Assembly: GCA_050633205.1 (NCBI GenBank)
Contig: JBOEGA010000026.1
Location: forward strand, 1,412-65,411
Direction of reading: 5' to 3'
DNA from: Methyloligellaceae bacterium
Lineage (GTDB): Bacteria > Pseudomonadota > Alphaproteobacteria > Rhizobiales > CBDHHC01
DNA length: 64,000 nucleotides
The translations under genes and the position numbers were made by a program. Position 1 is the first letter of the stretch; the number at the start of each line of letters is the position of its first letter. Of the stretch, positions 1 through 64,000 are shown piece by piece. Under the pieces are notes generated by a model, which was not told the DNA's origin, made no database searches, and worked only from the letters and a program-made list of their open reading frames with translations.

Positions 1-559
1 AATATGTATACCATTTGATTTAGAGGGGTATAAAAAACTTCCTTTGCAACAACTTAATGATTACCTTAATAGAGGGCTGATCGCTAAGACACCAAAAGCT
101 ATTCGTGAGTTTGATGAAACACGGTTTCCTAAGCATGAATATACCCAACTTCCCATTGCTCAAATTAGCGAATTTTTTATTGAACATTTTATAAAAGGTA
201 TGAAAGCTGTAGAAGGTGTATTTGAAATTCCTTCTTCTTTATTTTTAGAAGCAATTGAGAAATTCAGAAAAGCACAGTATAAAAATAAGTGGGTTTTAAA
301 AGCAAAGACTTTCAAAAAAGAACGGATAAAGGTAGTATTAGAAAATGAACTATTAATTTCTGATTTTCTCTTAAATCTTAAAATTTTATGTGATGACGAA
401 ATTGTATTCTCAGAGGTTCTGTTGCGTAGACCACCAAGTGAGTATATATTTCAACACCTCTTAAAAGGCCCATTAATCAAAAAAGTTTCCCCTCAGATAT
501 TATTTATTGATATAAGTGGACATACATATAGAAAAGATATTTCTGAGTATTTGAATTAG
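1..559 (+). CDS. hypothetical protein, probably 5'-truncated by the window edge
   Basis: The ORF track starts at TTG 44. The same frame (codons from nt 2) has no stop back to the window start. The product is Lys/Glu/Ile-rich and very AT-rich. I recognise no motif. Confidence 0.4.
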   Translation, partial: ICIPFDLEGYKKLPLQQLNDYLNRGLIAKTPKAIREFDETRFPKHEYTQLPIAQISEFFIEHFIKGMKAVEGVFEIPSSLFLEAIEKFRKAQYKNKWVLKAKTFKKERIKVVLENELLISDFLLNLKILCDDEIVFSEVLLRRPPSEYIFQHLLKGPLIKKVSPQILFIDISGHTYRKDISEYLN

Positions 560-864
560 TAAAAATAGTTAGAAGTATCCTCGCGGAGTTGCGATTGCAA
601 ATCACAACTGGCATAGTCCGGTTGCTTCCAGCTTGACGGAGGTGCTTGCAAGGATAAAAAAGATGCATCTGCAAGATAAGGCTATTGCTTGTCAGATTTT
701 GTAAACCAGACTTATTATTCTCGCCAGTCATTGTCATATGATGATGGTAATATATGCAAGTGTAGCAATCTCGATGAATCTCATGGTTCCCAGTACAAAA
801 CTTTGCGCAAGAGCCCGGGATTCATATTAAAACAGGTTAAAATCATCAGCCACAAATACCGACA

Positions 865-945
865 GGTGAATCCTCGTGAATATCCGGTGAATTGAGGTGA
901 GTTAAGCGTGAATTGGATGGGGTAAGTGGTGAATGAAACGTGAGA
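865..945 (+). repeat. array of about 8 direct (G/C)GTGA(A/G)T repeats at ~10.5-bp phasing
   Basis: Read directly: GTGAATCCTC GTGAATATCCG GTGAATTGAG GTGAGTTAAGC GTGAATTGGATGGG GTAAGTG GTGAATGAAAC GTGAGAGG. Spacings are 10, 11, 10, 11, 14+7 and 11. The array lies in non-coding DNA beside the integrase remnant. Confidence 0.5.
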
Positions 946-1062
946 GGATAAGTCAATTTTGCGGGTAAATCACAGGAATTCGCCAGGGGGATAATTTATT
1001 TTTTGCGACTGGAGTGTTGTGCGCCACCTGATCAAAAAAATTATTGCCCGGCCATATAATCC

Positions 1063-1206
1063 GGTCATAATAGGAGCACTCGTCACTGCTGCGACGCCAA
1101 CGGCAATATGATCTCTGGTGACGGGGGGGTGATCAGCTATTCGGCCTTTGACAAGCCGATAACCATTGCACGTGGCTGCAAGGCCAATGAGCTGATCTTG
1201 GCATGA
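1063..1206 (+). pseudogene. short YD/Rhs-repeat-like gene fragment
   Basis: Translation from 1093 gives DANGNMISGDGGVISYSAFDKPITIARGCKANELILA*. The 'DANGN...Y.AF(D/N)' pattern resembles YD-repeat units of Rhs/Tc-type polymorphic toxins. There is a stop just upstream and no start, and a G7 tract lies inside. Confidence 0.3.
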
Positions 1207-1273
1207 GGATATTGAGAGAGACGGTATAAAACCGCTGACGCAGGTTAATCTGTGATGTTCTGAGGGTTTCCTC

Positions 1274-1559
1274 TTAGCCTCGAAACAGCATTATTCTTAT
1301 ATGAGGCAAGCTTTTTTCCCCAACCCCAACACCTCACTCAACCTCTCCCCAAGCTGCTCATTCACCTCTCGCAACGGATCATGCGCCAGATGGGCATACC
1401 GTGCAGTCGTCTGAGGTCGCGTATGTCTGAGTAATTACCCAATCAATGGTAATGAAGTCCTGCTAGCAGCAAGGCTGGCAAAAGAGTGACGCAGATCGTG
1501 GAGGCGTACATCCATCAAAACCGGTAACCCTCTCCTTTTCAAGAGAGATGTGTCAGATC
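1274..1559 (-). pseudogene. tyrosine recombinase (phage-type integrase) C-terminal fragment with an internal stop
   Basis: The reverse strand translates to ...LKRRGLPVLMDVRLHDLRHSFASLAASRTSLPLIG*LLRHTRPQTTARYAHLAHDPLREVNEQLGERL... It has the HxLRH box and the catalytic-Tyr 'ARYAH' box. An in-frame TAA sits at 1435-1437. The N-terminal two thirds are missing, and the fragment abuts the IS fragment at 1560. Confidence 0.65.
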
Positions 1560-1790
1560 TTATCTCGACTTATTCACATTAACCCTGGTTTGTAGAAAAT
1601 AAGACGGATCGCCTTTCCTTCTTCTGACACTAAAATTTTTATATCGGCTGATGATCTTATATCCGGTTTTCCTTGAAATAATGGACTCTCTGCACAATGG
1701 AGCCATCTTCTTACCATCAAGAAGCCTGGCCACTAAACGAAGACGTTCATCCATACGATTACACTCCTTCCAGGGCATTCTGCTCTCCAT
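1560..1790 (-). mobile_element. IS481-family transposase N-terminal (HTH) stub, truncated
   Basis: MPWKECNRMDERLRLVARLLDGKKMAPLCRE.IISRKTGYKI..RYK matches the characteristic N-terminus of IS481-type transposases. The reading frame degenerates after about 50 aa. No catalytic DDE region follows. Confidence 0.6.
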
Positions 1791-1863
1791 AGCAAAATGC
1801 TAAAAGTGTAACCTATGTGTCCGGTCGTACACTTGTATTGGAGCTTCTGATGTACAAAGTTTA

Positions 1864-1901
1864 ATGTCCTTACAGTCAGGTGCTGTAAGGACATTTTTTT
1901 G
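1864..1901 (+). terminator. 12-bp perfect hairpin followed by a T-run
   Basis: The sequence is atgtccttacag-tcaggtg-ctgtaaggacat followed by ttttttt. The T-run is on the plus strand. The hairpin lies just downstream of the minus-strand tpsA stop, so it may act bidirectionally. Confidence 0.5.
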
Positions 1902-1919
1902 ACTATATGTCGAAATTAG

Positions 1920-4900
1920 TTACTTAGGTTCACATGAGTTTACCTCAGATTCACATGAATTTACCTCAGGTTCAAATACAGATGGGTCAATACTCTGCAA
2001 TTGTTCTGGTGCGCCTACCTCCTGAAGATCCGTTGGAGGAGGGGTAAAGTCCAGTTCTGGTTTGTCGATATTAACAGGTGGTGAACACCCCTTTGAACAC
2101 TTTTGTGCCGTGACTGAAATCAGGGCACCATATCCAATAGCTGGGACGACAACTTTCAAAACCTTCCTTCGTGTTATACTTGAGCCAGCCAATGCGGTTA
2201 TTAGTCTAAACTGGGCTTCAGGGTCTACAATTGTCGTTTGATCTTTTGCTCGCTTTCTCGCCAGCTCAGCCTTTTCATCTGCATCTACCAAAATTCCGGT
2301 TTCACTTGTTTGACGAGTATCTTTTCCCCCTTTGTTTACGATCTCAGGTTTACTCACTGCATTTCCGTTAGCATCTTCTATTACTTTTTCGTCAACCCAA
2401 CTGGAGCCATCCTCGGAAACTCTTCGGCGCGTAATTTCAATATTTCCATCGGGTAACTCTTTTCTATCCAGGATTTCACAACCATTATTATTGTGAACCC
2501 AGGCCCGGGTTTTGCCTACGAAATAGGTATGAGTATCTGCGACCTCGAAATTGTATACTTTCTTCTGTTTATTCTCAACTTTCATTGAACTGACTCTTAA
2601 AACAGAGCTTTGTCCTTTATTTGATGTTGAAGCGAGGTGAAGATATTCATTCTCAACACCAATACCACTGACAATGGCCTGACCTATTTTCAGATCGCCG
2701 GCTTTTATAAAGCCTTCGCCCGGTACATAAAACGGATGGTCTTTCGTTGTTTGGAATATTTCGGAGGAACCATTTTGATGTTCCAGTGTGAGATGCAGAA
2801 TATGGTCAGAGTTTCTTCTGAAAAGTTCAACAACAGGTTTGAATACTGTCTGTTTTGTGTGCTCATCTCGACTGACAACTAAATCACCAACTTTAATCTC
2901 CTCTATCGGTTTCATACCCTTTGAGGTCCATATTAATGTCCCTGCAACGAAGCACTTCGAAAGGTCATTCGCATTGGGGCCACCTTTATTGTCATGTGAA
3001 TTATGAGAAACATCCCTTGAACCGTCAGGCCTTTTCTTGTTGCCAACAATTTTTGACGCTTTTTTTCCAAGTCTGGTTTTTTGAGCAAGACTTGCTATTT
3101 TTCCAACACCTGCTGCTCCGATAAAGAGACTGATAATCTTGCCACCTCCAGCAAGCTTTTGTTGTGTTTCCTCATCAAGTTCATTCCAGTGTTTGCTGAC
3201 AACGTTGCCTGTTTCATCATCAACATACTTAACTACCGCATCAATATAGACACCGGGCACGCTTAATAATTCAAGAACAGCCTGTGTTTCATCAGGGAAT
3301 TGTTCGGCTGCCAGTGTAATTGCCCCTTGCACTCCGGCTTCAGTAAGCTCGGAAACACTATCATCTCCGGCTCCTACTTTTCTAACACCCTCAACCGGAT
3401 CGCCATCCCCTTCTGCAAGTACATAACCGATCACCACTCCAGCCAGTGCAGCCAGACAAAGTCCACCACATAATGCGTTATTTTCAGCAGCATTACCTCC
3501 TGTCATGGCTCCAACAGTAGCATCATGCCCAATAGCGGCTGCAGAAATAGCCCCTCCAATTCTAGCGATTTGAATCGTCGTGTTTTCGAACTCTTTATCG
3601 TTTGTCTGCTCTTTAATGGCCGCTGCCAGTTCGGAAGGGGAAATTTCGCCATTAGCCAAAGCCTCTACTTTTTCCAGAATTTTATCTTCAGCAGCTGATT
3701 GTATTCTATCTGCAATAAACTCGCCGGCTACTGCACCTACGGCGCCACCTACACAATCCTTGCTTGCCAGTTGTCCAACTGCACATCCCAATGCTGCATG
3801 AGCGCCATAATGAACAACTTCCCCTATATCTCCGGCATGGTATGCATCGCCTATCGCTGTGGCGCCGACTGTGGCGACAGTGTTAATACCTGCAGTTTTC
3901 AGGTTATCAACGAGGTGATCTTCAAACTTACCACCTGCAATAAGTGTTGTAGCCGAGGCCGATATAATAGCTCTTGTAGTATTTGTTACTGATGCCTCAA
4001 TTATCTGAGCAGGTATCTTATCAAGGCCGTTAGCCTGAAGCTGTGTTGCACTTGCTCCAAGAGTATCCAGTACCTGAGGTAAAATTGCCTGAGTAGCGCC
4101 TGCAGTTACTGCTGAAATAGCGACTTTTGCAAGAGTTTCTGTCGACGTTAGTTCTTGCAGTATTTTAACAGGGTTACCCTGATTGTTAATGGTACTTAGA
4201 ACAGCAGTATTAATGAGCGTATGTGTCGCTGCAGCTATGGCAGCATTGGCGACAGTACCCTGAGCTGCTCCCAGAGCAACTCCAACCCCTGAACCTGCAC
4301 CGAATGTAACGATAGTGACAACAGCAGTAACGACGACGGTACCAACAACGCTTAAGCCCTGGGATGTGTCATCCCAATGCCTGTTCTCGGCAATAACTGC
4401 AGTCCATTCTATATCTTCATTCTGGGCAATCTGCTTGATCCACTGGTGCCCTTCATCTCCTGCAATCTTATCTATAGAGTTATCAAACTGCCTGTCCAGA
4501 ATACTCTGCTTATGATCAGCAAATTTGTTCCCGGACATATTACGAAGGTTTTTTATTTCTTTTATAGAAAGAGGAGAATTTGACGCTCCACCTCTCGGGG
4601 CAATATAACGCTCAAATTCTTCGTCACTCATACTCTGGATGTTGTCGTAATTATCCAGTGTCCATTGCTCGTCTTTTGTGAGGGGTTGTTGTTCATACTC
4701 AACACTGACATGTTTTACCTGTCTGGTATCTATGCCACCACCTTCATTATTTATAATTGTAGCATGGATAATGGTTTCATTCGATGCGCCTTTACTGTTG
4801 TTATGAAACCAGAAGAAACTGCTCTCATCAGTTGTTGTATTTGTAATAACAACGTCCTTGGCTGCATTGAACTGTAATTTACCATTTGGTACTACAAATA

Positions 4901-7900
4901 CTGGTTTTGTGTCAGTCTCTATTCGTGTACCCCCATCAACAATGACATCGCCATTCTTAGATTGGGTTGTAAGGTTTTTTCCATTGAGGGTTGTACCAAC
5001 TGTTTTGATTTCTGTGCGGCTTGATTTTTTATCAACATCATTTGACCACGGGTTGACTACACCAGCCCAGCCTGCTGTTTCCACTTTCAGAGAAACAGTG
5101 GTTTCCTGCACATCGTGCACATCTCCGTATGTGACGCCCTCATTTCCGGAAACCAGAACATCATCACCCCATGATAAATCACCACCTATAATGCTTGTTG
5201 CTCCATCAGCATGAATAGTAAGGTTACCACCTGCTGATACGCCTGATTTTTTATTGGTAAGGTTATAAGTGGTACGGGAACCTGATATATCAACGTCTTT
5301 AAAACCAATTAAACCAAAACCGAGTAAAGGGGCTATTGCTATTCCCGCATTAACTTCAACGTCTTTGCCGCTGGAGCTGAAGCTTGTCTTAAATTCACTT
5401 TCAGTTTGTTGTGCATAGATGTTGATATCACCGCCAGCTACCAGCGTAGCGTCATTGCCAGCGCTAATGTCCCCGCCGATTGAATTGATATTGGTATCAG
5501 ATTCCAGAGCGAGATCATTTTTAGCCGTGATAGAAGCTGTCGTATTCAGCCTTTCCCGATAACCGTTTTTATAAACATTTCTTGTAACAGTTGTCTCATT
5601 GTGAATTGCAGTAGCCTTGATACCTACATTATTTCCAGAGATCTCACCTGAGATATTTTCCAGCAACCCAATGCCGGCAATAACATTTCCGTCCTCATCG
5701 ACTTTAAATGAAGTTAAATCCCCAATGGAAGCAATGCGACCACCAAGATTTTTAAGATGGTCAGCTTCCAGGTGCATATCGCCACCGGAGCTTATGGTGC
5801 CGGAGTTATGGATGGTGCCGGCTGACAGTATTGTACCCTGATCACCATGAATGATTGCTCCACCAGCTACCAGGGTCTCTTTTGCAGTCTTCTGCGTTAG
5901 ATACACTTTTGGGGCAAGTACCATTTTTCCGTCAACTTCGACAGCAACGAGCCAGATAATATCTTTTTTGAGAGCTGCAACCTGTTCCGCTGTCAGAGCA
6001 ACGCCAAGAGTTAATTTTAAATCACCGGCTACTTCTGCGGCATTATCATAGAGTGTTTCCATCATGTCGCTGGTATCAGTATAACCGTTCAGGATATTAT
6101 TGCCTGTCAGGTTAATAAGCTGGTTTTCGACGAGACGGTTTTCAACATACGCATCACCAAGTCTTTTCTGAATATCATTGGGATTGATATCCATGCGTTC
6201 AAGGAATTTATCAGAACCGTAGAAATTTCCAAGATCAGTAAAACGTGGGTCAGATTCATAAACGAAAGAACCGTCGGGGTTGGGGCTGGTTATAATAAGC
6301 CCACTGCGTCCAAAGTCTTTAAGCGCTGAGTTTGCGGGAAGTCCGATCTGTATAAGGCTGGCCCCTCCCATCGTTTGCTTGCCTCTGGTCTGACTATGCA
6401 AACGGTTGGTTTCAAGTTGTTCCCAACCAAAAATATTTTCTTGCTGGTTCTTAATCTGTTCGGTATGTGAGCCTTTTACCTTGCCTCCTTTTGCTGTGAT
6501 GGTTGAAGCAAGATATCCTATAACTTCGGTATCAGTATCGTGCTCATCATGAGTATAGGTATGTGTGTCGTGATCAAAACAAATGCCAAGAATTCTTGTC
6601 GCACAATAACGTTCTGAGTGTGTTGTTGTTGTCGTTGTATCTGTGGTTCGTCTAAGTTCAAGCGCAGTGTTCTCAAGTGTTTCGCCAATTATTGTCAGGT
6701 CTCCCCCACCTGAAGCAATCAGGCTGTATTTGTTAACCACATGCGTAGCATCAATAAGCATGCTGCTGCCTGATAGGATTTGTCCCGGAGCGGTAAGATT
6801 ATCTTCATTAATACTATCCTCCCTGACCCTGACGTGTTTTGTTGTTCCGGATCCAAGGTCAAATGTTTCGTCGCTGACCTGATTGGTTTCTTTCCCAACA
6901 TTTGTGTTGCTTCTGGTATTGGTGACACGGGTAGCTTTAATGAAAAGTGGCCCGCTGAATGTCTGAATGATTCCGGACGAGTTTGTTATGCTGTTTGTTC
7001 GACCAAAATCATTTAAATCTTTAGCATCATCGCTTTTTGCCAGACCTGTAATCAACATTTGGTTCTCCGCGAGAATTTCCCCTCGCGAATTCAATAGTGT
7101 ATTACCAACCTGAATGGTGGCATTGTTCCCTGCGTAGATAACTCCCTGGTAGTTTTTGAGGTCCTCGGTCACGTCGAGGAAAATATCCCCATCTTTACTG
7201 CCTATGCCTGAAGAGTTGCTAAGATCTTTTGCAGACAAGAAAAGCAAACCATTGCCAATTATAGTATTTCTGTTGTCAACCTCACCGCCGGCTTCTACGA
7301 CGAGAACATTCTCTGAGAATATCTTTTTATGGTTCTGAATGTTACATTCTGCCGTAATATTTAAAAACTCTGCTGCAGTGATATCTCCTGAATTGGTAAT
7401 ATTATGGGCTGTTAGATTGAGCGTATGATCTGAATTGATTTCAGCACCTTCTTCATTGGCCAGGCTGCCTGTCAGTACGAGGTCAGCTTGTCCTGCTGCA
7501 TAGATAACTCCCTTGTTGATGAGGCTGCCTGATATAGCAACTGGTCCACCTTCACCAAATTCACCAGCCAGAACCTGCGGAAGGCCGATATCAGGGCGGT
7601 TGACCCCGTGATCACTATTAATATTCAATTCAAGTAAGCCAGCTTTAATATTGCCTTCATTATGGAGTGCTGACGTATTGATGATAAGCGTACCGCTACT
7701 CAGGATTTCAGATCCATTGGGGTTACTTCTTGTATAAGCATAGCGGTTATGAATACCTTTGGCTGTAATTTCCAGCCTTTCACCACTGAATACGGCTCCG
7801 CTGTTAGTAAAAATACCTGTTATGTCCGCAACAACTGTTCCTTGTTCACTGCCCACTCCACCGTGGTTATTCCAGCTTTCGGCATTTATACTGAGATCAG

Positions 7901-9602
7901 CACCTGCCATTGTTGCACTATTCGCAGCCGTATATAACCTGTGTTTGATATCCAGCGAAACGTTGCCTGTGGGGTCTCCTGTGCTTTCTGCACCAGCAAA
8001 AATAACTCCATAATTGCTAAGGTTATTTGCAACAATCGTTACTTCATTTCCGGCAACAGTATTGCCTGTATTGTTGATGTCAGAGGCATTGATAGTGATT
8101 GTATCACCTGCACCAAGCTCTCCTCCTCCATAATTAATAATAGTATCGGAATTGATTGTCAGAGAGGCCAGCTGGCTAATTACAATGCCCCTGTTTTTTA
8201 ATGTTGCAGCATTAATTTTAATGCCTTCTGTGCCAGCAAGAACACCATCCCCCTCATTTCTAAACTCATCACTTATATTGAGAGCCAGCTTGCCAATAGC
8301 CTGAAAATTTCCTGCATTTTCTCCTGAGCGAGAGGATATGTTGATGTTACCACCAGAAACGACCGTTCCCCCCTGATTACTGACAAAGCCAGCTTCTACA
8401 ATGAGATTAACATTTTCTGACAACTCTCCATCAGCATTGAGACCGGCAGCCAGCATAGCATCTTGCTTAAGTATCAAATCTGAGGTGCCTGTTTGCAGAA
8501 CAAGTTGGCCTTTGGAAGCAGCAACTGATTTTTCGAGTAGAGTAATTCCCTTATTGGCCAGTATTTCCAGGCCTGTCTCTGACCAAACAGCCGTATCTTT
8601 AGCAAATGTAATTGAACTTTTCTTAGATTGAATGCTTATTCTGCCTTGTGAGCTTGCAGAGCCAAGAACAATTTTTCCACTAGCAGTCAGAGTAATTCCT
8701 CCGGAGCCAGCTGTCATTTGTTTGGGAGTGCGCATGCCCACGCCATTTTCAGTGCCGACAAAGGTAATTCTATTTGCATAGGCTCCGCCTAATAGACTGG
8801 AATCAATTCCAAATTCAGGTTTTCCAGAGCCATTATCTGCTTTTGCTTTAACTACTCTTTTGACATAATCAAAATCATTGCGCCCGGCATATACTCCAAT
8901 ATCTTTACCGTGTATTGCGCCGTTAATAGCGACAGAGCGTGTCACAACATCAAAATAGTCCGTGCCGCGCGCATCGACCGCAAAGTCACCGCCATCCCGC
9001 TTAGCCTGCTCAAATCTAATATCCCCGTCTTCTACTGAGAGGCCCAGAAGTTCACCTGTACTTTGATCCAGTACAGGCCTCCCTGTCGAAAGAGTTGCAC
9101 GGGGTATATTATGAAATCCACACCCCTTACAGGTTATGCCATTTGGGTTTGCCAGGATAAACTGTGCTGATGGGCCAAAGACTTCAACATAACCCTGTAA
9201 GTTAGAGCGATTGCCACTTGTAACCTCATTTAATATGATACGAGCACTTTTCCCCTGCAGCTGCTCATTGCCGAAGATAATCCCCCCAAGAGCTGACTGA
9301 CCGTGCTTCGTACTGTTGTTAAGAACAGCGCCTCCCGTACTGACGTTAAAGTCAGTATATTTATTATGAGATACTCCAGCCTGATTGGGTTTTGCTATAT
9401 CGACTACCGTTACGCCATTGTCTGCCGTGCCTACTATGGGCTGGTTCTGACGCGAAGCGTTGGTATCGGCTTTAATTTTTGATGCCTGAGCAAAAGAGGG
9501 AAGAATTGTGCTCATAAAGAATGATATTGCAGTTATGCAGGCTATTGCTCCACGAGCAATCTTATGCCTGGATACCAGAGTTGAGAATCCAATTCGTTTC
9601 AT
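1920..9602 (-). CDS. giant TpsA/CdiA-like filamentous-haemagglutinin-family exoprotein (2560 aa) with a C-terminal Hint domain
   Basis: The N-terminus has an extended signal peptide plus a TPS secretion domain ([29 protein letters not shown]). Long beta-helical FHA-type repeats follow. Then come LTAEQVAALKKDIIWLVAVEVDGKMVLAPKVYL, a Gly/Ala-rich pretoxin region with HYGAHAALGCAVGQLASKDCVGGAVGAVAGE, then GGNAAENNAL (VENN-like), a Hint domain and a 190-aa tail. Confidence 0.9.
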   Translation of the reverse strand: MKRIGFSTLVSRHKIARGAIACITAISFFMSTILPSFAQASKIKADTNASRQNQPIVGTADNGVTVVDIAKPNQAGVSHNKYTDFNVSTGGAVLNNSTKHGQSALGGIIFGNEQLQGKSARIILNEVTSGNRSNLQGYVEVFGPSAQFILANPNGITCKGCGFHNIPRATLSTGRPVLDQSTGELLGLSVEDGDIRFEQAKRDGGDFAVDARGTDYFDVVTRSVAINGAIHGKDIGVYAGRNDFDYVKRVVKAKADNGSGKPEFGIDSSLLGGAYANRITFVGTENGVGMRTPKQMTAGSGGITLTASGKIVLGSASSQGRISIQSKKSSITFAKDTAVWSETGLEILANKGITLLEKSVAASKGQLVLQTGTSDLILKQDAMLAAGLNADGELSENVNLIVEAGFVSNQGGTVVSGGNINISSRSGENAGNFQAIGKLALNISDEFRNEGDGVLAGTEGIKINAATLKNRGIVISQLASLTINSDTIINYGGGELGAGDTITINASDINNTGNTVAGNEVTIVANNLSNYGVIFAGAESTGDPTGNVSLDIKHRLYTAANSATMAGADLSINAESWNNHGGVGSEQGTVVADITGIFTNSGAVFSGERLEITAKGIHNRYAYTRSNPNGSEILSSGTLIINTSALHNEGNIKAGLLELNINSDHGVNRPDIGLPQVLAGEFGEGGPVAISGSLINKGVIYAAGQADLVLTGSLANEEGAEINSDHTLNLTAHNITNSGDITAAEFLNITAECNIQNHKKIFSENVLVVEAGGEVDNRNTIIGNGLLFLSAKDLSNSSGIGSKDGDIFLDVTEDLKNYQGVIYAGNNATIQVGNTLLNSRGEILAENQMLITGLAKSDDAKDLNDFGRTNSITNSSGIIQTFSGPLFIKATRVTNTRSNTNVGKETNQVSDETFDLGSGTTKHVRVREDSINEDNLTAPGQILSGSSMLIDATHVVNKYSLIASGGGDLTIIGETLENTALELRRTTDTTTTTTHSERYCATRILGICFDHDTHTYTHDEHDTDTEVIGYLASTITAKGGKVKGSHTEQIKNQQENIFGWEQLETNRLHSQTRGKQTMGGASLIQIGLPANSALKDFGRSGLIITSPNPDGSFVYESDPRFTDLGNFYGSDKFLERMDINPNDIQKRLGDAYVENRLVENQLINLTGNNILNGYTDTSDMMETLYDNAAEVAGDLKLTLGVALTAEQVAALKKDIIWLVAVEVDGKMVLAPKVYLTQKTAKETLVAGGAIIHGDQGTILSAGTIHNSGTISSGGDMHLEADHLKNLGGRIASIGDLTSFKVDEDGNVIAGIGLLENISGEISGNNVGIKATAIHNETTVTRNVYKNGYRERLNTTASITAKNDLALESDTNINSIGGDISAGNDATLVAGGDINIYAQQTESEFKTSFSSSGKDVEVNAGIAIAPLLGFGLIGFKDVDISGSRTTYNLTNKKSGVSAGGNLTIHADGATSIIGGDLSWGDDVLVSGNEGVTYGDVHDVQETTVSLKVETAGWAGVVNPWSNDVDKKSSRTEIKTVGTTLNGKNLTTQSKNGDVIVDGGTRIETDTKPVFVVPNGKLQFNAAKDVVITNTTTDESSFFWFHNNSKGASNETIIHATIINNEGGGIDTRQVKHVSVEYEQQPLTKDEQWTLDNYDNIQSMSDEEFERYIAPRGGASNSPLSIKEIKNLRNMSGNKFADHKQSILDRQFDNSIDKIAGDEGHQWIKQIAQNEDIEWTAVIAENRHWDDTSQGLSVVGTVVVTAVVTIVTFGAGSGVGVALGAAQGTVANAAIAAATHTLINTAVLSTINNQGNPVKILQELTSTETLAKVAISAVTAGATQAILPQVLDTLGASATQLQANGLDKIPAQIIEASVTNTTRAIISASATTLIAGGKFEDHLVDNLKTAGINTVATVGATAIGDAYHAGDIGEVVHYGAHAALGCAVGQLASKDCVGGAVGAVAGEFIADRIQSAAEDKILEKVEALANGEISPSELAAAIKEQTNDKEFENTTIQIARIGGAISAAAIGHDATVGAMTGGNAAENNALCGGLCLAALAGVVIGYVLAEGDGDPVEGVRKVGAGDDSVSELTEAGVQGAITLAAEQFPDETQAVLELLSVPGVYIDAVVKYVDDETGNVVSKHWNELDEETQQKLAGGGKIISLFIGAAGVGKIASLAQKTRLGKKASKIVGNKKRPDGSRDVSHNSHDNKGGPNANDLSKCFVAGTLIWTSKGMKPIEEIKVGDLVVSRDEHTKQTVFKPVVELFRRNSDHILHLTLEHQNGSSEIFQTTKDHPFYVPGEGFIKAGDLKIGQAIVSGIGVENEYLHLASTSNKGQSSVLRVSSMKVENKQKKVYNFEVADTHTYFVGKTRAWVHNNNGCEILDRKELPDGNIEITRRRVSEDGSSWVDEKVIEDANGNAVSKPEIVNKGGKDTRQTSETGILVDADEKAELARKRAKDQTTIVDPEAQFRLITALAGSSITRRKVLKVVVPAIGYGALISVTAQKCSKGCSPPVNIDKPELDFTPPPTDLQEVGAPEQLQSIDPSVFEPEVNSCESEVNSCEPK
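2490..2954 (-). other. Hint / bacterial intein-like (BIL) domain inside the TpsA C-terminal region
   Basis: The domain starts at Cys in SK|CFVAGTLIWTSKGMKPIEEIKVGDLVVSRD. It ends VYNFEVADTHTYFVGKTRAWVHN|NNGC. These are the canonical Hint N-terminal Cys block and the C-terminal 'HN' block. Confidence 0.8.
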
Positions 9603-9665
9603 TTAGAAACACTCCTAATATGAATAACAATTCTACCAAATCAGATCCCCATCTATCGGTAGTGT

Positions 9666-18699: not shown

Positions 18700-19515
18700 A
18701 TGACTGAAGAACAACTGGTCGTGAGAGATCAACAGGATTCTATTGCAATATTAACGATGCAATACAGACCATATAATCTGCTGGGCCCCAAACTTATGAG
18801 TGCGTTTCGTAAAGAAATATCCAATGCCCTGGAGGCAAACAGCCGATGTATTGTTATTAAAAGTGGACTGAGGCATTTTTCGGCAGGAGCAGATCTGGAT
18901 ATTTTCCAGGAGAGAGCGTCAAGTACGGATGCTGTTGATCCGGGAGCAAGAAAAACTGATGAAAATGCTGAACGTTCTGCAGTCGTAGAATTTTTAAGAA
19001 TGTTTGAACTCGCACCTGTACCAATTGTAGCGAGTGTTCATGGTGTATGCCTTGGTGGTGGTCTGGAGCTGGCGTTAGCCTGTGATTATATTATAGCAAC
19101 TTCCTCTGCAAAAATTGGTTCAGTCGAAGCAACATTGGGGCTTCACCCACTAATGGGGGGGATACAACGGCAGGTTCAGCGAATTGGAGCAGCAAGAGCA
19201 AAGGAAATGTCGATGCTGGCTCGTCGTTATGATGCTAAAACTCTGGCGAACTGGGGACTGATAAATCTGGTTGTTCCGGACGATCATCTGGAAAGTGCAA
19301 CCATGACTATTGCTCAGGAATTTGCTAACGGTCCAACGCTTGCTCATGCAGCTACAAAACAACTTGCATATATTGCCGCAAATGAAGGCGTGCTTGCGGC
19401 TGATGACGCCATGGCAGAATGTCAGAAACCGATCTGGTCTTCAGAAGATCTGAAAATCGGTCTTGAATCATTTATGAAAAATGGCCCCGGTTTAGCAAAG
19501 TTTAAAGGACAATAA
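18700..19515 (+). CDS. enoyl-CoA hydratase/isomerase (crotonase) family protein
   Basis: The product has FSAGADLD and VHGVCLGGGLELALACDY, the oxyanion-hole motifs of the crotonase fold. Confidence 0.85.
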   Translation: MTEEQLVVRDQQDSIAILTMQYRPYNLLGPKLMSAFRKEISNALEANSRCIVIKSGLRHFSAGADLDIFQERASSTDAVDPGARKTDENAERSAVVEFLRMFELAPVPIVASVHGVCLGGGLELALACDYIIATSSAKIGSVEATLGLHPLMGGIQRQVQRIGAARAKEMSMLARRYDAKTLANWGLINLVVPDDHLESATMTIAQEFANGPTLAHAATKQLAYIAANEGVLAADDAMAECQKPIWSSEDLKIGLESFMKNGPGLAKFKGQ

Positions 19516-19519
19516 GTAA

Positions 19520-20764
19520 ATGAGTGGACCTCTTTCAGGAATACGAGTTGTAGATTTCAGTCGTGTATTGGCAGGACCATTATGCGGAAAAACGTTGCAG
19601 GATCTTGGGGCGGAAGTCATTAAAATCGAACCTCCCAGACCCGATGTAACCCGACTTGCTGCGCCATCTAATGGAAAAATGTCTGGATATTATGCACAAC
19701 AGAATGCTGGCAAGAAAAATATCAGCATTAATCTGAATGTGCCGGGAGCTAAAGAAATAGCCCTGCGTCTTTGCGATACTGCTGATATCGTAATCGAGAA
19801 CTTCAGAGCGGGTGCTCTTGAATCTTTCGGGTTGGGTTATGAGGATTTGAAAAAACGCAATCCGAATATAATCTATGCTTCAATAACGGGGTATGGTCAG
19901 AAAGGGCCATGGGCAGCGCGCATGGCTTATGCTCCGACTGTGCAGGCAGAGGCAGGATTTACCGCGAACAGTATCAATCATTATGATGAGAACCTTAAAT
20001 ACTGGCAGACTGACAGTCTTTCCCATGCTGATGTGTATACGGGGCTTCAGGCGACAATAGCTATTCTGGCTGCGCTTCATCAGCGAAAAACTGATGGTAA
20101 GGGGCAATTTATTGATATAGCCATGGCGGCGACTCTGATGTCTATAAATGAAAGGGCTCATGTTGACCTGACAGGGCTGGAGCTTGGTGATGAACCTGCT
20201 GTTCTTGGCGCTACAGACAGTCCGTTCTTTGAAGGACCTGAAGGTGAAAGGTTTGTGGTGGCGACCAGCCTGATCGGTTCCCTGACATTCAGATCATATC
20301 TAATGGCTATGAGAAGAGGTGATCTTGTTAATGATCCGAGATTTTCTACAGCGGCAGCGCGAAAAGAGAATCTTCAGGAACTTCGGAAGATTGTACAAAC
20401 CTGGATCCATACTTTCCCGGATATGGATACGCTTGACGCTCAATTTGATGAAGCAAAAATTGCAATGGGTGAAATCAGGGATATTGATACACTTGCCGAG
20501 ACTGAATGGGCTGAATACTGGGGAGCGATCCAGGAAGTTTCAGACCGTAATGGTGGAACATACCGCCTGCCAGGACGACCGTGGCATTTCTCGGATACAA
20601 AGCTTCACGCTTTAGGTGATCCTGCATTACAAGGTGAGCATAACGAGGATATTTGTCAGGAAATCGGATTTTCAGAACAGGAAATTGAAGAGTTTAAAAA
20701 CTCAGGTGCCATTGTAAAAGAAGCTCCCATTCCGCCGGAGCTTTTGGGAGGAACTGGTAAGTAA
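19520..20764 (+). CDS. family III CoA-transferase (CaiB/BaiF type)
   Basis: LSGIRVVDFSRVLAGPLCGKTLQDLGAEVIKIEPP and ENFRAGALESFGLGYEDL are canonical N-terminal motifs of this family. Confidence 0.85.
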   Translation: MSGPLSGIRVVDFSRVLAGPLCGKTLQDLGAEVIKIEPPRPDVTRLAAPSNGKMSGYYAQQNAGKKNISINLNVPGAKEIALRLCDTADIVIENFRAGALESFGLGYEDLKKRNPNIIYASITGYGQKGPWAARMAYAPTVQAEAGFTANSINHYDENLKYWQTDSLSHADVYTGLQATIAILAALHQRKTDGKGQFIDIAMAATLMSINERAHVDLTGLELGDEPAVLGATDSPFFEGPEGERFVVATSLIGSLTFRSYLMAMRRGDLVNDPRFSTAAARKENLQELRKIVQTWIHTFPDMDTLDAQFDEAKIAMGEIRDIDTLAETEWAEYWGAIQEVSDRNGGTYRLPGRPWHFSDTKLHALGDPALQGEHNEDICQEIGFSEQEIEEFKNSGAIVKEAPIPPELLGGTGK

Positions 20765-21993
20765 TGATAAAAAGCTGGGTTGAGGGAACTGAGGGAAGTG
20801 GTTTTGATTTAAACCACCTTCCTTTTGGAATTGCACGGGATCTGAATGGTTATAGTAATAGTCTGGCTGTTGCTATAGGGCCTTTTGCACTGAACCTCGT
20901 GAAAGTACACGAGCTGGGTTATCTGACCTATATACCGCTGGAGTATCTTCTGTCCGCGAACCTGAATGCGTTTCTGGAGCTCGGAAAAGATATTCACGAC
21001 AGATTGCGTGCGGATTTAAAGAAATGGCTTTCTCAACCCGGCCTGAAAAAAGCATTGGAAATTGCTCTAGTTGACAGAGAGAGTATTCAGATGGCTTGCC
21101 CTTTGGCTCCTCCTGACTTTGTTGATTTCTATTCCAGTTTGCATCATGCAGAACGTTCCTCAAAGTTGTCTGGAAAATCGGTTCATCGAAACTGGTTTTC
21201 CATGCCGGTGGGGTACCACAGCAGAGCAGGGTCAATTAAGGGAAATAATGCTTTTATTGAAAGACCTTTTGGTCAGGTATTAGTGGAAGATCGGCCTGTT
21301 TACAAAGCAACCGGGTCTCTGGACTTTGAGCTGGAGTTGGGTTTTGTGGTCAGAGCTGCACACCCGGCAGGCAATATTTCAGCTTCCGGTTTTATCGACA
21401 GTGTTTTTGGTGTTTCGTTACTCAATGACTGGAGTGCGCGTGATTTGCAAAAATGGGAAAGTTTTCCACTTGGTCCTTTTCATGCAAAGTCTTTTGCGAC
21501 TCAAACTGCCTCATGGGTAACTCCTATAGAAGCTTTATTGCCTTATGCTCTCAGAAACAAATCACAGAGTGAGGCTTTGGATTATCTGAGGCACGATATG
21601 GCTCTAACCTTTGATCTCCACCTTGAGGTCTGCTTGCAGACACCCGAAATGAAGCTTGAAAATATTTCCCCGTTTGTTATTTCCAGGTCTAACTATAAAC
21701 ATACATATTGGGATGGTGCTCAGCAGCTTGCGCATATAACTGCAAATGGTGCTCCTGCAAGAGTTGGCGACCTTTTTGGTTCGGGTACTATTTCCGGGCC
21801 CAAAGTAGAAAATTCAGGTTGTCTTCTTGAATTGACATCTGCGGGGCAGAATCCTGTCATTCTTCCCAATGGACAACAGAGAAGATGGCTGGAAAATGGA
21901 GATACAATTTTATTTAAGGGGACTTTGGAAAAAGAAGGTGCAGAACCAATAAGTCTGGGAGAGCTTTCGGGTACAGTAACGGCCGGAAACTGA
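20764..21993 (+). CDS. fumarylacetoacetase-like C-C hydrolase (FAH family, long form)
   Basis: The N-terminus reads SWVEG..GSGFDLNHLPFGIA (FAH N-terminal domain). It also has DFELELGFVV, NDWSARDLQKWE and GDLFGSGTISG. Its start overlaps the upstream stop (TAATG). Confidence 0.75.
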   Translation: MIKSWVEGTEGSGFDLNHLPFGIARDLNGYSNSLAVAIGPFALNLVKVHELGYLTYIPLEYLLSANLNAFLELGKDIHDRLRADLKKWLSQPGLKKALEIALVDRESIQMACPLAPPDFVDFYSSLHHAERSSKLSGKSVHRNWFSMPVGYHSRAGSIKGNNAFIERPFGQVLVEDRPVYKATGSLDFELELGFVVRAAHPAGNISASGFIDSVFGVSLLNDWSARDLQKWESFPLGPFHAKSFATQTASWVTPIEALLPYALRNKSQSEALDYLRHDMALTFDLHLEVCLQTPEMKLENISPFVISRSNYKHTYWDGAQQLAHITANGAPARVGDLFGSGTISGPKVENSGCLLELTSAGQNPVILPNGQQRRWLENGDTILFKGTLEKEGAEPISLGELSGTVTAGN

Positions 21994-21998
21994 TATTA

Positions 21999-22583
21999 TC
22001 AGGCTATGCCAAATCTGTTCAGTAACCCCAATCTGGTATCATTGATTATTTTATCAGATTGATCCGGGTTCTGAACGGCCTGTGCCATTTTCACGGCTCC
22101 CACCATTTCAGACATTAATGAAGTTGCAGTTGCTTCATCGTATGATTCATCAATATTTCTGACAAAGCTGAAGAGAAAATCGATAAGAAGTCCCAGACCT
22201 TCTCCGAAACGCCTTCTTGATACTTCCGAGAGGTGGGGAAGATTACCCGTCAATATTGGAATGAAACATCCTTCAATCTGTCCATCACGGTGTTTTGCTG
22301 ATAAGTAGAAATTAATATAGTCCTTCAGACCCTGTTCAGGGTCTTTTCCCTCAAAATATTTCTTTAACTGACTTATCGTATCCGAGCACATTTGATTAAC
22401 AGCTTCAGCAATCAATTCATCCTTGTTGGCAAAATGAGCGTAAAACCCACCATGAGTCAGGCCTGCCTCATTCATAACCTCTGCTACGCCCAGTTTTTTC
22501 AAACCATTCTTTCGAATTAACTGAATCGCAGAGCTGATGATGCGTTCTCTGGTTCTTTCCTTATGTTTTGTTTTGCGTGCCAT
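21999..22583 (-). CDS. TetR/AcrR family transcriptional regulator
   Basis: The N-terminal HTH reads RERIISSAIQLIRKNGLKKLGVAEVMNEAGLTHGGFYAHFANKDELI. Confidence 0.85.
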   Translation of the reverse strand: MARKTKHKERTRERIISSAIQLIRKNGLKKLGVAEVMNEAGLTHGGFYAHFANKDELIAEAVNQMCSDTISQLKKYFEGKDPEQGLKDYINFYLSAKHRDGQIEGCFIPILTGNLPHLSEVSRRRFGEGLGLLIDFLFSFVRNIDESYDEATATSLMSEMVGAVKMAQAVQNPDQSDKIINDTRLGLLNRFGIA

Positions 22584-22789
22584 CTCAATTAGTATACCTA
22601 CATATTTATGATAGGCATAATATAAAAAAAGTACCTTTTTTCAAGAGGATTTTTTAGGGGGGACTTGTTCCTGGCTGCTTCTACACAATCTCCGCTATTT
22701 AATAGGTCAATGCAAGCAGGAAGAATGGAGCAACGACGACAAGGGTTATAGTTTGTAAAGCCTATTGTTTTGTTGTGAGACAGCAGTTA

Positions 22790-23776
22790 TTAAAAACGGT
22801 TTTCTTCTTCTGCATGGCAGGCGATTTTTCTGCCTGATGGAATTTCTCTTAATTGTGGAACTTCAGTTCTGCATCGGCTGTTGGCTAAAGGGCATCGGTT
22901 ATGGAATACGCAACCGGGCAGAGAGCCGGAGGCCGTTTTTTCTCCGTATTGAATATTGGCTTCTTTAGTGCCATTCAGTCTGGGGATTGCTGATAGTAGA
23001 AGTTGAGTATAAGGATGAAGAGGAGTTGAGAACAGATCGTCTGCAGCGGCTATCTCGCAAATTGTGCCCATATACATTACAATAATCCGGTCGCCGATAT
23101 GCCTCACGACTGAAAGGTCATGGGAGATAAAAAGGTAGGTAAGCTGCTTTTCATCCCTTGCCTTCATCAGAACATTCAGGACCTGCGCCTGAACAGAAAC
23201 ATCAAGAGCCGAGACAGGTTCATCTGCAACAATAAATTCAGGCTCTACCATCAGGGCCCGGGCAATTGAAATTCGCTGGCGCTGTCCTCCGGAAAACTCA
23301 TGAGGGTATCTTTCACCCCATGATGGATCATTCCCGACTGATAACATGACCTCTGCTACGAAATTTTTTACATCCTGTTTTTTCATTTCAGGCTTGTGAA
23401 AATAAACCGGCTCTTCGAGGGTCTGCTGTATTGTCATTCGCGGGTTAAGAGATGCATAGGGGTTCTGAAAGATCATCTGCATCCGGGAGCGAAGCTGGCG
23501 CAGGTCTTTTCGTCCATGCTGATCAAGCCTTCTTCCATCATAGGATATTGTGCCCGATGATGGCTTTAACAAGCCGATAATCATGCGCCCCAGAGTGGTT
23601 TTACCACAGCCGGATTCACCAACCACGCAAAGGGTTTCGCCTTTTATTATTGAACAGGAGATATTGTCAACAGCGCGTACCTGAAAGTTTTTTTGCGAAA
23701 ACAGTGAACTGTTTGTCGAAAAATATTTTGAAACCTTATCAATTTCTATAAGGGATTTCTGTTCAGAACTATTCAT
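22790..23776 (-). CDS. oligopeptide/dipeptide ABC transporter ATP-binding protein (DppF/OppF-like)
   Basis: It has Walker A GESGCGKTT, signature FSGGQRQR and Walker B IVADEP. The C-terminus has the Cys-rich oligopeptide-type extension (CVFHNRCPLANSRC). Confidence 0.85.
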   Translation of the reverse strand: MNSSEQKSLIEIDKVSKYFSTNSSLFSQKNFQVRAVDNISCSIIKGETLCVVGESGCGKTTLGRMIIGLLKPSSGTISYDGRRLDQHGRKDLRQLRSRMQMIFQNPYASLNPRMTIQQTLEEPVYFHKPEMKKQDVKNFVAEVMLSVGNDPSWGERYPHEFSGGQRQRISIARALMVEPEFIVADEPVSALDVSVQAQVLNVLMKARDEKQLTYLFISHDLSVVRHIGDRIIVMYMGTICEIAAADDLFSTPLHPYTQLLLSAIPRLNGTKEANIQYGEKTASGSLPGCVFHNRCPLANSRCRTEVPQLREIPSGRKIACHAEEENRF

Positions 23777-24758
23777 TTTCAGTTACACTTTTATTGTGAA
23801 TAGTATCTGCATAAAAACAGCGTATATTCCGGTTATTAACTTTGCGCATTGCAGGCGTTTCACTGACACAGAGGTTATCACCAAAGCTGCACCTCGGGGC
23901 AAATGCACATCCTGTTTCCGATACGTTAAGGGGAGACGGCATTGTGCCGGGAATCTGATATAGCATCTCGCCTCTCCTGTTGCGTTCCGGCAGGGAAGCA
24001 ATCAGTCCCCTGGTGTATGGATGACCCGGCTGGCGGCAAATTAAATCTGTATCCCCTTCCTCGACGGTTTTTCCGGCATACATAACAATCATGCGCTCGG
24101 TGACCTGACTAACGACGGCTATGTCATGAGAAATCAGTATCAATCCCATCCTGTGATTTTTGCAGACATCAAGCAGTAACCTCAATATTTCCGCCTGTAT
24201 GGTTACATCAAGGGCTGTTGTTGGCTCATCAGCAATGATCAGTGCCGGTTCAGTCAGGAGTGCTATGGCAATGACAACGCGCTGTAACATGCCTCCCGAT
24301 AATTCATGCGGGTAGGATTTAAAGCGTTCTTCTGGAGACGGAATGGAAACCTCTGAAAGTTTTTCAATGGAAAGCCTCATGGCCTCGTCATATGAAATTT
24401 CTCTATGTGCTCTTAGGGTTTCAACCATCTGCTGGCCGATCGTGAATACAGGGTTGAGGGTCATCATGGGATCCTGAAATACCATTGAAATCCGTCCACC
24501 TCTGATCGCGCGCATGGTATTGGCGTCTAATTGTACTAAATCCTGATTTTCAAAAATAATGCTGCCCCGGCTTATTCGGCCGGGTTTGCTGACGAGATTT
24601 AAAATAGAGAATGCAACCATGGATTTTCCGGCGCCGCTCTCTCCTACAATGCCGAGACGTTCTCCTGCTTTCAAATTAAACGTAATGCCTCTGAGAGCAA
24701 GTGTATTGCCTTGCCGGGCAGGGAACTCAACTTCCAGATTGTTAATCTGTAAAAGCAT
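23769..24758 (-). CDS. oligopeptide/dipeptide ABC transporter ATP-binding protein (DppD/OppD-like)
   Basis: It has Walker A GESGAGKS, signature LSGGMLQRV and Walker B IIADEPTTALD. The C-terminal motif is CAFAPRC. Confidence 0.85.
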   Translation of the reverse strand: MLLQINNLEVEFPARQGNTLALRGITFNLKAGERLGIVGESGAGKSMVAFSILNLVSKPGRISRGSIIFENQDLVQLDANTMRAIRGGRISMVFQDPMMTLNPVFTIGQQMVETLRAHREISYDEAMRLSIEKLSEVSIPSPEERFKSYPHELSGGMLQRVVIAIALLTEPALIIADEPTTALDVTIQAEILRLLLDVCKNHRMGLILISHDIAVVSQVTERMIVMYAGKTVEEGDTDLICRQPGHPYTRGLIASLPERNRRGEMLYQIPGTMPSPLNVSETGCAFAPRCSFGDNLCVSETPAMRKVNNRNIRCFYADTIHNKSVTENE

Positions 24759-24769
24759 ATTAAAGCGAC

Positions 24770-25687
24770 CTACTTCCTGTACAGCCTGGGATTAAGAACG
24801 TCACGCAGCCAGTCTCCGATAAGGTTCATAGACAATATCAGAATTATAAGAACGATACTGGGAATTATGGTAATCCACCATGAGCCGGAAAAGATATATT
24901 CAAAGCCGGCACGGATAAGCGAACCAAGTGAAGGTTGTGATACGGGCATACCCAGTCCCAGAAAGCTGAGAGATGCTTCAGCAATAATTGCCTCTGCCAC
25001 CTGTACAGTTGATATGACCAGTACGGGAGAAAGCGTATTTGGGAGAATATGACGGATCATAATCCGTATGTTGGACAGTCCTATTACGCGGGCAGCATCG
25101 ACATATTCCTTATTGCGCTCAGCAAGTACTGATGCGCGGACTGTTCTGGCGTATTGAGGCCATTCTGCAAAACCTATCACAAGGATAATCATAATCATGG
25201 CGTAGCTCTGATAAAGCTCTGCACCAAAGGCAGTCTGAAATACTGCCAGAGCGATAATCGCAATCATAAGGGTAGACAGGGAGAGCTGAATATCAGCTAG
25301 TCTCATAAGTGCAGAATCTGTTCGTCCTCCCACATAGCCTGCAATCAACCCAATGGAGACACCGATAAATGCCTGGATGAGTACGGCAAAGATTCCGATC
25401 GTCAGAGACAGGCCGGTGCCATACAGAATAGTGGACAGCATATCCCGTCCCTGATGATCTGTGCCAAGGATGAAGCGGCTGTCTCCCTCTTTCTGCCAGA
25501 CTGGCGGAATTTCGGCATCCAGAATATCAAGCTGTGCCAGATCATAAGGATTTTGTGGTGCTATAAACGGGGCAAGGACAGAAGCAAGAATGAAGAATAA
25601 CAGAATAACAGAACTGATTATAGCAACGCGGTCACGTGAAAAACGATAAACAATATTCGATTGCAGAATCTGATTTATAAATGTCAT
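24770..25687 (-). CDS. ABC transporter permease (DppC/OppC-like)
   Basis: It is a multi-pass membrane protein with the binding-protein-dependent permease EAA-type loop (YVDAARVIGLSNIRIMIRHILPN). Confidence 0.8.
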   Translation of the reverse strand: MTFINQILQSNIVYRFSRDRVAIISSVILLFFILASVLAPFIAPQNPYDLAQLDILDAEIPPVWQKEGDSRFILGTDHQGRDMLSTILYGTGLSLTIGIFAVLIQAFIGVSIGLIAGYVGGRTDSALMRLADIQLSLSTLMIAIIALAVFQTAFGAELYQSYAMIMIILVIGFAEWPQYARTVRASVLAERNKEYVDAARVIGLSNIRIMIRHILPNTLSPVLVISTVQVAEAIIAEASLSFLGLGMPVSQPSLGSLIRAGFEYIFSGSWWITIIPSIVLIILILSMNLIGDWLRDVLNPRLYRK

Positions 25688-26694
25688 TTCCTTTCTCCCG
25701 CAATACTGATTGTGGGATTAATAAATGAATAAATCAAATCTACAATTGTATTGGTGGTTACAAAAATAAAACCGACTACGATAATATAGGCAATAATTAA
25801 TGGCGTATCTGCACGGTTCACGGCTTCCAGAAACAGAAATCCCATACCGGGCCATTGAAAAACAGTTTCCGTCAGGATCGTATAGGCGATGAGGGTTCCT
25901 ATTTTTACTCCTCCGAGGCTGACAGTGGGGATTAAGGTATTCTTTAGGGCATGAACATACCAGATGCGTTGAGGCTTTAATCCTTTAGCCCATGCAAACC
26001 TGATATATTCCGAGTTCAGAACTTCAAGCATTTCTCCTCTGATAAGCCTGATAAATAGCGGTAACATAATCGAGGATAATGCGACTGATGGCATTATAAT
26101 ATGCGCCCAGCCATCAAAAGTAAGAAAGCCCGTATCCCATCCCCATGGAAGAGTTACAGTCTCCCCTCTGCCAAAGGAAGGCATTATCCCAAGTTGTACT
26201 GAAAATATGTAAATGAGGAAAATTGCAGTTAGAAAAACAGGAATAGAAATACCAACAATAGAAAGGCCCATAATGGTTCTGGATATCCATGAATCCGGTG
26301 ATATTGCGCATCTGACGCCGACAGGTACAGACACAAAAATAATAATAACACTTGCCAGGAGAACCAGTTCAAAGGTTGCTGCGAATTTGGCGAAAATCAC
26401 TTCCAGAGTGGGCTTTTTGAAGAAGTATGAGGTTCCAAGATCGCCGGTAACTGCTTTCTGCATAAAACGCCAGTATTGAACGAATATATGATCATTCAAC
26501 CCCATACGTTCACGAACAATATTGCGTTCAGCTTCCGAGACGGACTGTCCTACCAGTTCTCTTAACGGATCACCGAGGTTATTTTGAATGGCAAAGCCGA
26601 TCATACTTATTACGATCATAACAAGCATTGCCTGCCCGATACGTGACACCAGAAATAACAGCAGTTCAGAGGTTTTCATTCGGAGCCAGCCCAA
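25684..26694 (-). CDS. ABC transporter permease (DppB/OppB-like)
   Basis: It is a multi-pass membrane protein with the motif YIRFAWAKGLKPQRIWYVHALKN. It overlaps the downstream permease by 4 nt. The true start may be Met-6 (26679). Confidence 0.8.
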   Translation of the reverse strand: MGWLRMKTSELLLFLVSRIGQAMLVMIVISMIGFAIQNNLGDPLRELVGQSVSEAERNIVRERMGLNDHIFVQYWRFMQKAVTGDLGTSYFFKKPTLEVIFAKFAATFELVLLASVIIIFVSVPVGVRCAISPDSWISRTIMGLSIVGISIPVFLTAIFLIYIFSVQLGIMPSFGRGETVTLPWGWDTGFLTFDGWAHIIMPSVALSSIMLPLFIRLIRGEMLEVLNSEYIRFAWAKGLKPQRIWYVHALKNTLIPTVSLGGVKIGTLIAYTILTETVFQWPGMGFLFLEAVNRADTPLIIAYIIVVGFIFVTTNTIVDLIYSFINPTISIAGERK

Positions 26695-26709
26695 CCCGGT
26701 TATAAATGA

Positions 26710-26737
26710 ATAAGGCCGTGTACCGCCACGGCCTTAT
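26710..26737 (-). promoter_or_regulatory. intercistronic 11-bp perfect hairpin between the SBP gene and the permease genes
   Basis: The sequence is ataaggccgtg-taccgc-cacggccttat. There is no strong U-tract on the transcribed strand. This is the classic position for a partial terminator or mRNA stabiliser after an ABC binding-protein gene. Confidence 0.5.
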
Positions 26738-26751
26738 ATCAAAATCTGTAA

Positions 26752-28305
26752 TTATTCGAGAACAAGATCTCCGAGATAAGGAAAATTCAGAACGTTGACA
26801 ACCTTGTCAATCCCGACACCTTTACGGGCAGCCCAGGCAAGATCCTGCCAGTGCAAAGGAACAAAGGCAGCGTCGTCATATAGTATTTTCTCGATATTCT
26901 GAAGTACCCTGGCTCGTTCTTTGGAGTCTGTCATGCCAAGTGTTTTTTCTGTTAAAGTGTCAACTTCAGGGTTAGAGTAATTACCACTGTTATACTGCCC
27001 CTTGCCGGTCTTCTTATTGACTGTCATTGCCAGAAATTCGTAGAAATTTGCCGAGTCTTCAGTATCGGCATGCCAGCCGATCATCATGATATCCGCAGCT
27101 CTTTCGTCAAATTTCGGCCAGTATTGCGCTTTCGGCATGGTTGTCAGTTCAACCTTTATATTGATCCTTGCTAACATGGCTGCTACCGCTTCTGCGATTT
27201 TGGCATCATTAACATAACGGTTGTTAGGAGCCATCATGGTTACGGTAAAGCCTTTTTCAAACCCGGCTTCCTTCATAAGCTTTTTGGCTTTGGCAAGATC
27301 ATAACGCGGCTTCAGGCTTTCATTATAACCAAGATATCCTTTCGGGCTCATCTGGGCTGCCGTTGTGCCAAAGTTTTTCATGATCTTTTTGACAATACCA
27401 TCATTATTGATGGCATGAACAATTGCCTGTCTGACTTTTTGATTTTTAAAAGCTTCCACACGTTCCTGGTTGAGCTGGAAAGTAATGACACGTGTGCCGC
27501 TCATTGTAACCAGGTTTGTATTCTTATTTTTTTTGATGCGCTCAAGGTCGGTTGGTGGAACCGGTGCAATGAAATCAATATCGCCAGAGAGGAGGGCAGC
27601 TATTCGGGTTGGAGCTTCTTTAATGGGAGTAAAGACTATTTCAGTCACATTACCCGGAGAATTTTTATCCCAATAATCTTTAAAACGTTCAAAAACGGTT
27701 TTGACACCCTGTTCCCTGCTTTTAACGATAAAAGGACCTGTGCAGGATATATTTTTAGAAGCAAATGAGCCTTTGTGTTTTACGATAGCAGCTTTTTCAT
27801 TTCCGTTTTCATCTTTACCTTCATAATATTGGGAATCCAGCGGAAAGATGTAGGTTGCATTGTGCAGAACCAGCGGGAACGGGCCATCAGTAATTATATC
27901 TATGGTGTAATCGTCAACAATTTTGATTTCCTTGAATTTATCAAATATTGCCTTGAAATCAGGACTTGTCTTTATTCGCTTAAATGTCCACTGAACATCT
28001 GAAGCTTTCATTTCTCTGCCAGAGTGAAATTTTACACCTTTTCGCAGAAAGAAACGCATGGTTGCATCATTGATACGCTCCCATTTTTCAGCAAGCCTGG
28101 GTTCAAAAGCGAGCTTTTGTGTCCATCTTACAAGGGGATCGCATGTTGTGTGGGATAATTGTAAAACGCCTCCTGATAATTGCTCTTGAATATCAAGAGT
28201 CACCGGATCGGAATCATATGCCATTTTCAAAGTCTTGGAATATAAAGATCCGGGGAATATCAGGAGAGAGAGAACTATTAGTAAAAATCTTTTGGTCAGG
28301 TTCAC
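26752..28305 (-). CDS. ABC transporter substrate-binding protein, family 5 (DppA/OppA-like)
   Basis: It is 517 aa with a signal peptide, and its sequence is typical of family-5 SBPs (LKMAYDSDPVTLD..., GPF...FERFKDYW). It is the first gene of the transporter operon. Confidence 0.85.
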   Translation of the reverse strand: MNLTKRFLLIVLSLLIFPGSLYSKTLKMAYDSDPVTLDIQEQLSGGVLQLSHTTCDPLVRWTQKLAFEPRLAEKWERINDATMRFFLRKGVKFHSGREMKASDVQWTFKRIKTSPDFKAIFDKFKEIKIVDDYTIDIITDGPFPLVLHNATYIFPLDSQYYEGKDENGNEKAAIVKHKGSFASKNISCTGPFIVKSREQGVKTVFERFKDYWDKNSPGNVTEIVFTPIKEAPTRIAALLSGDIDFIAPVPPTDLERIKKNKNTNLVTMSGTRVITFQLNQERVEAFKNQKVRQAIVHAINNDGIVKKIMKNFGTTAAQMSPKGYLGYNESLKPRYDLAKAKKLMKEAGFEKGFTVTMMAPNNRYVNDAKIAEAVAAMLARINIKVELTTMPKAQYWPKFDERAADIMMIGWHADTEDSANFYEFLAMTVNKKTGKGQYNSGNYSNPEVDTLTEKTLGMTDSKERARVLQNIEKILYDDAAFVPLHWQDLAWAARKGVGIDKVVNVLNFPYLGDLVLE

Positions 28306-28528
28306 TGCAATTCTCCATTAATTGGAACATTTTTCAGTAGCATGTAAATTTAGAAGTAACTTAATGTCTATTCTATGGAAAAACTTTTAATATTTGAAAA
28401 TTGTAAATATGGATTGCTGAGTGGTATTTATTATTTCAGCGAAACTGTTTTTGAAATTTTAATTTAGTGTGAGGAACCGGAATTTCCTGAAGCAGAATTT
28501 TGTGATTATAGTCATGAGCAATAACAGC

Positions 28529-28562
28529 ACAAAAAACAGCCCGCTATAGAACGGGCTGTTTT
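28529..28562 (-). terminator. Rho-independent terminator after ialB copy 2
   Basis: The sequence is aacagcccg-ctatagaa-cgggctgtt. An A6 run precedes it on the plus strand, giving a U-run on the minus-strand transcript. It lies 28 nt past the stop at 28590. Confidence 0.7.
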
Positions 28563-28589
28563 GGTAATTTTTCAGTATTTCATGTGTTA

Positions 28590-29183
28590 TCAGGATACCA
28601 ATTTAGCAAATGCCTGATCAAAGCCTTTTAGGGGTACGCTAATTTTGATATCTTTCTGGTTTACATTTTTAAAGGTGACATTGAGGACTTTGCCGCTTCT
28701 CATTTTTTTCAGTAAAGCACCTTTTACCGGCATACCAACATAGCAACCTCTCTGGTCGCAGGTCTGTATCTGCTGGGTATCTTCTTTTTCATTATCAATT
28801 TTAAATTTCAAGCCTGATGGAAGGTGTAATCCGTGCGGAAGCTGCACCATCATAACACCGTTTTTCTTATCTGGTGTTGCGCGCACAGTAATGCTCAATA
28901 AAAGCTGGCGTGTTTTTCGTAAAAATAGTTGTTGGGATGCTGCACAGTTAATTTTTACTCCATTGCTTGAGCAGTTGACCTGCCAGGGGAGAGGAGATGG
29001 TGCAGCTTTAGCAGTTTTATTGCCTGCTTTTTTATCGCTCGCCTGTGCAATTTTTGTCTTGTTGTCTTTACCCCATGATGAGAAGAGAGATGATGAGGGT
29101 TCTTTGGCAAATGCAGATGTCCCAATCGCGAGACAAAGCCCGGATATAGATGCAAATGTATATATCGTCTTTAGTGCATTCAT
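28590..29183 (-). CDS. IalB (invasion-associated locus B) family periplasmic protein, copy 2, divergent from the autotransporter
   Basis: It has a signal peptide (LCLAIGTSAFA). IalB-like landmarks are PWQVNCSS...INC, IQTCDQRGCYVGM and NVTFKNVNQKDIKISVPLKGFDQAFAKL. Confidence 0.7.
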   Translation of the reverse strand: MNALKTIYTFASISGLCLAIGTSAFAKEPSSSLFSSWGKDNKTKIAQASDKKAGNKTAKAAPSPLPWQVNCSSNGVKINCAASQQLFLRKTRQLLLSITVRATPDKKNGVMMVQLPHGLHLPSGLKFKIDNEKEDTQQIQTCDQRGCYVGMPVKGALLKKMRSGKVLNVTFKNVNQKDIKISVPLKGFDQAFAKLVS

Positions 29184-29647
29184 TGTTGTGACCTGTTTAT
29201 TCTTCTTTGTTGAGTAATTTTCGAGTTCGTATCTGCCATCAAAAGAGAGTTCTTGTCATAAGTCAAAATAAATTTTTATAGATGCAGATAATTTCCATAA
29301 TAATTGTACATGCATTAATGTTATGCATTTTGACGCCTTGTAAATAATCAAATTGTTGTATATTTGCTCAATCAAACGAAAGTCTATGTATCTGTATCGC
29401 AACATTTTTTTTTGTATTTCATAAAAGCAATTTTTGTAGTGGTTTTCCCTATAGATCAATGTGTGAATTTTGATCAGTATACTTTTCAGTAAGAAATATG
29501 TTTTGAATGCAATTATACCGCATTTTACATAATGCTGCAGCATGATTGTGAAATTGTGTCTGTTGTCACAGTATGCCCAAATAGTTCAGCGCCATGAAGC
29601 GCTGCTGCACATTTGCAAGATGTGTATGTAAAAAGACAGAGGTTTGT

Positions 29648-32600
29648 ATGTTTTCTCGTTTTGCGTCTTGTCGCCCAGATGTTTCTTTCGTGCGTATAGT
29701 CTCTTCAACTTCCAAAAAACTGATTTTTAGAAGCTGTTTGTTTGCAATTGCTCTTACCGGAGCAGTTGCGGGGCAAAATGTTGCCGTTGTGAAAGCTGAT
29801 GGTATTGATCTGTCAACGAAGGGTGCTGATGGTAAAAAGGGTAAAAAGAATTTTTATTTTTTCTGGTCAACCACAACCGACGGTGAAAAAGGCAAAGATG
29901 GCGGAAAGATAGACAAGACAATAAAGCAGGATGTTACTAGCAGTTCATCTCATGGAATAAATGCGGTCAGTACAGGGGGTAAAGGCGGAGATAGCGCCAG
30001 TTCCTGGGGCGTATTTTATAGCGGTACCGGCAATGCAGGTCGCGGTGGTAACGGCGGAGAAATAGAACTTAATTATGATGGCACTTTGAGTGTAAGCGGT
30101 GATGGTAACCACGGCATCAATGCAGTGAGCCAGGGAGGCAATGGTGGCCGGGGGGGTAAGTCTGAAGCAGCTTTTGCTTCGGACTCGGGAAGTTCCGGAA
30201 ATGGTGGTCAGGGCGGCAAAGTTACCGTAACCAATAATGGCCATATATCAACCACAGGTAATGAATCATACGGTATTAATGCTGTCAGCCGGGGTGGAGT
30301 AGGTAACGGTGGCGGATATGCCGGGAGTGGATTTGTTTCAGTTGGAGGCCGTGGAGGTGACGGTGCTTCGGGAGGTGATGTTACTGTAACGAACAACGGG
30401 GTTATCGAAACACATGGTTCAGGCTCTCATGGAATTAATGCCTTAAGCGAAGGCGGTAATGGCGGATCTGGTGAGGGTGGACTTGGCGTCTTTATCGGTG
30501 GTGTCGGGGGTTCTGGTGGAAAGAGTGGAGATTCCGGAAAGGTTGAGGTAACCAACAAGGGCAGCATTACAACCAGAGGAAATGAAGCGCATGGCATTAA
30601 TGCAGTAAACGGTTCAAGTCAAGGTGGGAATAGCGGCTGGGGCGGAGGCCTGTTTTTTGGTGCTACACAGAATGCTGGAAATGGTGGTAGCAGTGGTGAA
30701 ATAATTATTACCAATGGTAAAGATGGAGAAATAAGAACACACGGTAATTCTTCACATGGCATTAATGCAGAATCATATTCAGGAAATGGTGGACGTGGCG
30801 GAAATGTCTTTGGAGTCTTGTTTGGCCTTGGAGGTGCTGGTGGTTCTGGCGGTGGTTCTTCCGGGACAATTGATATAACCAATGAGGGAAAAATAGCGAC
30901 TTCAGGTGATGGTTCCCATGGAATTAATGCTATCAGTCACGGTGGTAGTGGCGGTGATAGTGGTTTGGGGTTAAGTGCATTTTTTGGTGCTGCACTTGAT
31001 GCTGGAAGTGGTTCTGGTTCCGGAAATATAACGATTACTAACAGTGGTGAAATTCATACATCCGGCAGTGGATCTCATGGTATAAACGCCGAAACGTCTG
31101 GCGGTAATGGCGGTCATGGCCAGGGTTCATTCGGTCTGATATTTGCTCTTGCCGGTCTGGGCGGAGATGGAGCTCTTGCTGGTCAGATAGATATTACGAA
31201 TAATGGGCTTATTACGACTTCAGGAAACAACTCGCATGGAATTAATGCTATCAGCAATGGTGGCAATGGCGGCAATAGTGGCTGGTCGGGAAGTCTTTTA
31301 ATCGGAGCTGCACAAGATGCCGGTGGCGGTGCTGCTGGTGGGAAAATCACTATCGTTAATAGCAAAGATGGTGAAATTCATACAAAGGGTGATGGCTCTC
31401 ACGGCATTAATGCTGAAAGTACCGGTGGTCATGGTGGACATGCACAGGGAACAATCGGAGTGCTGTTTTCGCTGGCAGGTCTGGGTGGTAATGGCGACCT
31501 TGGTGGTCAGATAGATATTACAAATCAAGGAACAATTACTACTTCAGGCGATGGTTCGCATGGAATAAATGCAGTTTCGACAGGTGGATATGGCGGCAAC
31601 AGTGGCTGGTCCGGTGGTTTGATAGCAGCTACACAACATGCCGGGAATGGTGGTGCCGGAGGACTAATAAATATTACCAATACTGGCATGATCCAGACAA
31701 CTGGCGAAAAATCTCACGGTATTAATGCCGTTGTAACTGGAGCACGTGGTGGTAACGGGGGTGATGTAATCGGGGCTCTTATCGGAGTTGCCGGTAAAGG
31801 TGGCAGAAGTGAAGGTGCCGGAGATATTGTCATCAATAATGAAGGAAGCATTGTAACATCAGGAACCGGGTCTCACGCGATAAACGCTGTTAGCGCTGGT
31901 GGATATGGCGGTACAGGGGGCTGGGCTGGCTGGGGTATGCTGGCTGCTGTCGCAGGCGGCGGAGGTGATGGCGGAAATGGTGGCAAGGTTACCGTTAATG
32001 ACAAGAATACCAGGACTGACCGGGTGTTTTTTACAATGGGTAAAGAGGCTCATGCGGTTAATGCCGAGAGTAAAGGAGAAACAGGTGGTCAGGGTGGCCT
32101 GACTGTCGGATTCCATCTTTTTGCTGGTGGCAGTGGTAGCGGCAGTGGTGGTAATGGCGGTAATGGTGATACCGTTGATATCAATTTCCTGAATTCACGA
32201 ACAACTGTACTGACAGCCGGTGAAAATGCACACGGTCTTGTTGCCAAAAGCCAGGGTGGTTCTGGTGGTAATGGGGGTATGTCTGTTGATGTTACCGGAG
32301 GCATGGGAGTAGCGCTGGGTCTTAGTTTTGCTAATTCCGGGGGAGATGGTGGTCATGGTGGTGACGTCTCTGTCAGAAACAGAGCAACTATAGTTACCGG
32401 CTATACTGAAGACGGTGTAACTGATGGCGTCGTTAATAATGGCAAAAATGCATATGGTATCAATGCAGTCAGTAATGGCGGTGATGGCGGCCGAGGTGGT
32501 GATGGTTATGTTTTCAGTTTTGCTATTCCGTATAAAGGAAGTCCTGCTGGCAGTGCAGCTATCGGCCTTAGTGGCCGTGGAGGAAATGGCGGGAATAGTG

Positions 32601-35600
32601 GCAGTGTTTATGTTCAAAACTCCGGTAAGGTCATAACATATGGCGAAGGTGCGCATGCAATTAATGCTGTAAGCCAAGGAGGAAATGGAGGCAATGGCGG
32701 TAATATTATTTCGGGTGCCGGCGCCTTTGGTACATCCCATACCGCAGCTGTGGCATTTGGAAAAGCTGGCGATGGCGGTGCTGGTGGTGCAGGTGGTATT
32801 GTTGATACCAGTAATTATGGCAGTATTTACACAAAAGGTGATGGTGCTTACGGGATTAATGCAGAAAGTACAGGTGGTGATGGCGGTAATGGCGGCATGG
32901 CAATATCTGCCGGTATTGCGTATTCCTTAGGTTCATCTGTTCCCGGAGTTAACAAGTCAAAGTCTGTCGCTGGCTCAGTAGCATGGAGTGGAAATGGTGG
33001 TAAAGGTGGTAATGCCAGTTCCGTGACCGTATCAAATGCAGGCAAGATAATAACTGACGGCAAAAGCTCGTACGGTATTAATGCAGTTGCTAAAGGTGGT
33101 AAAGGTGGAGATGGGAATGTAGCCGTTTCAGTTAGCCTGGCACCGGATGCAAATATCAGCTCTGCTGTTGAAGGAAAAGGTGGCAATGGTGGTACTGGTG
33201 ATCAAGTTACTGTTTCCAACAGAGGTGTAATCGCGACATTTGGTGATAAGTCACATGGCATCAATGCAGAGAGTGTTGGTGGCGATGGTGGTGTTACAGA
33301 CGTGACTGTTGCTGCTGGTGTGTCAGGTGGTTTCTCGCTAAATTTTGATATTCCTGCATATGGTGGTACGGGTGGAAATGGAAGTACCGTTACTGTAACC
33401 AATAAAGGTGTCATCTATACAAACGGGGATAACGCTTATGGAATTAATGCTGCAAGTCGTGGTGGCAACGGTGGTAATGGTGGCACTAATGCTGCAGCCA
33501 ACCTCTCACTGGGTGGTGATACCGGTGTAAATGTTGTTTCAGGTTCTTTTGGTGGACAAGGTGGTGCTGGTGGTTATGTGAATGGCCAGAATATCGGTCA
33601 GATATTGACTGAAGGGGAGGGATCCCATGGCATGTACGGAACCAGTGCAGGTGGTCAGGGCGGTCTAGGCGGTGACGTTATTACAGTTGGTGCCCTGAAT
33701 AAACATGGCCTGAATGTTTCAGTTGGTGGAGCTGGTGGCAATGGCGGGGGTGCAGGTTCTGTAAACCTTACCAACAGGGATATCATTCAGACAACCGGGC
33801 ATAATTCCATCGGCATGTATGGCCGTAGTAATGGCGGTAATGGAAATACAGGAGGTATGTCAATTGCTGTTGGTGTCGGGCAGATTTTACCTGAAAAATT
33901 CGGAATTAAGAATTCGCCAGCCGGAGCCGGATTGCAAGGCGGTAAGACTAATGTCGTCTCAAGGATATCAAACAGGCTAAAAAATACTCCAATTCAGGGG
34001 GCGGTATCTGTTGGTCGTAAAGGCGGAGATGGCGGTAACGGCGAAAATGTTACTCTGAAAAATAAACCTGGTTACAAGGTCAGAACCTGCAAGTTTATAT
34101 TCTTTTGCAGCGAAGCCGTTCAGGATGAGGAACCTGAAGAAGTAAACGGAGGAAATTTCTTTACACGACTGGTAAGTAATACAAAGGTCACGAAGCTTGA
34201 GGCTACAATATACACAGCTGGTAATTCTTCTCATGGTATGAAGGGAGAAAGCAGCGGTGGTGATGGTGGCGAGGGTGGAAAAGCCCTTGCTGTTGCCGGG
34301 GAAGGCTATTCAAAAGATCGAAATGCTGTCGATATCACCGATACGACTAAAGTGGACAGATTTAAAGATCCGAAGTCCGGTAATATTGCAGTGTCCTTTG
34401 CCGGAGATGGAGGTCGGGGCGGCAATGCCGGTGTTATAGACCTTACTAATTCAGGGGATATTGTAACTTCCGGTCATGGCTCAAGCGGTATGTATTTTCA
34501 TGGTGCTGGAGGGCATGGTGGAGATGGTGGTAATTCAGGGCTTGGTAAAAAGTTCTGGGGCGATGGTCTGTATGGTCTTAACCTGAATTTCGATGGAGAG
34601 AGTATTCTTGATCTTGGAGAGGATGCTGAACTGGGATTTGGCGGCGCCTATGTTTACGGAACGGGCCAGGGATCTATCGGTATCGCGATAAGTAAAGGCG
34701 GCAATGGTGGCCATGGTGGTAAGGGTGGCCAACTTATTGGTCTGAATGAAGGTAATGTCTGGACTAATGGTGTTGGAAGTGCCGGTATCAAGGCAGATGC
34801 CTCAGGTGGCAATGGCGGAGACGGTGGTATTGCGAATGCCGGAGCGATTGCATTTGCTGCTGAAACCACAACAAGTATTGCGATTGCTGTTGGCGGTGAT
34901 GGTGGTAATGGCGGTAAAGGTGGAATAATTAATTTTACCAATACTGGCAATATTATTACCGAAGGTACCAGTTCTGCCGGGATAGATGCTATCAGTGCAG
35001 GTGGTCGCGGTGGTGACGGGGGGACAGCCCGGGCATTCTACCTACAAAGGAATAAATCGAAACCTAAAGATACTCCGGGTACAGGTTCTTCTACATCATC
35101 AACACGCCCGGATTCAGGCAGCAGTTTATCAGATGCCATGAATTCAGCCGGAGATGCTGGCGGTAAACCAAATAAAAGTCTTATCTCGGCAGCATGGGAT
35201 CACATAAGAAAAAATCAGAAACCGAGTAAAGGTGATGATGCTCTCGCTAATGCTAATAACAGTGAGTATGGCTTTGAGATGACATTTGGCATGGGTGGTT
35301 CTGGTGGACATGGCGGTGATGGCGGTACTGTTGATATTACAAACCAGGGACAGATTTATACTGAAGGTGCTTTTTCTGCTGGTGTAAATGCTGCCAGCAT
35401 TGGAGGCGATGGTGGTAATGGCGGGGATTCTGCCAGAGGTATTGGTATTCTCTGGGCACTGGCAGAAGTTGAAAGTCTTTCACCACACTGGGCTACTCTT
35501 ACCAATCCTAAAATTGATATCGGTGGAAATGGTGGTAATGGCGGTAACGGATCTACTGTTACGATCAGCAATAGTGGAAAGATATATACAGGCGGAAACT

Positions 35601-38600
35601 ATTCGTCTGGAATTTTTGCTGCCAGCAGAGGCGGTAAAGGTGGCAAAGGTGGAACTGGAGACTCCGGATATATTGGTGACCTTTCCATTGGAGGAGAAGG
35701 TGGTCAGGCAGGGAGAGCCGGTGAAGTTAAAGTTACAAATAAACGAGAAAATACAAGAGATGATTTGCCACTTATTGTAACGGCTGGTGAGATGTCAAAT
35801 GCTATTACAGCGATCAGTGCAGGTGGTCGTGGCGGTGATGGCGGTGATGCCAGGTTCGGTGGAGAATGGTCTGTTATTCAGGATATGATTAACAAGTTCC
35901 GGACAAATAATGCCTGGAAATCCAAAGACGATTTCAAGAAGGCTTTAAAATCCTTCAGAGACAAAACCTTCTTACCAAGAATGGGGCTTGCTCTGGCCTG
36001 GAATGGTCGAGATGGAGCTGACGGAGCTCTTGTACACATTGACAGTGAAGGCATTTTGAGTACTGCAGGTGAATTATCGCACGGTATTCTGGCTATGAGT
36101 AATGGTGGTCATGGTGGTGCAGGAGGCAGTACTTATTCGAGTAATATCGGTAAACTTCCAAGGCCTGGTACAGGTGGTAGTGGCGGTGCTGGTGGCATGG
36201 TTGATATTATACACAATGGCGATATTTATGCCATTGGTAATGGATCACACGGCATTGTTGCTCAATCCACTGGTGGTAAGCGTGGAGAAAATGGTCAGGT
36301 AGAATATGCCTGGCTTGAAATGCCGTGGGACCTGACGCCTGATGCTAACTCTGATGATATAGCAGACTGGGATAACCCCGGTGTTGAGATTGGCGATATT
36401 CCAATAATACCAGGGCTGGATATATTCAAAAAGGCAGAAGATGGTAACGGTGGTACTATATCGATAAATGGTGAAGGCCTGATATATGTGGGTAATGCTG
36501 GTAATACCGATGCCTCAATTGGTATTCTTGCTCAAAGTATCAGTGGTGCAGAACCATTGGTGAAGGAAGTTACTGTTGAGATTAACGAAGAAGATCCTAA
36601 TGGTGATGGAGATACCAGCGATGCTGTTGACCTGGATGGGGATGGCAAGACAGATGGCAAGGTTCAGGTTGTCAATCTGGTTCCAACTGGTGAGCGTATA
36701 ACTTCCAAGCCGGGAAGCGGCAAAGGCGGTGATATCATTATCGATCGCAGTGGGGCTATCATGAGTCCTTATGACAATGGTATTGCAGTATTGCTTGAAA
36801 GTGCAGGCCAGCAGGGAGGTGGGAACATTGAATTCACCTTCAATAAAGGGAGCAATGAAATAAAGCTTTCAGATGCCGATGATGCACAGGACTTTAATGG
36901 TTATATCATTGGTGGAAGTGGCAGTGATGGTGCAGCTATTCTGATCAGAGGGGGGGCTGATAACAAGATTACCCTTGGTGAAGGTACCACTGTTTATTCA
37001 GGAAACTACAGAACGATAATTTCTGAAGATTCTTACGGAGATTTCAGTGTTATCGGTAATGACACAATCAATAACCATGGAAAGGTTATTGGTAATGTTG
37101 ACCTTGGCAGAGGCAATAACACATTTAATAACAAGGCGGGAGCTGAGTTCGTGACATATGAGCATGTCAGGCTTGGTAGTCCGGGCAACTATCTTGTTAA
37201 TGAAAGTGGCGGTTTGATAAATCCTTACGGCCTTGGTGTTGGTGAAACAAAGGTTGATGGTGGATATGTCGGAGAAGATGGCAGTAAAATGCGCTTTGAC
37301 GTACACTTTGGTTCAACCCGAACGCCTTATGTTTCTACTGGTGGTACCAATACAGGTCATACCTCAGGCTCAAATCCGAATTATGATAGCGATCATAGTG
37401 GTTCGCAAAATCCGGATGCAGATAAGTTTGCTGATATGACTGCTCGTGAAATTATTGAGTATTACAAGAATAACAAACCTTCAGCAGGTGAGAATGTACC
37501 GGATATTGCTAACCCGGACAGACCTGGTCAGGGATTTGGTTCTAATGAATTTGATAATGACACAAATGATACTGACGATAACGAAACCAGAGCGAACAAC
37601 CCTGAGGGTAGTGATCGTATGGTCTTTACAGGTAATGTTCACCTGAATGGTGCTATCTATATTGATCTGTTCAACCTTAGCAGGGGTGAGGAAACGCTGG
37701 TAATCTCAGAAGGGGACCTGACTGTTGGTAATGATCTGAAACTGGAGAAACTTTTCAGTAGTGCAGCTCTATCCAATATGGATTATGAGGTGATCAAGGA
37801 TGCTGATGGAAAAAGTCGTTTTATTGTAAAAATTGAAACTGATATTCAGAGGCTTGCTGCGAAGGGGAACCAGTCCAGTCTGAGTGTTCATCTTGATGAA
37901 ATTGTGAATGAGAGTGAGGATGGTGCCGGAGATGGCCTTTCTAATGCTCTGGCTTCTCTCGTCAAGGTTCCGGAGGGCCAGGAACATCTGATTGCTGCCT
38001 CGTTGGATACCGTTCATTCTGAGGCCTACCTTTCCCAGTTTACAAGTGCATTATTTTCTGACCTTGGTTTTGTGGACAGAATGGCAAATTGTGGAACCCA
38101 TGGTATAAGTTCCAGAATAGTTAATGGTAATTGCATCTGGGGGCAGGCTACTGTCAGGCAATTTGAGCAAGGAAGCAGTCTTACCAGTTTTGGAATGGAA
38201 GAAGATAGTCATATCTTTGCCGGAGGTTATCAGAGGGCAATATCCGAGAATGTGATGCTTGGAGTTTCTCTTCAATATGACCAGGGAACTTTGAAGGTTG
38301 AAGACAGGCTGACAAGTAAAATCAAAGCCGGAAAAATAGGTGGCTTTGGCAGATATAAAGAAGGGCCTTTTGAATTTACACTTGGGGCAAACTACGGTTA
38401 CAGCTGGTATGATAATAGCAGACGGATCAGTCTTCCAACCCAAATACTGAATGACGAAGGAGAAACTGAATATGGCCTTGGGGTTTTGCTTGCAAAAGGA
38501 AAAAGCTCTATTCAGTCTGGTGGTGTTCAGTTGCAGCTTGCCTATAAGCATGAGACCCGGAAGATGTATATTAAGCCCTTCATTGATTTAAGAGCAAACT

Positions 38601-38998
38601 ATCTGGAGTTTGATAAACTTAAAGAAAAGGGAATCGATGGGCTGGGGCTCAGTTTGAAAGATTCCGATAACTGGCAGCTTTCCATTAAACCAGGTATTGA
38701 GTTCGGCGGAGAGTTTGAGGTTAAAGAAGGTATTTCAATTCGTCCTCACCTGATGCTTGGTGCGATATTCTTTAACGATAGTTCGTGGAGTACACAAACT
38801 GCATTTGCAGGTTCTCCAGGGGATGTTTCAGCATTTAATATTGATGGTGAATTTGATGATGTGCTTGCTACAGTAGAGGCAGGTATTGATATGCGTTTTG
38901 AAAAAGAAGGCTTAAATCTCAAGCTTCAATATGGTGGTAAATTCTCAGATAATGTTGAAGAGCATTCTGGAACTGTAAGAATGTCTGTTGATTTCTAG
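29648..38998 (+). CDS. giant glycine-rich classical autotransporter (~3116 aa from Met-19; the ORF is open from 29594)
   Basis: The ATG at 29648 has AGAGG 6 nt upstream. The leader MFSRF...LFAIALTGAVAGQNVAVVKA looks like an extended signal peptide. The passenger has more than 30 repeats of G.V.VTN.G.I.T.G..sHGINA.S.GG.GG. The C-terminal ~300 aa has alternating beta-strand patterning and ends ...GTVRMSVDF, with the terminal aromatic typical of OM beta-barrels. Confidence 0.85.
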   Translation: MFSRFASCRPDVSFVRIVSSTSKKLIFRSCLFAIALTGAVAGQNVAVVKADGIDLSTKGADGKKGKKNFYFFWSTTTDGEKGKDGGKIDKTIKQDVTSSSSHGINAVSTGGKGGDSASSWGVFYSGTGNAGRGGNGGEIELNYDGTLSVSGDGNHGINAVSQGGNGGRGGKSEAAFASDSGSSGNGGQGGKVTVTNNGHISTTGNESYGINAVSRGGVGNGGGYAGSGFVSVGGRGGDGASGGDVTVTNNGVIETHGSGSHGINALSEGGNGGSGEGGLGVFIGGVGGSGGKSGDSGKVEVTNKGSITTRGNEAHGINAVNGSSQGGNSGWGGGLFFGATQNAGNGGSSGEIIITNGKDGEIRTHGNSSHGINAESYSGNGGRGGNVFGVLFGLGGAGGSGGGSSGTIDITNEGKIATSGDGSHGINAISHGGSGGDSGLGLSAFFGAALDAGSGSGSGNITITNSGEIHTSGSGSHGINAETSGGNGGHGQGSFGLIFALAGLGGDGALAGQIDITNNGLITTSGNNSHGINAISNGGNGGNSGWSGSLLIGAAQDAGGGAAGGKITIVNSKDGEIHTKGDGSHGINAESTGGHGGHAQGTIGVLFSLAGLGGNGDLGGQIDITNQGTITTSGDGSHGINAVSTGGYGGNSGWSGGLIAATQHAGNGGAGGLINITNTGMIQTTGEKSHGINAVVTGARGGNGGDVIGALIGVAGKGGRSEGAGDIVINNEGSIVTSGTGSHAINAVSAGGYGGTGGWAGWGMLAAVAGGGGDGGNGGKVTVNDKNTRTDRVFFTMGKEAHAVNAESKGETGGQGGLTVGFHLFAGGSGSGSGGNGGNGDTVDINFLNSRTTVLTAGENAHGLVAKSQGGSGGNGGMSVDVTGGMGVALGLSFANSGGDGGHGGDVSVRNRATIVTGYTEDGVTDGVVNNGKNAYGINAVSNGGDGGRGGDGYVFSFAIPYKGSPAGSAAIGLSGRGGNGGNSGSVYVQNSGKVITYGEGAHAINAVSQGGNGGNGGNIISGAGAFGTSHTAAVAFGKAGDGGAGGAGGIVDTSNYGSIYTKGDGAYGINAESTGGDGGNGGMAISAGIAYSLGSSVPGVNKSKSVAGSVAWSGNGGKGGNASSVTVSNAGKIITDGKSSYGINAVAKGGKGGDGNVAVSVSLAPDANISSAVEGKGGNGGTGDQVTVSNRGVIATFGDKSHGINAESVGGDGGVTDVTVAAGVSGGFSLNFDIPAYGGTGGNGSTVTVTNKGVIYTNGDNAYGINAASRGGNGGNGGTNAAANLSLGGDTGVNVVSGSFGGQGGAGGYVNGQNIGQILTEGEGSHGMYGTSAGGQGGLGGDVITVGALNKHGLNVSVGGAGGNGGGAGSVNLTNRDIIQTTGHNSIGMYGRSNGGNGNTGGMSIAVGVGQILPEKFGIKNSPAGAGLQGGKTNVVSRISNRLKNTPIQGAVSVGRKGGDGGNGENVTLKNKPGYKVRTCKFIFFCSEAVQDEEPEEVNGGNFFTRLVSNTKVTKLEATIYTAGNSSHGMKGESSGGDGGEGGKALAVAGEGYSKDRNAVDITDTTKVDRFKDPKSGNIAVSFAGDGGRGGNAGVIDLTNSGDIVTSGHGSSGMYFHGAGGHGGDGGNSGLGKKFWGDGLYGLNLNFDGESILDLGEDAELGFGGAYVYGTGQGSIGIAISKGGNGGHGGKGGQLIGLNEGNVWTNGVGSAGIKADASGGNGGDGGIANAGAIAFAAETTTSIAIAVGGDGGNGGKGGIINFTNTGNIITEGTSSAGIDAISAGGRGGDGGTARAFYLQRNKSKPKDTPGTGSSTSSTRPDSGSSLSDAMNSAGDAGGKPNKSLISAAWDHIRKNQKPSKGDDALANANNSEYGFEMTFGMGGSGGHGGDGGTVDITNQGQIYTEGAFSAGVNAASIGGDGGNGGDSARGIGILWALAEVESLSPHWATLTNPKIDIGGNGGNGGNGSTVTISNSGKIYTGGNYSSGIFAASRGGKGGKGGTGDSGYIGDLSIGGEGGQAGRAGEVKVTNKRENTRDDLPLIVTAGEMSNAITAISAGGRGGDGGDARFGGEWSVIQDMINKFRTNNAWKSKDDFKKALKSFRDKTFLPRMGLALAWNGRDGADGALVHIDSEGILSTAGELSHGILAMSNGGHGGAGGSTYSSNIGKLPRPGTGGSGGAGGMVDIIHNGDIYAIGNGSHGIVAQSTGGKRGENGQVEYAWLEMPWDLTPDANSDDIADWDNPGVEIGDIPIIPGLDIFKKAEDGNGGTISINGEGLIYVGNAGNTDASIGILAQSISGAEPLVKEVTVEINEEDPNGDGDTSDAVDLDGDGKTDGKVQVVNLVPTGERITSKPGSGKGGDIIIDRSGAIMSPYDNGIAVLLESAGQQGGGNIEFTFNKGSNEIKLSDADDAQDFNGYIIGGSGSDGAAILIRGGADNKITLGEGTTVYSGNYRTIISEDSYGDFSVIGNDTINNHGKVIGNVDLGRGNNTFNNKAGAEFVTYEHVRLGSPGNYLVNESGGLINPYGLGVGETKVDGGYVGEDGSKMRFDVHFGSTRTPYVSTGGTNTGHTSGSNPNYDSDHSGSQNPDADKFADMTAREIIEYYKNNKPSAGENVPDIANPDRPGQGFGSNEFDNDTNDTDDNETRANNPEGSDRMVFTGNVHLNGAIYIDLFNLSRGEETLVISEGDLTVGNDLKLEKLFSSAALSNMDYEVIKDADGKSRFIVKIETDIQRLAAKGNQSSLSVHLDEIVNESEDGAGDGLSNALASLVKVPEGQEHLIAASLDTVHSEAYLSQFTSALFSDLGFVDRMANCGTHGISSRIVNGNCIWGQATVRQFEQGSSLTSFGMEEDSHIFAGGYQRAISENVMLGVSLQYDQGTLKVEDRLTSKIKAGKIGGFGRYKEGPFEFTLGANYGYSWYDNSRRISLPTQILNDEGETEYGLGVLLAKGKSSIQSGGVQLQLAYKHETRKMYIKPFIDLRANYLEFDKLKEKGIDGLGLSLKDSDNWQLSIKPGIEFGGEFEVKEGISIRPHLMLGAIFFNDSSWSTQTAFAGSPGDVSAFNIDGEFDDVLATVEAGIDMRFEKEGLNLKLQYGGKFSDNVEEHSGTVRMSVDF
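29948..36290 (+). repeat. intragenic tandem repeat region of the autotransporter passenger (~55-aa unit with a ~110-aa super-repeat in part)
   Basis: I counted about 32 'HGINA-like ... GG.GG' cores by eye, from SSHGINAVSTGG (29948) to GSHGIVAQSTGG (~36250). Between ~30600 and ~31700, units alternate between a 'GGNSGW.G...AAQ.AG' type and a 'GGHG(Q/A)G..G(L/V)(I/L)F(A/S)LAGLGG' type. Some DNA stretches recur exactly, for example catggaattaatgctatcag at ~30917 and ~31236. Confidence 0.8.
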
Positions 38999-39005
38999 CA
39001 GAGCA

Positions 39006-39042
39006 GAGGTTGTCTTTGAGAATTTTGATCAAAGGCAACCTC
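39006..39042 (+). terminator. 14-bp hairpin downstream of the autotransporter stop
   Basis: The sequence is gaggttgtctttga-gaattttga-tcaaaggcaacctc, with one G-U pair. The T tract after it is weak. Confidence 0.45.
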
Positions 39043-39176
39043 GCCTTTAACTAAAGAACAGGTTTACTCATATATACCCCTTATACACAATATATTCTAA
39101 ATACAGAATTGCATTCGATATACTGAATTCGAAATATTGGTGGCATAAAAGGGAAGCTGGTTAGTACTTTTGCTGT

Positions 39177-40163
39177 TTATTCAAAGGGGTACTTCAAGTT
39201 AATTTTAGAGCGTATATTATCCATCAACTCCATATTCGCCTGTGTGTCGCTCCATGGATTTTCAGGGCTTTCCAGTAGACCATTGCGAAAACAATTCTGG
39301 GCCTCGAGAATTTCATACTCAAAGCCTGTGCTTATGAATGGCAGTTCCACTGTTTCTATAATATTGTCGCGTTTTAATGTTGCTTTTGTTGCGGCCCAGA
39401 AAGGAGAGGCAATGGAAATACTGCCTTCATCTCCATAGATTATAAATTCATTGGATGTGTCCATAAGCAAACTTACTGATAGTTGCGATATGGATTGGTC
39501 TGCATATTTCAAAGTGATTGAGTTCATAGCGTCGACACCTGTTGATGCCATTCGGGTATCAACGCTAAAGGTGACTGGATTGTTTCTCTTAACCCATTGA
39601 GAAACGGATATATTATAAATGCCGATGTCCAGCAGTGCACCACCTGCAAGGTCTGGATTGAACAGGCGGTCTTTCGGATTAAAGGGTGCCTTAAATCCGA
39701 AAGTCGATGTCATCAGTTTGATGTCGCCAATCAACTTTTTATCGAGCCAGTCTTTGACCTCTTTATATACAGGCAGGAAGCGTGTCCACAAGGCCTCCAT
39801 CAGAAAGAGGTTTTTACTACGAGCGAGTTCGAATAACTCGCGGCTTTGCCCGGCATTAACCGTCAATGGTTTTTCACAAAGGACTGCCTTTCCGGCCATT
39901 AGACAAAGCCTGATATGGTCATAGTGAGCGTTGTGAGGGCTGGCGATGTAGATGAGGTCAACAAGAGGGTCGTTGAGAAGATCATCGAAACTCTGACAGG
40001 GATTGCTGATATTGTATTTTTTTGCGAAAGACTGTGTTTTATCAAAGTTTCTTCCTGCTACGGCATGGATAACGCCATCATCGATGTGTTTTATTGCATC
40101 GGCAAATGAGTTTGCAATACGTCCGGGACCAAGGATTCCCCATTTAACAGTTTTTTTTAACAT
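39177..40163 (-). CDS. Gfo/Idh/MocA family NAD(P)-dependent oxidoreductase (possibly a dihydrodiol / D-xylose 1-dehydrogenase type)
   Basis: The N-terminal Rossmann motif is KWGILGPGRIANSFADAI, and the EKP motif is VLCEKPLT. The gene lies beside the xylose regulon. Confidence 0.75.
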   Translation of the reverse strand: MLKKTVKWGILGPGRIANSFADAIKHIDDGVIHAVAGRNFDKTQSFAKKYNISNPCQSFDDLLNDPLVDLIYIASPHNAHYDHIRLCLMAGKAVLCEKPLTVNAGQSRELFELARSKNLFLMEALWTRFLPVYKEVKDWLDKKLIGDIKLMTSTFGFKAPFNPKDRLFNPDLAGGALLDIGIYNISVSQWVKRNNPVTFSVDTRMASTGVDAMNSITLKYADQSISQLSVSLLMDTSNEFIIYGDEGSISIASPFWAATKATLKRDNIIETVELPFISTGFEYEILEAQNCFRNGLLESPENPWSDTQANMELMDNIRSKINLKYPFE

Positions 40164-40194
40164 TATTTTTTCTCATTTTTTATAGATTGAAAGA

Positions 40195-41394
40195 TCAGGA
40201 GTAGCCGGATTGCAACTCCATAATTCTTAGATCCAAATCAGAAAGGCACGACAGAATATTTCCTTCAAATACAAGTGATGTTTCGTCATCCCGAATGGTG
40301 ATTTCGGGCATTCCTCCAAATTTTACCTGAATATTTTGTGCGATATGCTTTTTAACAGAAGGAAGCATCAGGTCCAGGTAGCGGATGCCGGGGCCTGTGA
40401 TGGTTAGCGGCATTGTACCATGGAGGCTATAAAGGCGAGAGAGGCCGGTTCCCAGAACTTCTCCGGCCAGCCGGAAAGCGTATTCAGCCATATTGTCACC
40501 GTTTCGGGCCAGATCTGCGATTTTATCCATTTCCTTCAGAGGTATAAAATTTGCAGGAACTGTATCTTCGGGAGCTTCAAAGGCCTTTCGCAATATGCCA
40601 TAAAAGCCAGAGTAGGCCTCGATGCAACCTTTTAAACCGCAACGGCATGTGGGTCCATTTGCCTGATGAATCATATGACCAAATGCGGGTGATGTTGATG
40701 AAAGCTGTCCGGTTGGGGAGCGTGTGGCTATGCCAATACCTATACTGTGCCCCAGAGACAGGGTGCAGACCTGGGAAAGGGACTGGTTATTATTTGCTAT
40801 GGCCCTGGCAATGAAGCAGGTCTCGTTGGTTAGCGATATTACTGCATTCCAGTCAGCGCTTAGCAGTTGCTCAAAGTCAACCGGCTGTTTCCCGAATATT
40901 GCTGACCATAAAAGGACGGGCTTTTCTGAAGATATTACCCCCTTGCTGGTAATTGATATCATGAGAATCTTTTCTCCTGACAGTCCGTTTCTGGATACCA
41001 GTTTATCAAGAGTGGCTTTTATTTCTTTAATAAAAGCTGCAACTTTTGTCTTTTCAGATGTTCTGCTGACTTCTATGCGATCTCGGATAATTCCGGAAAA
41101 GTCCACAAGTGAATATTCCAAACTGTCGGAGGTAATTCTAACTGCAATAAGGTAGGCACATTCAGGGTTTTGTTTAAACAGAACTTTTGGTCGTCCCCGG
41201 CCGGGGCCAGCTTCCTGTGGCAGTCGTTCCAGAATGTTTTCACTTTCAAGCTGTGAAGTTATTCCGGATACTGTTGCAGAACTCAATCCGGAAATTTTTG
41301 AGATATCTGTATGAGCTGCAGGTCCCAATGAGCGCAGTGTTGAGAGTACAAGGGCGCAATTCTGACGGCGCAGGGATTCTGAATTTGCTATCAT
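40195..41394 (-). CDS. ROK-family transcriptional regulator (XylR-like)
   Basis: It has an N-terminal winged HTH (LRRQNCALVLSTLRSLGPAAHTDISKISGLSSATVSGITSQL). A ROK sugar-kinase-like domain follows with the Cys motif CRCGLKGCIEAY. The gene is divergent from xylF. Confidence 0.8.
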   Translation of the reverse strand: MIANSESLRRQNCALVLSTLRSLGPAAHTDISKISGLSSATVSGITSQLESENILERLPQEAGPGRGRPKVLFKQNPECAYLIAVRITSDSLEYSLVDFSGIIRDRIEVSRTSEKTKVAAFIKEIKATLDKLVSRNGLSGEKILMISITSKGVISSEKPVLLWSAIFGKQPVDFEQLLSADWNAVISLTNETCFIARAIANNNQSLSQVCTLSLGHSIGIGIATRSPTGQLSSTSPAFGHMIHQANGPTCRCGLKGCIEAYSGFYGILRKAFEAPEDTVPANFIPLKEMDKIADLARNGDNMAEYAFRLAGEVLGTGLSRLYSLHGTMPLTITGPGIRYLDLMLPSVKKHIAQNIQVKFGGMPEITIRDDETSLVFEGNILSCLSDLDLRIMELQSGYS

Positions 41395-41662
41395 ACTTTT
41401 AGACCTGTATCCTGTGTAAATGCCTGACTAATTGCAGTTACATCAGTTAGTTAAAGTCATTGTCTATCTTATATAAAAAATGAATACAACGGTATATTCC
41501 GAAGATTGGCATTATTTTTCTTTCCTGTCGAGAAAAATAGTGTAGTATATTTTCTCAGGTGTTGAGAAAAATAATAATATCAATGCTGAAATCCTATCTA
41601 ACGTAACTACCTATCTGGAAGAAATCGGACAAACAAAAAACTGATTTAGCAAGGGAGGATGA

Positions 41663-42706
41663 ATGATGAAAGTAACTAGTCGACTACTCGCAGGTCTTCT
41701 GGCCTTCATTATCATGAATGCTACGGCATTCGCAAAAGATCTGGTCGTTGGAGTATCATGGTCAAATTTTCAGGAAGAGAGATGGAAAACCGATGAGGCT
41801 GCTATCAAGTCAGCATTGGCTAAAGCAGGGGCTAAGTATATTTCTGCAGACGCTCAATCGTCGGCTGCAAAACAGTTATCTGATGTTGAGAGCCTGATTG
41901 CACGAGGCGCTAATGCGCTTATTATTCTGGCTCAGGATGCAGATGCCATTGGTCCTGCTATACAAAAAGCTGTTGCAGAGGGAATTCCTGTTGTTGGTTA
42001 CGACCGGCTCATTGAGAATCCTAAAGTATTCTATATTACTTTTGATAACAAAGAGGTAGGGCGCATTCAGGCGCGTGAGGTGCAAAAGGTAGCAGAAAAG
42101 GGGAATTACGTCTTTATCAAGGGTTCCTCAGCAGATCCAAATGCAGACTTTTTATTTGCAGGCCAGGTTGAGGTCCTCAAAAAGGCTATGGAAGAAGGTA
42201 AAATCAAGAATGTTGGTGAAGCCTACACCGATGGATGGAAGCCTGAAAATGCTCAACGTAATATGGAGCAGATACTTACCAAAAACGATAACAAGGTTGA
42301 TGCGGTTGTTGCGTCCAATGACGGTACTGCAGGTGGAGTTATTGCAGCTCTGAGTGCTCAGGGGCTAGCTGGTACAGTTCCGGTTTCAGGGCAGGATGGC
42401 GATCATGCAGCACTGAACAGGGTCGCTCTTGGCACGCAGACTGTGTCTGTGTGGAAAGATGCCCGCGCTTTGGGAGCCAAGGCAGCAGAAATTGCAGTGT
42501 TGCTTGCAAATGGGAAAGCCATGAAAGATGTTCCCGGGCTGGTTAAATTTTCAGGAGGTCCCAAAGGTGTCACGATGAACTCATTGTTTCTCGCACCTGT
42601 GGCAATTACAAAAGATAACCTCAATGTTGTTATAGAAGCTGGCTGGATCACCAAAGATAAGGTCTGTCAAGGTGTGAAAAGCGGAGCTCCTGCTGTTTGC
42701 AAGTAG
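41663..42706 (+). CDS. xylF: D-xylose ABC transporter substrate-binding protein
   Basis: It has a signal peptide, then [28 protein letters not shown]...[14 protein letters not shown], typical of XylF. xylHG, xylB and xylA follow. Confidence 0.85.
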
Positions 42707-42749
42707 GTGTAATGTTTTCTGATAATAATATCAAAAAATAGAAATACAG

Positions 42750-42782
42750 TCCCATACCGTGAAAATTGTGATCGGTATGGGA
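42750..42782 (+). promoter_or_regulatory. intercistronic 10-bp hairpin after xylF
   Basis: The sequence is tcccataccg-tgaaaattgtgat-cggtatggga. It has the same architecture as the hairpin after the Dpp-type SBP gene. Confidence 0.45.
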
Positions 42783-42809
42783 TATCAGAAACCTTAAAGT
42801 AATAATACA

Positions 42810-44129
42810 ATGACTGATGAAACGATGAGTTCTACTGGCAAGAATGTTCGGGTGACCGAGAGTTTTTCCGAATTCGTGGCACGATTTTTTCGAGCAACGG
42901 AAATTGATACGCGAATGCTTGGTATGATTGGCGCCTTACTGCTGATCTGGGTCGGGTTTGACATATTTTCAGGTGGATTATTTCTGACCCCCCGTAATCT
43001 ATGGAATCTTTCTGTACAGACAGCGTCCATTGGTGTGATGGCTACCGGAATGGTATTGATCATCATTACGAGAAATATTGATTTGTCAGTAGGGTCAATT
43101 CTTGGTTTTACCGGTATGATCATGGCGACCATGCAGGCAGAATGGCTTCCCACATTACTCGGCTTTGATAATCCGTTTACCTGGATTATAGCGCTTTTAG
43201 GGGGAATGGCAGTCGGAGCCATGATTGGTGGAGTTCAGGGGGCCATTATTGCCCATATGGGAGTTCCATCATTTATTGTGACGCTGGGAGGCTTACTGAT
43301 CTGGCGTGGTTGCGCGTGGTGGGTCACCAGTGGCAGGACTGTCGCTCCGATGGATTCAACCTTTAAACTGATGGGCGGGGGCGTTGAAGGTTCAATAGGT
43401 GCTGTTGCTAGCTGGGGTGTTGCAGTTGTGGCCTGTATTGGAATTCTGTTTGTAGTCATTAATGGCCGCAATCAGAGAAAGCGTTTTCAATTTCCTCTGC
43501 GTCCTCTATGGGCAGAGTCTTCTATTGTACTGGCAAGCTGTTCACTCGTCGTTGGTGCAGTCTGGGTGTTTAACAGTTATCCGTGGCCCAGAGCAATTGC
43601 ACAACGTTATGCCGCAGAAAACAATATTCCAATTCCTGCGGAGGGATTATTTATCTCGCATGGAATAGCCATTCCTGTACTGATCGCAGTTGTTACAGGT
43701 GTTGTTATGACATTTATCGCTACGCGAACACGTTTTGGCCGGTATGTTTTCGCAATTGGTGGCAATCCGGAAGCCGCGGAGCTGGCGGGGATAAAAACCA
43801 GAAGTCTGAAGATCAAGGTCTTTGCTCTGATGGGTATGCTGTGTGCTGTATCTGCTGCAATTTCGTCAGCCAGGCTTAATGCCGCAACAAATGCTTTAGG
43901 AACTCTGGATGAGCTTTATGTTATTGCAGCTGCAGTTATAGGCGGAGCTTCCCTGGCGGGAGGGGCTGGAACGATAGTTGGTGCCATGATTGGTGCTGTT
44001 GTTATGCAGTCACTGCAGTCAGGTATGGTACTGCTGGGGATAGATACACCTTTTCAGAATATCGTGGTTGGTCTGGTTCTGGTCATCGCTGTATGGCTTG
44101 ATACGGTTTATAAAGACAGAGCGAAGTAA
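42810..44129 (+). CDS. xylH: xylose/sugar ABC transporter permease
   Basis: It is a 439-aa polytopic membrane protein of the branched sugar-permease type ([15 protein letters not shown]..., [15 protein letters not shown]). It lies between xylF and the ATPase gene. Confidence 0.8.
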
Positions 44130-44140
44130 GGAAAAATAAA

Positions 44141-44935
44141 ATGAATGAAAATACTCCGCTCGTAGAGTTGAAAAATATATCGATTTCATTTGGTGGTATT
44201 CATGCTGTTGATGATGCATCTCTGTGCCTGTATCCAGGAGAAGTTGTCGGTATTCTGGGACATAATGGGGCCGGTAAATCAACTCTGATTAAAATACTTT
44301 CAGGTGCATATAAAAAGGACTCCGGTGATATATATATTAATGGACAAAAAGCTGATATCACCAACCCCAGAAAAGCTAAAGAGTATGGCATAGAGACGAT
44401 ATATCAAACACTTGCCGTGGCTGATAATGTCGGTACGGCTGCAAATCTTTATCTCGGCAGAGAGCTGCAGACACCATGGGGAACTCTTGACGAGTTTGCG
44501 ATGGAAGCTAAAGCCAGGGAAGTCATACAACGTCTTAATCCCAACTTTCAGAGATTTAAAGAACCGGTCAAATCATTATCTGGTGGTCAACGGCAATCTG
44601 TTGCTATTGCAAGAGCTATATTATTCAATGCGAGAATATTGATTATGGACGAGCCAACAGCAGCACTGGGACCCCAGGAAACGGCGCAGGTTGGGGACCT
44701 GATAAAGCAGCTTAAGAAAGATGGCATTGGTATTTTTCTGATCAGCCATGACATTCATGATGTCTTTGACCTTTCAGACCGGATAACTGTTATGAAAAAT
44801 GGCAAGATTGTTGGTCATGCAAGAACATCTGATGTCACAAAAGATGAAGTTCTTGGAATGATAATAATGGGAAAATGTCCGCCAAATGCAATTCCAGGTC
44901 TTGCCGGTATGGAATTGTCAAAAATTAACAGTTAG
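44141..44935 (+). CDS. xylG: sugar ABC transporter ATP-binding protein (single-domain XylG-like)
   Basis: It has Walker [10 protein letters not shown], signature LSGGQRQSV and Walker [11 protein letters not shown]. At 264 aa it has a single ABC domain. Confidence 0.8.
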
Positions 44936-44997
44936 TTGAGACGAGGCGGTTTGGCGGAACCCTGTCGCCGGGTTCCCTCTGTGCATAGAGGTTACGT

Positions 44998-46455
44998 ATG
45001 TTTTTAGGCATTGATATCGGTACATCAGCAGTCAAAATTGTTGTCGTTGACGATAAGGGGGGTGTTGTTGAAAAATCTTCTGCGCCATTGAATATACAAA
45101 GACCTGGCGATCTTATGTCGGAGCAAATTCCGGAAGACTGGTGGAGTGCTGTTAATCAGGCAGTGAGGGATATTTCTTCTGAAAGCAGAAAAGCAATTCT
45201 GGCAATTGGTTTGTCAGGGCAGATGCACGGAGCGGTGCTGCTTGATAGCAGTGGTATGGTAATTCGCCCTGCGGTATTGTGGAATGATGGCAGAAGTATT
45301 GCTGAATGTGAAGAGTTACAGAAGAGCCTTCCTGAGCTTGGGGAGATTACGGGTAATCTTGCGATGCCCGGATTTACAGCTCCAAAGTTATTATGGTTGA
45401 AAAGGCATGAACCTCAAAGTTATGCCCGTATAGCAAAAGTGGTTTTGCCCAAGGATTATATTCGATATCGTATGACGGGAGAGCTGGCAACAGATATGTC
45501 TGACGCTGCCGGAACTTTATGGCTTGATACAAAAAACAGGTGCTGGTCATCGAAAGTTCTAGATGTCTGCGGACTTACTGAAGGTCATATGCCCTTACTC
45601 TATGAGGGCAACCAGGTAAGCGGAATGCTGCATGCAGATATTGCAAAGTCCTGGGAAATGGGTGTTATTCCGGTCGCTGCCGGTGCAGGGGACAATGCCG
45701 CCGGTGCTGTTGGATCAGGTATAGTTGCAAAGGGGGACGCATTCCTGTCACTTGGCACATCCGGGGTTATATTTCTTGCTGATGACAGTTACCGTTCTAA
45801 TCCTTCAGAAGGTGTTCATACCTTTTGTCATGCGCTGCCTGGCAGGTGGCATCAGATGTCAGTTATGCTAAGTGCTGCCAGCGCGGTGGATCAGGTTGCC
45901 AGTATACTTGGATATGACAGGCCATCCAAATTATATGAGGTCGCTGCTCATTACGGTACTCCCTGTCAGAAAGAGATTTTTCTTCCTTATATGACCGGGG
46001 AAAGAACTCCTCATAATAATACAAAAGCCAGTGGAGTTTTCTTTGGTTTATCTCCTTTAACCGAGCCAGAGGCTCTTGCCCAGGCTGCTCTGGAAGGTGT
46101 TGCGTTTGGATTGGCAGATGGCCTGGAGGCATTAAAGTCTGCAGGCAATAGTCCTGAGAGCCTTTCGGTTATTGGGGGAGGAGCTCAATCCGAATATTGG
46201 GGGGTAATTATTAGTTCAATACTGAACCACCCACTGGTTTATCGAGATGGGGGGGAAGTTGGTCCTGCGTTTGGTGCTGCCAGACTTGCGAGGCTGGCAA
46301 TTGGTGATGAAGCCATTGAGGACGTTTGTGTGGCTCCCCCGATATTAAAAGTTATCGAGCCCGACGAAAAGCTCTGCAGCCATTATACGAAAAGGCAATT
46401 CCTTTTTAGAAAGCTATATACATCACTTGTACCCTGTTTTGAGGAGTTAAACTGA
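44998..46455 (+). CDS. xylB: xylulokinase
   Basis: [13 protein letters not shown]..., [13 protein letters not shown] and [14 protein letters not shown] are FGGY-kinase motifs typical of XylB. The stop overlaps the xylA start (TGATG). Confidence 0.9.
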
Positions 46456-47774
46456 TGCCTGAAACCTACTTTGAAGATATACCGGTTATTGAATACAAGG
46501 GGCCGAACAGTACCGACCCTTTCACTTATAAATATTATGACAGGTTCAAAACTGTGCTGGGTAAATCCATGGAGGATCATCTTCGGGTTGCGGTGTGTTA
46601 CTGGCATAGTTTCTGCTGGGATGGTTCTGATGTTTTTGGTGGCAGTACTTTTAAACGACCATGGTTTGAGAAAGCTTCGGAGCAGGAAAATGCTGACAGC
46701 AAGCTGGATGCAGCATTTGAATTTTTTCAAAAGCTGGGTGTCCCCTATTTTTGTTTTCATGACGTAGATATTATGCCCCCTGCTCAAACAGCAAGGGAGC
46801 ATGCTGATAATTTTGCAGCAATGATTGATAAGGTCGAAGGCAAAATGAGCGAAACCGGTATCCGGCTTCTATGGGGGACAGCTAACGTGTTCGGGCATCC
46901 TCGCTATCTTGCCGGTGCTGCTACTAATCCTGATCCTGATGTATTTTCATATGCAGCGATGCAGGTCAGGGATGCACTGGGAGCAACGCATCGTTTAAAT
47001 GGTGAAAACTATGTATTATGGGGTGGCCGGGAAGGTTATGAAACACTCTTAAATACCAGGCAGGGGCAAGAACTGGATCAGCTTGGCCGTTTTCTGAATA
47101 TGGTGGTGGAGCATAAATATAAAATCGGTTATGAAGGAACAATCCTGATCGAGCCAAAACCTCATGAACCTACAAAACATCAGTATGACAGAGATGTTGC
47201 AACTGTATTTGGTTTTTTAAAGCGCTATGGACTTGAAAGTGAGGTATGCGTTAATATTGAAGCAAATCATGCTACGCTTGCAGGGCACTCATTTGAGCAT
47301 GAAATTTCTTTGGCTGGAGAGCTTGGAATATTTGGCTCCATTGATATAAACCGTGGAGACCCTCAGAACGGCTGGGATACGGACCAGTTCTCCAATGACA
47401 CCAGAGAAGTGACACTTGCGATATACTACATTCTGAAAAACGGCGGTTTTTCAACCGGTGGCTTTAATATTGATGCAAAAGTGCGCCGTCAAAGCATGAA
47501 TGCTGAAGATCTTTTTTATGGTCATATTGGTACTATTGACGTTATGGCACGGTCCCTACTTAATGCAGTTGCGCTTATTGAAGAGGGAACTCTGTCGCAA
47601 TTCACAGAGGACAGGTATAAGGGTTGGAAAGATGGAACAGGTGCAAAGATCATGAATAATGATCTCTCTCTAGATGAGCTGGCAGATCATGTTATCACGA
47701 ATGATATTAATCCGGAGCCTGTATCGGGGCGTCAGGAATTTCTTGAAAATCATGTAAGCAATTTTATCAGATAA
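46455..47774 (+). CDS. xylA: xylose isomerase
   Basis: The product has [50 protein letters not shown] and [13 protein letters not shown]. These are hallmark class-II XylA motifs. Confidence 0.95.
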
Positions 47775-47842
47775 AGCTTATGTATGAGACTTTATTGAGC
47801 CTTAACGGAGCTTGTTTGCTGTATTTATCTCAGGAGTGACAA

Positions 47843-48829
47843 TTGAAAACACGTAGATTTGGAAAAACAGACTGGCAGGTTTCTGAAATTGGATTTGGAG
47901 CCTGGGCTATTGGCGGAGCATGGGGAGACGTCAGTGAGAAGGATGCTGAGGCTGCACTCAATGCAGCTTTGGACAGTGGTGTAAATCTCGTAGATACTGC
48001 CGATGTATATGGAGATGGCAGAAGTGAGACTATTATTTCGAATGTCCTGAAGTCCAGGAAGCAGGATAATATCAAGGTACTGACTAAACTTGGCAGGGGG
48101 TTATCACCACATATAGCCAGCGGTTTTAATAAGGCAAATCTGGAAGGTTTTATCAATCGTAGTCTGAAAAAACTGGATGTTGATAAAATTGATCTGATAC
48201 AACTTCATTGCCCACCAACTGAAGTGTATTATATGCCGGAAGTTTTTGACTTTATGGATGATTTCGTCAAAGCTGGTAAAATCTGTCACTACGGGGTTAG
48301 TGTTGAAAAAGTTGAAGAAGCATTGAAAGCGATAGAGTATCCTTCAGTTGTATCTGTTCAATTGATCTTTAATATATTGCGACAACGGCCAGCAGAATTA
48401 TTGTTTGAGTTGGCAAAAAAGAAAGATATTGCGCTTTTGGCCAGGGTACCGCTAGCAAGCGGACTATTAAGCGGAAAGTTTGATAGGAACTCTACTTTTG
48501 CCGATGATGACCACCGTAAATTTAACCGATATGGGGAAGCTTTTGATGTAGGAGAAACATTTGCAGGTATTCCGTTCGAGGTTGGGTTGGAAGTTATTGA
48601 AGAGCTCAGAAAAATTATTCCTGATCAAATCCCTATGTCTCAATATGCCCTGAAATGGATACTGATGCATGATGCAGTCAGTTGCGTAATACCCGGGGCA
48701 AAAAATGAAGAACAGGCTACCGGTAACTCTTTGGCGCAGGACTTACCTGCTCTGGATGGGGCGCAAATGCAGGCAATCAAAAAACTGTATGAAAGCAAGG
48801 TAAAGCCATTGGTTCATTATAAGTGGTAA
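47843..48829 (+). CDS. aldo/keto reductase family oxidoreductase
   Basis: The product has GKTDWQVSEIGFGAWAIGGAWG, VNLVDTADVYGDGRSE and IDLIQLHCP. The start is TTG. Confidence 0.8.
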   Translation: MKTRRFGKTDWQVSEIGFGAWAIGGAWGDVSEKDAEAALNAALDSGVNLVDTADVYGDGRSETIISNVLKSRKQDNIKVLTKLGRGLSPHIASGFNKANLEGFINRSLKKLDVDKIDLIQLHCPPTEVYYMPEVFDFMDDFVKAGKICHYGVSVEKVEEALKAIEYPSVVSVQLIFNILRQRPAELLFELAKKKDIALLARVPLASGLLSGKFDRNSTFADDDHRKFNRYGEAFDVGETFAGIPFEVGLEVIEELRKIIPDQIPMSQYALKWILMHDAVSCVIPGAKNEEQATGNSLAQDLPALDGAQMQAIKKLYESKVKPLVHYKW

Positions 48830-48896
48830 AGAAACAAAAAAGGGCCTGCCATATTGGCCTGGCCCTTATAATGTTTATTGTCATGAAGTAAATGAA

Positions 48897-49229
48897 CTAG
48901 TAACGCAATCTGTCCAGAAGGTCATTCAATAGTCCTGTAGAAAGGCTATCCTGCTGTCCTTCCCAGAAATCCAGGTATTCTTTTTGCAGTGTGTAAACAC
49001 AACTGTAACCGCAATAAGTCCAACCTCTATCCGGTACCAGAACCTGATCTCCCAGTCGACCATGACGTACAGGAGCTTTGATACGCTTATGTGCATTGTA
49101 CTGACTTTCAGCGTAGACATATCGGTATGCGTCAGGGTGTTTATATTTATGTTTCCCTTTTGCAACAGCCGGTAGAGTACTGGCAAGTATCAGGCCTATT
49201 ACAGCTGCCAATCTGAATAATTTTTGCAT
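48897..49229 (-). CDS. small secreted basic protein, unknown function
   Basis: It is 110 aa with a clear signal peptide (LILASTLPAVA|KGKHKYKH). I recognise no motif. It is convergent with the AKR gene, and an imperfect GC-rich hairpin (~48839-48868) lies between them. Confidence 0.5.
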   Translation of the reverse strand: MQKLFRLAAVIGLILASTLPAVAKGKHKYKHPDAYRYVYAESQYNAHKRIKAPVRHGRLGDQVLVPDRGWTYCGYSCVYTLQKEYLDFWEGQQDSLSTGLLNDLLDRLRY

Positions 49230-49366
49230 TTGATCTCCGATTATTTATATGAATTGCCTTGTTTTTTGCTAACTTAATCCGGCAATACTGATTGCGATAG
49301 ACGTAAAGGCTAACTTTGACACTAATGAGATAAATCTGACAGGTTTGAAATACAAGAAGATAAGCT

Positions 49367-50080
49367 ATGGAATGGACAGAACAGGTTTTCAGGTATTGTG
49401 AACGGGGCACTAATCCGGAGTTTTGGGGGGAGCCTTTAAATGCGTTGTCAAATCTGGCTTTTATCGCAGGAGCACTAGCAGCCTTGCTTATTGCAAGGAA
49501 ACAGCCATCTGGTGCTATAGACCGTTATCACTACATACTAATCGGACTGGTTCTGTTGATTGGTATCGGGAGTGGTCTTTTTCATACTTTTGCTACACGC
49601 TGGAGCGGTGTTGCTGATGCGCTGCCTATTGCAGTTTTTATATTTGTTTATCTCGGATTTGCGCTTGGACGGTTGCTCGGGTTTGGACTTAAGGGTGTAT
49701 TTACCGGGATAGGTATATTTATTCTTTTAAACAGTTTGCCTGGTCTTATCCGTTGTGAAGGTGGTCCATGTCTGAATGGAACAACAGGCTATTTTCCTGC
49801 TCTGTTTGCAATGCTGTTTCTTGGAGGAATTGCCAGATATCTCGGAAAACCATCTTCGACAAGTCTGTTAGTTGCGGGATGTGTTTTTGCTGTATCAGCG
49901 GCCTTCAGAACATTTGATTTTACATTATGCGAGTATACCGAGGTTGCCGGACAGGAGTTGGGTACGCATTTTATATGGCATCTGCTTAATGCATTAACTT
50001 TATTCCTGTTGCTCAGAACTGCAGTTCTTTATGGGCATTCTAAAAAGAATCAGCCAGTGACCAGGCGTGAATTGGAGTAA
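49367..50080 (+). CDS. ceramidase-like (alkaline ceramidase/PAQR-type) integral membrane hydrolase family protein
   Basis: The N-terminus reads YCERGTNPEFWGEPLNALSNLAFI. This resembles the 'CE....(F/Y)W.EP.N..SN' start of alkaline-ceramidase-family proteins. About 7 TM segments follow, with His residues at LFHTF and FIWH. Confidence 0.55.
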   Translation: MEWTEQVFRYCERGTNPEFWGEPLNALSNLAFIAGALAALLIARKQPSGAIDRYHYILIGLVLLIGIGSGLFHTFATRWSGVADALPIAVFIFVYLGFALGRLLGFGLKGVFTGIGIFILLNSLPGLIRCEGGPCLNGTTGYFPALFAMLFLGGIARYLGKPSSTSLLVAGCVFAVSAAFRTFDFTLCEYTEVAGQELGTHFIWHLLNALTLFLLLRTAVLYGHSKKNQPVTRRELE

Positions 50081-50130
50081 ATGCCTCGATCTCTACTCAG
50101 GATTATTTCTTATTGATAAGGAATAAGCAG

Positions 50131-50601
50131 TTACAGGAACTGCTCCCTGATGGACTGCATTGCAACATAGGTTGAGGTGCTGGATACGTGAGGCAGTTTT
50201 GAAATTTCTTCTCCAAGAACCGTTCTATAGGCCCGAATATCTGAGGTGCGGACCTTTAGCAGGTAATCAAAGGGCCCGGCTATCATATGGCACTGTTCTA
50301 CTTCCTGGATGCCCTGTACAGCATCATTAAACGCTTTTAGGGCTTTTTCAGTGGTATCGGAGAGTTTGACTTCAGTGAATGCAATATGTTCACGCCCAAG
50401 TTTCTGCATATTGAGGACTGCCTGAAAGCCTAAAATATATCCGTCTTTCTGTAAGCGCCTTAACCGGACCTGACACGGGCTTTTGGAAAGACCAATTTGT
50501 TTTGCTAATTCAGTCACAGGGAGCCGGCCTTCTTTTGTCAGGATCCTAAGTATTTGAGTATCATATCGGTCTAATTGGCTTTCTTCATTCATTTTAACCA
50601 T
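50131..50601 (-). CDS. putR: Lrp/AsnC-family transcriptional regulator, divergent from putA (PutR-like)
   Basis: LDRYDTQILRILTKEGRLPVTELAKQIGLSKSPCQVRLRRLQKDGYI is the AsnC-type HTH. A RAM-like C-terminus follows. The divergent arrangement with putA is typical. Confidence 0.75.
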   Translation of the reverse strand: MVKMNEESQLDRYDTQILRILTKEGRLPVTELAKQIGLSKSPCQVRLRRLQKDGYILGFQAVLNMQKLGREHIAFTEVKLSDTTEKALKAFNDAVQGIQEVEQCHMIAGPFDYLLKVRTSDIRAYRTVLGEEISKLPHVSSTSTYVAMQSIREQFL

Positions 50602-50704
50602 CCTTTTTCCTGAAAAATTACATAATAAAAATTAATATATCTACTAATAATAAAACTACAGGAAATATAACTTTTTAATCAATGATAGTATTTTTATCAG
50701 TTAA

Positions 50705-53700
50705 TTGCTTGAAATGATTAGAAAGTTTTCTCTTATGAAGATGCTTCAGTCTATCCGTCTGAGTATACGGAGCACACTTGAAAAGGACGAAAAAACAGTC
50801 CTGAAGGAGCTTGAGGCGCATAATCCTGTACCGGCGGATATTCGGAAAAGAATATCGAGCAGAGCTGCTCAACTTGTATGTGACATTCGGGATGATGATA
50901 AACCCGGGCTTATGGAAGAGTTCTTGTCCGAATATGGTCTATCAACCAATGAAGGTATTGCATTGATGTGTCTGGCAGAGGCTCTTCTCAGGGTTCCGGA
51001 TGCTACAACGATCTCTGATCTAATTGAAGATAAAATTGCCCCATCATCCTGGAATGCCCATCTGGGAAAGTCGAGCTCCTCTCTGGTAAATGCATCCTCC
51101 TGGGCACTGATGCTTACAGGTAAAGTATTGGATAATGAGCGTTCAGCCGGAATGGCTGGAATTTTACATGGCATAGTCAAAAAGCTTGGGGAGCCGGTAA
51201 TCCGTACCGCAGTCAGGCATGTTATTAAAGAGATGGGCAAGCAGTTTGTACTTGGTGAAAGTATAGAAAGTGCAATATCGCGGGCTCATTGCAAGGAACA
51301 AAAGGGCTATACCTACTCTTATGATATGCTGGGGGAAGCAGCTCTTACCTCTCAGGATGCTGATGACTTTTTCGATGCTTATATGCAGGCAATCAGCAAA
51401 ATAGATCTCTCAGCAACATCGTCTGACATACATACCCGACCGGGGATTTCTATCAAGCTTTCAGCCCTTTACCCCAGATATGAAGTCGGCAAAAAAGATA
51501 CTGCTATTGATGAGCTGGTGAAAAGGGCTCTTGAGCTCGCTCTGTGTGCAAAAGATGCAAATATTGGCTTGAATATTGATGCAGAGGAGTCAGATAGACT
51601 GGATCTGTCTCTGGATATTATTGAAAGGCTGATCAGGGACAAGGCTCTTGCTGGCTGGGACGGACTTGGCATTGTTGTTCAGGCTTATGGAAAAAGGGCC
51701 AGTCTGGTTATTGACTGGTTGTATGAACTGGCAAAAGTTCATGATCGGAAAATTATGGTGCGCCTGGTTAAAGGGGCATACTGGGATACTGAAATCAAGA
51801 AAGCTCAGGTTGAAGGGCTTGACTATTTTCCTGTATTTATCAGTAAGATTGCAACGGACAGGTCATATATAGTCTGTGCGCAAAAGCTGTTCTCTATGAG
51901 CAAGCGCATTTACCCTCAGTTTGCAACACATAATGCACATACTGCAGCAGCGATCCTTGAGCTTGCTGGTTCGGAAAAAGATTTTGAATTCCAGCGCCTG
52001 CATGGCATGGGAGATATTCTTCATAAAATAGTAAGGGAGCGTATTGGGCAACGTTGCAGGATTTATGCACCTGTTGGTGAGCACCGTGATCTTCTTGCAT
52101 ATCTGGTAAGGCGCCTGCTGGAAAATGGTGTAAACTCTTCATTTGTGAACCAAATTGTAGATCCGAATGTGTCTGTCGAGGAGGTTATACAGGATCCTTT
52201 TTGCATGGAGCCTGTTGTTGACCATTCCGGTGTGACGCATCCCACCAGATTGTTTCATCCGGAGCGAAAAAACTCAACAGGATGGGACCTGAATAACGAT
52301 ATTACACTTGAGCGGATTGATTGAGCAAGATGTCAGTACAGAAATGCGAGATGGAAAGTATATCCTCTAGTTGGGGGAGAGACTAAAACAGGAGATGCCT
52401 ATTTATCGGTCAACCCTGCCAACAATAATCAGTTTGTAGCTGAAATATGTGATACGACACCAGAAGAGCTTGATCTTGCGTTAAATGTTGCGCAGGACTG
52501 GTCAGGTACATTGCCAGAGAAACGTGCTGCAATTCTTCAGAAGGCGGCAGATTTATTCGAAGAAAATGCGGGTTTATTATTTGCTACTCTAGCCAGAGAA
52601 GCAGGTAAAACTTTAAAGGATGCGGTCGCAGAAATTCGTGAAGCAGTCGATTTTCTTCGTTATTATGCAATAGAGCTGGAGAAACTTGATAATGCCAAAG
52701 AATGCGGTATCTTTGCCTGCATTTCACCATGGAACTTTCCTATTGCAATTTTTACAGGGCAGGTTGCAGCAGCCCTTGTTGCTGGAAATGGTGTTATAGC
52801 CAAGCCTGCAGAGCAAAGCCCGGTTAATGCTTTTCTGGCAGTCCAGCTTTTACATAAGGCTGGCGTACCTCGGGAGGTATTACAATTGCTACCGGGAAGC
52901 GGAGCTGTGGTCGGAGCACGGCTTATACGTGATAAACGTATTAAGGGAGTGTGTTTTACGGGGTCGACAGATACTGCACAAGCAATAAATCAATCAATGG
53001 CTGAACATCTGGATCCTTCGGCACCTCTTATTGCTGAAACAGGTGGATTGAATGCAATGATTGTTGATTCAACTGCACTGCCTGAGCAAGCTGTACGGGA
53101 TGTGATTTCATCGGCATTTCAATCAGCAGGGCAACGTTGTTCAGCATTACGTGTTTTATATATTCAGGAAGATGTTGCAGCCGCATTTCTTGCCAAGTTG
53201 TATGGAGCTATGGATGAACTGACTATTGGTGATCCGTGGGAGCTGTCTACAGATATCGGACCTGTTATCGATAATATTGCATGTGAGAATATTCGTAAAC
53301 ATATCGCTGTGGCATGGGATGAAGGACGAATTCTGAAGCAACTCAGTGTCCCAGGGAATGGTAATTTTATTGGGCCAACTGTTATCAGAGTGCAAGGTAT
53401 TGCTGACCTTAAACGGGAAATTTTTGGGCCTGTACTTCATATAGCTACATTTGCCCCCCGCGATATTGAAAATATTATTCAGGATATTAACAACAGTGGA
53501 TATGGTCTCACATTTGGCTTGCATACCAGAATTGACGACCGGGTTGAAAAATTTACCTCTTCCCTGAAGATCGGCAATATTTATGTAAACCGCAATCAGA
53601 TTGGAGCTATTGTTGGATCACAACCTTTCGGTGGTGAGGGGCTTTCCGGAACAGGTCCAAAAGCTGGTGGGCCAAAATATCTCAAACGTTTTGTCAGAGA

Positions 53701-54220
53701 AGACAATACTGAAGCTGTCAACTTTATAGATAATCAGAAAATATCGGAAGCTCTTATTCAGAAATATCTGGATAGTATAGCTGTAACCAATATGGATTGT
53801 CTTGGCACGCTGGATCTGCCTGGACCTACGGGAGAGTCTAACCGTCTGTTTTTCTATCCAAGAGGTACAATACTCTGCCTTGGCCCTTCTGTTAAAGATG
53901 TAAATAAACAGCAGGAGGTTGTTCATTCAATGGGTTGTCGGTCTATCGGGGTAACAACAGGAGCATTTGGAGAGCATATGTTTGATGGTTTTCTAGAGAG
54001 AAGTTCATTGACAAATCTCGAAAGTTTTTCCGGGGTTGTTGCATGGAGTACTTCTGAAGACTTGCGTGCTATCAGGGTGGCATTGTCAAAAAGATCCGGG
54101 CCTATAATTCCTCTTATTACTGAACGAAATTTTGAACATCGCTGCATACTTGAACGTCATGTATGTGTTGATACAACCGCATCCGGAGGTAACGTTTCGT
54201 TACTTTCATCGACTAAGTAG
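50705..54220 (+). pseudogene. putA: bifunctional proline dehydrogenase / P5C dehydrogenase PutA, interrupted by one in-frame TGA (52322-52324)
   Basis: ORFs 50705-52324 (PRODH half: RLHGMGD, LVRRLLENGVNSSF) and 52511-54220 (ALDH half: SPWNFP, ETGGLNAMIVD, GQRCSALR) are in the same frame. The 62 codons between them have no stop. They encode conserved P5CDH N-terminal sequence (W.V.PLVGGE...VNPANNNQFVAEICDTTPEELDLAL). Confidence 0.85.
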
Positions 54221-54269
54221 TCTTTTCAATATAAAAAATTAGAAATGTGTCAAGTATATTTTGAAACAC

Positions 54270-54790
54270 GAGGAAGATTGTATTTGTTGCTATTGGCCTA
54301 ACTATAGCAATAACAGGTTTTGCAGTTAAGGGAGTTGCTGCAGCAGATCTGAAAATGGCCAGCCCCTGGAGTGGAGGGCCATGACTCGAGCGGGATGCAA
54401 AAGGTTTCGCAAAGCGCGCTAGGGAATTAACTGACAACCTTGTTAATATCACAGTATTTCTAGGTGGAACACTATATAGCCCTCTGAAAGTTACTAAAGC
54501 AGTCAGGAAATGTGTTGTACTGGCCGGGCATAATTATATGCCTTATGACAGGGGTATTGATAAAACGACTGTTCTATTTGGTGTTACCTCTTTCCCTTGT
54601 GCTGTACTGGGAACCGAGATTTTTTTTCATTCAAAGAAGAAAGTTGTGACACTGGACGAATTTAAGGGGTGAAGATCCGTACTTTCGGAGCCTGGGCGGA
54701 GGTTTATGGTTCACTGGAAATAGGCGCGATTGATGCTACCGAGTGCGGTAGCTCGGAGAGAGTTCTAGGGGCTGTTAATTGCTGACCTGC
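54270..54790 (+). pseudogene. degraded TRAP-type (DctP-like) substrate-binding protein gene
   Basis: Translation gives ...AADLKMASPWSGGP*LERDAKGFAKRARELTDNLVNITVFLGGTLYSPLKVTKAVRKCVVLAGHNYMPYDRGIDKTTVLFG... It then continues only after a frameshift (LKGVKIRTFGAWAEVYGSLEIGAIDATECG). There is an internal TGA and a frameshift, and the gene is truncated at roughly half length. Confidence 0.55.
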
Positions 54791-55301
54791 TACCCTTATT
54801 CAATGTTGTAACAAGGCTGGCAGTATGGCAGTGCAAGGAGACATGATCGTGCGTGCGTAGTTCATGAAAATACGTACGTATTTGCGCAAGGTACTACGTA
54901 GTTTATATTATTACTTATGCATCATGTGGGTGGAGCAGGCCACATATATAAGCAAAATAGAAAAACACAAAAATAACATATACTAACCGAAATATGCAGG
55001 TTTCAGGTGATATTATAATTAAAAATATCCATTGCAACAATAATTGATGAGAACTTTTTGATTCTAATTTATCCATTTTTCCCGGATTTTGGCGGGGTTG
55101 ATATTCGTTGGTTGGTTTTTTTTAATATATGAAAAAAAAACGCCTAAAAAGAACATAATCAAATAAAAAAATATAAGCTGTTAATCGGGGTAACCTCTTG
55201 ATTAACAGAGCTAATTAAATTTGTGTGTAAAGCTGCTTTTTTAATGTGAGAACCGCAGAAAAGCTGGCTTTTTTGAAAAAAAATAATACGGGATAATTGT
55301 A

Positions 55302-57827
55302 ATGACAGGCATATCTAATATATCACCCGATGCAAGACTAAGTATTACTGACATGGTATTTGATGGTTCGTTGCCTTCGGTTGTTATTCAGGGGCATAAA
55401 GCATCTTATGAGCTTTCTTCCGGTACAGTTGAAATGCTGGTAACACCGGATAGTATCAAAAATGGCTATCAAACATTGTTCTCAAAAGATTCTTCAGGTT
55501 TCGATAATGGTGGCCATCTTATGTTTACTATGGATGGGAGCGCTCTTACTATACGCCTGCAGGGCACTGAAGATCAGGTTACTTTGAATGCGCAAAATGT
55601 TTTTACAGCAGGAGGGCAGACCCATATTGCCCTTACTTTTGGTGAGGACGGCCTTCACGTTTATGCAAACGGTATTGAGGTTGCTTCAGATGGAACATGG
55701 ACGCAAGGAATTGAAAATAATAAAGAGCCCATCGTTCTTGGTGGGAACCAGTATCAAAGTGGAGACCTGGTAGCAGATAATATTCAGCACGTTTTTGATG
55801 GCACGATACACAGAGCAACCCTTATTGAAGGACAGCTTACATCTGCACAAATTGAGAGTATTGCAGATGGTATGGCAGAGGGTGGACCAGTAGATCAGGG
55901 AAATGATATTCCCGTTGTTATAGAGAACCCTGTTGATACACCGGTTATCAACGATGGAGATGTAGCAGTTACTTCCATTCGTGGCAGTTTTGAGAATGGC
56001 AGCACGATTGTAATTGAGGGTGTTAACTTCGGTGATCTGGGGCCAAATGTTATTGTCTATGACAGCTTCGACAGCAATGTTGATAAAGAAGGCAATTCAG
56101 GTTCCTGGGTTACAGCTACCAAAGAACATTCAACCATTGACGGATACAGCGGAACAGGTGCTGTTGTCGCAAATGAAGATACGAGCCTGGTTGCAGGAGT
56201 AAAGGATGCTGATGGTGCATTGGGTCTTGAACAGTTTACTGAAGTCTTTATGGGGGTTGCTATCAAGGATACTAATGGGCGTCTTCCATCGGCGGAAGCA
56301 CCTGGTGAGTATCCGACAGTGTCTTCATCAAAAGATATGTGGTTAATGATGGGGCACCGGGGAGACAATGCCAGATATTCAGCAGAACGGGGAACACCAA
56401 ACGGCCATGATGTTTACCTTCCTGCGCACGCTGGTAACGGAAATTTTATAATTGCCGGCAATAACACCAAATCCAGCTGGTGGCTGGGGCAGGACTGGGA
56501 TTATGATGGCTGGAACCATCAGACTTTCTATGCGAAGCTTGATGAAAATGACCCATATGGAAATGTAGAGCAGGCCTATTTTCAGGCAGTCAATGAAAAC
56601 GGGGTCAATACTTCCAATTACAGCGGTACATTGATGACAGCACTTGATGATGTGCCAGCTACATGGGACCGATTGAAATTTGGTGCATGGTATCGTGAGG
56701 ATAATGGCCAGAGACTTATGGATGATGCCTATGTTGCAACTGGCGAGGGCGCTCAGGCACGTATAGTTGTTACAAATAATGCCGTCTATGAGAAATCAAC
56801 CTCGATTGCCTATCTGGTGCCAACAGAGTGGAGCGATGGTAGCGTTACAGCCACTTTCTATGGAGCTCCGATGGACCTGAATGAGGCCTATATCCATGTA
56901 TTTGATGCCGAAGGAAACAGGTCTGAGACTGGTGTTAAAGTCTCCGCAACAGAACCGGTAACGCCGGATGCACCAGTTGATATACTGGATAATGTGCAGG
57001 ATATAGCTGACGATGACGTTGATGATCAGGAGCGTAATACCCCTACTGAGGAAGGTAATAAGGTTCTGAATCTGGATCCGTCTGTTTTTGATGGTACACT
57101 GAAATCTGCCATTATTCTTGATCATGACAGTGCATTTGAGCTATCAGCTGGGACGCTTGAGATGGAGATCACTCCGGACCGGATTGCATCTGGTTACCAG
57201 ACATTATTTTCCAAGGATTCCGGCGGTTATGATGATGGTGGGCATTTGATGGTCTCCATGGATGGCAGCTCGCTTCTTATTCGCCTGCAGGGGCAGGACA
57301 ATGAAGCAAGGGTCACCGTTCCTGAGGTCTTTGAGGCTGGAGAGTCGGTTAACCTTGTCATTACATTCGGAGAGAGTGGTTTGCATGTTTATGCTGATGG
57401 TGAGGAAATAGCCTCTGAGCCATCATGGATACAAGGTATTGAGAATAATCAGGAACCTATTGTTATTGGAGCAAACCAGTATAAGAGTGGCGACCTTGTT
57501 GCAGACAATCTAATGCATTTCTTTGATGGCAAAATTGCTAATATTTCACTTTCTGAAGGGCAAAAGAGCGCCGGCCAGATTGCCGGGCATAAAGAGGTAA
57601 GTGTACAGAACCTTCTCGCTGCTACAGACAATTTTGCATATGATATTAATGATGTTGTTATGGAAATTGCTGATGATACAGGGGGCGTAATAGAATCTTC
57701 TATTCAGCTTCTTCATAATAGTTCAGATGTTTCAATGACCTATTATCAGCAGGAAACTATAGAGGTCAGTTCGATGGATGATATGGCGCAGGGTACACTA
57801 TTGAATGATGATATCTTTACTGGGTAG
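55302..57827 (+). CDS. 841-aa protein with two LamG/concanavalin-A-like lectin domains flanking a beta-rich central region; no signal peptide
   Basis: It has an internal duplication (see the repeat features). The motifs GYQTLFSKDS.G.D.GGHLM..MDGS.L.IRLQG and GLHVYA.G.E.AS....W.QGIENN.EPIV.G.NQY.SGDLVADN....FDG are typical of Laminin_G_3-type domains. The N-terminus MTGISNISPDARLSITD has no hydrophobic core. Confidence 0.7.
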   Translation: MTGISNISPDARLSITDMVFDGSLPSVVIQGHKASYELSSGTVEMLVTPDSIKNGYQTLFSKDSSGFDNGGHLMFTMDGSALTIRLQGTEDQVTLNAQNVFTAGGQTHIALTFGEDGLHVYANGIEVASDGTWTQGIENNKEPIVLGGNQYQSGDLVADNIQHVFDGTIHRATLIEGQLTSAQIESIADGMAEGGPVDQGNDIPVVIENPVDTPVINDGDVAVTSIRGSFENGSTIVIEGVNFGDLGPNVIVYDSFDSNVDKEGNSGSWVTATKEHSTIDGYSGTGAVVANEDTSLVAGVKDADGALGLEQFTEVFMGVAIKDTNGRLPSAEAPGEYPTVSSSKDMWLMMGHRGDNARYSAERGTPNGHDVYLPAHAGNGNFIIAGNNTKSSWWLGQDWDYDGWNHQTFYAKLDENDPYGNVEQAYFQAVNENGVNTSNYSGTLMTALDDVPATWDRLKFGAWYREDNGQRLMDDAYVATGEGAQARIVVTNNAVYEKSTSIAYLVPTEWSDGSVTATFYGAPMDLNEAYIHVFDAEGNRSETGVKVSATEPVTPDAPVDILDNVQDIADDDVDDQERNTPTEEGNKVLNLDPSVFDGTLKSAIILDHDSAFELSAGTLEMEITPDRIASGYQTLFSKDSGGYDDGGHLMVSMDGSSLLIRLQGQDNEARVTVPEVFEAGESVNLVITFGESGLHVYADGEEIASEPSWIQGIENNQEPIVIGANQYKSGDLVADNLMHFFDGKIANISLSEGQKSAGQIAGHKEVSVQNLLAATDNFAYDINDVVMEIADDTGGVIESSIQLLHNSSDVSMTYYQQETIEVSSMDDMAQGTLLNDDIFTG
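55350..55871 (+). repeat. LamG-like domain copy 1 (intragenic duplication)
   Basis: Residues 17-190 align colinearly with residues ~592-763 of the same protein, at roughly 55-60% identity by eye. Confidence 0.75.
57075..57590 (+). repeat. LamG-like domain copy 2 (intragenic duplication)
   Basis: DPSVFDGTLKSAIILDHDSAFELSAGTLEMEITPDRIASGYQTLFSKDSGGYDDGGHLM... parallels copy 1 position by position. Confidence 0.75.
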
Positions 57828-57846
57828 GGATATAAAAAATAAGACT

Positions 57847-64000: not shown

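Follow-up and report, generated by a model that had tools for sequence, protein, structure and literature searches.

A putative self-releasing Hint domain between a candidate entry module and an orphan tail in a CdiA/FhaB-class exoprotein of a Methyloligellaceae bacterium

[quoted passage not shown] The locus is a type Vb TpsA/TpsB pair with a TPS domain, FHA-type repeats and a cognate Omp85-type TpsB all present. At the C-terminal end of TpsA, a DUF637/pretoxin region is followed by AENNAL, a module of approximately 130 aa, a basic linker of approximately 40 aa, a PT-HINT/BIL domain and a tail of 189 aa:

11419-13182, minus strand: tpsB, 587-aa outer-membrane transporter of the ShlB/FhaC/CdiB type, same operon (Pfam)
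1920-9602, minus strand: tpsA, 2560-aa two-partner-secretion exoprotein of the FhaB/CdiA class (TPS domain, Fil_haemagg_2, DUF637, PT-HINT)
3732-4241, minus strand: DUF637 pretoxin region, aa 1788-1957 (Pfam PF04830, E 5e-23)
3477-3731, minus strand: pretoxin segment closing with AENN, aa 1958-2042 (sub-threshold PT-VENN; AENNAL in relatives)
3087-3476, minus strand: conserved post-AENN module, aa 2043 to about 2172 (identity to four other toxin ends)
2955-3086, minus strand: true linker, aa ~2173-2216, basic and of low complexity (divergence after "LAGGGxI.."; AF2 pLDDT <50)
2490-2954, minus strand: PT-HINT/type-A BIL domain, aa 2217-2371 (PF07591, 2lwy, catalytic set)
1923-2489, minus strand: orphan 189-aa tail, aa 2372-2560, putative BIL-released cargo (ORF, codon statistics)

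All features of the initial annotation were recovered at their given positions or close by. It had described a CdiA/FhaB-like protein, and the TPS domain, FHA repeats, DUF637 and adjoining ShlB-type TpsB agree with this assignment. On the basis of Pfam and NCBIfam profiles, the TPS secretion domain spans aa 43-312 (PF05860, E 6e-47; TIGR01901, E 5e-21), and filamentous haemagglutinin-type beta-helical repeats were recognized by Fil_haemagg_2 (E 2.5e-8) and TIGR01731 (E 7e-5), with Fil_haemagg being borderline. TpsB matches the Pfam profiles ShlB (E 1e-82), POTRA_2 (E 1e-22) and POTRA_3 and is named [quoted passage not shown] at NCBI, where TpsA is deposited as MGH1350108.1, "polymorphic toxin-type HINT domain-containing protein", from a Methyloligellaceae MAG.

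The following loci served as comparators:

P0008/L006: post-AENN module and Scabin-like ART, with an adjoining 134-aa ORF
P0009/L007: post-AENN module and unknown toxin, with Imm26
L007, 11249-12295: post-AENN module and unknown toxin, with a 150-aa ORF
L008: post-AENN module and LHH nuclease, with SUKH
P0012 and P0013: RHS-PT-HINT loci, each with an adjacent small ORF
P0011: PT-HINT protein with an adjacent small ORF

The DUF637 region of the window TpsA shares 30-36% identity with those of L006, L007, and L008. Behind it, aa 2039-2042 (nt 3477-3488) read AENN, which had been taken for a variant of the VENN motif. The PT-VENN profile (PF04829) aligns here over positions 13-50 of 52 (E 0.002) and reaches 18.7 bits against the Pfam gathering score of 20.3, the motif being AENN and not VENN. 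Four relatives keep an invariant AENNAL. Within L007, the full-length TpsA and the orphan cassettes are near-identical through AENNAL and then continue into one of two unrelated sequences. With this pretoxin motif and the abrupt divergence of relatives behind it, AENN is, at the sequence level, the VENN-equivalent boundary. PT-VENN is likewise sub-threshold in the L008 relative (19.1 bits).

Between AENN and the Hint domain, the initial annotation had placed a 175-aa linker. Its first ~130 aa turned out to be a conserved module, which occupies the same position in L006 (P0008), L007 (two cassettes), and L008 with 45-50% identity (E 6e-25 to 7e-37). In these four toxin ends, the shared module is followed by a Scabin-like ART, an LHH nuclease, and two unknown domains. 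It opens with a strongly hydrophobic CGGxC helix (Kyte-Doolittle hydropathy 2.29 at aa 2044-2062), and AF2 models aa ~2119-2159 with a pLDDT of 81-86. Searches of Pfam, NCBIfam, PDB, and PHROG gave no match, and no characterised entry domain is related to it. The true linker (aa ~2173-2216) is not conserved in the alignment with relatives. As the module is conserved before different toxins, the real variable junction lies behind it, at about aa 2172-2180.

CdiA-CTs are bipartite, consisting of an entry domain and a toxin (PMC9086364; PMC11630599). The post-AENN module stands first within the CT and is combined with differing C-terminal toxins, as an entry domain would be. From its position and modularity, it appears to behave like the N-terminal entry/translocation domain of a bipartite CdiA-CT, and the combination of AENNAL and the CGGxC module, seen with at least five different C-terminal ends, represents a candidate new entry domain family. 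Judged by sequence, Hint plus tail fills the toxin slot of this bipartite CT.

The presence of a complete Hint domain could be confirmed, with PT-HINT (PF07591) scoring 94.5 bits against a cut-off of 27.7 (E 8e-27, Pfam). Its limits, Cys2217 (nt 2954-2952) and Asn2371 (nt 2492-2490), coincide exactly with 2490-2954. The sequence matches the BIL domain of PDB entry 2lwy (38% identity, E 1.7e-23 to 3e-25), onto which the AF2 model (pLDDT >90) was superposed by Foldseek with a TM score of 0.91 and an rmsd of 2.0 Å. Agreement of this degree cannot be expected by chance. The catalytic set is intact, comprising Cys2217, Thr2286-x-x-His2289, and His2370-Asn2371 in the terminal AWVHN, and the corresponding columns (Cys1, TxxH, HN) are invariant in an alignment across 10 homologues. 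The +1 residue is Asn2372. Among the homologues it is D, R, M, V, L, K, or I, with Cys, Ser, or Thr in none of the 10. Absence of a +1 nucleophile sets BILs apart from inteins, and type A BILs mostly cleave, via the Cys1 thioester and Asn cyclisation (PMC4031507). An intein was considered and rejected: the +1 residue is Asn, the flanks represent a variable toxin end, and intein profiles stayed below their cut-offs.

Autocleavage, as anticipated in the initial annotation, has precedents in Pseudomonas CdiA (PMC4725963, PMC9086364) and in polymorphic toxins (PMC3482391). The BIL of P. syringae autocleaves (Amitai et al. 2003, as cited in PMC4725963). From the intact catalytic set and this published activity of a P. 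syringae CdiA BIL, we infer that the window BIL would cleave as well, and likewise the site and timing of the cut. The same two catalytic ends, Cys1 and HN, would be compatible with an outcome that leaves the tail attached, either by splicing (type-A BIL aminolysis) into a fusion of entry module and tail, or by mainly N-terminal cleavage yielding a BIL-plus-tail piece; moreover, an entry domain normally must stay joined to its cargo during import (PMC9086364). We nevertheless consider such an outcome quite unlikely, given that HINT acts as a releasing peptidase in comparative work (PMC3482391) and that the +1 Asn, like the residue at this position in 10 out of 10 homologues, is a non-nucleophile, which would render splicing inefficient.

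Comparison with known systems places the putative release by the BIL in context. Class I CdiA proteins of Pseudomonas, e.g., P. syringae DC3000 PSPTO_3229 and P. protegens PFL_1552, possess a BIL whose last residues are WVHN (Mercy et al. 2016, PMC4725963; PMC9086364). They share with the window TpsA the DUF637 region, the BIL/PT-HINT with terminal WVHN, and a variable C-terminal region after the Asn. However, their BIL lies directly between the conserved body and the whole CT, with cdiI next, whereas in the window AENN and the 130-aa module precede the BIL, which thereby lies inside the CT, and the downstream region is an orphan without cdiI. Membership in Pseudomonas class I was therefore rejected despite the WVHN, as AENN and the module stand between DUF637 and BIL and cdiI is missing; the analogy between the two BILs is not exact. 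More generally, HINT has been described as a "releasing peptidase" just before the toxin domain, T5SS toxins included (Zhang et al. 2012, PMC3482391). PT-HINT polymorphic toxins, e.g., the RHS-PT-HINT proteins of P0012 and P0013, resemble the window protein in PF07591 (33-41% identity), the identical catalytic set, the missing +1 nucleophile, and the placement just upstream of the C-terminal variable domain. They end in known toxins (Cytotoxic PF09000, Tox-REase-9, deaminase), whereas the tail of the window protein belongs to no family and has no ORF next to it. That the end of TpsA is not a compact toxin, as stated in the initial annotation, is less surprising than it appeared, since PT-HINT before a C-terminal toxin has already been described.

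With E. coli-type CdiA, the window group has in common a VENN-type pretoxin motif and an N-terminal CT module recombined with different toxins. It differs in the AENN variant (PF04829 just sub-threshold), in a module unlike characterised entry domains, in the BIL between module and cargo, and in the lack of CdiI. Orphan cassette arrays, as in E. coli-type CdiA, occur in relatives (L007). For StbD-CT of Citrobacter rodentium, redox-gated auto-processing is needed to free the toxin from its entry domain (bioRxiv 10.64898/2026.05.07.723447). The cut falls between entry domain and toxin under reducing conditions, and by analogy the same logic may apply to the window BIL. In StbD, however, the toxin itself makes the cut (C39 peptidase), while in the window a dedicated Hint domain would do so, and the two share no sequence relationship. 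The closest solved structure, the Clostridium thermocellum BIL 2lwy, is part of a host protein from a Gram-positive organism, where its context differs, and the window BIL deviates from it by an insertion of ~17 residues (GIGVENEYLHLASTSNK), modelled with low confidence.

The tail behind the BIL comprises the following features:

2331-2480, minus strand: predicted four-stranded beta-meander of ~50 aa, tail residues 4-53 (AF2)
2106-2162, minus strand: TM-like hydrophobic helix VLKVVVPAIGYGALISVTA, aa 2481-2499, with basic residues on either side (Kyte-Doolittle, AF2)
1929-1974, minus strand: 21-nt tandem duplication, EVNSCES/EVNSCEP (TRF period 21, 2.2 copies, 92% match, score 78)

Comparison with Pfam, NCBIfam, PHROG, and PADLOC assigned the tail to no family; 5.8 G clusters yielded no homologue, and JGI metagenomes, plasmids, and the PDB no match. 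An exhaustive phmmer search against 1.84 G representatives returned only the tail itself and two repeat artefacts. Over some 15 billion proteins, the tail stands as a singleton. The hydrophobic stretch and the 21-nt duplication noted previously were both recovered, the former with a Kyte-Doolittle value of 1.78 over the 19 residues of aa 2481-2499 and as an AF2 helix of low confidence, the latter at the TRF score of 78, with the two in-frame EVNSCE(S/P) units corresponding to nt 1926-1967. AF2 pLDDT falls below 50 over two thirds of the tail, and the last 60 aa (12 D+E, 10 P, 4 C; pLDDT 27-40), which include the duplication, are acidic, rich in Pro and Cys, and predicted to be disordered. No recognisable catalytic motif was found in the tail, and a structural search with the predicted beta-meander/tail model gave no significant match. 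We would guess that the cargo acts on membranes or in some other non-enzymatic way and is not a nuclease. The more specific proposal of a new, immunity-independent single-TM membrane-active cargo, freed inside the target by a redox-gated BIL, seems rather doubtful to us.

Such a singleton, with a disordered low-complexity end and a recent 21-nt duplication, is also what could be expected from a disarmed protein, in which the tail is leftover material or filler without toxicity, toxin and immunity gene were lost or replaced in rearrangements that left IS and recombinase fragments behind, and TpsA survives as an adhesin or biofilm factor with the BIL and tail as passive passengers. We regard this as possible, although at a probability well below even. 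Several properties of the sequence argue against decay. All 189 codons of the tail are open while the other frames are closed, and its codon statistics resemble those of the host in each of its thirds (log-likelihood of 0.34/0.30 per codon vs 0.275 ± 0.094 for the window genes). The beta-meander is predicted with high confidence, with identical strands both without alignment (pLDDT 78-92) and in the whole-CT model (76-91). Furthermore, the catalytic residues of the BIL are all intact.

The 3' flank of tpsA bears on the same question:

1863-1895, no strand assigned: strong hairpin between the tpsA stop and IS-derived DNA (14-pair stem, dG -20.6 kcal/mol, z -5.9)
1560-1824, minus strand: truncated IS481-family transposase stub, 5' end and first ~76 codons, HTH only (profiles, DNA alignment)
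1297-1542, minus strand: stop-broken C-terminal fragment of a tyrosine recombinase, HDLRHSFAS...RYAHL (six-frame reading)

A small ORF lies 2-27 nt past the toxin stop in all seven comparator loci, and the window locus is without one. As stated in the initial annotation, no cdiI-like ORF is found 3' of tpsA, and no small ORF within 1-1920 has coding statistics; a 53-aa ORF at 1733-1894 scores -0.11/0.08 per codon compared with 0.275 ± 0.094 for real genes. Together with the decayed mobile-element pieces in this flank, the absence of an immunity gene present in 7/7 comparators speaks for disarmament. The missing cdiI counts against the toxin reading, since selection should act against an active cargo that poisons its own cell in the absence of immunity.

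The IS stub was identified by HTH_28 (E 1e-5) and by the NCBIfam IS481 transposase profile at positions 2-40 (E 8e-4). It had been taken to start at 1790, 130 bp past the stop, and needs to be extended: alignment to rhizobial IS copies (71-73% DNA identity, window ~1824 to 1639) shows that IS-derived DNA begins at ~1824, leaving only ~95 nt of native DNA behind the tpsA stop. The recombinase fragment, which comes after the IS stub going away from tpsA, matches Phage_integrase (PF00589, E 2e-5) and XerA/XerC/XerD (E 7e-7 to 2e-5) over the last ~50 positions only. The previously noted hairpin is located in the native segment. None of 200 shuffles folded as well, it is unique within the window, and it is oriented with a T-run on the plus strand and, on the minus strand, an A-run before the stem. 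As this hairpin separates the stop from the IS end within native DNA, the 3' end of tpsA does not appear truncated by the IS, which argues against the disarmed end. The absence of cdiI would reflect either secondary loss in a mobile-element-scarred flank or a cargo harmless to its producer. We slightly favour the second, as the ORF is intact over its 2560 codons and a hairpin immediately follows its stop.

An immunity gene might also be missing for technical reasons, through a MAG mis-join at an IS-derived repeat, or be encoded past the end of the window or at another genomic site. The 79.5-kb contig was assembled from a metagenome, IS-like sequence starts only ~95 nt past the stop, and related Logan contigs break inside tpsA, indicating that the locus assembles poorly. 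However, the IS stub is short, degenerate, and single-copy in the window and thus a poor substrate for a chimeric join, and at the distance of 2-27 nt where comparator immunity genes start, a hairpin in apparently native DNA is found here. We therefore judge such an explanation very unlikely.

The lack of both a toxin signature in the tail and an immunity gene in the locus would also fit a Hedgehog-like transfer, in which the tail is not a toxin but an adduct-recruiting region, and the Cys2217 thioester is resolved by moving the upstream polypeptide (TpsA body/entry module) onto a lipid, a cell-wall amine, or another envelope nucleophile. The Hint fold is common to the Hedgehog C-terminal domain, with 1at0 and 6tyy among the Foldseek matches, and the tail downstream of Hint has helices and a TM-like segment. 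We consider this exceedingly improbable, since sequence and fold are those of PT-HINT/BIL, closest to 2lwy, and the Hedgehog Hint profile covers only the N-terminal third, below threshold. Moreover, the conserved C-terminal HN is typical of cleavage by Asn cyclisation, a beta-meander of about 50-55 aa stands between Hint and the helices, and the reaction is without precedent in T5SS proteins. If true, a protein secreted by a type V system would here become anchored covalently, which would also explain why an immunity gene is needless.

For the favoured reading of a BIL-released cargo, we propose the following sequence of events. TpsA would be exported by TpsB and, upon contact with a target cell, would deliver the part behind AENN in the manner of E. 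coli-type CDI. Entry/translocation would be the task of the conserved module, whose hydrophobic CGGxC helix would probably engage a membrane protein. Next, the BIL would excise itself: Asn2371 would cyclise, thereby breaking the bond between HN and the following N, and the Cys2217 thioester could break the upstream bond. The thiol-dependent step would be favoured by the reducing cytoplasm, and excision would free the tail from the entry module. As the effector, the freed tail would combine a small beta-meander with charged helices and a single TM-like helix, and would end in a disordered acidic segment.

Current understanding is not overturned by the window TpsA. Its overall architecture has precedents, and the existing annotation already calls the protein polymorphic toxin-type HINT, so that only the payload and the missing antidote gene are unusual. 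Should our model be right, the protein would be a naturally occurring case of a contact-dependent toxin whose import module and cargo are separated by a dedicated, self-cleaving Hint domain. To our knowledge, the detachment of a toxin from its membrane-bound entry domain has been addressed experimentally only just now, for StbD-CT. At about 520 aa, the module-BIL-tail unit makes a small construct with obvious catalytic residues, so that cleavage, redox dependence, and tail activity are directly testable. In parallel, the receptor of the candidate entry domain family defined by AENNAL and the CGGxC module could be sought. The tail itself would be a further uncharacterised polymorphic-toxin payload, possibly one without need of an adjacent immunity gene.

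The C-terminal region under study is the 3' end of tpsA, one long ORF coding for a 2560-aa exoprotein and situated in the following gene neighborhood:

11419-13182, minus strand: tpsB, of ShlB/FhaC type with POTRA domains, upstream of tpsA on the same strand
10304-11398, minus strand: 364-aa, internally deleted TpsA-like gene (mini-tpsA), between tpsB and tpsA
9666-10232, minus strand: IalB-family gene, between mini-tpsA and tpsA
1920-9602, minus strand: tpsA, with
aa 43-312: TPS secretion domain (Pfam, E 6e-47)
haemagglutinin repeats (Pfam)
aa 1788-1957: DUF637 (Pfam, E 5e-23)
aa 2039-2042 (nt 3477-3488): AENN, read from the sequence
aa 2223-2371: Pretoxin-HINT, PF07591 (E 8e-27; 94.5 bits vs a cut-off of 27.7)
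Cys2217 (nt 2954-2952) to Asn2371 (nt 2492-2490): Hint/bacterial intein-like domain (BIL)
aa 2481-2499: TM-like helix (KD 1.78) in the tail
1929-1974: 21-nt tandem repeat, 2.2 copies

The resulting domain order is TPS, FHA repeats, DUF637, AENN, a conserved module, a basic linker, the BIL and a tail, with TpsB adjoining. The exact protein is deposited at NCBI on a 79.5-kb contig as MGH1350108.1, "polymorphic toxin-type HINT domain-containing protein", thus its general class is already known to routine annotation. The family is alphaproteobacterial, of the order Hyphomicrobiales. Membership tests placed the protein among the TpsA proteins as well as among the carriers of a type A BIL/PT-HINT domain, while two testable criteria of CDI systems gave a negative outcome: the PF04829 score falls short of its threshold, and no cdiI adjoins. 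Mini-TpsA consists of a TPS domain fused to a conserved "GYTDT..." piece, which in the big TpsA lies ~1000 aa from the N-terminus. Two Logan contigs independent of each other, SRR26541433 and SRR26541444, preserve the gene order tpsB, mini-tpsA, ialB, tpsA, and a counterpart of the mini-tpsA/ialB region lies at 6554-8271 of locus L005. A second IalB paralogue (28590-29183, minus strand) is divergent to and adjoins a 3134-aa ORF (29594-38998, plus strand), so that IalB genes adjoin both giant secreted-looking proteins of the window. This ORF matches no Pfam family at E<=0.001 and holds ~30 copies of a Gly-rich ~53-aa unit ("G.GSHGINA.S.GG.GG") at 159-nt spacing, the repeats covering 29939-36285.

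The initial annotation had taken AENN for a VENN-type boundary, and comparison with relatives, which keep AENNAL and may diverge right after it, upholds this. In locus L007, a 4898-aa full-length TpsA and one cassette are nearly identical to the module-sharing protein P0009 as far as AENNAL and carry different sequence ("FLIPVAVVALEVID...") right after it. Based on this switch and on the compared sequences of the relatives, AENNAL is, for this clade, a true recombination boundary of the VENN type, despite a PF04829 score just below threshold at this site (18.7 vs 20.3 bits). Used alone as a query, the stretch from AENN to the Hint domain found no match. A query running from DUF637 through Hint retrieved two proteins with similarity extending ~130 aa past AENN; the module relatives surfaced only once DUF637 had joined the query, and a third locus came from a metagenome scan. 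The description of this stretch as a 175-aa linker therefore had to be abandoned, since ~130 aa past AENN are conserved in relatives carrying different toxins:

P0008 (locus L006): Scabin-like ADP-ribosyltransferase toxin, then a 134-aa ORF 2 nt past the stop
P0009 (L007, 8001-9278): an unknown domain as C-terminal toxin, then an Imm26 protein
L007, 11249-12295, second cassette: another unknown domain as toxin, then a 150-aa ORF
L008, complete 1955-aa TpsA: LHH nuclease toxin, then a SUKH immunity protein

In all four relatives, the module is 45-50% identical to that of the window, with divergence beginning after approximately window aa 2172. Entry domains of CdiA-CTs are swapped among toxin domains and serve import via an inner-membrane protein (PMC9086364; PMC11630599). 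As the same module stands ahead of different toxin domains, its position and modularity suggest an entry domain of the kind found at the N-terminal end of bipartite CdiA-CTs. The first element of the module is a helix of strong hydrophobicity (KD 2.29), and the module could be modelled in part only (AF2, pLDDT 81-86 across ~40 residues); Pfam, PDB and PHROG yielded no relative. The rest of the window contains neither a second copy of the module, the Hint domain or the tail nor any orphan cassette. Within L007, orphan CT cassettes are located 3' of the 4898-aa TpsA (8001-16713), each having its own ATG, a shared conserved signal-peptide-like leader ("MPxLFIxLLTSLSLLLGQGITPxxA") and a subsequent small ORF assigned to Imm26, DUF6572 or no family. 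Whereas classical orphan cdiA-CTs lack start codons, the ATG and leader suggest a possible expression of these cassettes as secreted toxins in their own right.

The Hint domain was initially described as complete, which is confirmed by the PF07591 match in the profile search; apart from the start of the IS stub, the coordinates given initially proved correct throughout. Its closest solved relative is the bacterial intein-like domain 2lwy of Clostridium thermocellum (E 1.7e-23), onto which the AF2 model of aa 2030-2560, with a pLDDT >90 for Hint, superposes with a TM of 0.91 and an rmsd of 2.0 A. The columns of Cys1, Thr2286-x-x-His2289 and His2370-Asn2371 do not vary when the domain is aligned with nine homologues, and judged by these residues the BIL is of type A and catalytically complete. 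BILs of this type use a Cys1 thioester and cleavage by C-terminal Asn cyclisation, with cleavage products outweighing splicing (PMC4031507). None of the aligned members has Cys, Ser or Thr at the +1 position, which is Asn in the window, and splicing or N-terminal cleavage in place of tail release appears improbable. Behind 2lwy, the structural matches were other BILs, mini-inteins and Hedgehog; a Hedgehog-like transfer reaction is considered extremely improbable. The window Hint also contains a ~17-residue insertion (GIGVENEYLHLASTSNK; 2600-2650, minus strand, aa ~2318-2334) with a pLDDT <50, missing from all nine homologues and 2lwy.

The tail following the BIL (aa 2372-2560) is a singleton. 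A word-index search of 5.8 billion clusters found no match, and an exhaustive phmmer search of 1.84 billion representatives returned only the protein itself besides P0002 and P0003, both of which proved to be repeat-protein artefacts on reading. The JGI metagenome scan, plasmid tblastn and PDB sequence search found nothing, no family was assigned in Pfam, NCBIfam, PHROG or PADLOC, and Foldseek searches of PDB and BFVD returned no match with an E below 0.01. The frame is open over 189 codons, with a codon log-likelihood (0.34/0.30 per codon, positive in each third) matching that of the window genes (0.275 +/- 0.094); hence, the tail is real coding sequence. Degenerate or out-of-frame sequence was discarded as an explanation, the codon statistics being host-like in each third and the remaining minus-strand frames closed. 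In the AF2 predictions, tail residues 4-53 form a four-stranded beta-meander (pLDDT ~80-90, alike without alignment and in the whole-CT model), followed at low confidence by charged helices, the TM-like helix and a disordered end. The last 60 aa are disordered, acidic and Pro- and Cys-rich, and bear the 21-nt duplication noticed in the initial annotation. Considering the single TM-like helix and the lack of a catalytic signature, our best guess is a membrane-acting or non-enzymatic role. That the protein has instead a disarmed, non-toxic end is unlikely, though to be taken seriously.

The DNA past the tpsA stop contains two further features:

1863-1895: hairpin (dG -20.6 kcal/mol, z -5.9)
~1297-1542, minus strand: stop-broken tyrosine-recombinase C-terminal fragment (HDLRHSFAS...RYAHL), directly behind the IS stub

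The hairpin had been noticed before and indeed folds strongly. Its T-run lies on the plus strand, opposite to tpsA, with an A-run ahead of the stem on the minus strand; as an intrinsic terminator, it would suit transcription from the IS side better than that of tpsA. The IS stub, previously placed at 1790, needs correction: similarity to rhizobial IS copies (71-73% identity at the DNA level) begins at ~1824, leaving only ~95 nt of apparently native DNA past the stop. Since this IS481-type stub is truncated to its HTH and backed by the broken recombinase fragment, the flank represents a pile of decayed mobile-element pieces. An ORF open to the window start (1-559, plus strand, convergent with tpsA) has low GC (30-31%) and coding-like codon statistics, and Pfam, NCBIfam, PHROGs and PADLOC assigned it to no family. 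It is probably part of the foreign element from which the IS and recombinase fragments derive as well.

A small same-strand ORF starts 2-27 nt past the toxin stop in all seven comparator loci, four module-sharing and three PT-HINT-sharing (L010, RHS-PT-HINT-Cytotoxic; L011, RHS-PT-HINT-Tox-REase-9; L012). In the window the hairpin occupies this space, and the small ORFs within 1-1920 have non-coding codon statistics. A 53-aa candidate at 1733-1894 was dismissed due to its score (-0.11/0.08), no SD, an ATG within the hairpin stem and overlap with IS-derived DNA. Taken together, this assembly truly lacks a cdiI-like ORF, as claimed earlier, which is uncommon among systems of this class. A scan of genome contigs for syntenic loci without the IS retrieved only unrelated Hint domains, and the two Logan contigs with a TpsB at least 90% identical stop within tpsA, making them uninformative on its 3' end. 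Immunity loss is plausible, as the flank is clearly rearranged. Immunity encoded elsewhere in the genome or an assembly mis-join is possible, the probability of an artefactual absence or a distant gene being rated as very small. We lean slightly toward a cargo needing no adjacent immunity gene, based on the hairpin in native-looking DNA right after the stop, the intact 2560-codon ORF and the decay of the mobile-element pieces themselves.

In polymorphic toxins, HINT is positioned just ahead of the toxin and taken as its releaser (PMC3482391). For the window protein, export and target contact would most likely be followed by delivery of the CT from AENN onward; the module would engage a membrane component, and the BIL would then free the tail from the module, the reducing cytoplasm being a plausible site for this step. 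Among known systems, class I Pseudomonas CdiA, PT-HINT polymorphic toxins in general and E. coli-type CdiA with bipartite CTs come closest. In class I CdiA, the BIL ends in WVHN, with that of P. syringae shown to autocleave (PMC4725963, PMC9086364), and takes the place of the boundary, whereas the window BIL lies within the CT itself, preceded by a VENN-type boundary and an entry-like module. StbD-CT, in which redox-gated auto-processing detaches a peptidase from the entry domain (bioRxiv 10.64898/2026.05.07.723447), resembles the release we infer for the window BIL. Unusual in this protein are the singleton cargo, the nested BIL and the missing immunity gene. Although the architecture itself would not surprise a CDI specialist, the layout of module, BIL and cargo provides a handy test case for the detachment of toxins from their entry domains.

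Follow-up and report, generated by a model that had tools for sequence, protein, structure and literature searches.

The window (the whole stretch of DNA that was analysed, 64,000 nt) comes from a MAG assigned to the Methyloligellaceae (Alphaproteobacteria) and carries the gene for a giant Gly-rich autotransporter, with a gene of the IalB family lying divergently beside it (Table 1). The surrounding ORF (29594..38998, + strand, 3134 aa) is a single frame. An AGAGG Shine-Dalgarno sequence is located 5 nt upstream of 29648 (M19 of this ORF), and nothing comparable precedes the in-frame upstream ATG at 29594. Furthermore, the deposited protein P0001 (3116 aa), which bears the name 'hypothetical protein', is a 100% match to the product that begins at 29648. 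Because of the AGAGG sequence and the agreement in length with P0001, a start at 29648 is preferred and one at 29594 seems less likely. The preferred start codon is followed by KK and an 18-residue hydrophobic stretch, LIFRSCLFAIALTGAVAG, and the putative signal peptide might be cleaved after AVA or VKA (stretch and sites were read by eye from the translation). No Pfam match to ESPR was obtained in the protein.

The AT-rich region between the two divergent genes presumably holds the promoters of both. Promoter and terminator scans returned only weak promoter-like matches, and the counts lay below those expected from shuffled sequence. A 95-aa ORF in this region (29256-29543) matches no Pfam family, and scans for tRNAs and Rfam elements found none.

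Table 1. Features of the autotransporter locus; positions are those of the window.
Feature	Position	Strand	Details	Evidence
IalB-family gene, divergent	28590..29183	-	197 aa, signal peptide, four conserved Cys	PF06776, E=1.8e-28; alignment A3
Intergenic region between divergent IalB and autotransporter genes	29184..29647	.	464 nt, AT-rich	Sequence
Giant autotransporter CDS	29648..38998	+	3116 aa plus stop	ORF list and translation
Putative long N-terminal signal peptide	29648..29797	+	~41-50 aa	Translation, read by eye
Repeat array	29888..36547	+	~34 units, aa 99-2318	Unit HMMs, regex anchors, DNA repeat families D2 and D3
Regular block, units 1-13	29888..31966	+	52-55 aa each, HGINA subtype	Spacings; 56-71 bits each against the unit HMM
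Two-unit super-repeat, units 5-12	30521..31804	+		Lag identities, DNA pair
Insert with closely spaced Cys pair	34073..34201	+		Translation, three-way alignment
Ser/Thr/Pro/Lys-rich patch, probably disordered	35039..35281	+	aa 1816-1896	Translation
Non-repeat C-terminal passenger segment	36584..37318	+		A4 consensus and model
Low-complexity insert, predicted disordered	37316..37603	+	aa 2575-2670	pLDDT 25-50
Pre-barrel β segment and helical linker	37616..38131	+		DSSP of model mb3c9887b228d
Type Va autotransporter β-barrel translocator	38132..38995	+		PF03797, TIGR01414, Foldseek

The repeat unit is defined by the core motif G.(V/I).(V/I)TN.G.I.T.G..SHGINA.S.GG.GG, which is followed by a Gly/hydrophobic spacer. 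A profile built from the protein's own units 1-13 detects 33 units at i-E<1e-4 and, with marginal scores, a few more, and a family-wide profile constructed only from distant homologues (1,200 units from 117 proteins) detects 34 units at i-E<1e-3 between aa 96 and 2318. Gly makes up 22% of the entire protein and 26% of the array. The original prediction of a Gly-rich autotransporter of about 3100 aa with more than 30 units is therefore borne out. Beyond unit 13, the spacing of units ranges from 59 to 183 aa.

Units 5-12 alternate between spacers of the form GGNSGW.G.L..GA.Q.AG and GG(H/R)G.G..G..F.L.G.GG. Specifically, unit identity is 58-73% at lag 2 versus 45-50% at lag 1, and the corresponding values for the spacers alone are 50-76% and 22-31%. 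A pair of DNA segments of 246 nt (31045-31290 and 31369-31614), 324 nt apart, is 73% identical. The excess of lag-2 over lag-1 identity and the 324-nt spacing of the DNA pair support the two-unit super-repeat proposed at the outset, and with it the origin of units 5-12 by amplification of a dimeric unit.

A progressive decay of units towards the C terminus, which had also been proposed, is seen only when the N-terminal HGINA subtype serves as the reference. Against the family profile, unit scores stay flat along the array (12-46 bits), and the C-terminal units fit the family consensus (..GI.AQS.GG.GG) as well as the N-terminal units. Because of these flat scores, the C-terminal units are, by the measure of the family profile, not decayed.

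Non-repeat sequence interrupts the array and separates it from the barrel. The two interruptions expected from the first reading of the DNA, the insert KFIFFCSEAVQDEEPEE at aa 1499-1515 and a patch rich in Ser, Thr and Pro, are both present in the translation. The insert with the Cys pair reads C-KFIFF-C followed by SEAVQDEEPEE; it is kept in an orthologue of 81% identity and missing from a homologue of 46% identity. The Ser/Thr/Pro/Lys-rich patch comes directly after a conserved (R/A)(A/G)F(Y/T)LQR motif, behind which the distant homologues P0004 and P0041 carry other, shorter sequence. Further downstream, the C-terminal passenger segment contains the region I.NxGxVIGNVDLGxGNNxFNN (consensus of alignment A4) and is predicted to be β-rich, with strands at model residues 82-273 (pLDDT ~85-94). 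The low-complexity insert that comes next is largely missing in homologue P0003, where the alignment has deletions.

The passenger and its translocator are encoded in one polypeptide. In a scan of 500-aa pieces, the C-terminal domain matches PF03797 at E=1.3e-33 over profile positions 1-255 of 255, and the C-terminal piece matches TIGR01414 in NCBIfam (6.6e-9). When the modelled barrel was compared with solved structures by Foldseek, the best 18 matches were type Va translocators without exception (E 1e-19 to 1e-9, TM up to 0.84 on the target). They include EstA (5.7e-19) and NalP (TM 0.83) as well as AaaA, EspP, BrkA, Hbp and AIDA-I. The barrel, whose first strand begins at model residue 548, is directly preceded by a predicted helix (residues 511-531). 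The expectation that a canonical β-barrel ends the protein thus agrees with both profile and structural matches.

The identity of the repeat unit was examined with the same libraries. Neither Pfam nor NCBIfam gave a repeat-family match for the unit when searched with this protein and with 19 six-unit blocks of its relatives. Neither the whole protein nor 500-aa pieces of it nor any of 20 six-unit blocks matched PATR (PF12951) at E<=1, a result to be read with the caveat that the HMMER composition filter concealed even the barrel when the whole protein was scanned. Indeed, whole-protein scans with Pfam and NCBIfam produced zero matches, barrel included, and this blindness likely arises because the Gly-rich composition trips the bias filter. 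Alignment of the unit profile with a PATR-type passenger by hhalign gave a probability of 0.05%. Profiles for the Pertactin and AC_1 autochaperone regions found no match in either the last 500 aa or the piece aa 2235-2734, RTX families were absent from every Pfam scan (whole protein, pieces and six-unit blocks), and a PDB sequence search with a repeat block returned chance matches only (E=0.11). A neighbouring conventional autotransporter within one family locus (L005) does receive PATR, AC_1 and Autotransporter in precomputed Pfam annotation. Literature searches with motif strings and for Gly-rich giant autotransporters retrieved nothing relevant. The first reading did not recognise the unit as the standard 32-aa PATR repeat; in line with this, the unit is neither PATR nor a described family in these libraries, and the barrel does match autotransporter models.

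To view the likely fold of the array, we modelled six units from the super-repeat region with AlphaFold2, using a 20-row in-register alignment of non-overlapping six-unit blocks that included 19 homologues. The model is an all-β repeat structure of high confidence (pLDDT 95.4, pTM 0.90), in line with the β-helix that had been expected for such a block. Every modelled unit has the identical five-strand pattern, consisting of β1 (I.ITN), β2 (.I.T.), β3 (SHGINA.S), an arc formed by GG.GG, β4 and β5 in the hydrophobic spacer, and a second Gly arc. According to DSSP, about 18 residues per unit are in strands β1-β3 and only about 7 in β4-β5. Since the long β1-β3 strands can pair only with their own counterparts in neighbouring units, the most likely arrangement on this model is one wide coil of ~53 residues per unit, with equivalent strands stacked between successive units.

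The same strands could be divided otherwise. In a conventional three-sided right-handed β-helix of the pertactin/Ag43 type, each 53-aa unit would form two coils of ~26 residues, a regular one from β1-β3 and a Gly-rich one from β4-β5, and the resulting rod would be about twice as long and of ordinary width. Strands β1 to β3 and the two turns between them do span ~24 residues, as much as a classical coil, and the only structures that Foldseek listed are right-handed β-helices, including pertactin (1dab), Ag43 (7koh) and Vag8 (7akv). However, the ~18 strand residues of each regular coil would then have to pair with the ~7 of the Gly-rich coils, the TM-scores against classical β-helices are 0.06-0.2, and the PATR, Pertactin and AC_1 profiles have no matches. 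We therefore consider two coils per unit unlikely and retain the single wide coil. Foldseek found no significant match for the six-unit model among solved structures, and TM-scores to known β-helices were at most 0.2. This weak result fits an unusual geometry, although register problems typical of repeats could also cause it. No solved representative of a solenoid with ~53 residues and five strands per turn was found, and the repeat units may form a new solenoid class of this kind with alternating layer types.

The protein belongs to a large family. At E<=1e-3 we found 3,154 clusters (50% identity) of proteins of 1.2-7.2 kaa, mostly from Alphaproteobacteria (Hyphomicrobiales, Rhodobacterales, Caulobacterales, Sphingomonadales and Sneathiellales); outlying members occur in Desulfuromusa and in a MAG of the Chthoniobacterales. 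Family members are common in free-living marine and soil Alphaproteobacteria and are not restricted to pathogens. Carriers that can be cultivated include Sneathiella marina, Ruegeria arenilitoris, Ochrobactrum quorumnocens and Caulobacter sp. Root487D2. All of the best 120 homologues contain 15-40 units, and none of these 120 carries an Autotransporter domain in precomputed Pfam annotation. The C-terminal passenger segment and barrel align across the family: in alignment A4, 14 members share 21-84% identity with the window protein, and invariant positions occur along the whole alignment. By these sequence comparisons the repeat array is a hallmark of the Gly-rich giant family rather than a peculiarity of the gene at 29648..38998.

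The coding sequence is under strong selective constraint. The orthologue of 81% identity, known from independent assemblies, is collinear over 3,116 aa with just two indels of 1-2 aa, and at dS 1.2, where synonymous sites are near saturation, dN/dS is 0.096. The repeats taken by themselves give dN/dS 0.085-0.10 at dS 1.1-1.6. These conservation data refute the view of the ORF as a low-complexity gene in decay or without function, or as an artefact of MAG assembly. The MAG source, the extremely biased composition and the GC skew of 0.25-0.32 across the gene might invite such a reading, but the 9.35-kb frame is intact and thousands of full-length relatives come from isolate genomes, so that we give it practically no weight.

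It had further been suggested that exact DNA repeats inside the gene could drive length variation by recombination, which would make the array a contingency locus whose unit number is often altered by recombination or slippage, with length or antigenic variation as the outcome. Tandem units and an evident earlier amplification of a two-unit module are what such a locus would display, and P0003 (46% identity) has about five more units. However, DNA identity between units is only 60-75%, the longest exact repeat is 20 nt, and TRF reports 9-12-nt GGN micro-repeats and no long-period tandem array. Moreover, not a single unit has been gained or lost relative to the near-saturated orthologue. The absence of long exact repeats and of any change in unit number leaves length variation unsupported, and for this lineage the contingency-locus reading is largely refuted by sequence comparison; we regard it as very improbable. 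More plausibly, the two-layer module was amplified into units 5-12 before the split from the 81% orthologue, and the array would since have been held constant by purifying selection.

To our knowledge, IalB has so far been recognised only as an enigmatic 'invasion' factor of Bartonella and Brucella, and its function has long been unknown. In seven of the 11 loci of the family, an IalB gene directly adjoins the Gly-rich giant, and three gene arrangements occur among these seven; the other four loci lack an adjacent IalB gene. The window itself holds a second IalB gene, inside a type Vb (two-partner) operon, and a contact-dependent toxin system neighbours the autotransporter region. When loci were instead centred on IalB, 80 were retrieved, mostly from Bradyrhizobium, and most IalB copies follow an AcrB pump. 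None of these 80 has a Gly-rich giant next to IalB, and only L010, L021, L055 and L066 adjoin other Va autotransporters. Because of this AcrB-dominated distribution, the link is strong from the side of the autotransporter and not from that of the IalB family as a whole.

In Bartonella, IalB has been linked with adhesion to host cells and their invasion, and IalB genes immediately adjoin adhesin genes in Brucella (BatA/BtaE-IalB) and beside trimeric autotransporters of Hyphomicrobiales, as is the case here (PMC7688925; bioRxiv 10.64898/2026.01.22.700529). Those partners are trimeric type Vc proteins, whereas the partner here is a monomeric type Va giant, with a type Vb operon in addition. The exported neighbour is probably a functional partner of the autotransporter. 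Since IalB adjoins type Va genes (seven of 11 loci), sits in a Vb operon and, in the literature, adjoins Vc genes, members of the family may be exported accessory proteins that are dedicated to type V secretion in general. This reading and that of a new wide-solenoid class are linked, and we advance the pair tentatively.

The explanation that we favour in full, with a probability of about 0.7, is that the protein is a classical monomeric type Va autotransporter from a member of the Methyloligellaceae. By analogy with type Va biology, the putative long signal peptide would direct the protein through Sec to the periplasm, the C-terminal barrel and linker helix would insert in the outer membrane, and the passenger of ~2,750 aa would be threaded outward and fold at the cell surface. 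Its bulk would be a repetitive β-solenoid of ~34 Gly-rich units. In pertactin, Ag43, AIDA-I/TibA, Hbp and EspP, a single chain runs from a signal peptide through a β-solenoid passenger and a linker helix to a C-terminal barrel, a layout that the protein here, with its putative signal peptide and predicted helix, would share. Their passengers have coils of 19-25 aa, whereas the unit here measures 53-65 aa, has five strands and two Gly arcs and is 26% Gly, and the repeat block has no significant structural match to them.

Three further kinds of protein share features with this one. IcsA (VirG) of Shigella has about six Gly-rich repeats in a protein of ~1,100 aa. N-terminal Gly-rich repeats in this autotransporter passenger are mentioned in PMC3566212. 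The Gly-rich tandem repeats, parallel β structure and some GG.GGD.G arcs superficially resemble an RTX β-roll. RTX proteins have a 9-residue period with a conserved Asp that binds Ca, and they are exported by type I secretion. In contrast, the period here is 53-65 aa (53 aa in the regular units), the family consensus (QS.GGGGG.GG) lacks a conserved Asp and export would use the autotransporter barrel at the C terminus; as no RTX family matches in the Pfam scans either, this identity was rejected. BmaC of Brucella suis, a monomeric autotransporter of 3,420 aa and a fibronectin-binding polar adhesin (PMC7697752), likewise comes from a hyphomicrobial alphaproteobacterium and is a type Va giant of the cell surface. 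In the literature it is a protein of the PATR plus pectin-lyase type, and on that description it was set aside as a relative. For AoaA of Azorhizobium, a second candidate, the literature searched gave a mention in a review. In Ochrobactrum, two separate genes next to each other encode the Gly-rich giant and a PATR-type autotransporter.

No other domain was found by Pfam or NCBIfam in four 500-aa pieces that jointly cover about half of the protein. Because no enzymatic or toxin domain was found in these pieces, the passenger is most likely a rigid surface fibre that serves adhesion, aggregation or contact in biofilms, a role that we infer from the architecture. A quite improbable alternative is that the passenger is no adhesin, and is instead cleaved or coats the surface, with flat faces lined by Gly, Thr and Asn that bind ice, minerals or polysaccharide or form a coat. 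The regular T-N ladders (..ITN,.I.T.) and Gly-rich arcs would suit such faces, and the occurrence of the family beyond pathogens, in free-living marine and soil bacteria, is consistent with them. The top Foldseek matches also include a Gly-rich polyproline-II antifreeze protein, 7jjv (probability 0.95, E=0.018), but this match is insignificant and composition-driven (TM 0.2). Asn and Thr ladders are generic among β-helices, and no cleavage motif was identified. Furthermore, the linkage to IalB and the neighbouring contact-dependent toxin system point to cell contact.

The literature searched holds no experimental data on any member of the Gly-rich giant family, and several thousand giant outer-membrane proteins are at present essentially unannotated. 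The secretion mechanism appears ordinary, and the biological role would be that of the surface fibre described above. With the unit defined, the family can be annotated, and there is a structure target for a solenoid geometry that is probably new. Finally, the recurrent adjacency of IalB offers a testable hypothesis for the function of these proteins.

The giant gene lies in one uninterrupted ORF (window 29594..38998, + strand, from the ORF listing). Gly makes up 22% of its translation, which closes with ...VRMSVDF, as is typical for a barrel. The start codon at 29648, chosen in the original prediction, is preferable to that at 29594 because AGAGG is located 5 nt upstream of it and nothing comparable precedes the alternative. 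The resulting 3116-aa product is identical to the deposited 'MAG: hypothetical protein ACRBBN_04865 [Methyloligellaceae bacterium]'. Across window positions 30001-38000, GC content is 0.45-0.50 (flanks about 0.40-0.45) and GC skew is +0.25 to +0.32 (flanks about 0.1). Both rises over the gene are due to GGN glycine codons, and are not a replication or horizontal-transfer signal.

Scanned whole, the protein gives zero Pfam or NCBIfam matches. When the C-terminal 500 aa were scanned alone, PF03797 (Autotransporter) was matched over its full profile at E=1.3e-33, as was TIGR01414. An AlphaFold2 model of aa 2300-3134, based on a 14-row C-terminal alignment (A4), shows a helix running into a barrel with pLDDT of about 90. 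The top 18 Foldseek matches of this model in the PDB are type Va translocators without exception, including EstA (5.7e-19), AaaA, NalP (TM 0.83), EspP, BrkA, Hbp and AIDA-I. The canonical C-terminal beta-barrel that had been proposed is borne out by these profile and structure matches, which make the predicted type Va membership secure. By established type Va biology, the protein would be secreted through this route.

The failure of the whole-protein scan is probably a composition-filter effect. Among the 120 best homologues, precomputed Pfam assigns the Autotransporter domain to none and no domain whatever to 116, and it is blank for all giant genes in the family locus tables. A conventional autotransporter neighbouring the Ochrobactrum giant is annotated by Pfam with PATR, AC_1 and Autotransporter. 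The Gly-rich composition appears to hide the family systematically from domain annotation. In this Ochrobactrum quorumnocens locus (L005), the PATR/AC_1-type gene (1569 aa; 1-3996, -) is divergent from the Gly-rich giant at 5001-18017, which is followed by IalB; here both kinds of autotransporter occur side by side as separate genes.

The hidden family is large. More than 2,200 significant relatives of the full protein were found, mostly of 2.7-5.3 kaa, in Caulobacter, Maricaulis, Ochrobactrum, Ruegeria, Paracoccus, Emcibacter, Sneathiella, Rhodomicrobium, Hyphomicrobium and Erythrobacter, and also in Desulfuromusa and one Chthoniobacterales MAG. Databases name them 'autotransporter outer membrane beta-barrel domain-containing protein' or 'hypothetical'. 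When 1.84 billion representatives were searched with a profile, 3,154 clusters passed E<=1e-3, of which 1,325 also passed E<=1e-30. All 120 best homologues carry 15-40 units, and in many, units of ~53 aa are followed by units of 62-68 aa. An N-terminal head domain (..GDTVTNPVTG..) is present in many relatives and absent from the window protein. The literature searched yielded no paper on this family or its unit motif. BmaC of Brucella, an initial lead, is described as a PATR plus pectin-lyase type and was set apart on that description.

In the window protein, 32 anchors match a regular expression for the S-H-G-I-N-A core. A profile made from its own units 1-13 detects 33 units (i-E<1e-4), and a second profile, made from 1,200 units drawn from 117 distant homologues, detects 34. 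The first 13 units measure 52-55 aa each, and inserts widen the spacing beyond them to 59-183 aa. Translation places both predicted inserts, KFIFFCSEAVQDEEPEE and a Ser/Thr/Pro patch, where they had been reported. The KFIFFCSEAVQDEEPEE insert holds a C-x5-C, among the passenger's few Cys pairs, and is kept in the 81%-identical orthologue (P0002) and missing from a 46%-identity homologue (P0003).

The repeat architecture originally described is real and non-PATR. Pfam and NCBIfam give no family for the repeat blocks, Pfam is empty even at E<=1 for 19 six-unit blocks from diverse relatives, and hhalign gives a six-unit profile a probability of 0.05% against a PATR-type passenger. A PDB sequence search with the repeat produced only chance matches. 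Units 5-10, modelled by AlphaFold2 from an in-register alignment (pLDDT 95.4, pTM 0.90), repeat one pattern in every unit: three strands, b1 (IDITN), b2 (KIATS) and b3 (HGINAISH), then a Gly arc of nine residues, strands b4 and b5, and another Gly arc of ten residues. Foldseek finds nothing significant for this model in the PDB (best E about 0.02, TM <= 0.2), listing right-handed beta-helices and one Gly-rich polyproline-II antifreeze protein. The modelled solenoid geometry is probably unusual.

Comparison among units 1-13 reveals that units 5-11 are 58-73% identical at lag 2 versus 45-50% at lag 1, and spacers alone 50-76% versus 22-31%. Furthermore, 31045-31290 and 31369-31614 share 73% DNA identity at an offset of 324 nt, or two units, and units 5-12 carry two types of spacer in alternation. 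The suggested two-unit super-repeat is therefore real, and the array was built in part by amplification of a dimeric module. In contrast, the proposed decay of units toward the C-terminus is seen only with the N-terminal HGINA subtype as reference. When the family profile (consensus ..DVTVTNTGDITTTGDGSHGIFAQSVGGGGGNGG..) is used instead, scores lie at 12-46 bits without a trend along the array, and the C-terminal SHGILA/SHGIVA/SIGILAQS units are near the family consensus.

It had also been proposed that exact DNA repeats drive length variation by recombination. Exact repeats within the gene extend to 20 nt at most, units are 60-75% identical to one another as DNA, and TRF detects only GGN micro-repeats of 9-12 nt. 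Just two indels, one of 2 aa and one of 1 aa, separate the window protein from P0002 (81% aa and 77% nt identity, dS about 1.2), with dN/dS at 0.096 for the whole comparison and 0.085 for units 1-13. Recombination-driven variation is not supported: on this evidence the array is stable and under constraint, and is not a contingency locus. P0003 has about five more units, so copy number does change, though slowly.

Features of the window surrounding the giant gene
Feature	Position	Strand	Remarks
Type Vb two-partner secretion operon	1923-13182	-	TpsB, orphan TPS-domain protein, IalB, TpsA/CdiA-like
TpsA/CdiA-like exoprotein, 2560 aa	1923-9602	-	TPS, hemagglutinin repeat, DUF637, PT-HINT pretoxin module, then variable C-terminus
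Second IalB paralogue	9669-10232	-	Inside type Vb operon; 27% identical to the 28590-29183 copy
Orphan TPS-domain protein, 364 aa	10307-11398	-	Type Vb operon
TpsB/ShlB	11422-13182	-	First in type Vb operon
Opp/Dpp-type ABC system with SBP_bac_5 binding protein	22790-28305	-	Upstream flank
IalB-family gene	28590-29183	-	PF06776 E=1.8e-28; divergent, directly upstream of giant gene
GFO/IDH/MocA oxidoreductase, ROK regulator, sugar ABC system	41663-44129	+	Downstream flank

The flanking transport and metabolism genes are not conserved beside orthologues of the giant. Of 11 family loci examined, 7 have an IalB gene directly beside the giant, and its placement takes three forms: upstream and divergent in three loci of the Methyloligellaceae clade with otherwise dissimilar neighbours, downstream and convergent in one metagenome contig, and, in Ochrobactrum, Ruegeria and Sneathiella, 19-52 nt downstream in the same direction. 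No adjacent IalB is present at the giant loci of Caulobacter, Paremcibacter, Desulfuromusa and one truncated Rhodomicrobium contig. Viewed from the IalB side the link is weak: none of 80 IalB loci (mostly Bradyrhizobium) adjoins a Gly-rich giant, four adjoin other Va autotransporters, and most IalB genes follow an AcrB pump. In most Bradyrhizobium-type loci (e.g. L043:6436-9696, L067:6400-9777), an AcrB-family RND pump gene runs in the same direction as IalB and lies ~200 nt upstream of it, which is a second, unrelated conserved context.

IalB beside trimeric autotransporters in Hyphomicrobiales has already been noted, with the link viewed as possibly incidental (bioRxiv 10.64898/2026.01.22.700529; PMC7688925). 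These published pairs, together with the two window copies beside Vb and Va genes, suggest that IalB is a candidate general type V accessory protein. The TpsA/CdiA-like exoprotein is probably a contact-dependent toxin. At the locus of another homologue (P0004), a TPS/filamentous-hemagglutinin gene (L004:1-1977) precedes the Gly-rich autotransporter by about 3 kb, echoing the co-occurrence of both systems in the window.

No enzymatic or toxin domain is recognisable in the passenger, a long Gly-rich solenoid under constraint, and its most likely putative function is therefore that of a surface fibre or adhesin. The value of these findings lies less in the single gene than in a large annotation-invisible family with a probably unusual solenoid geometry and a recurrent IalB partnership.
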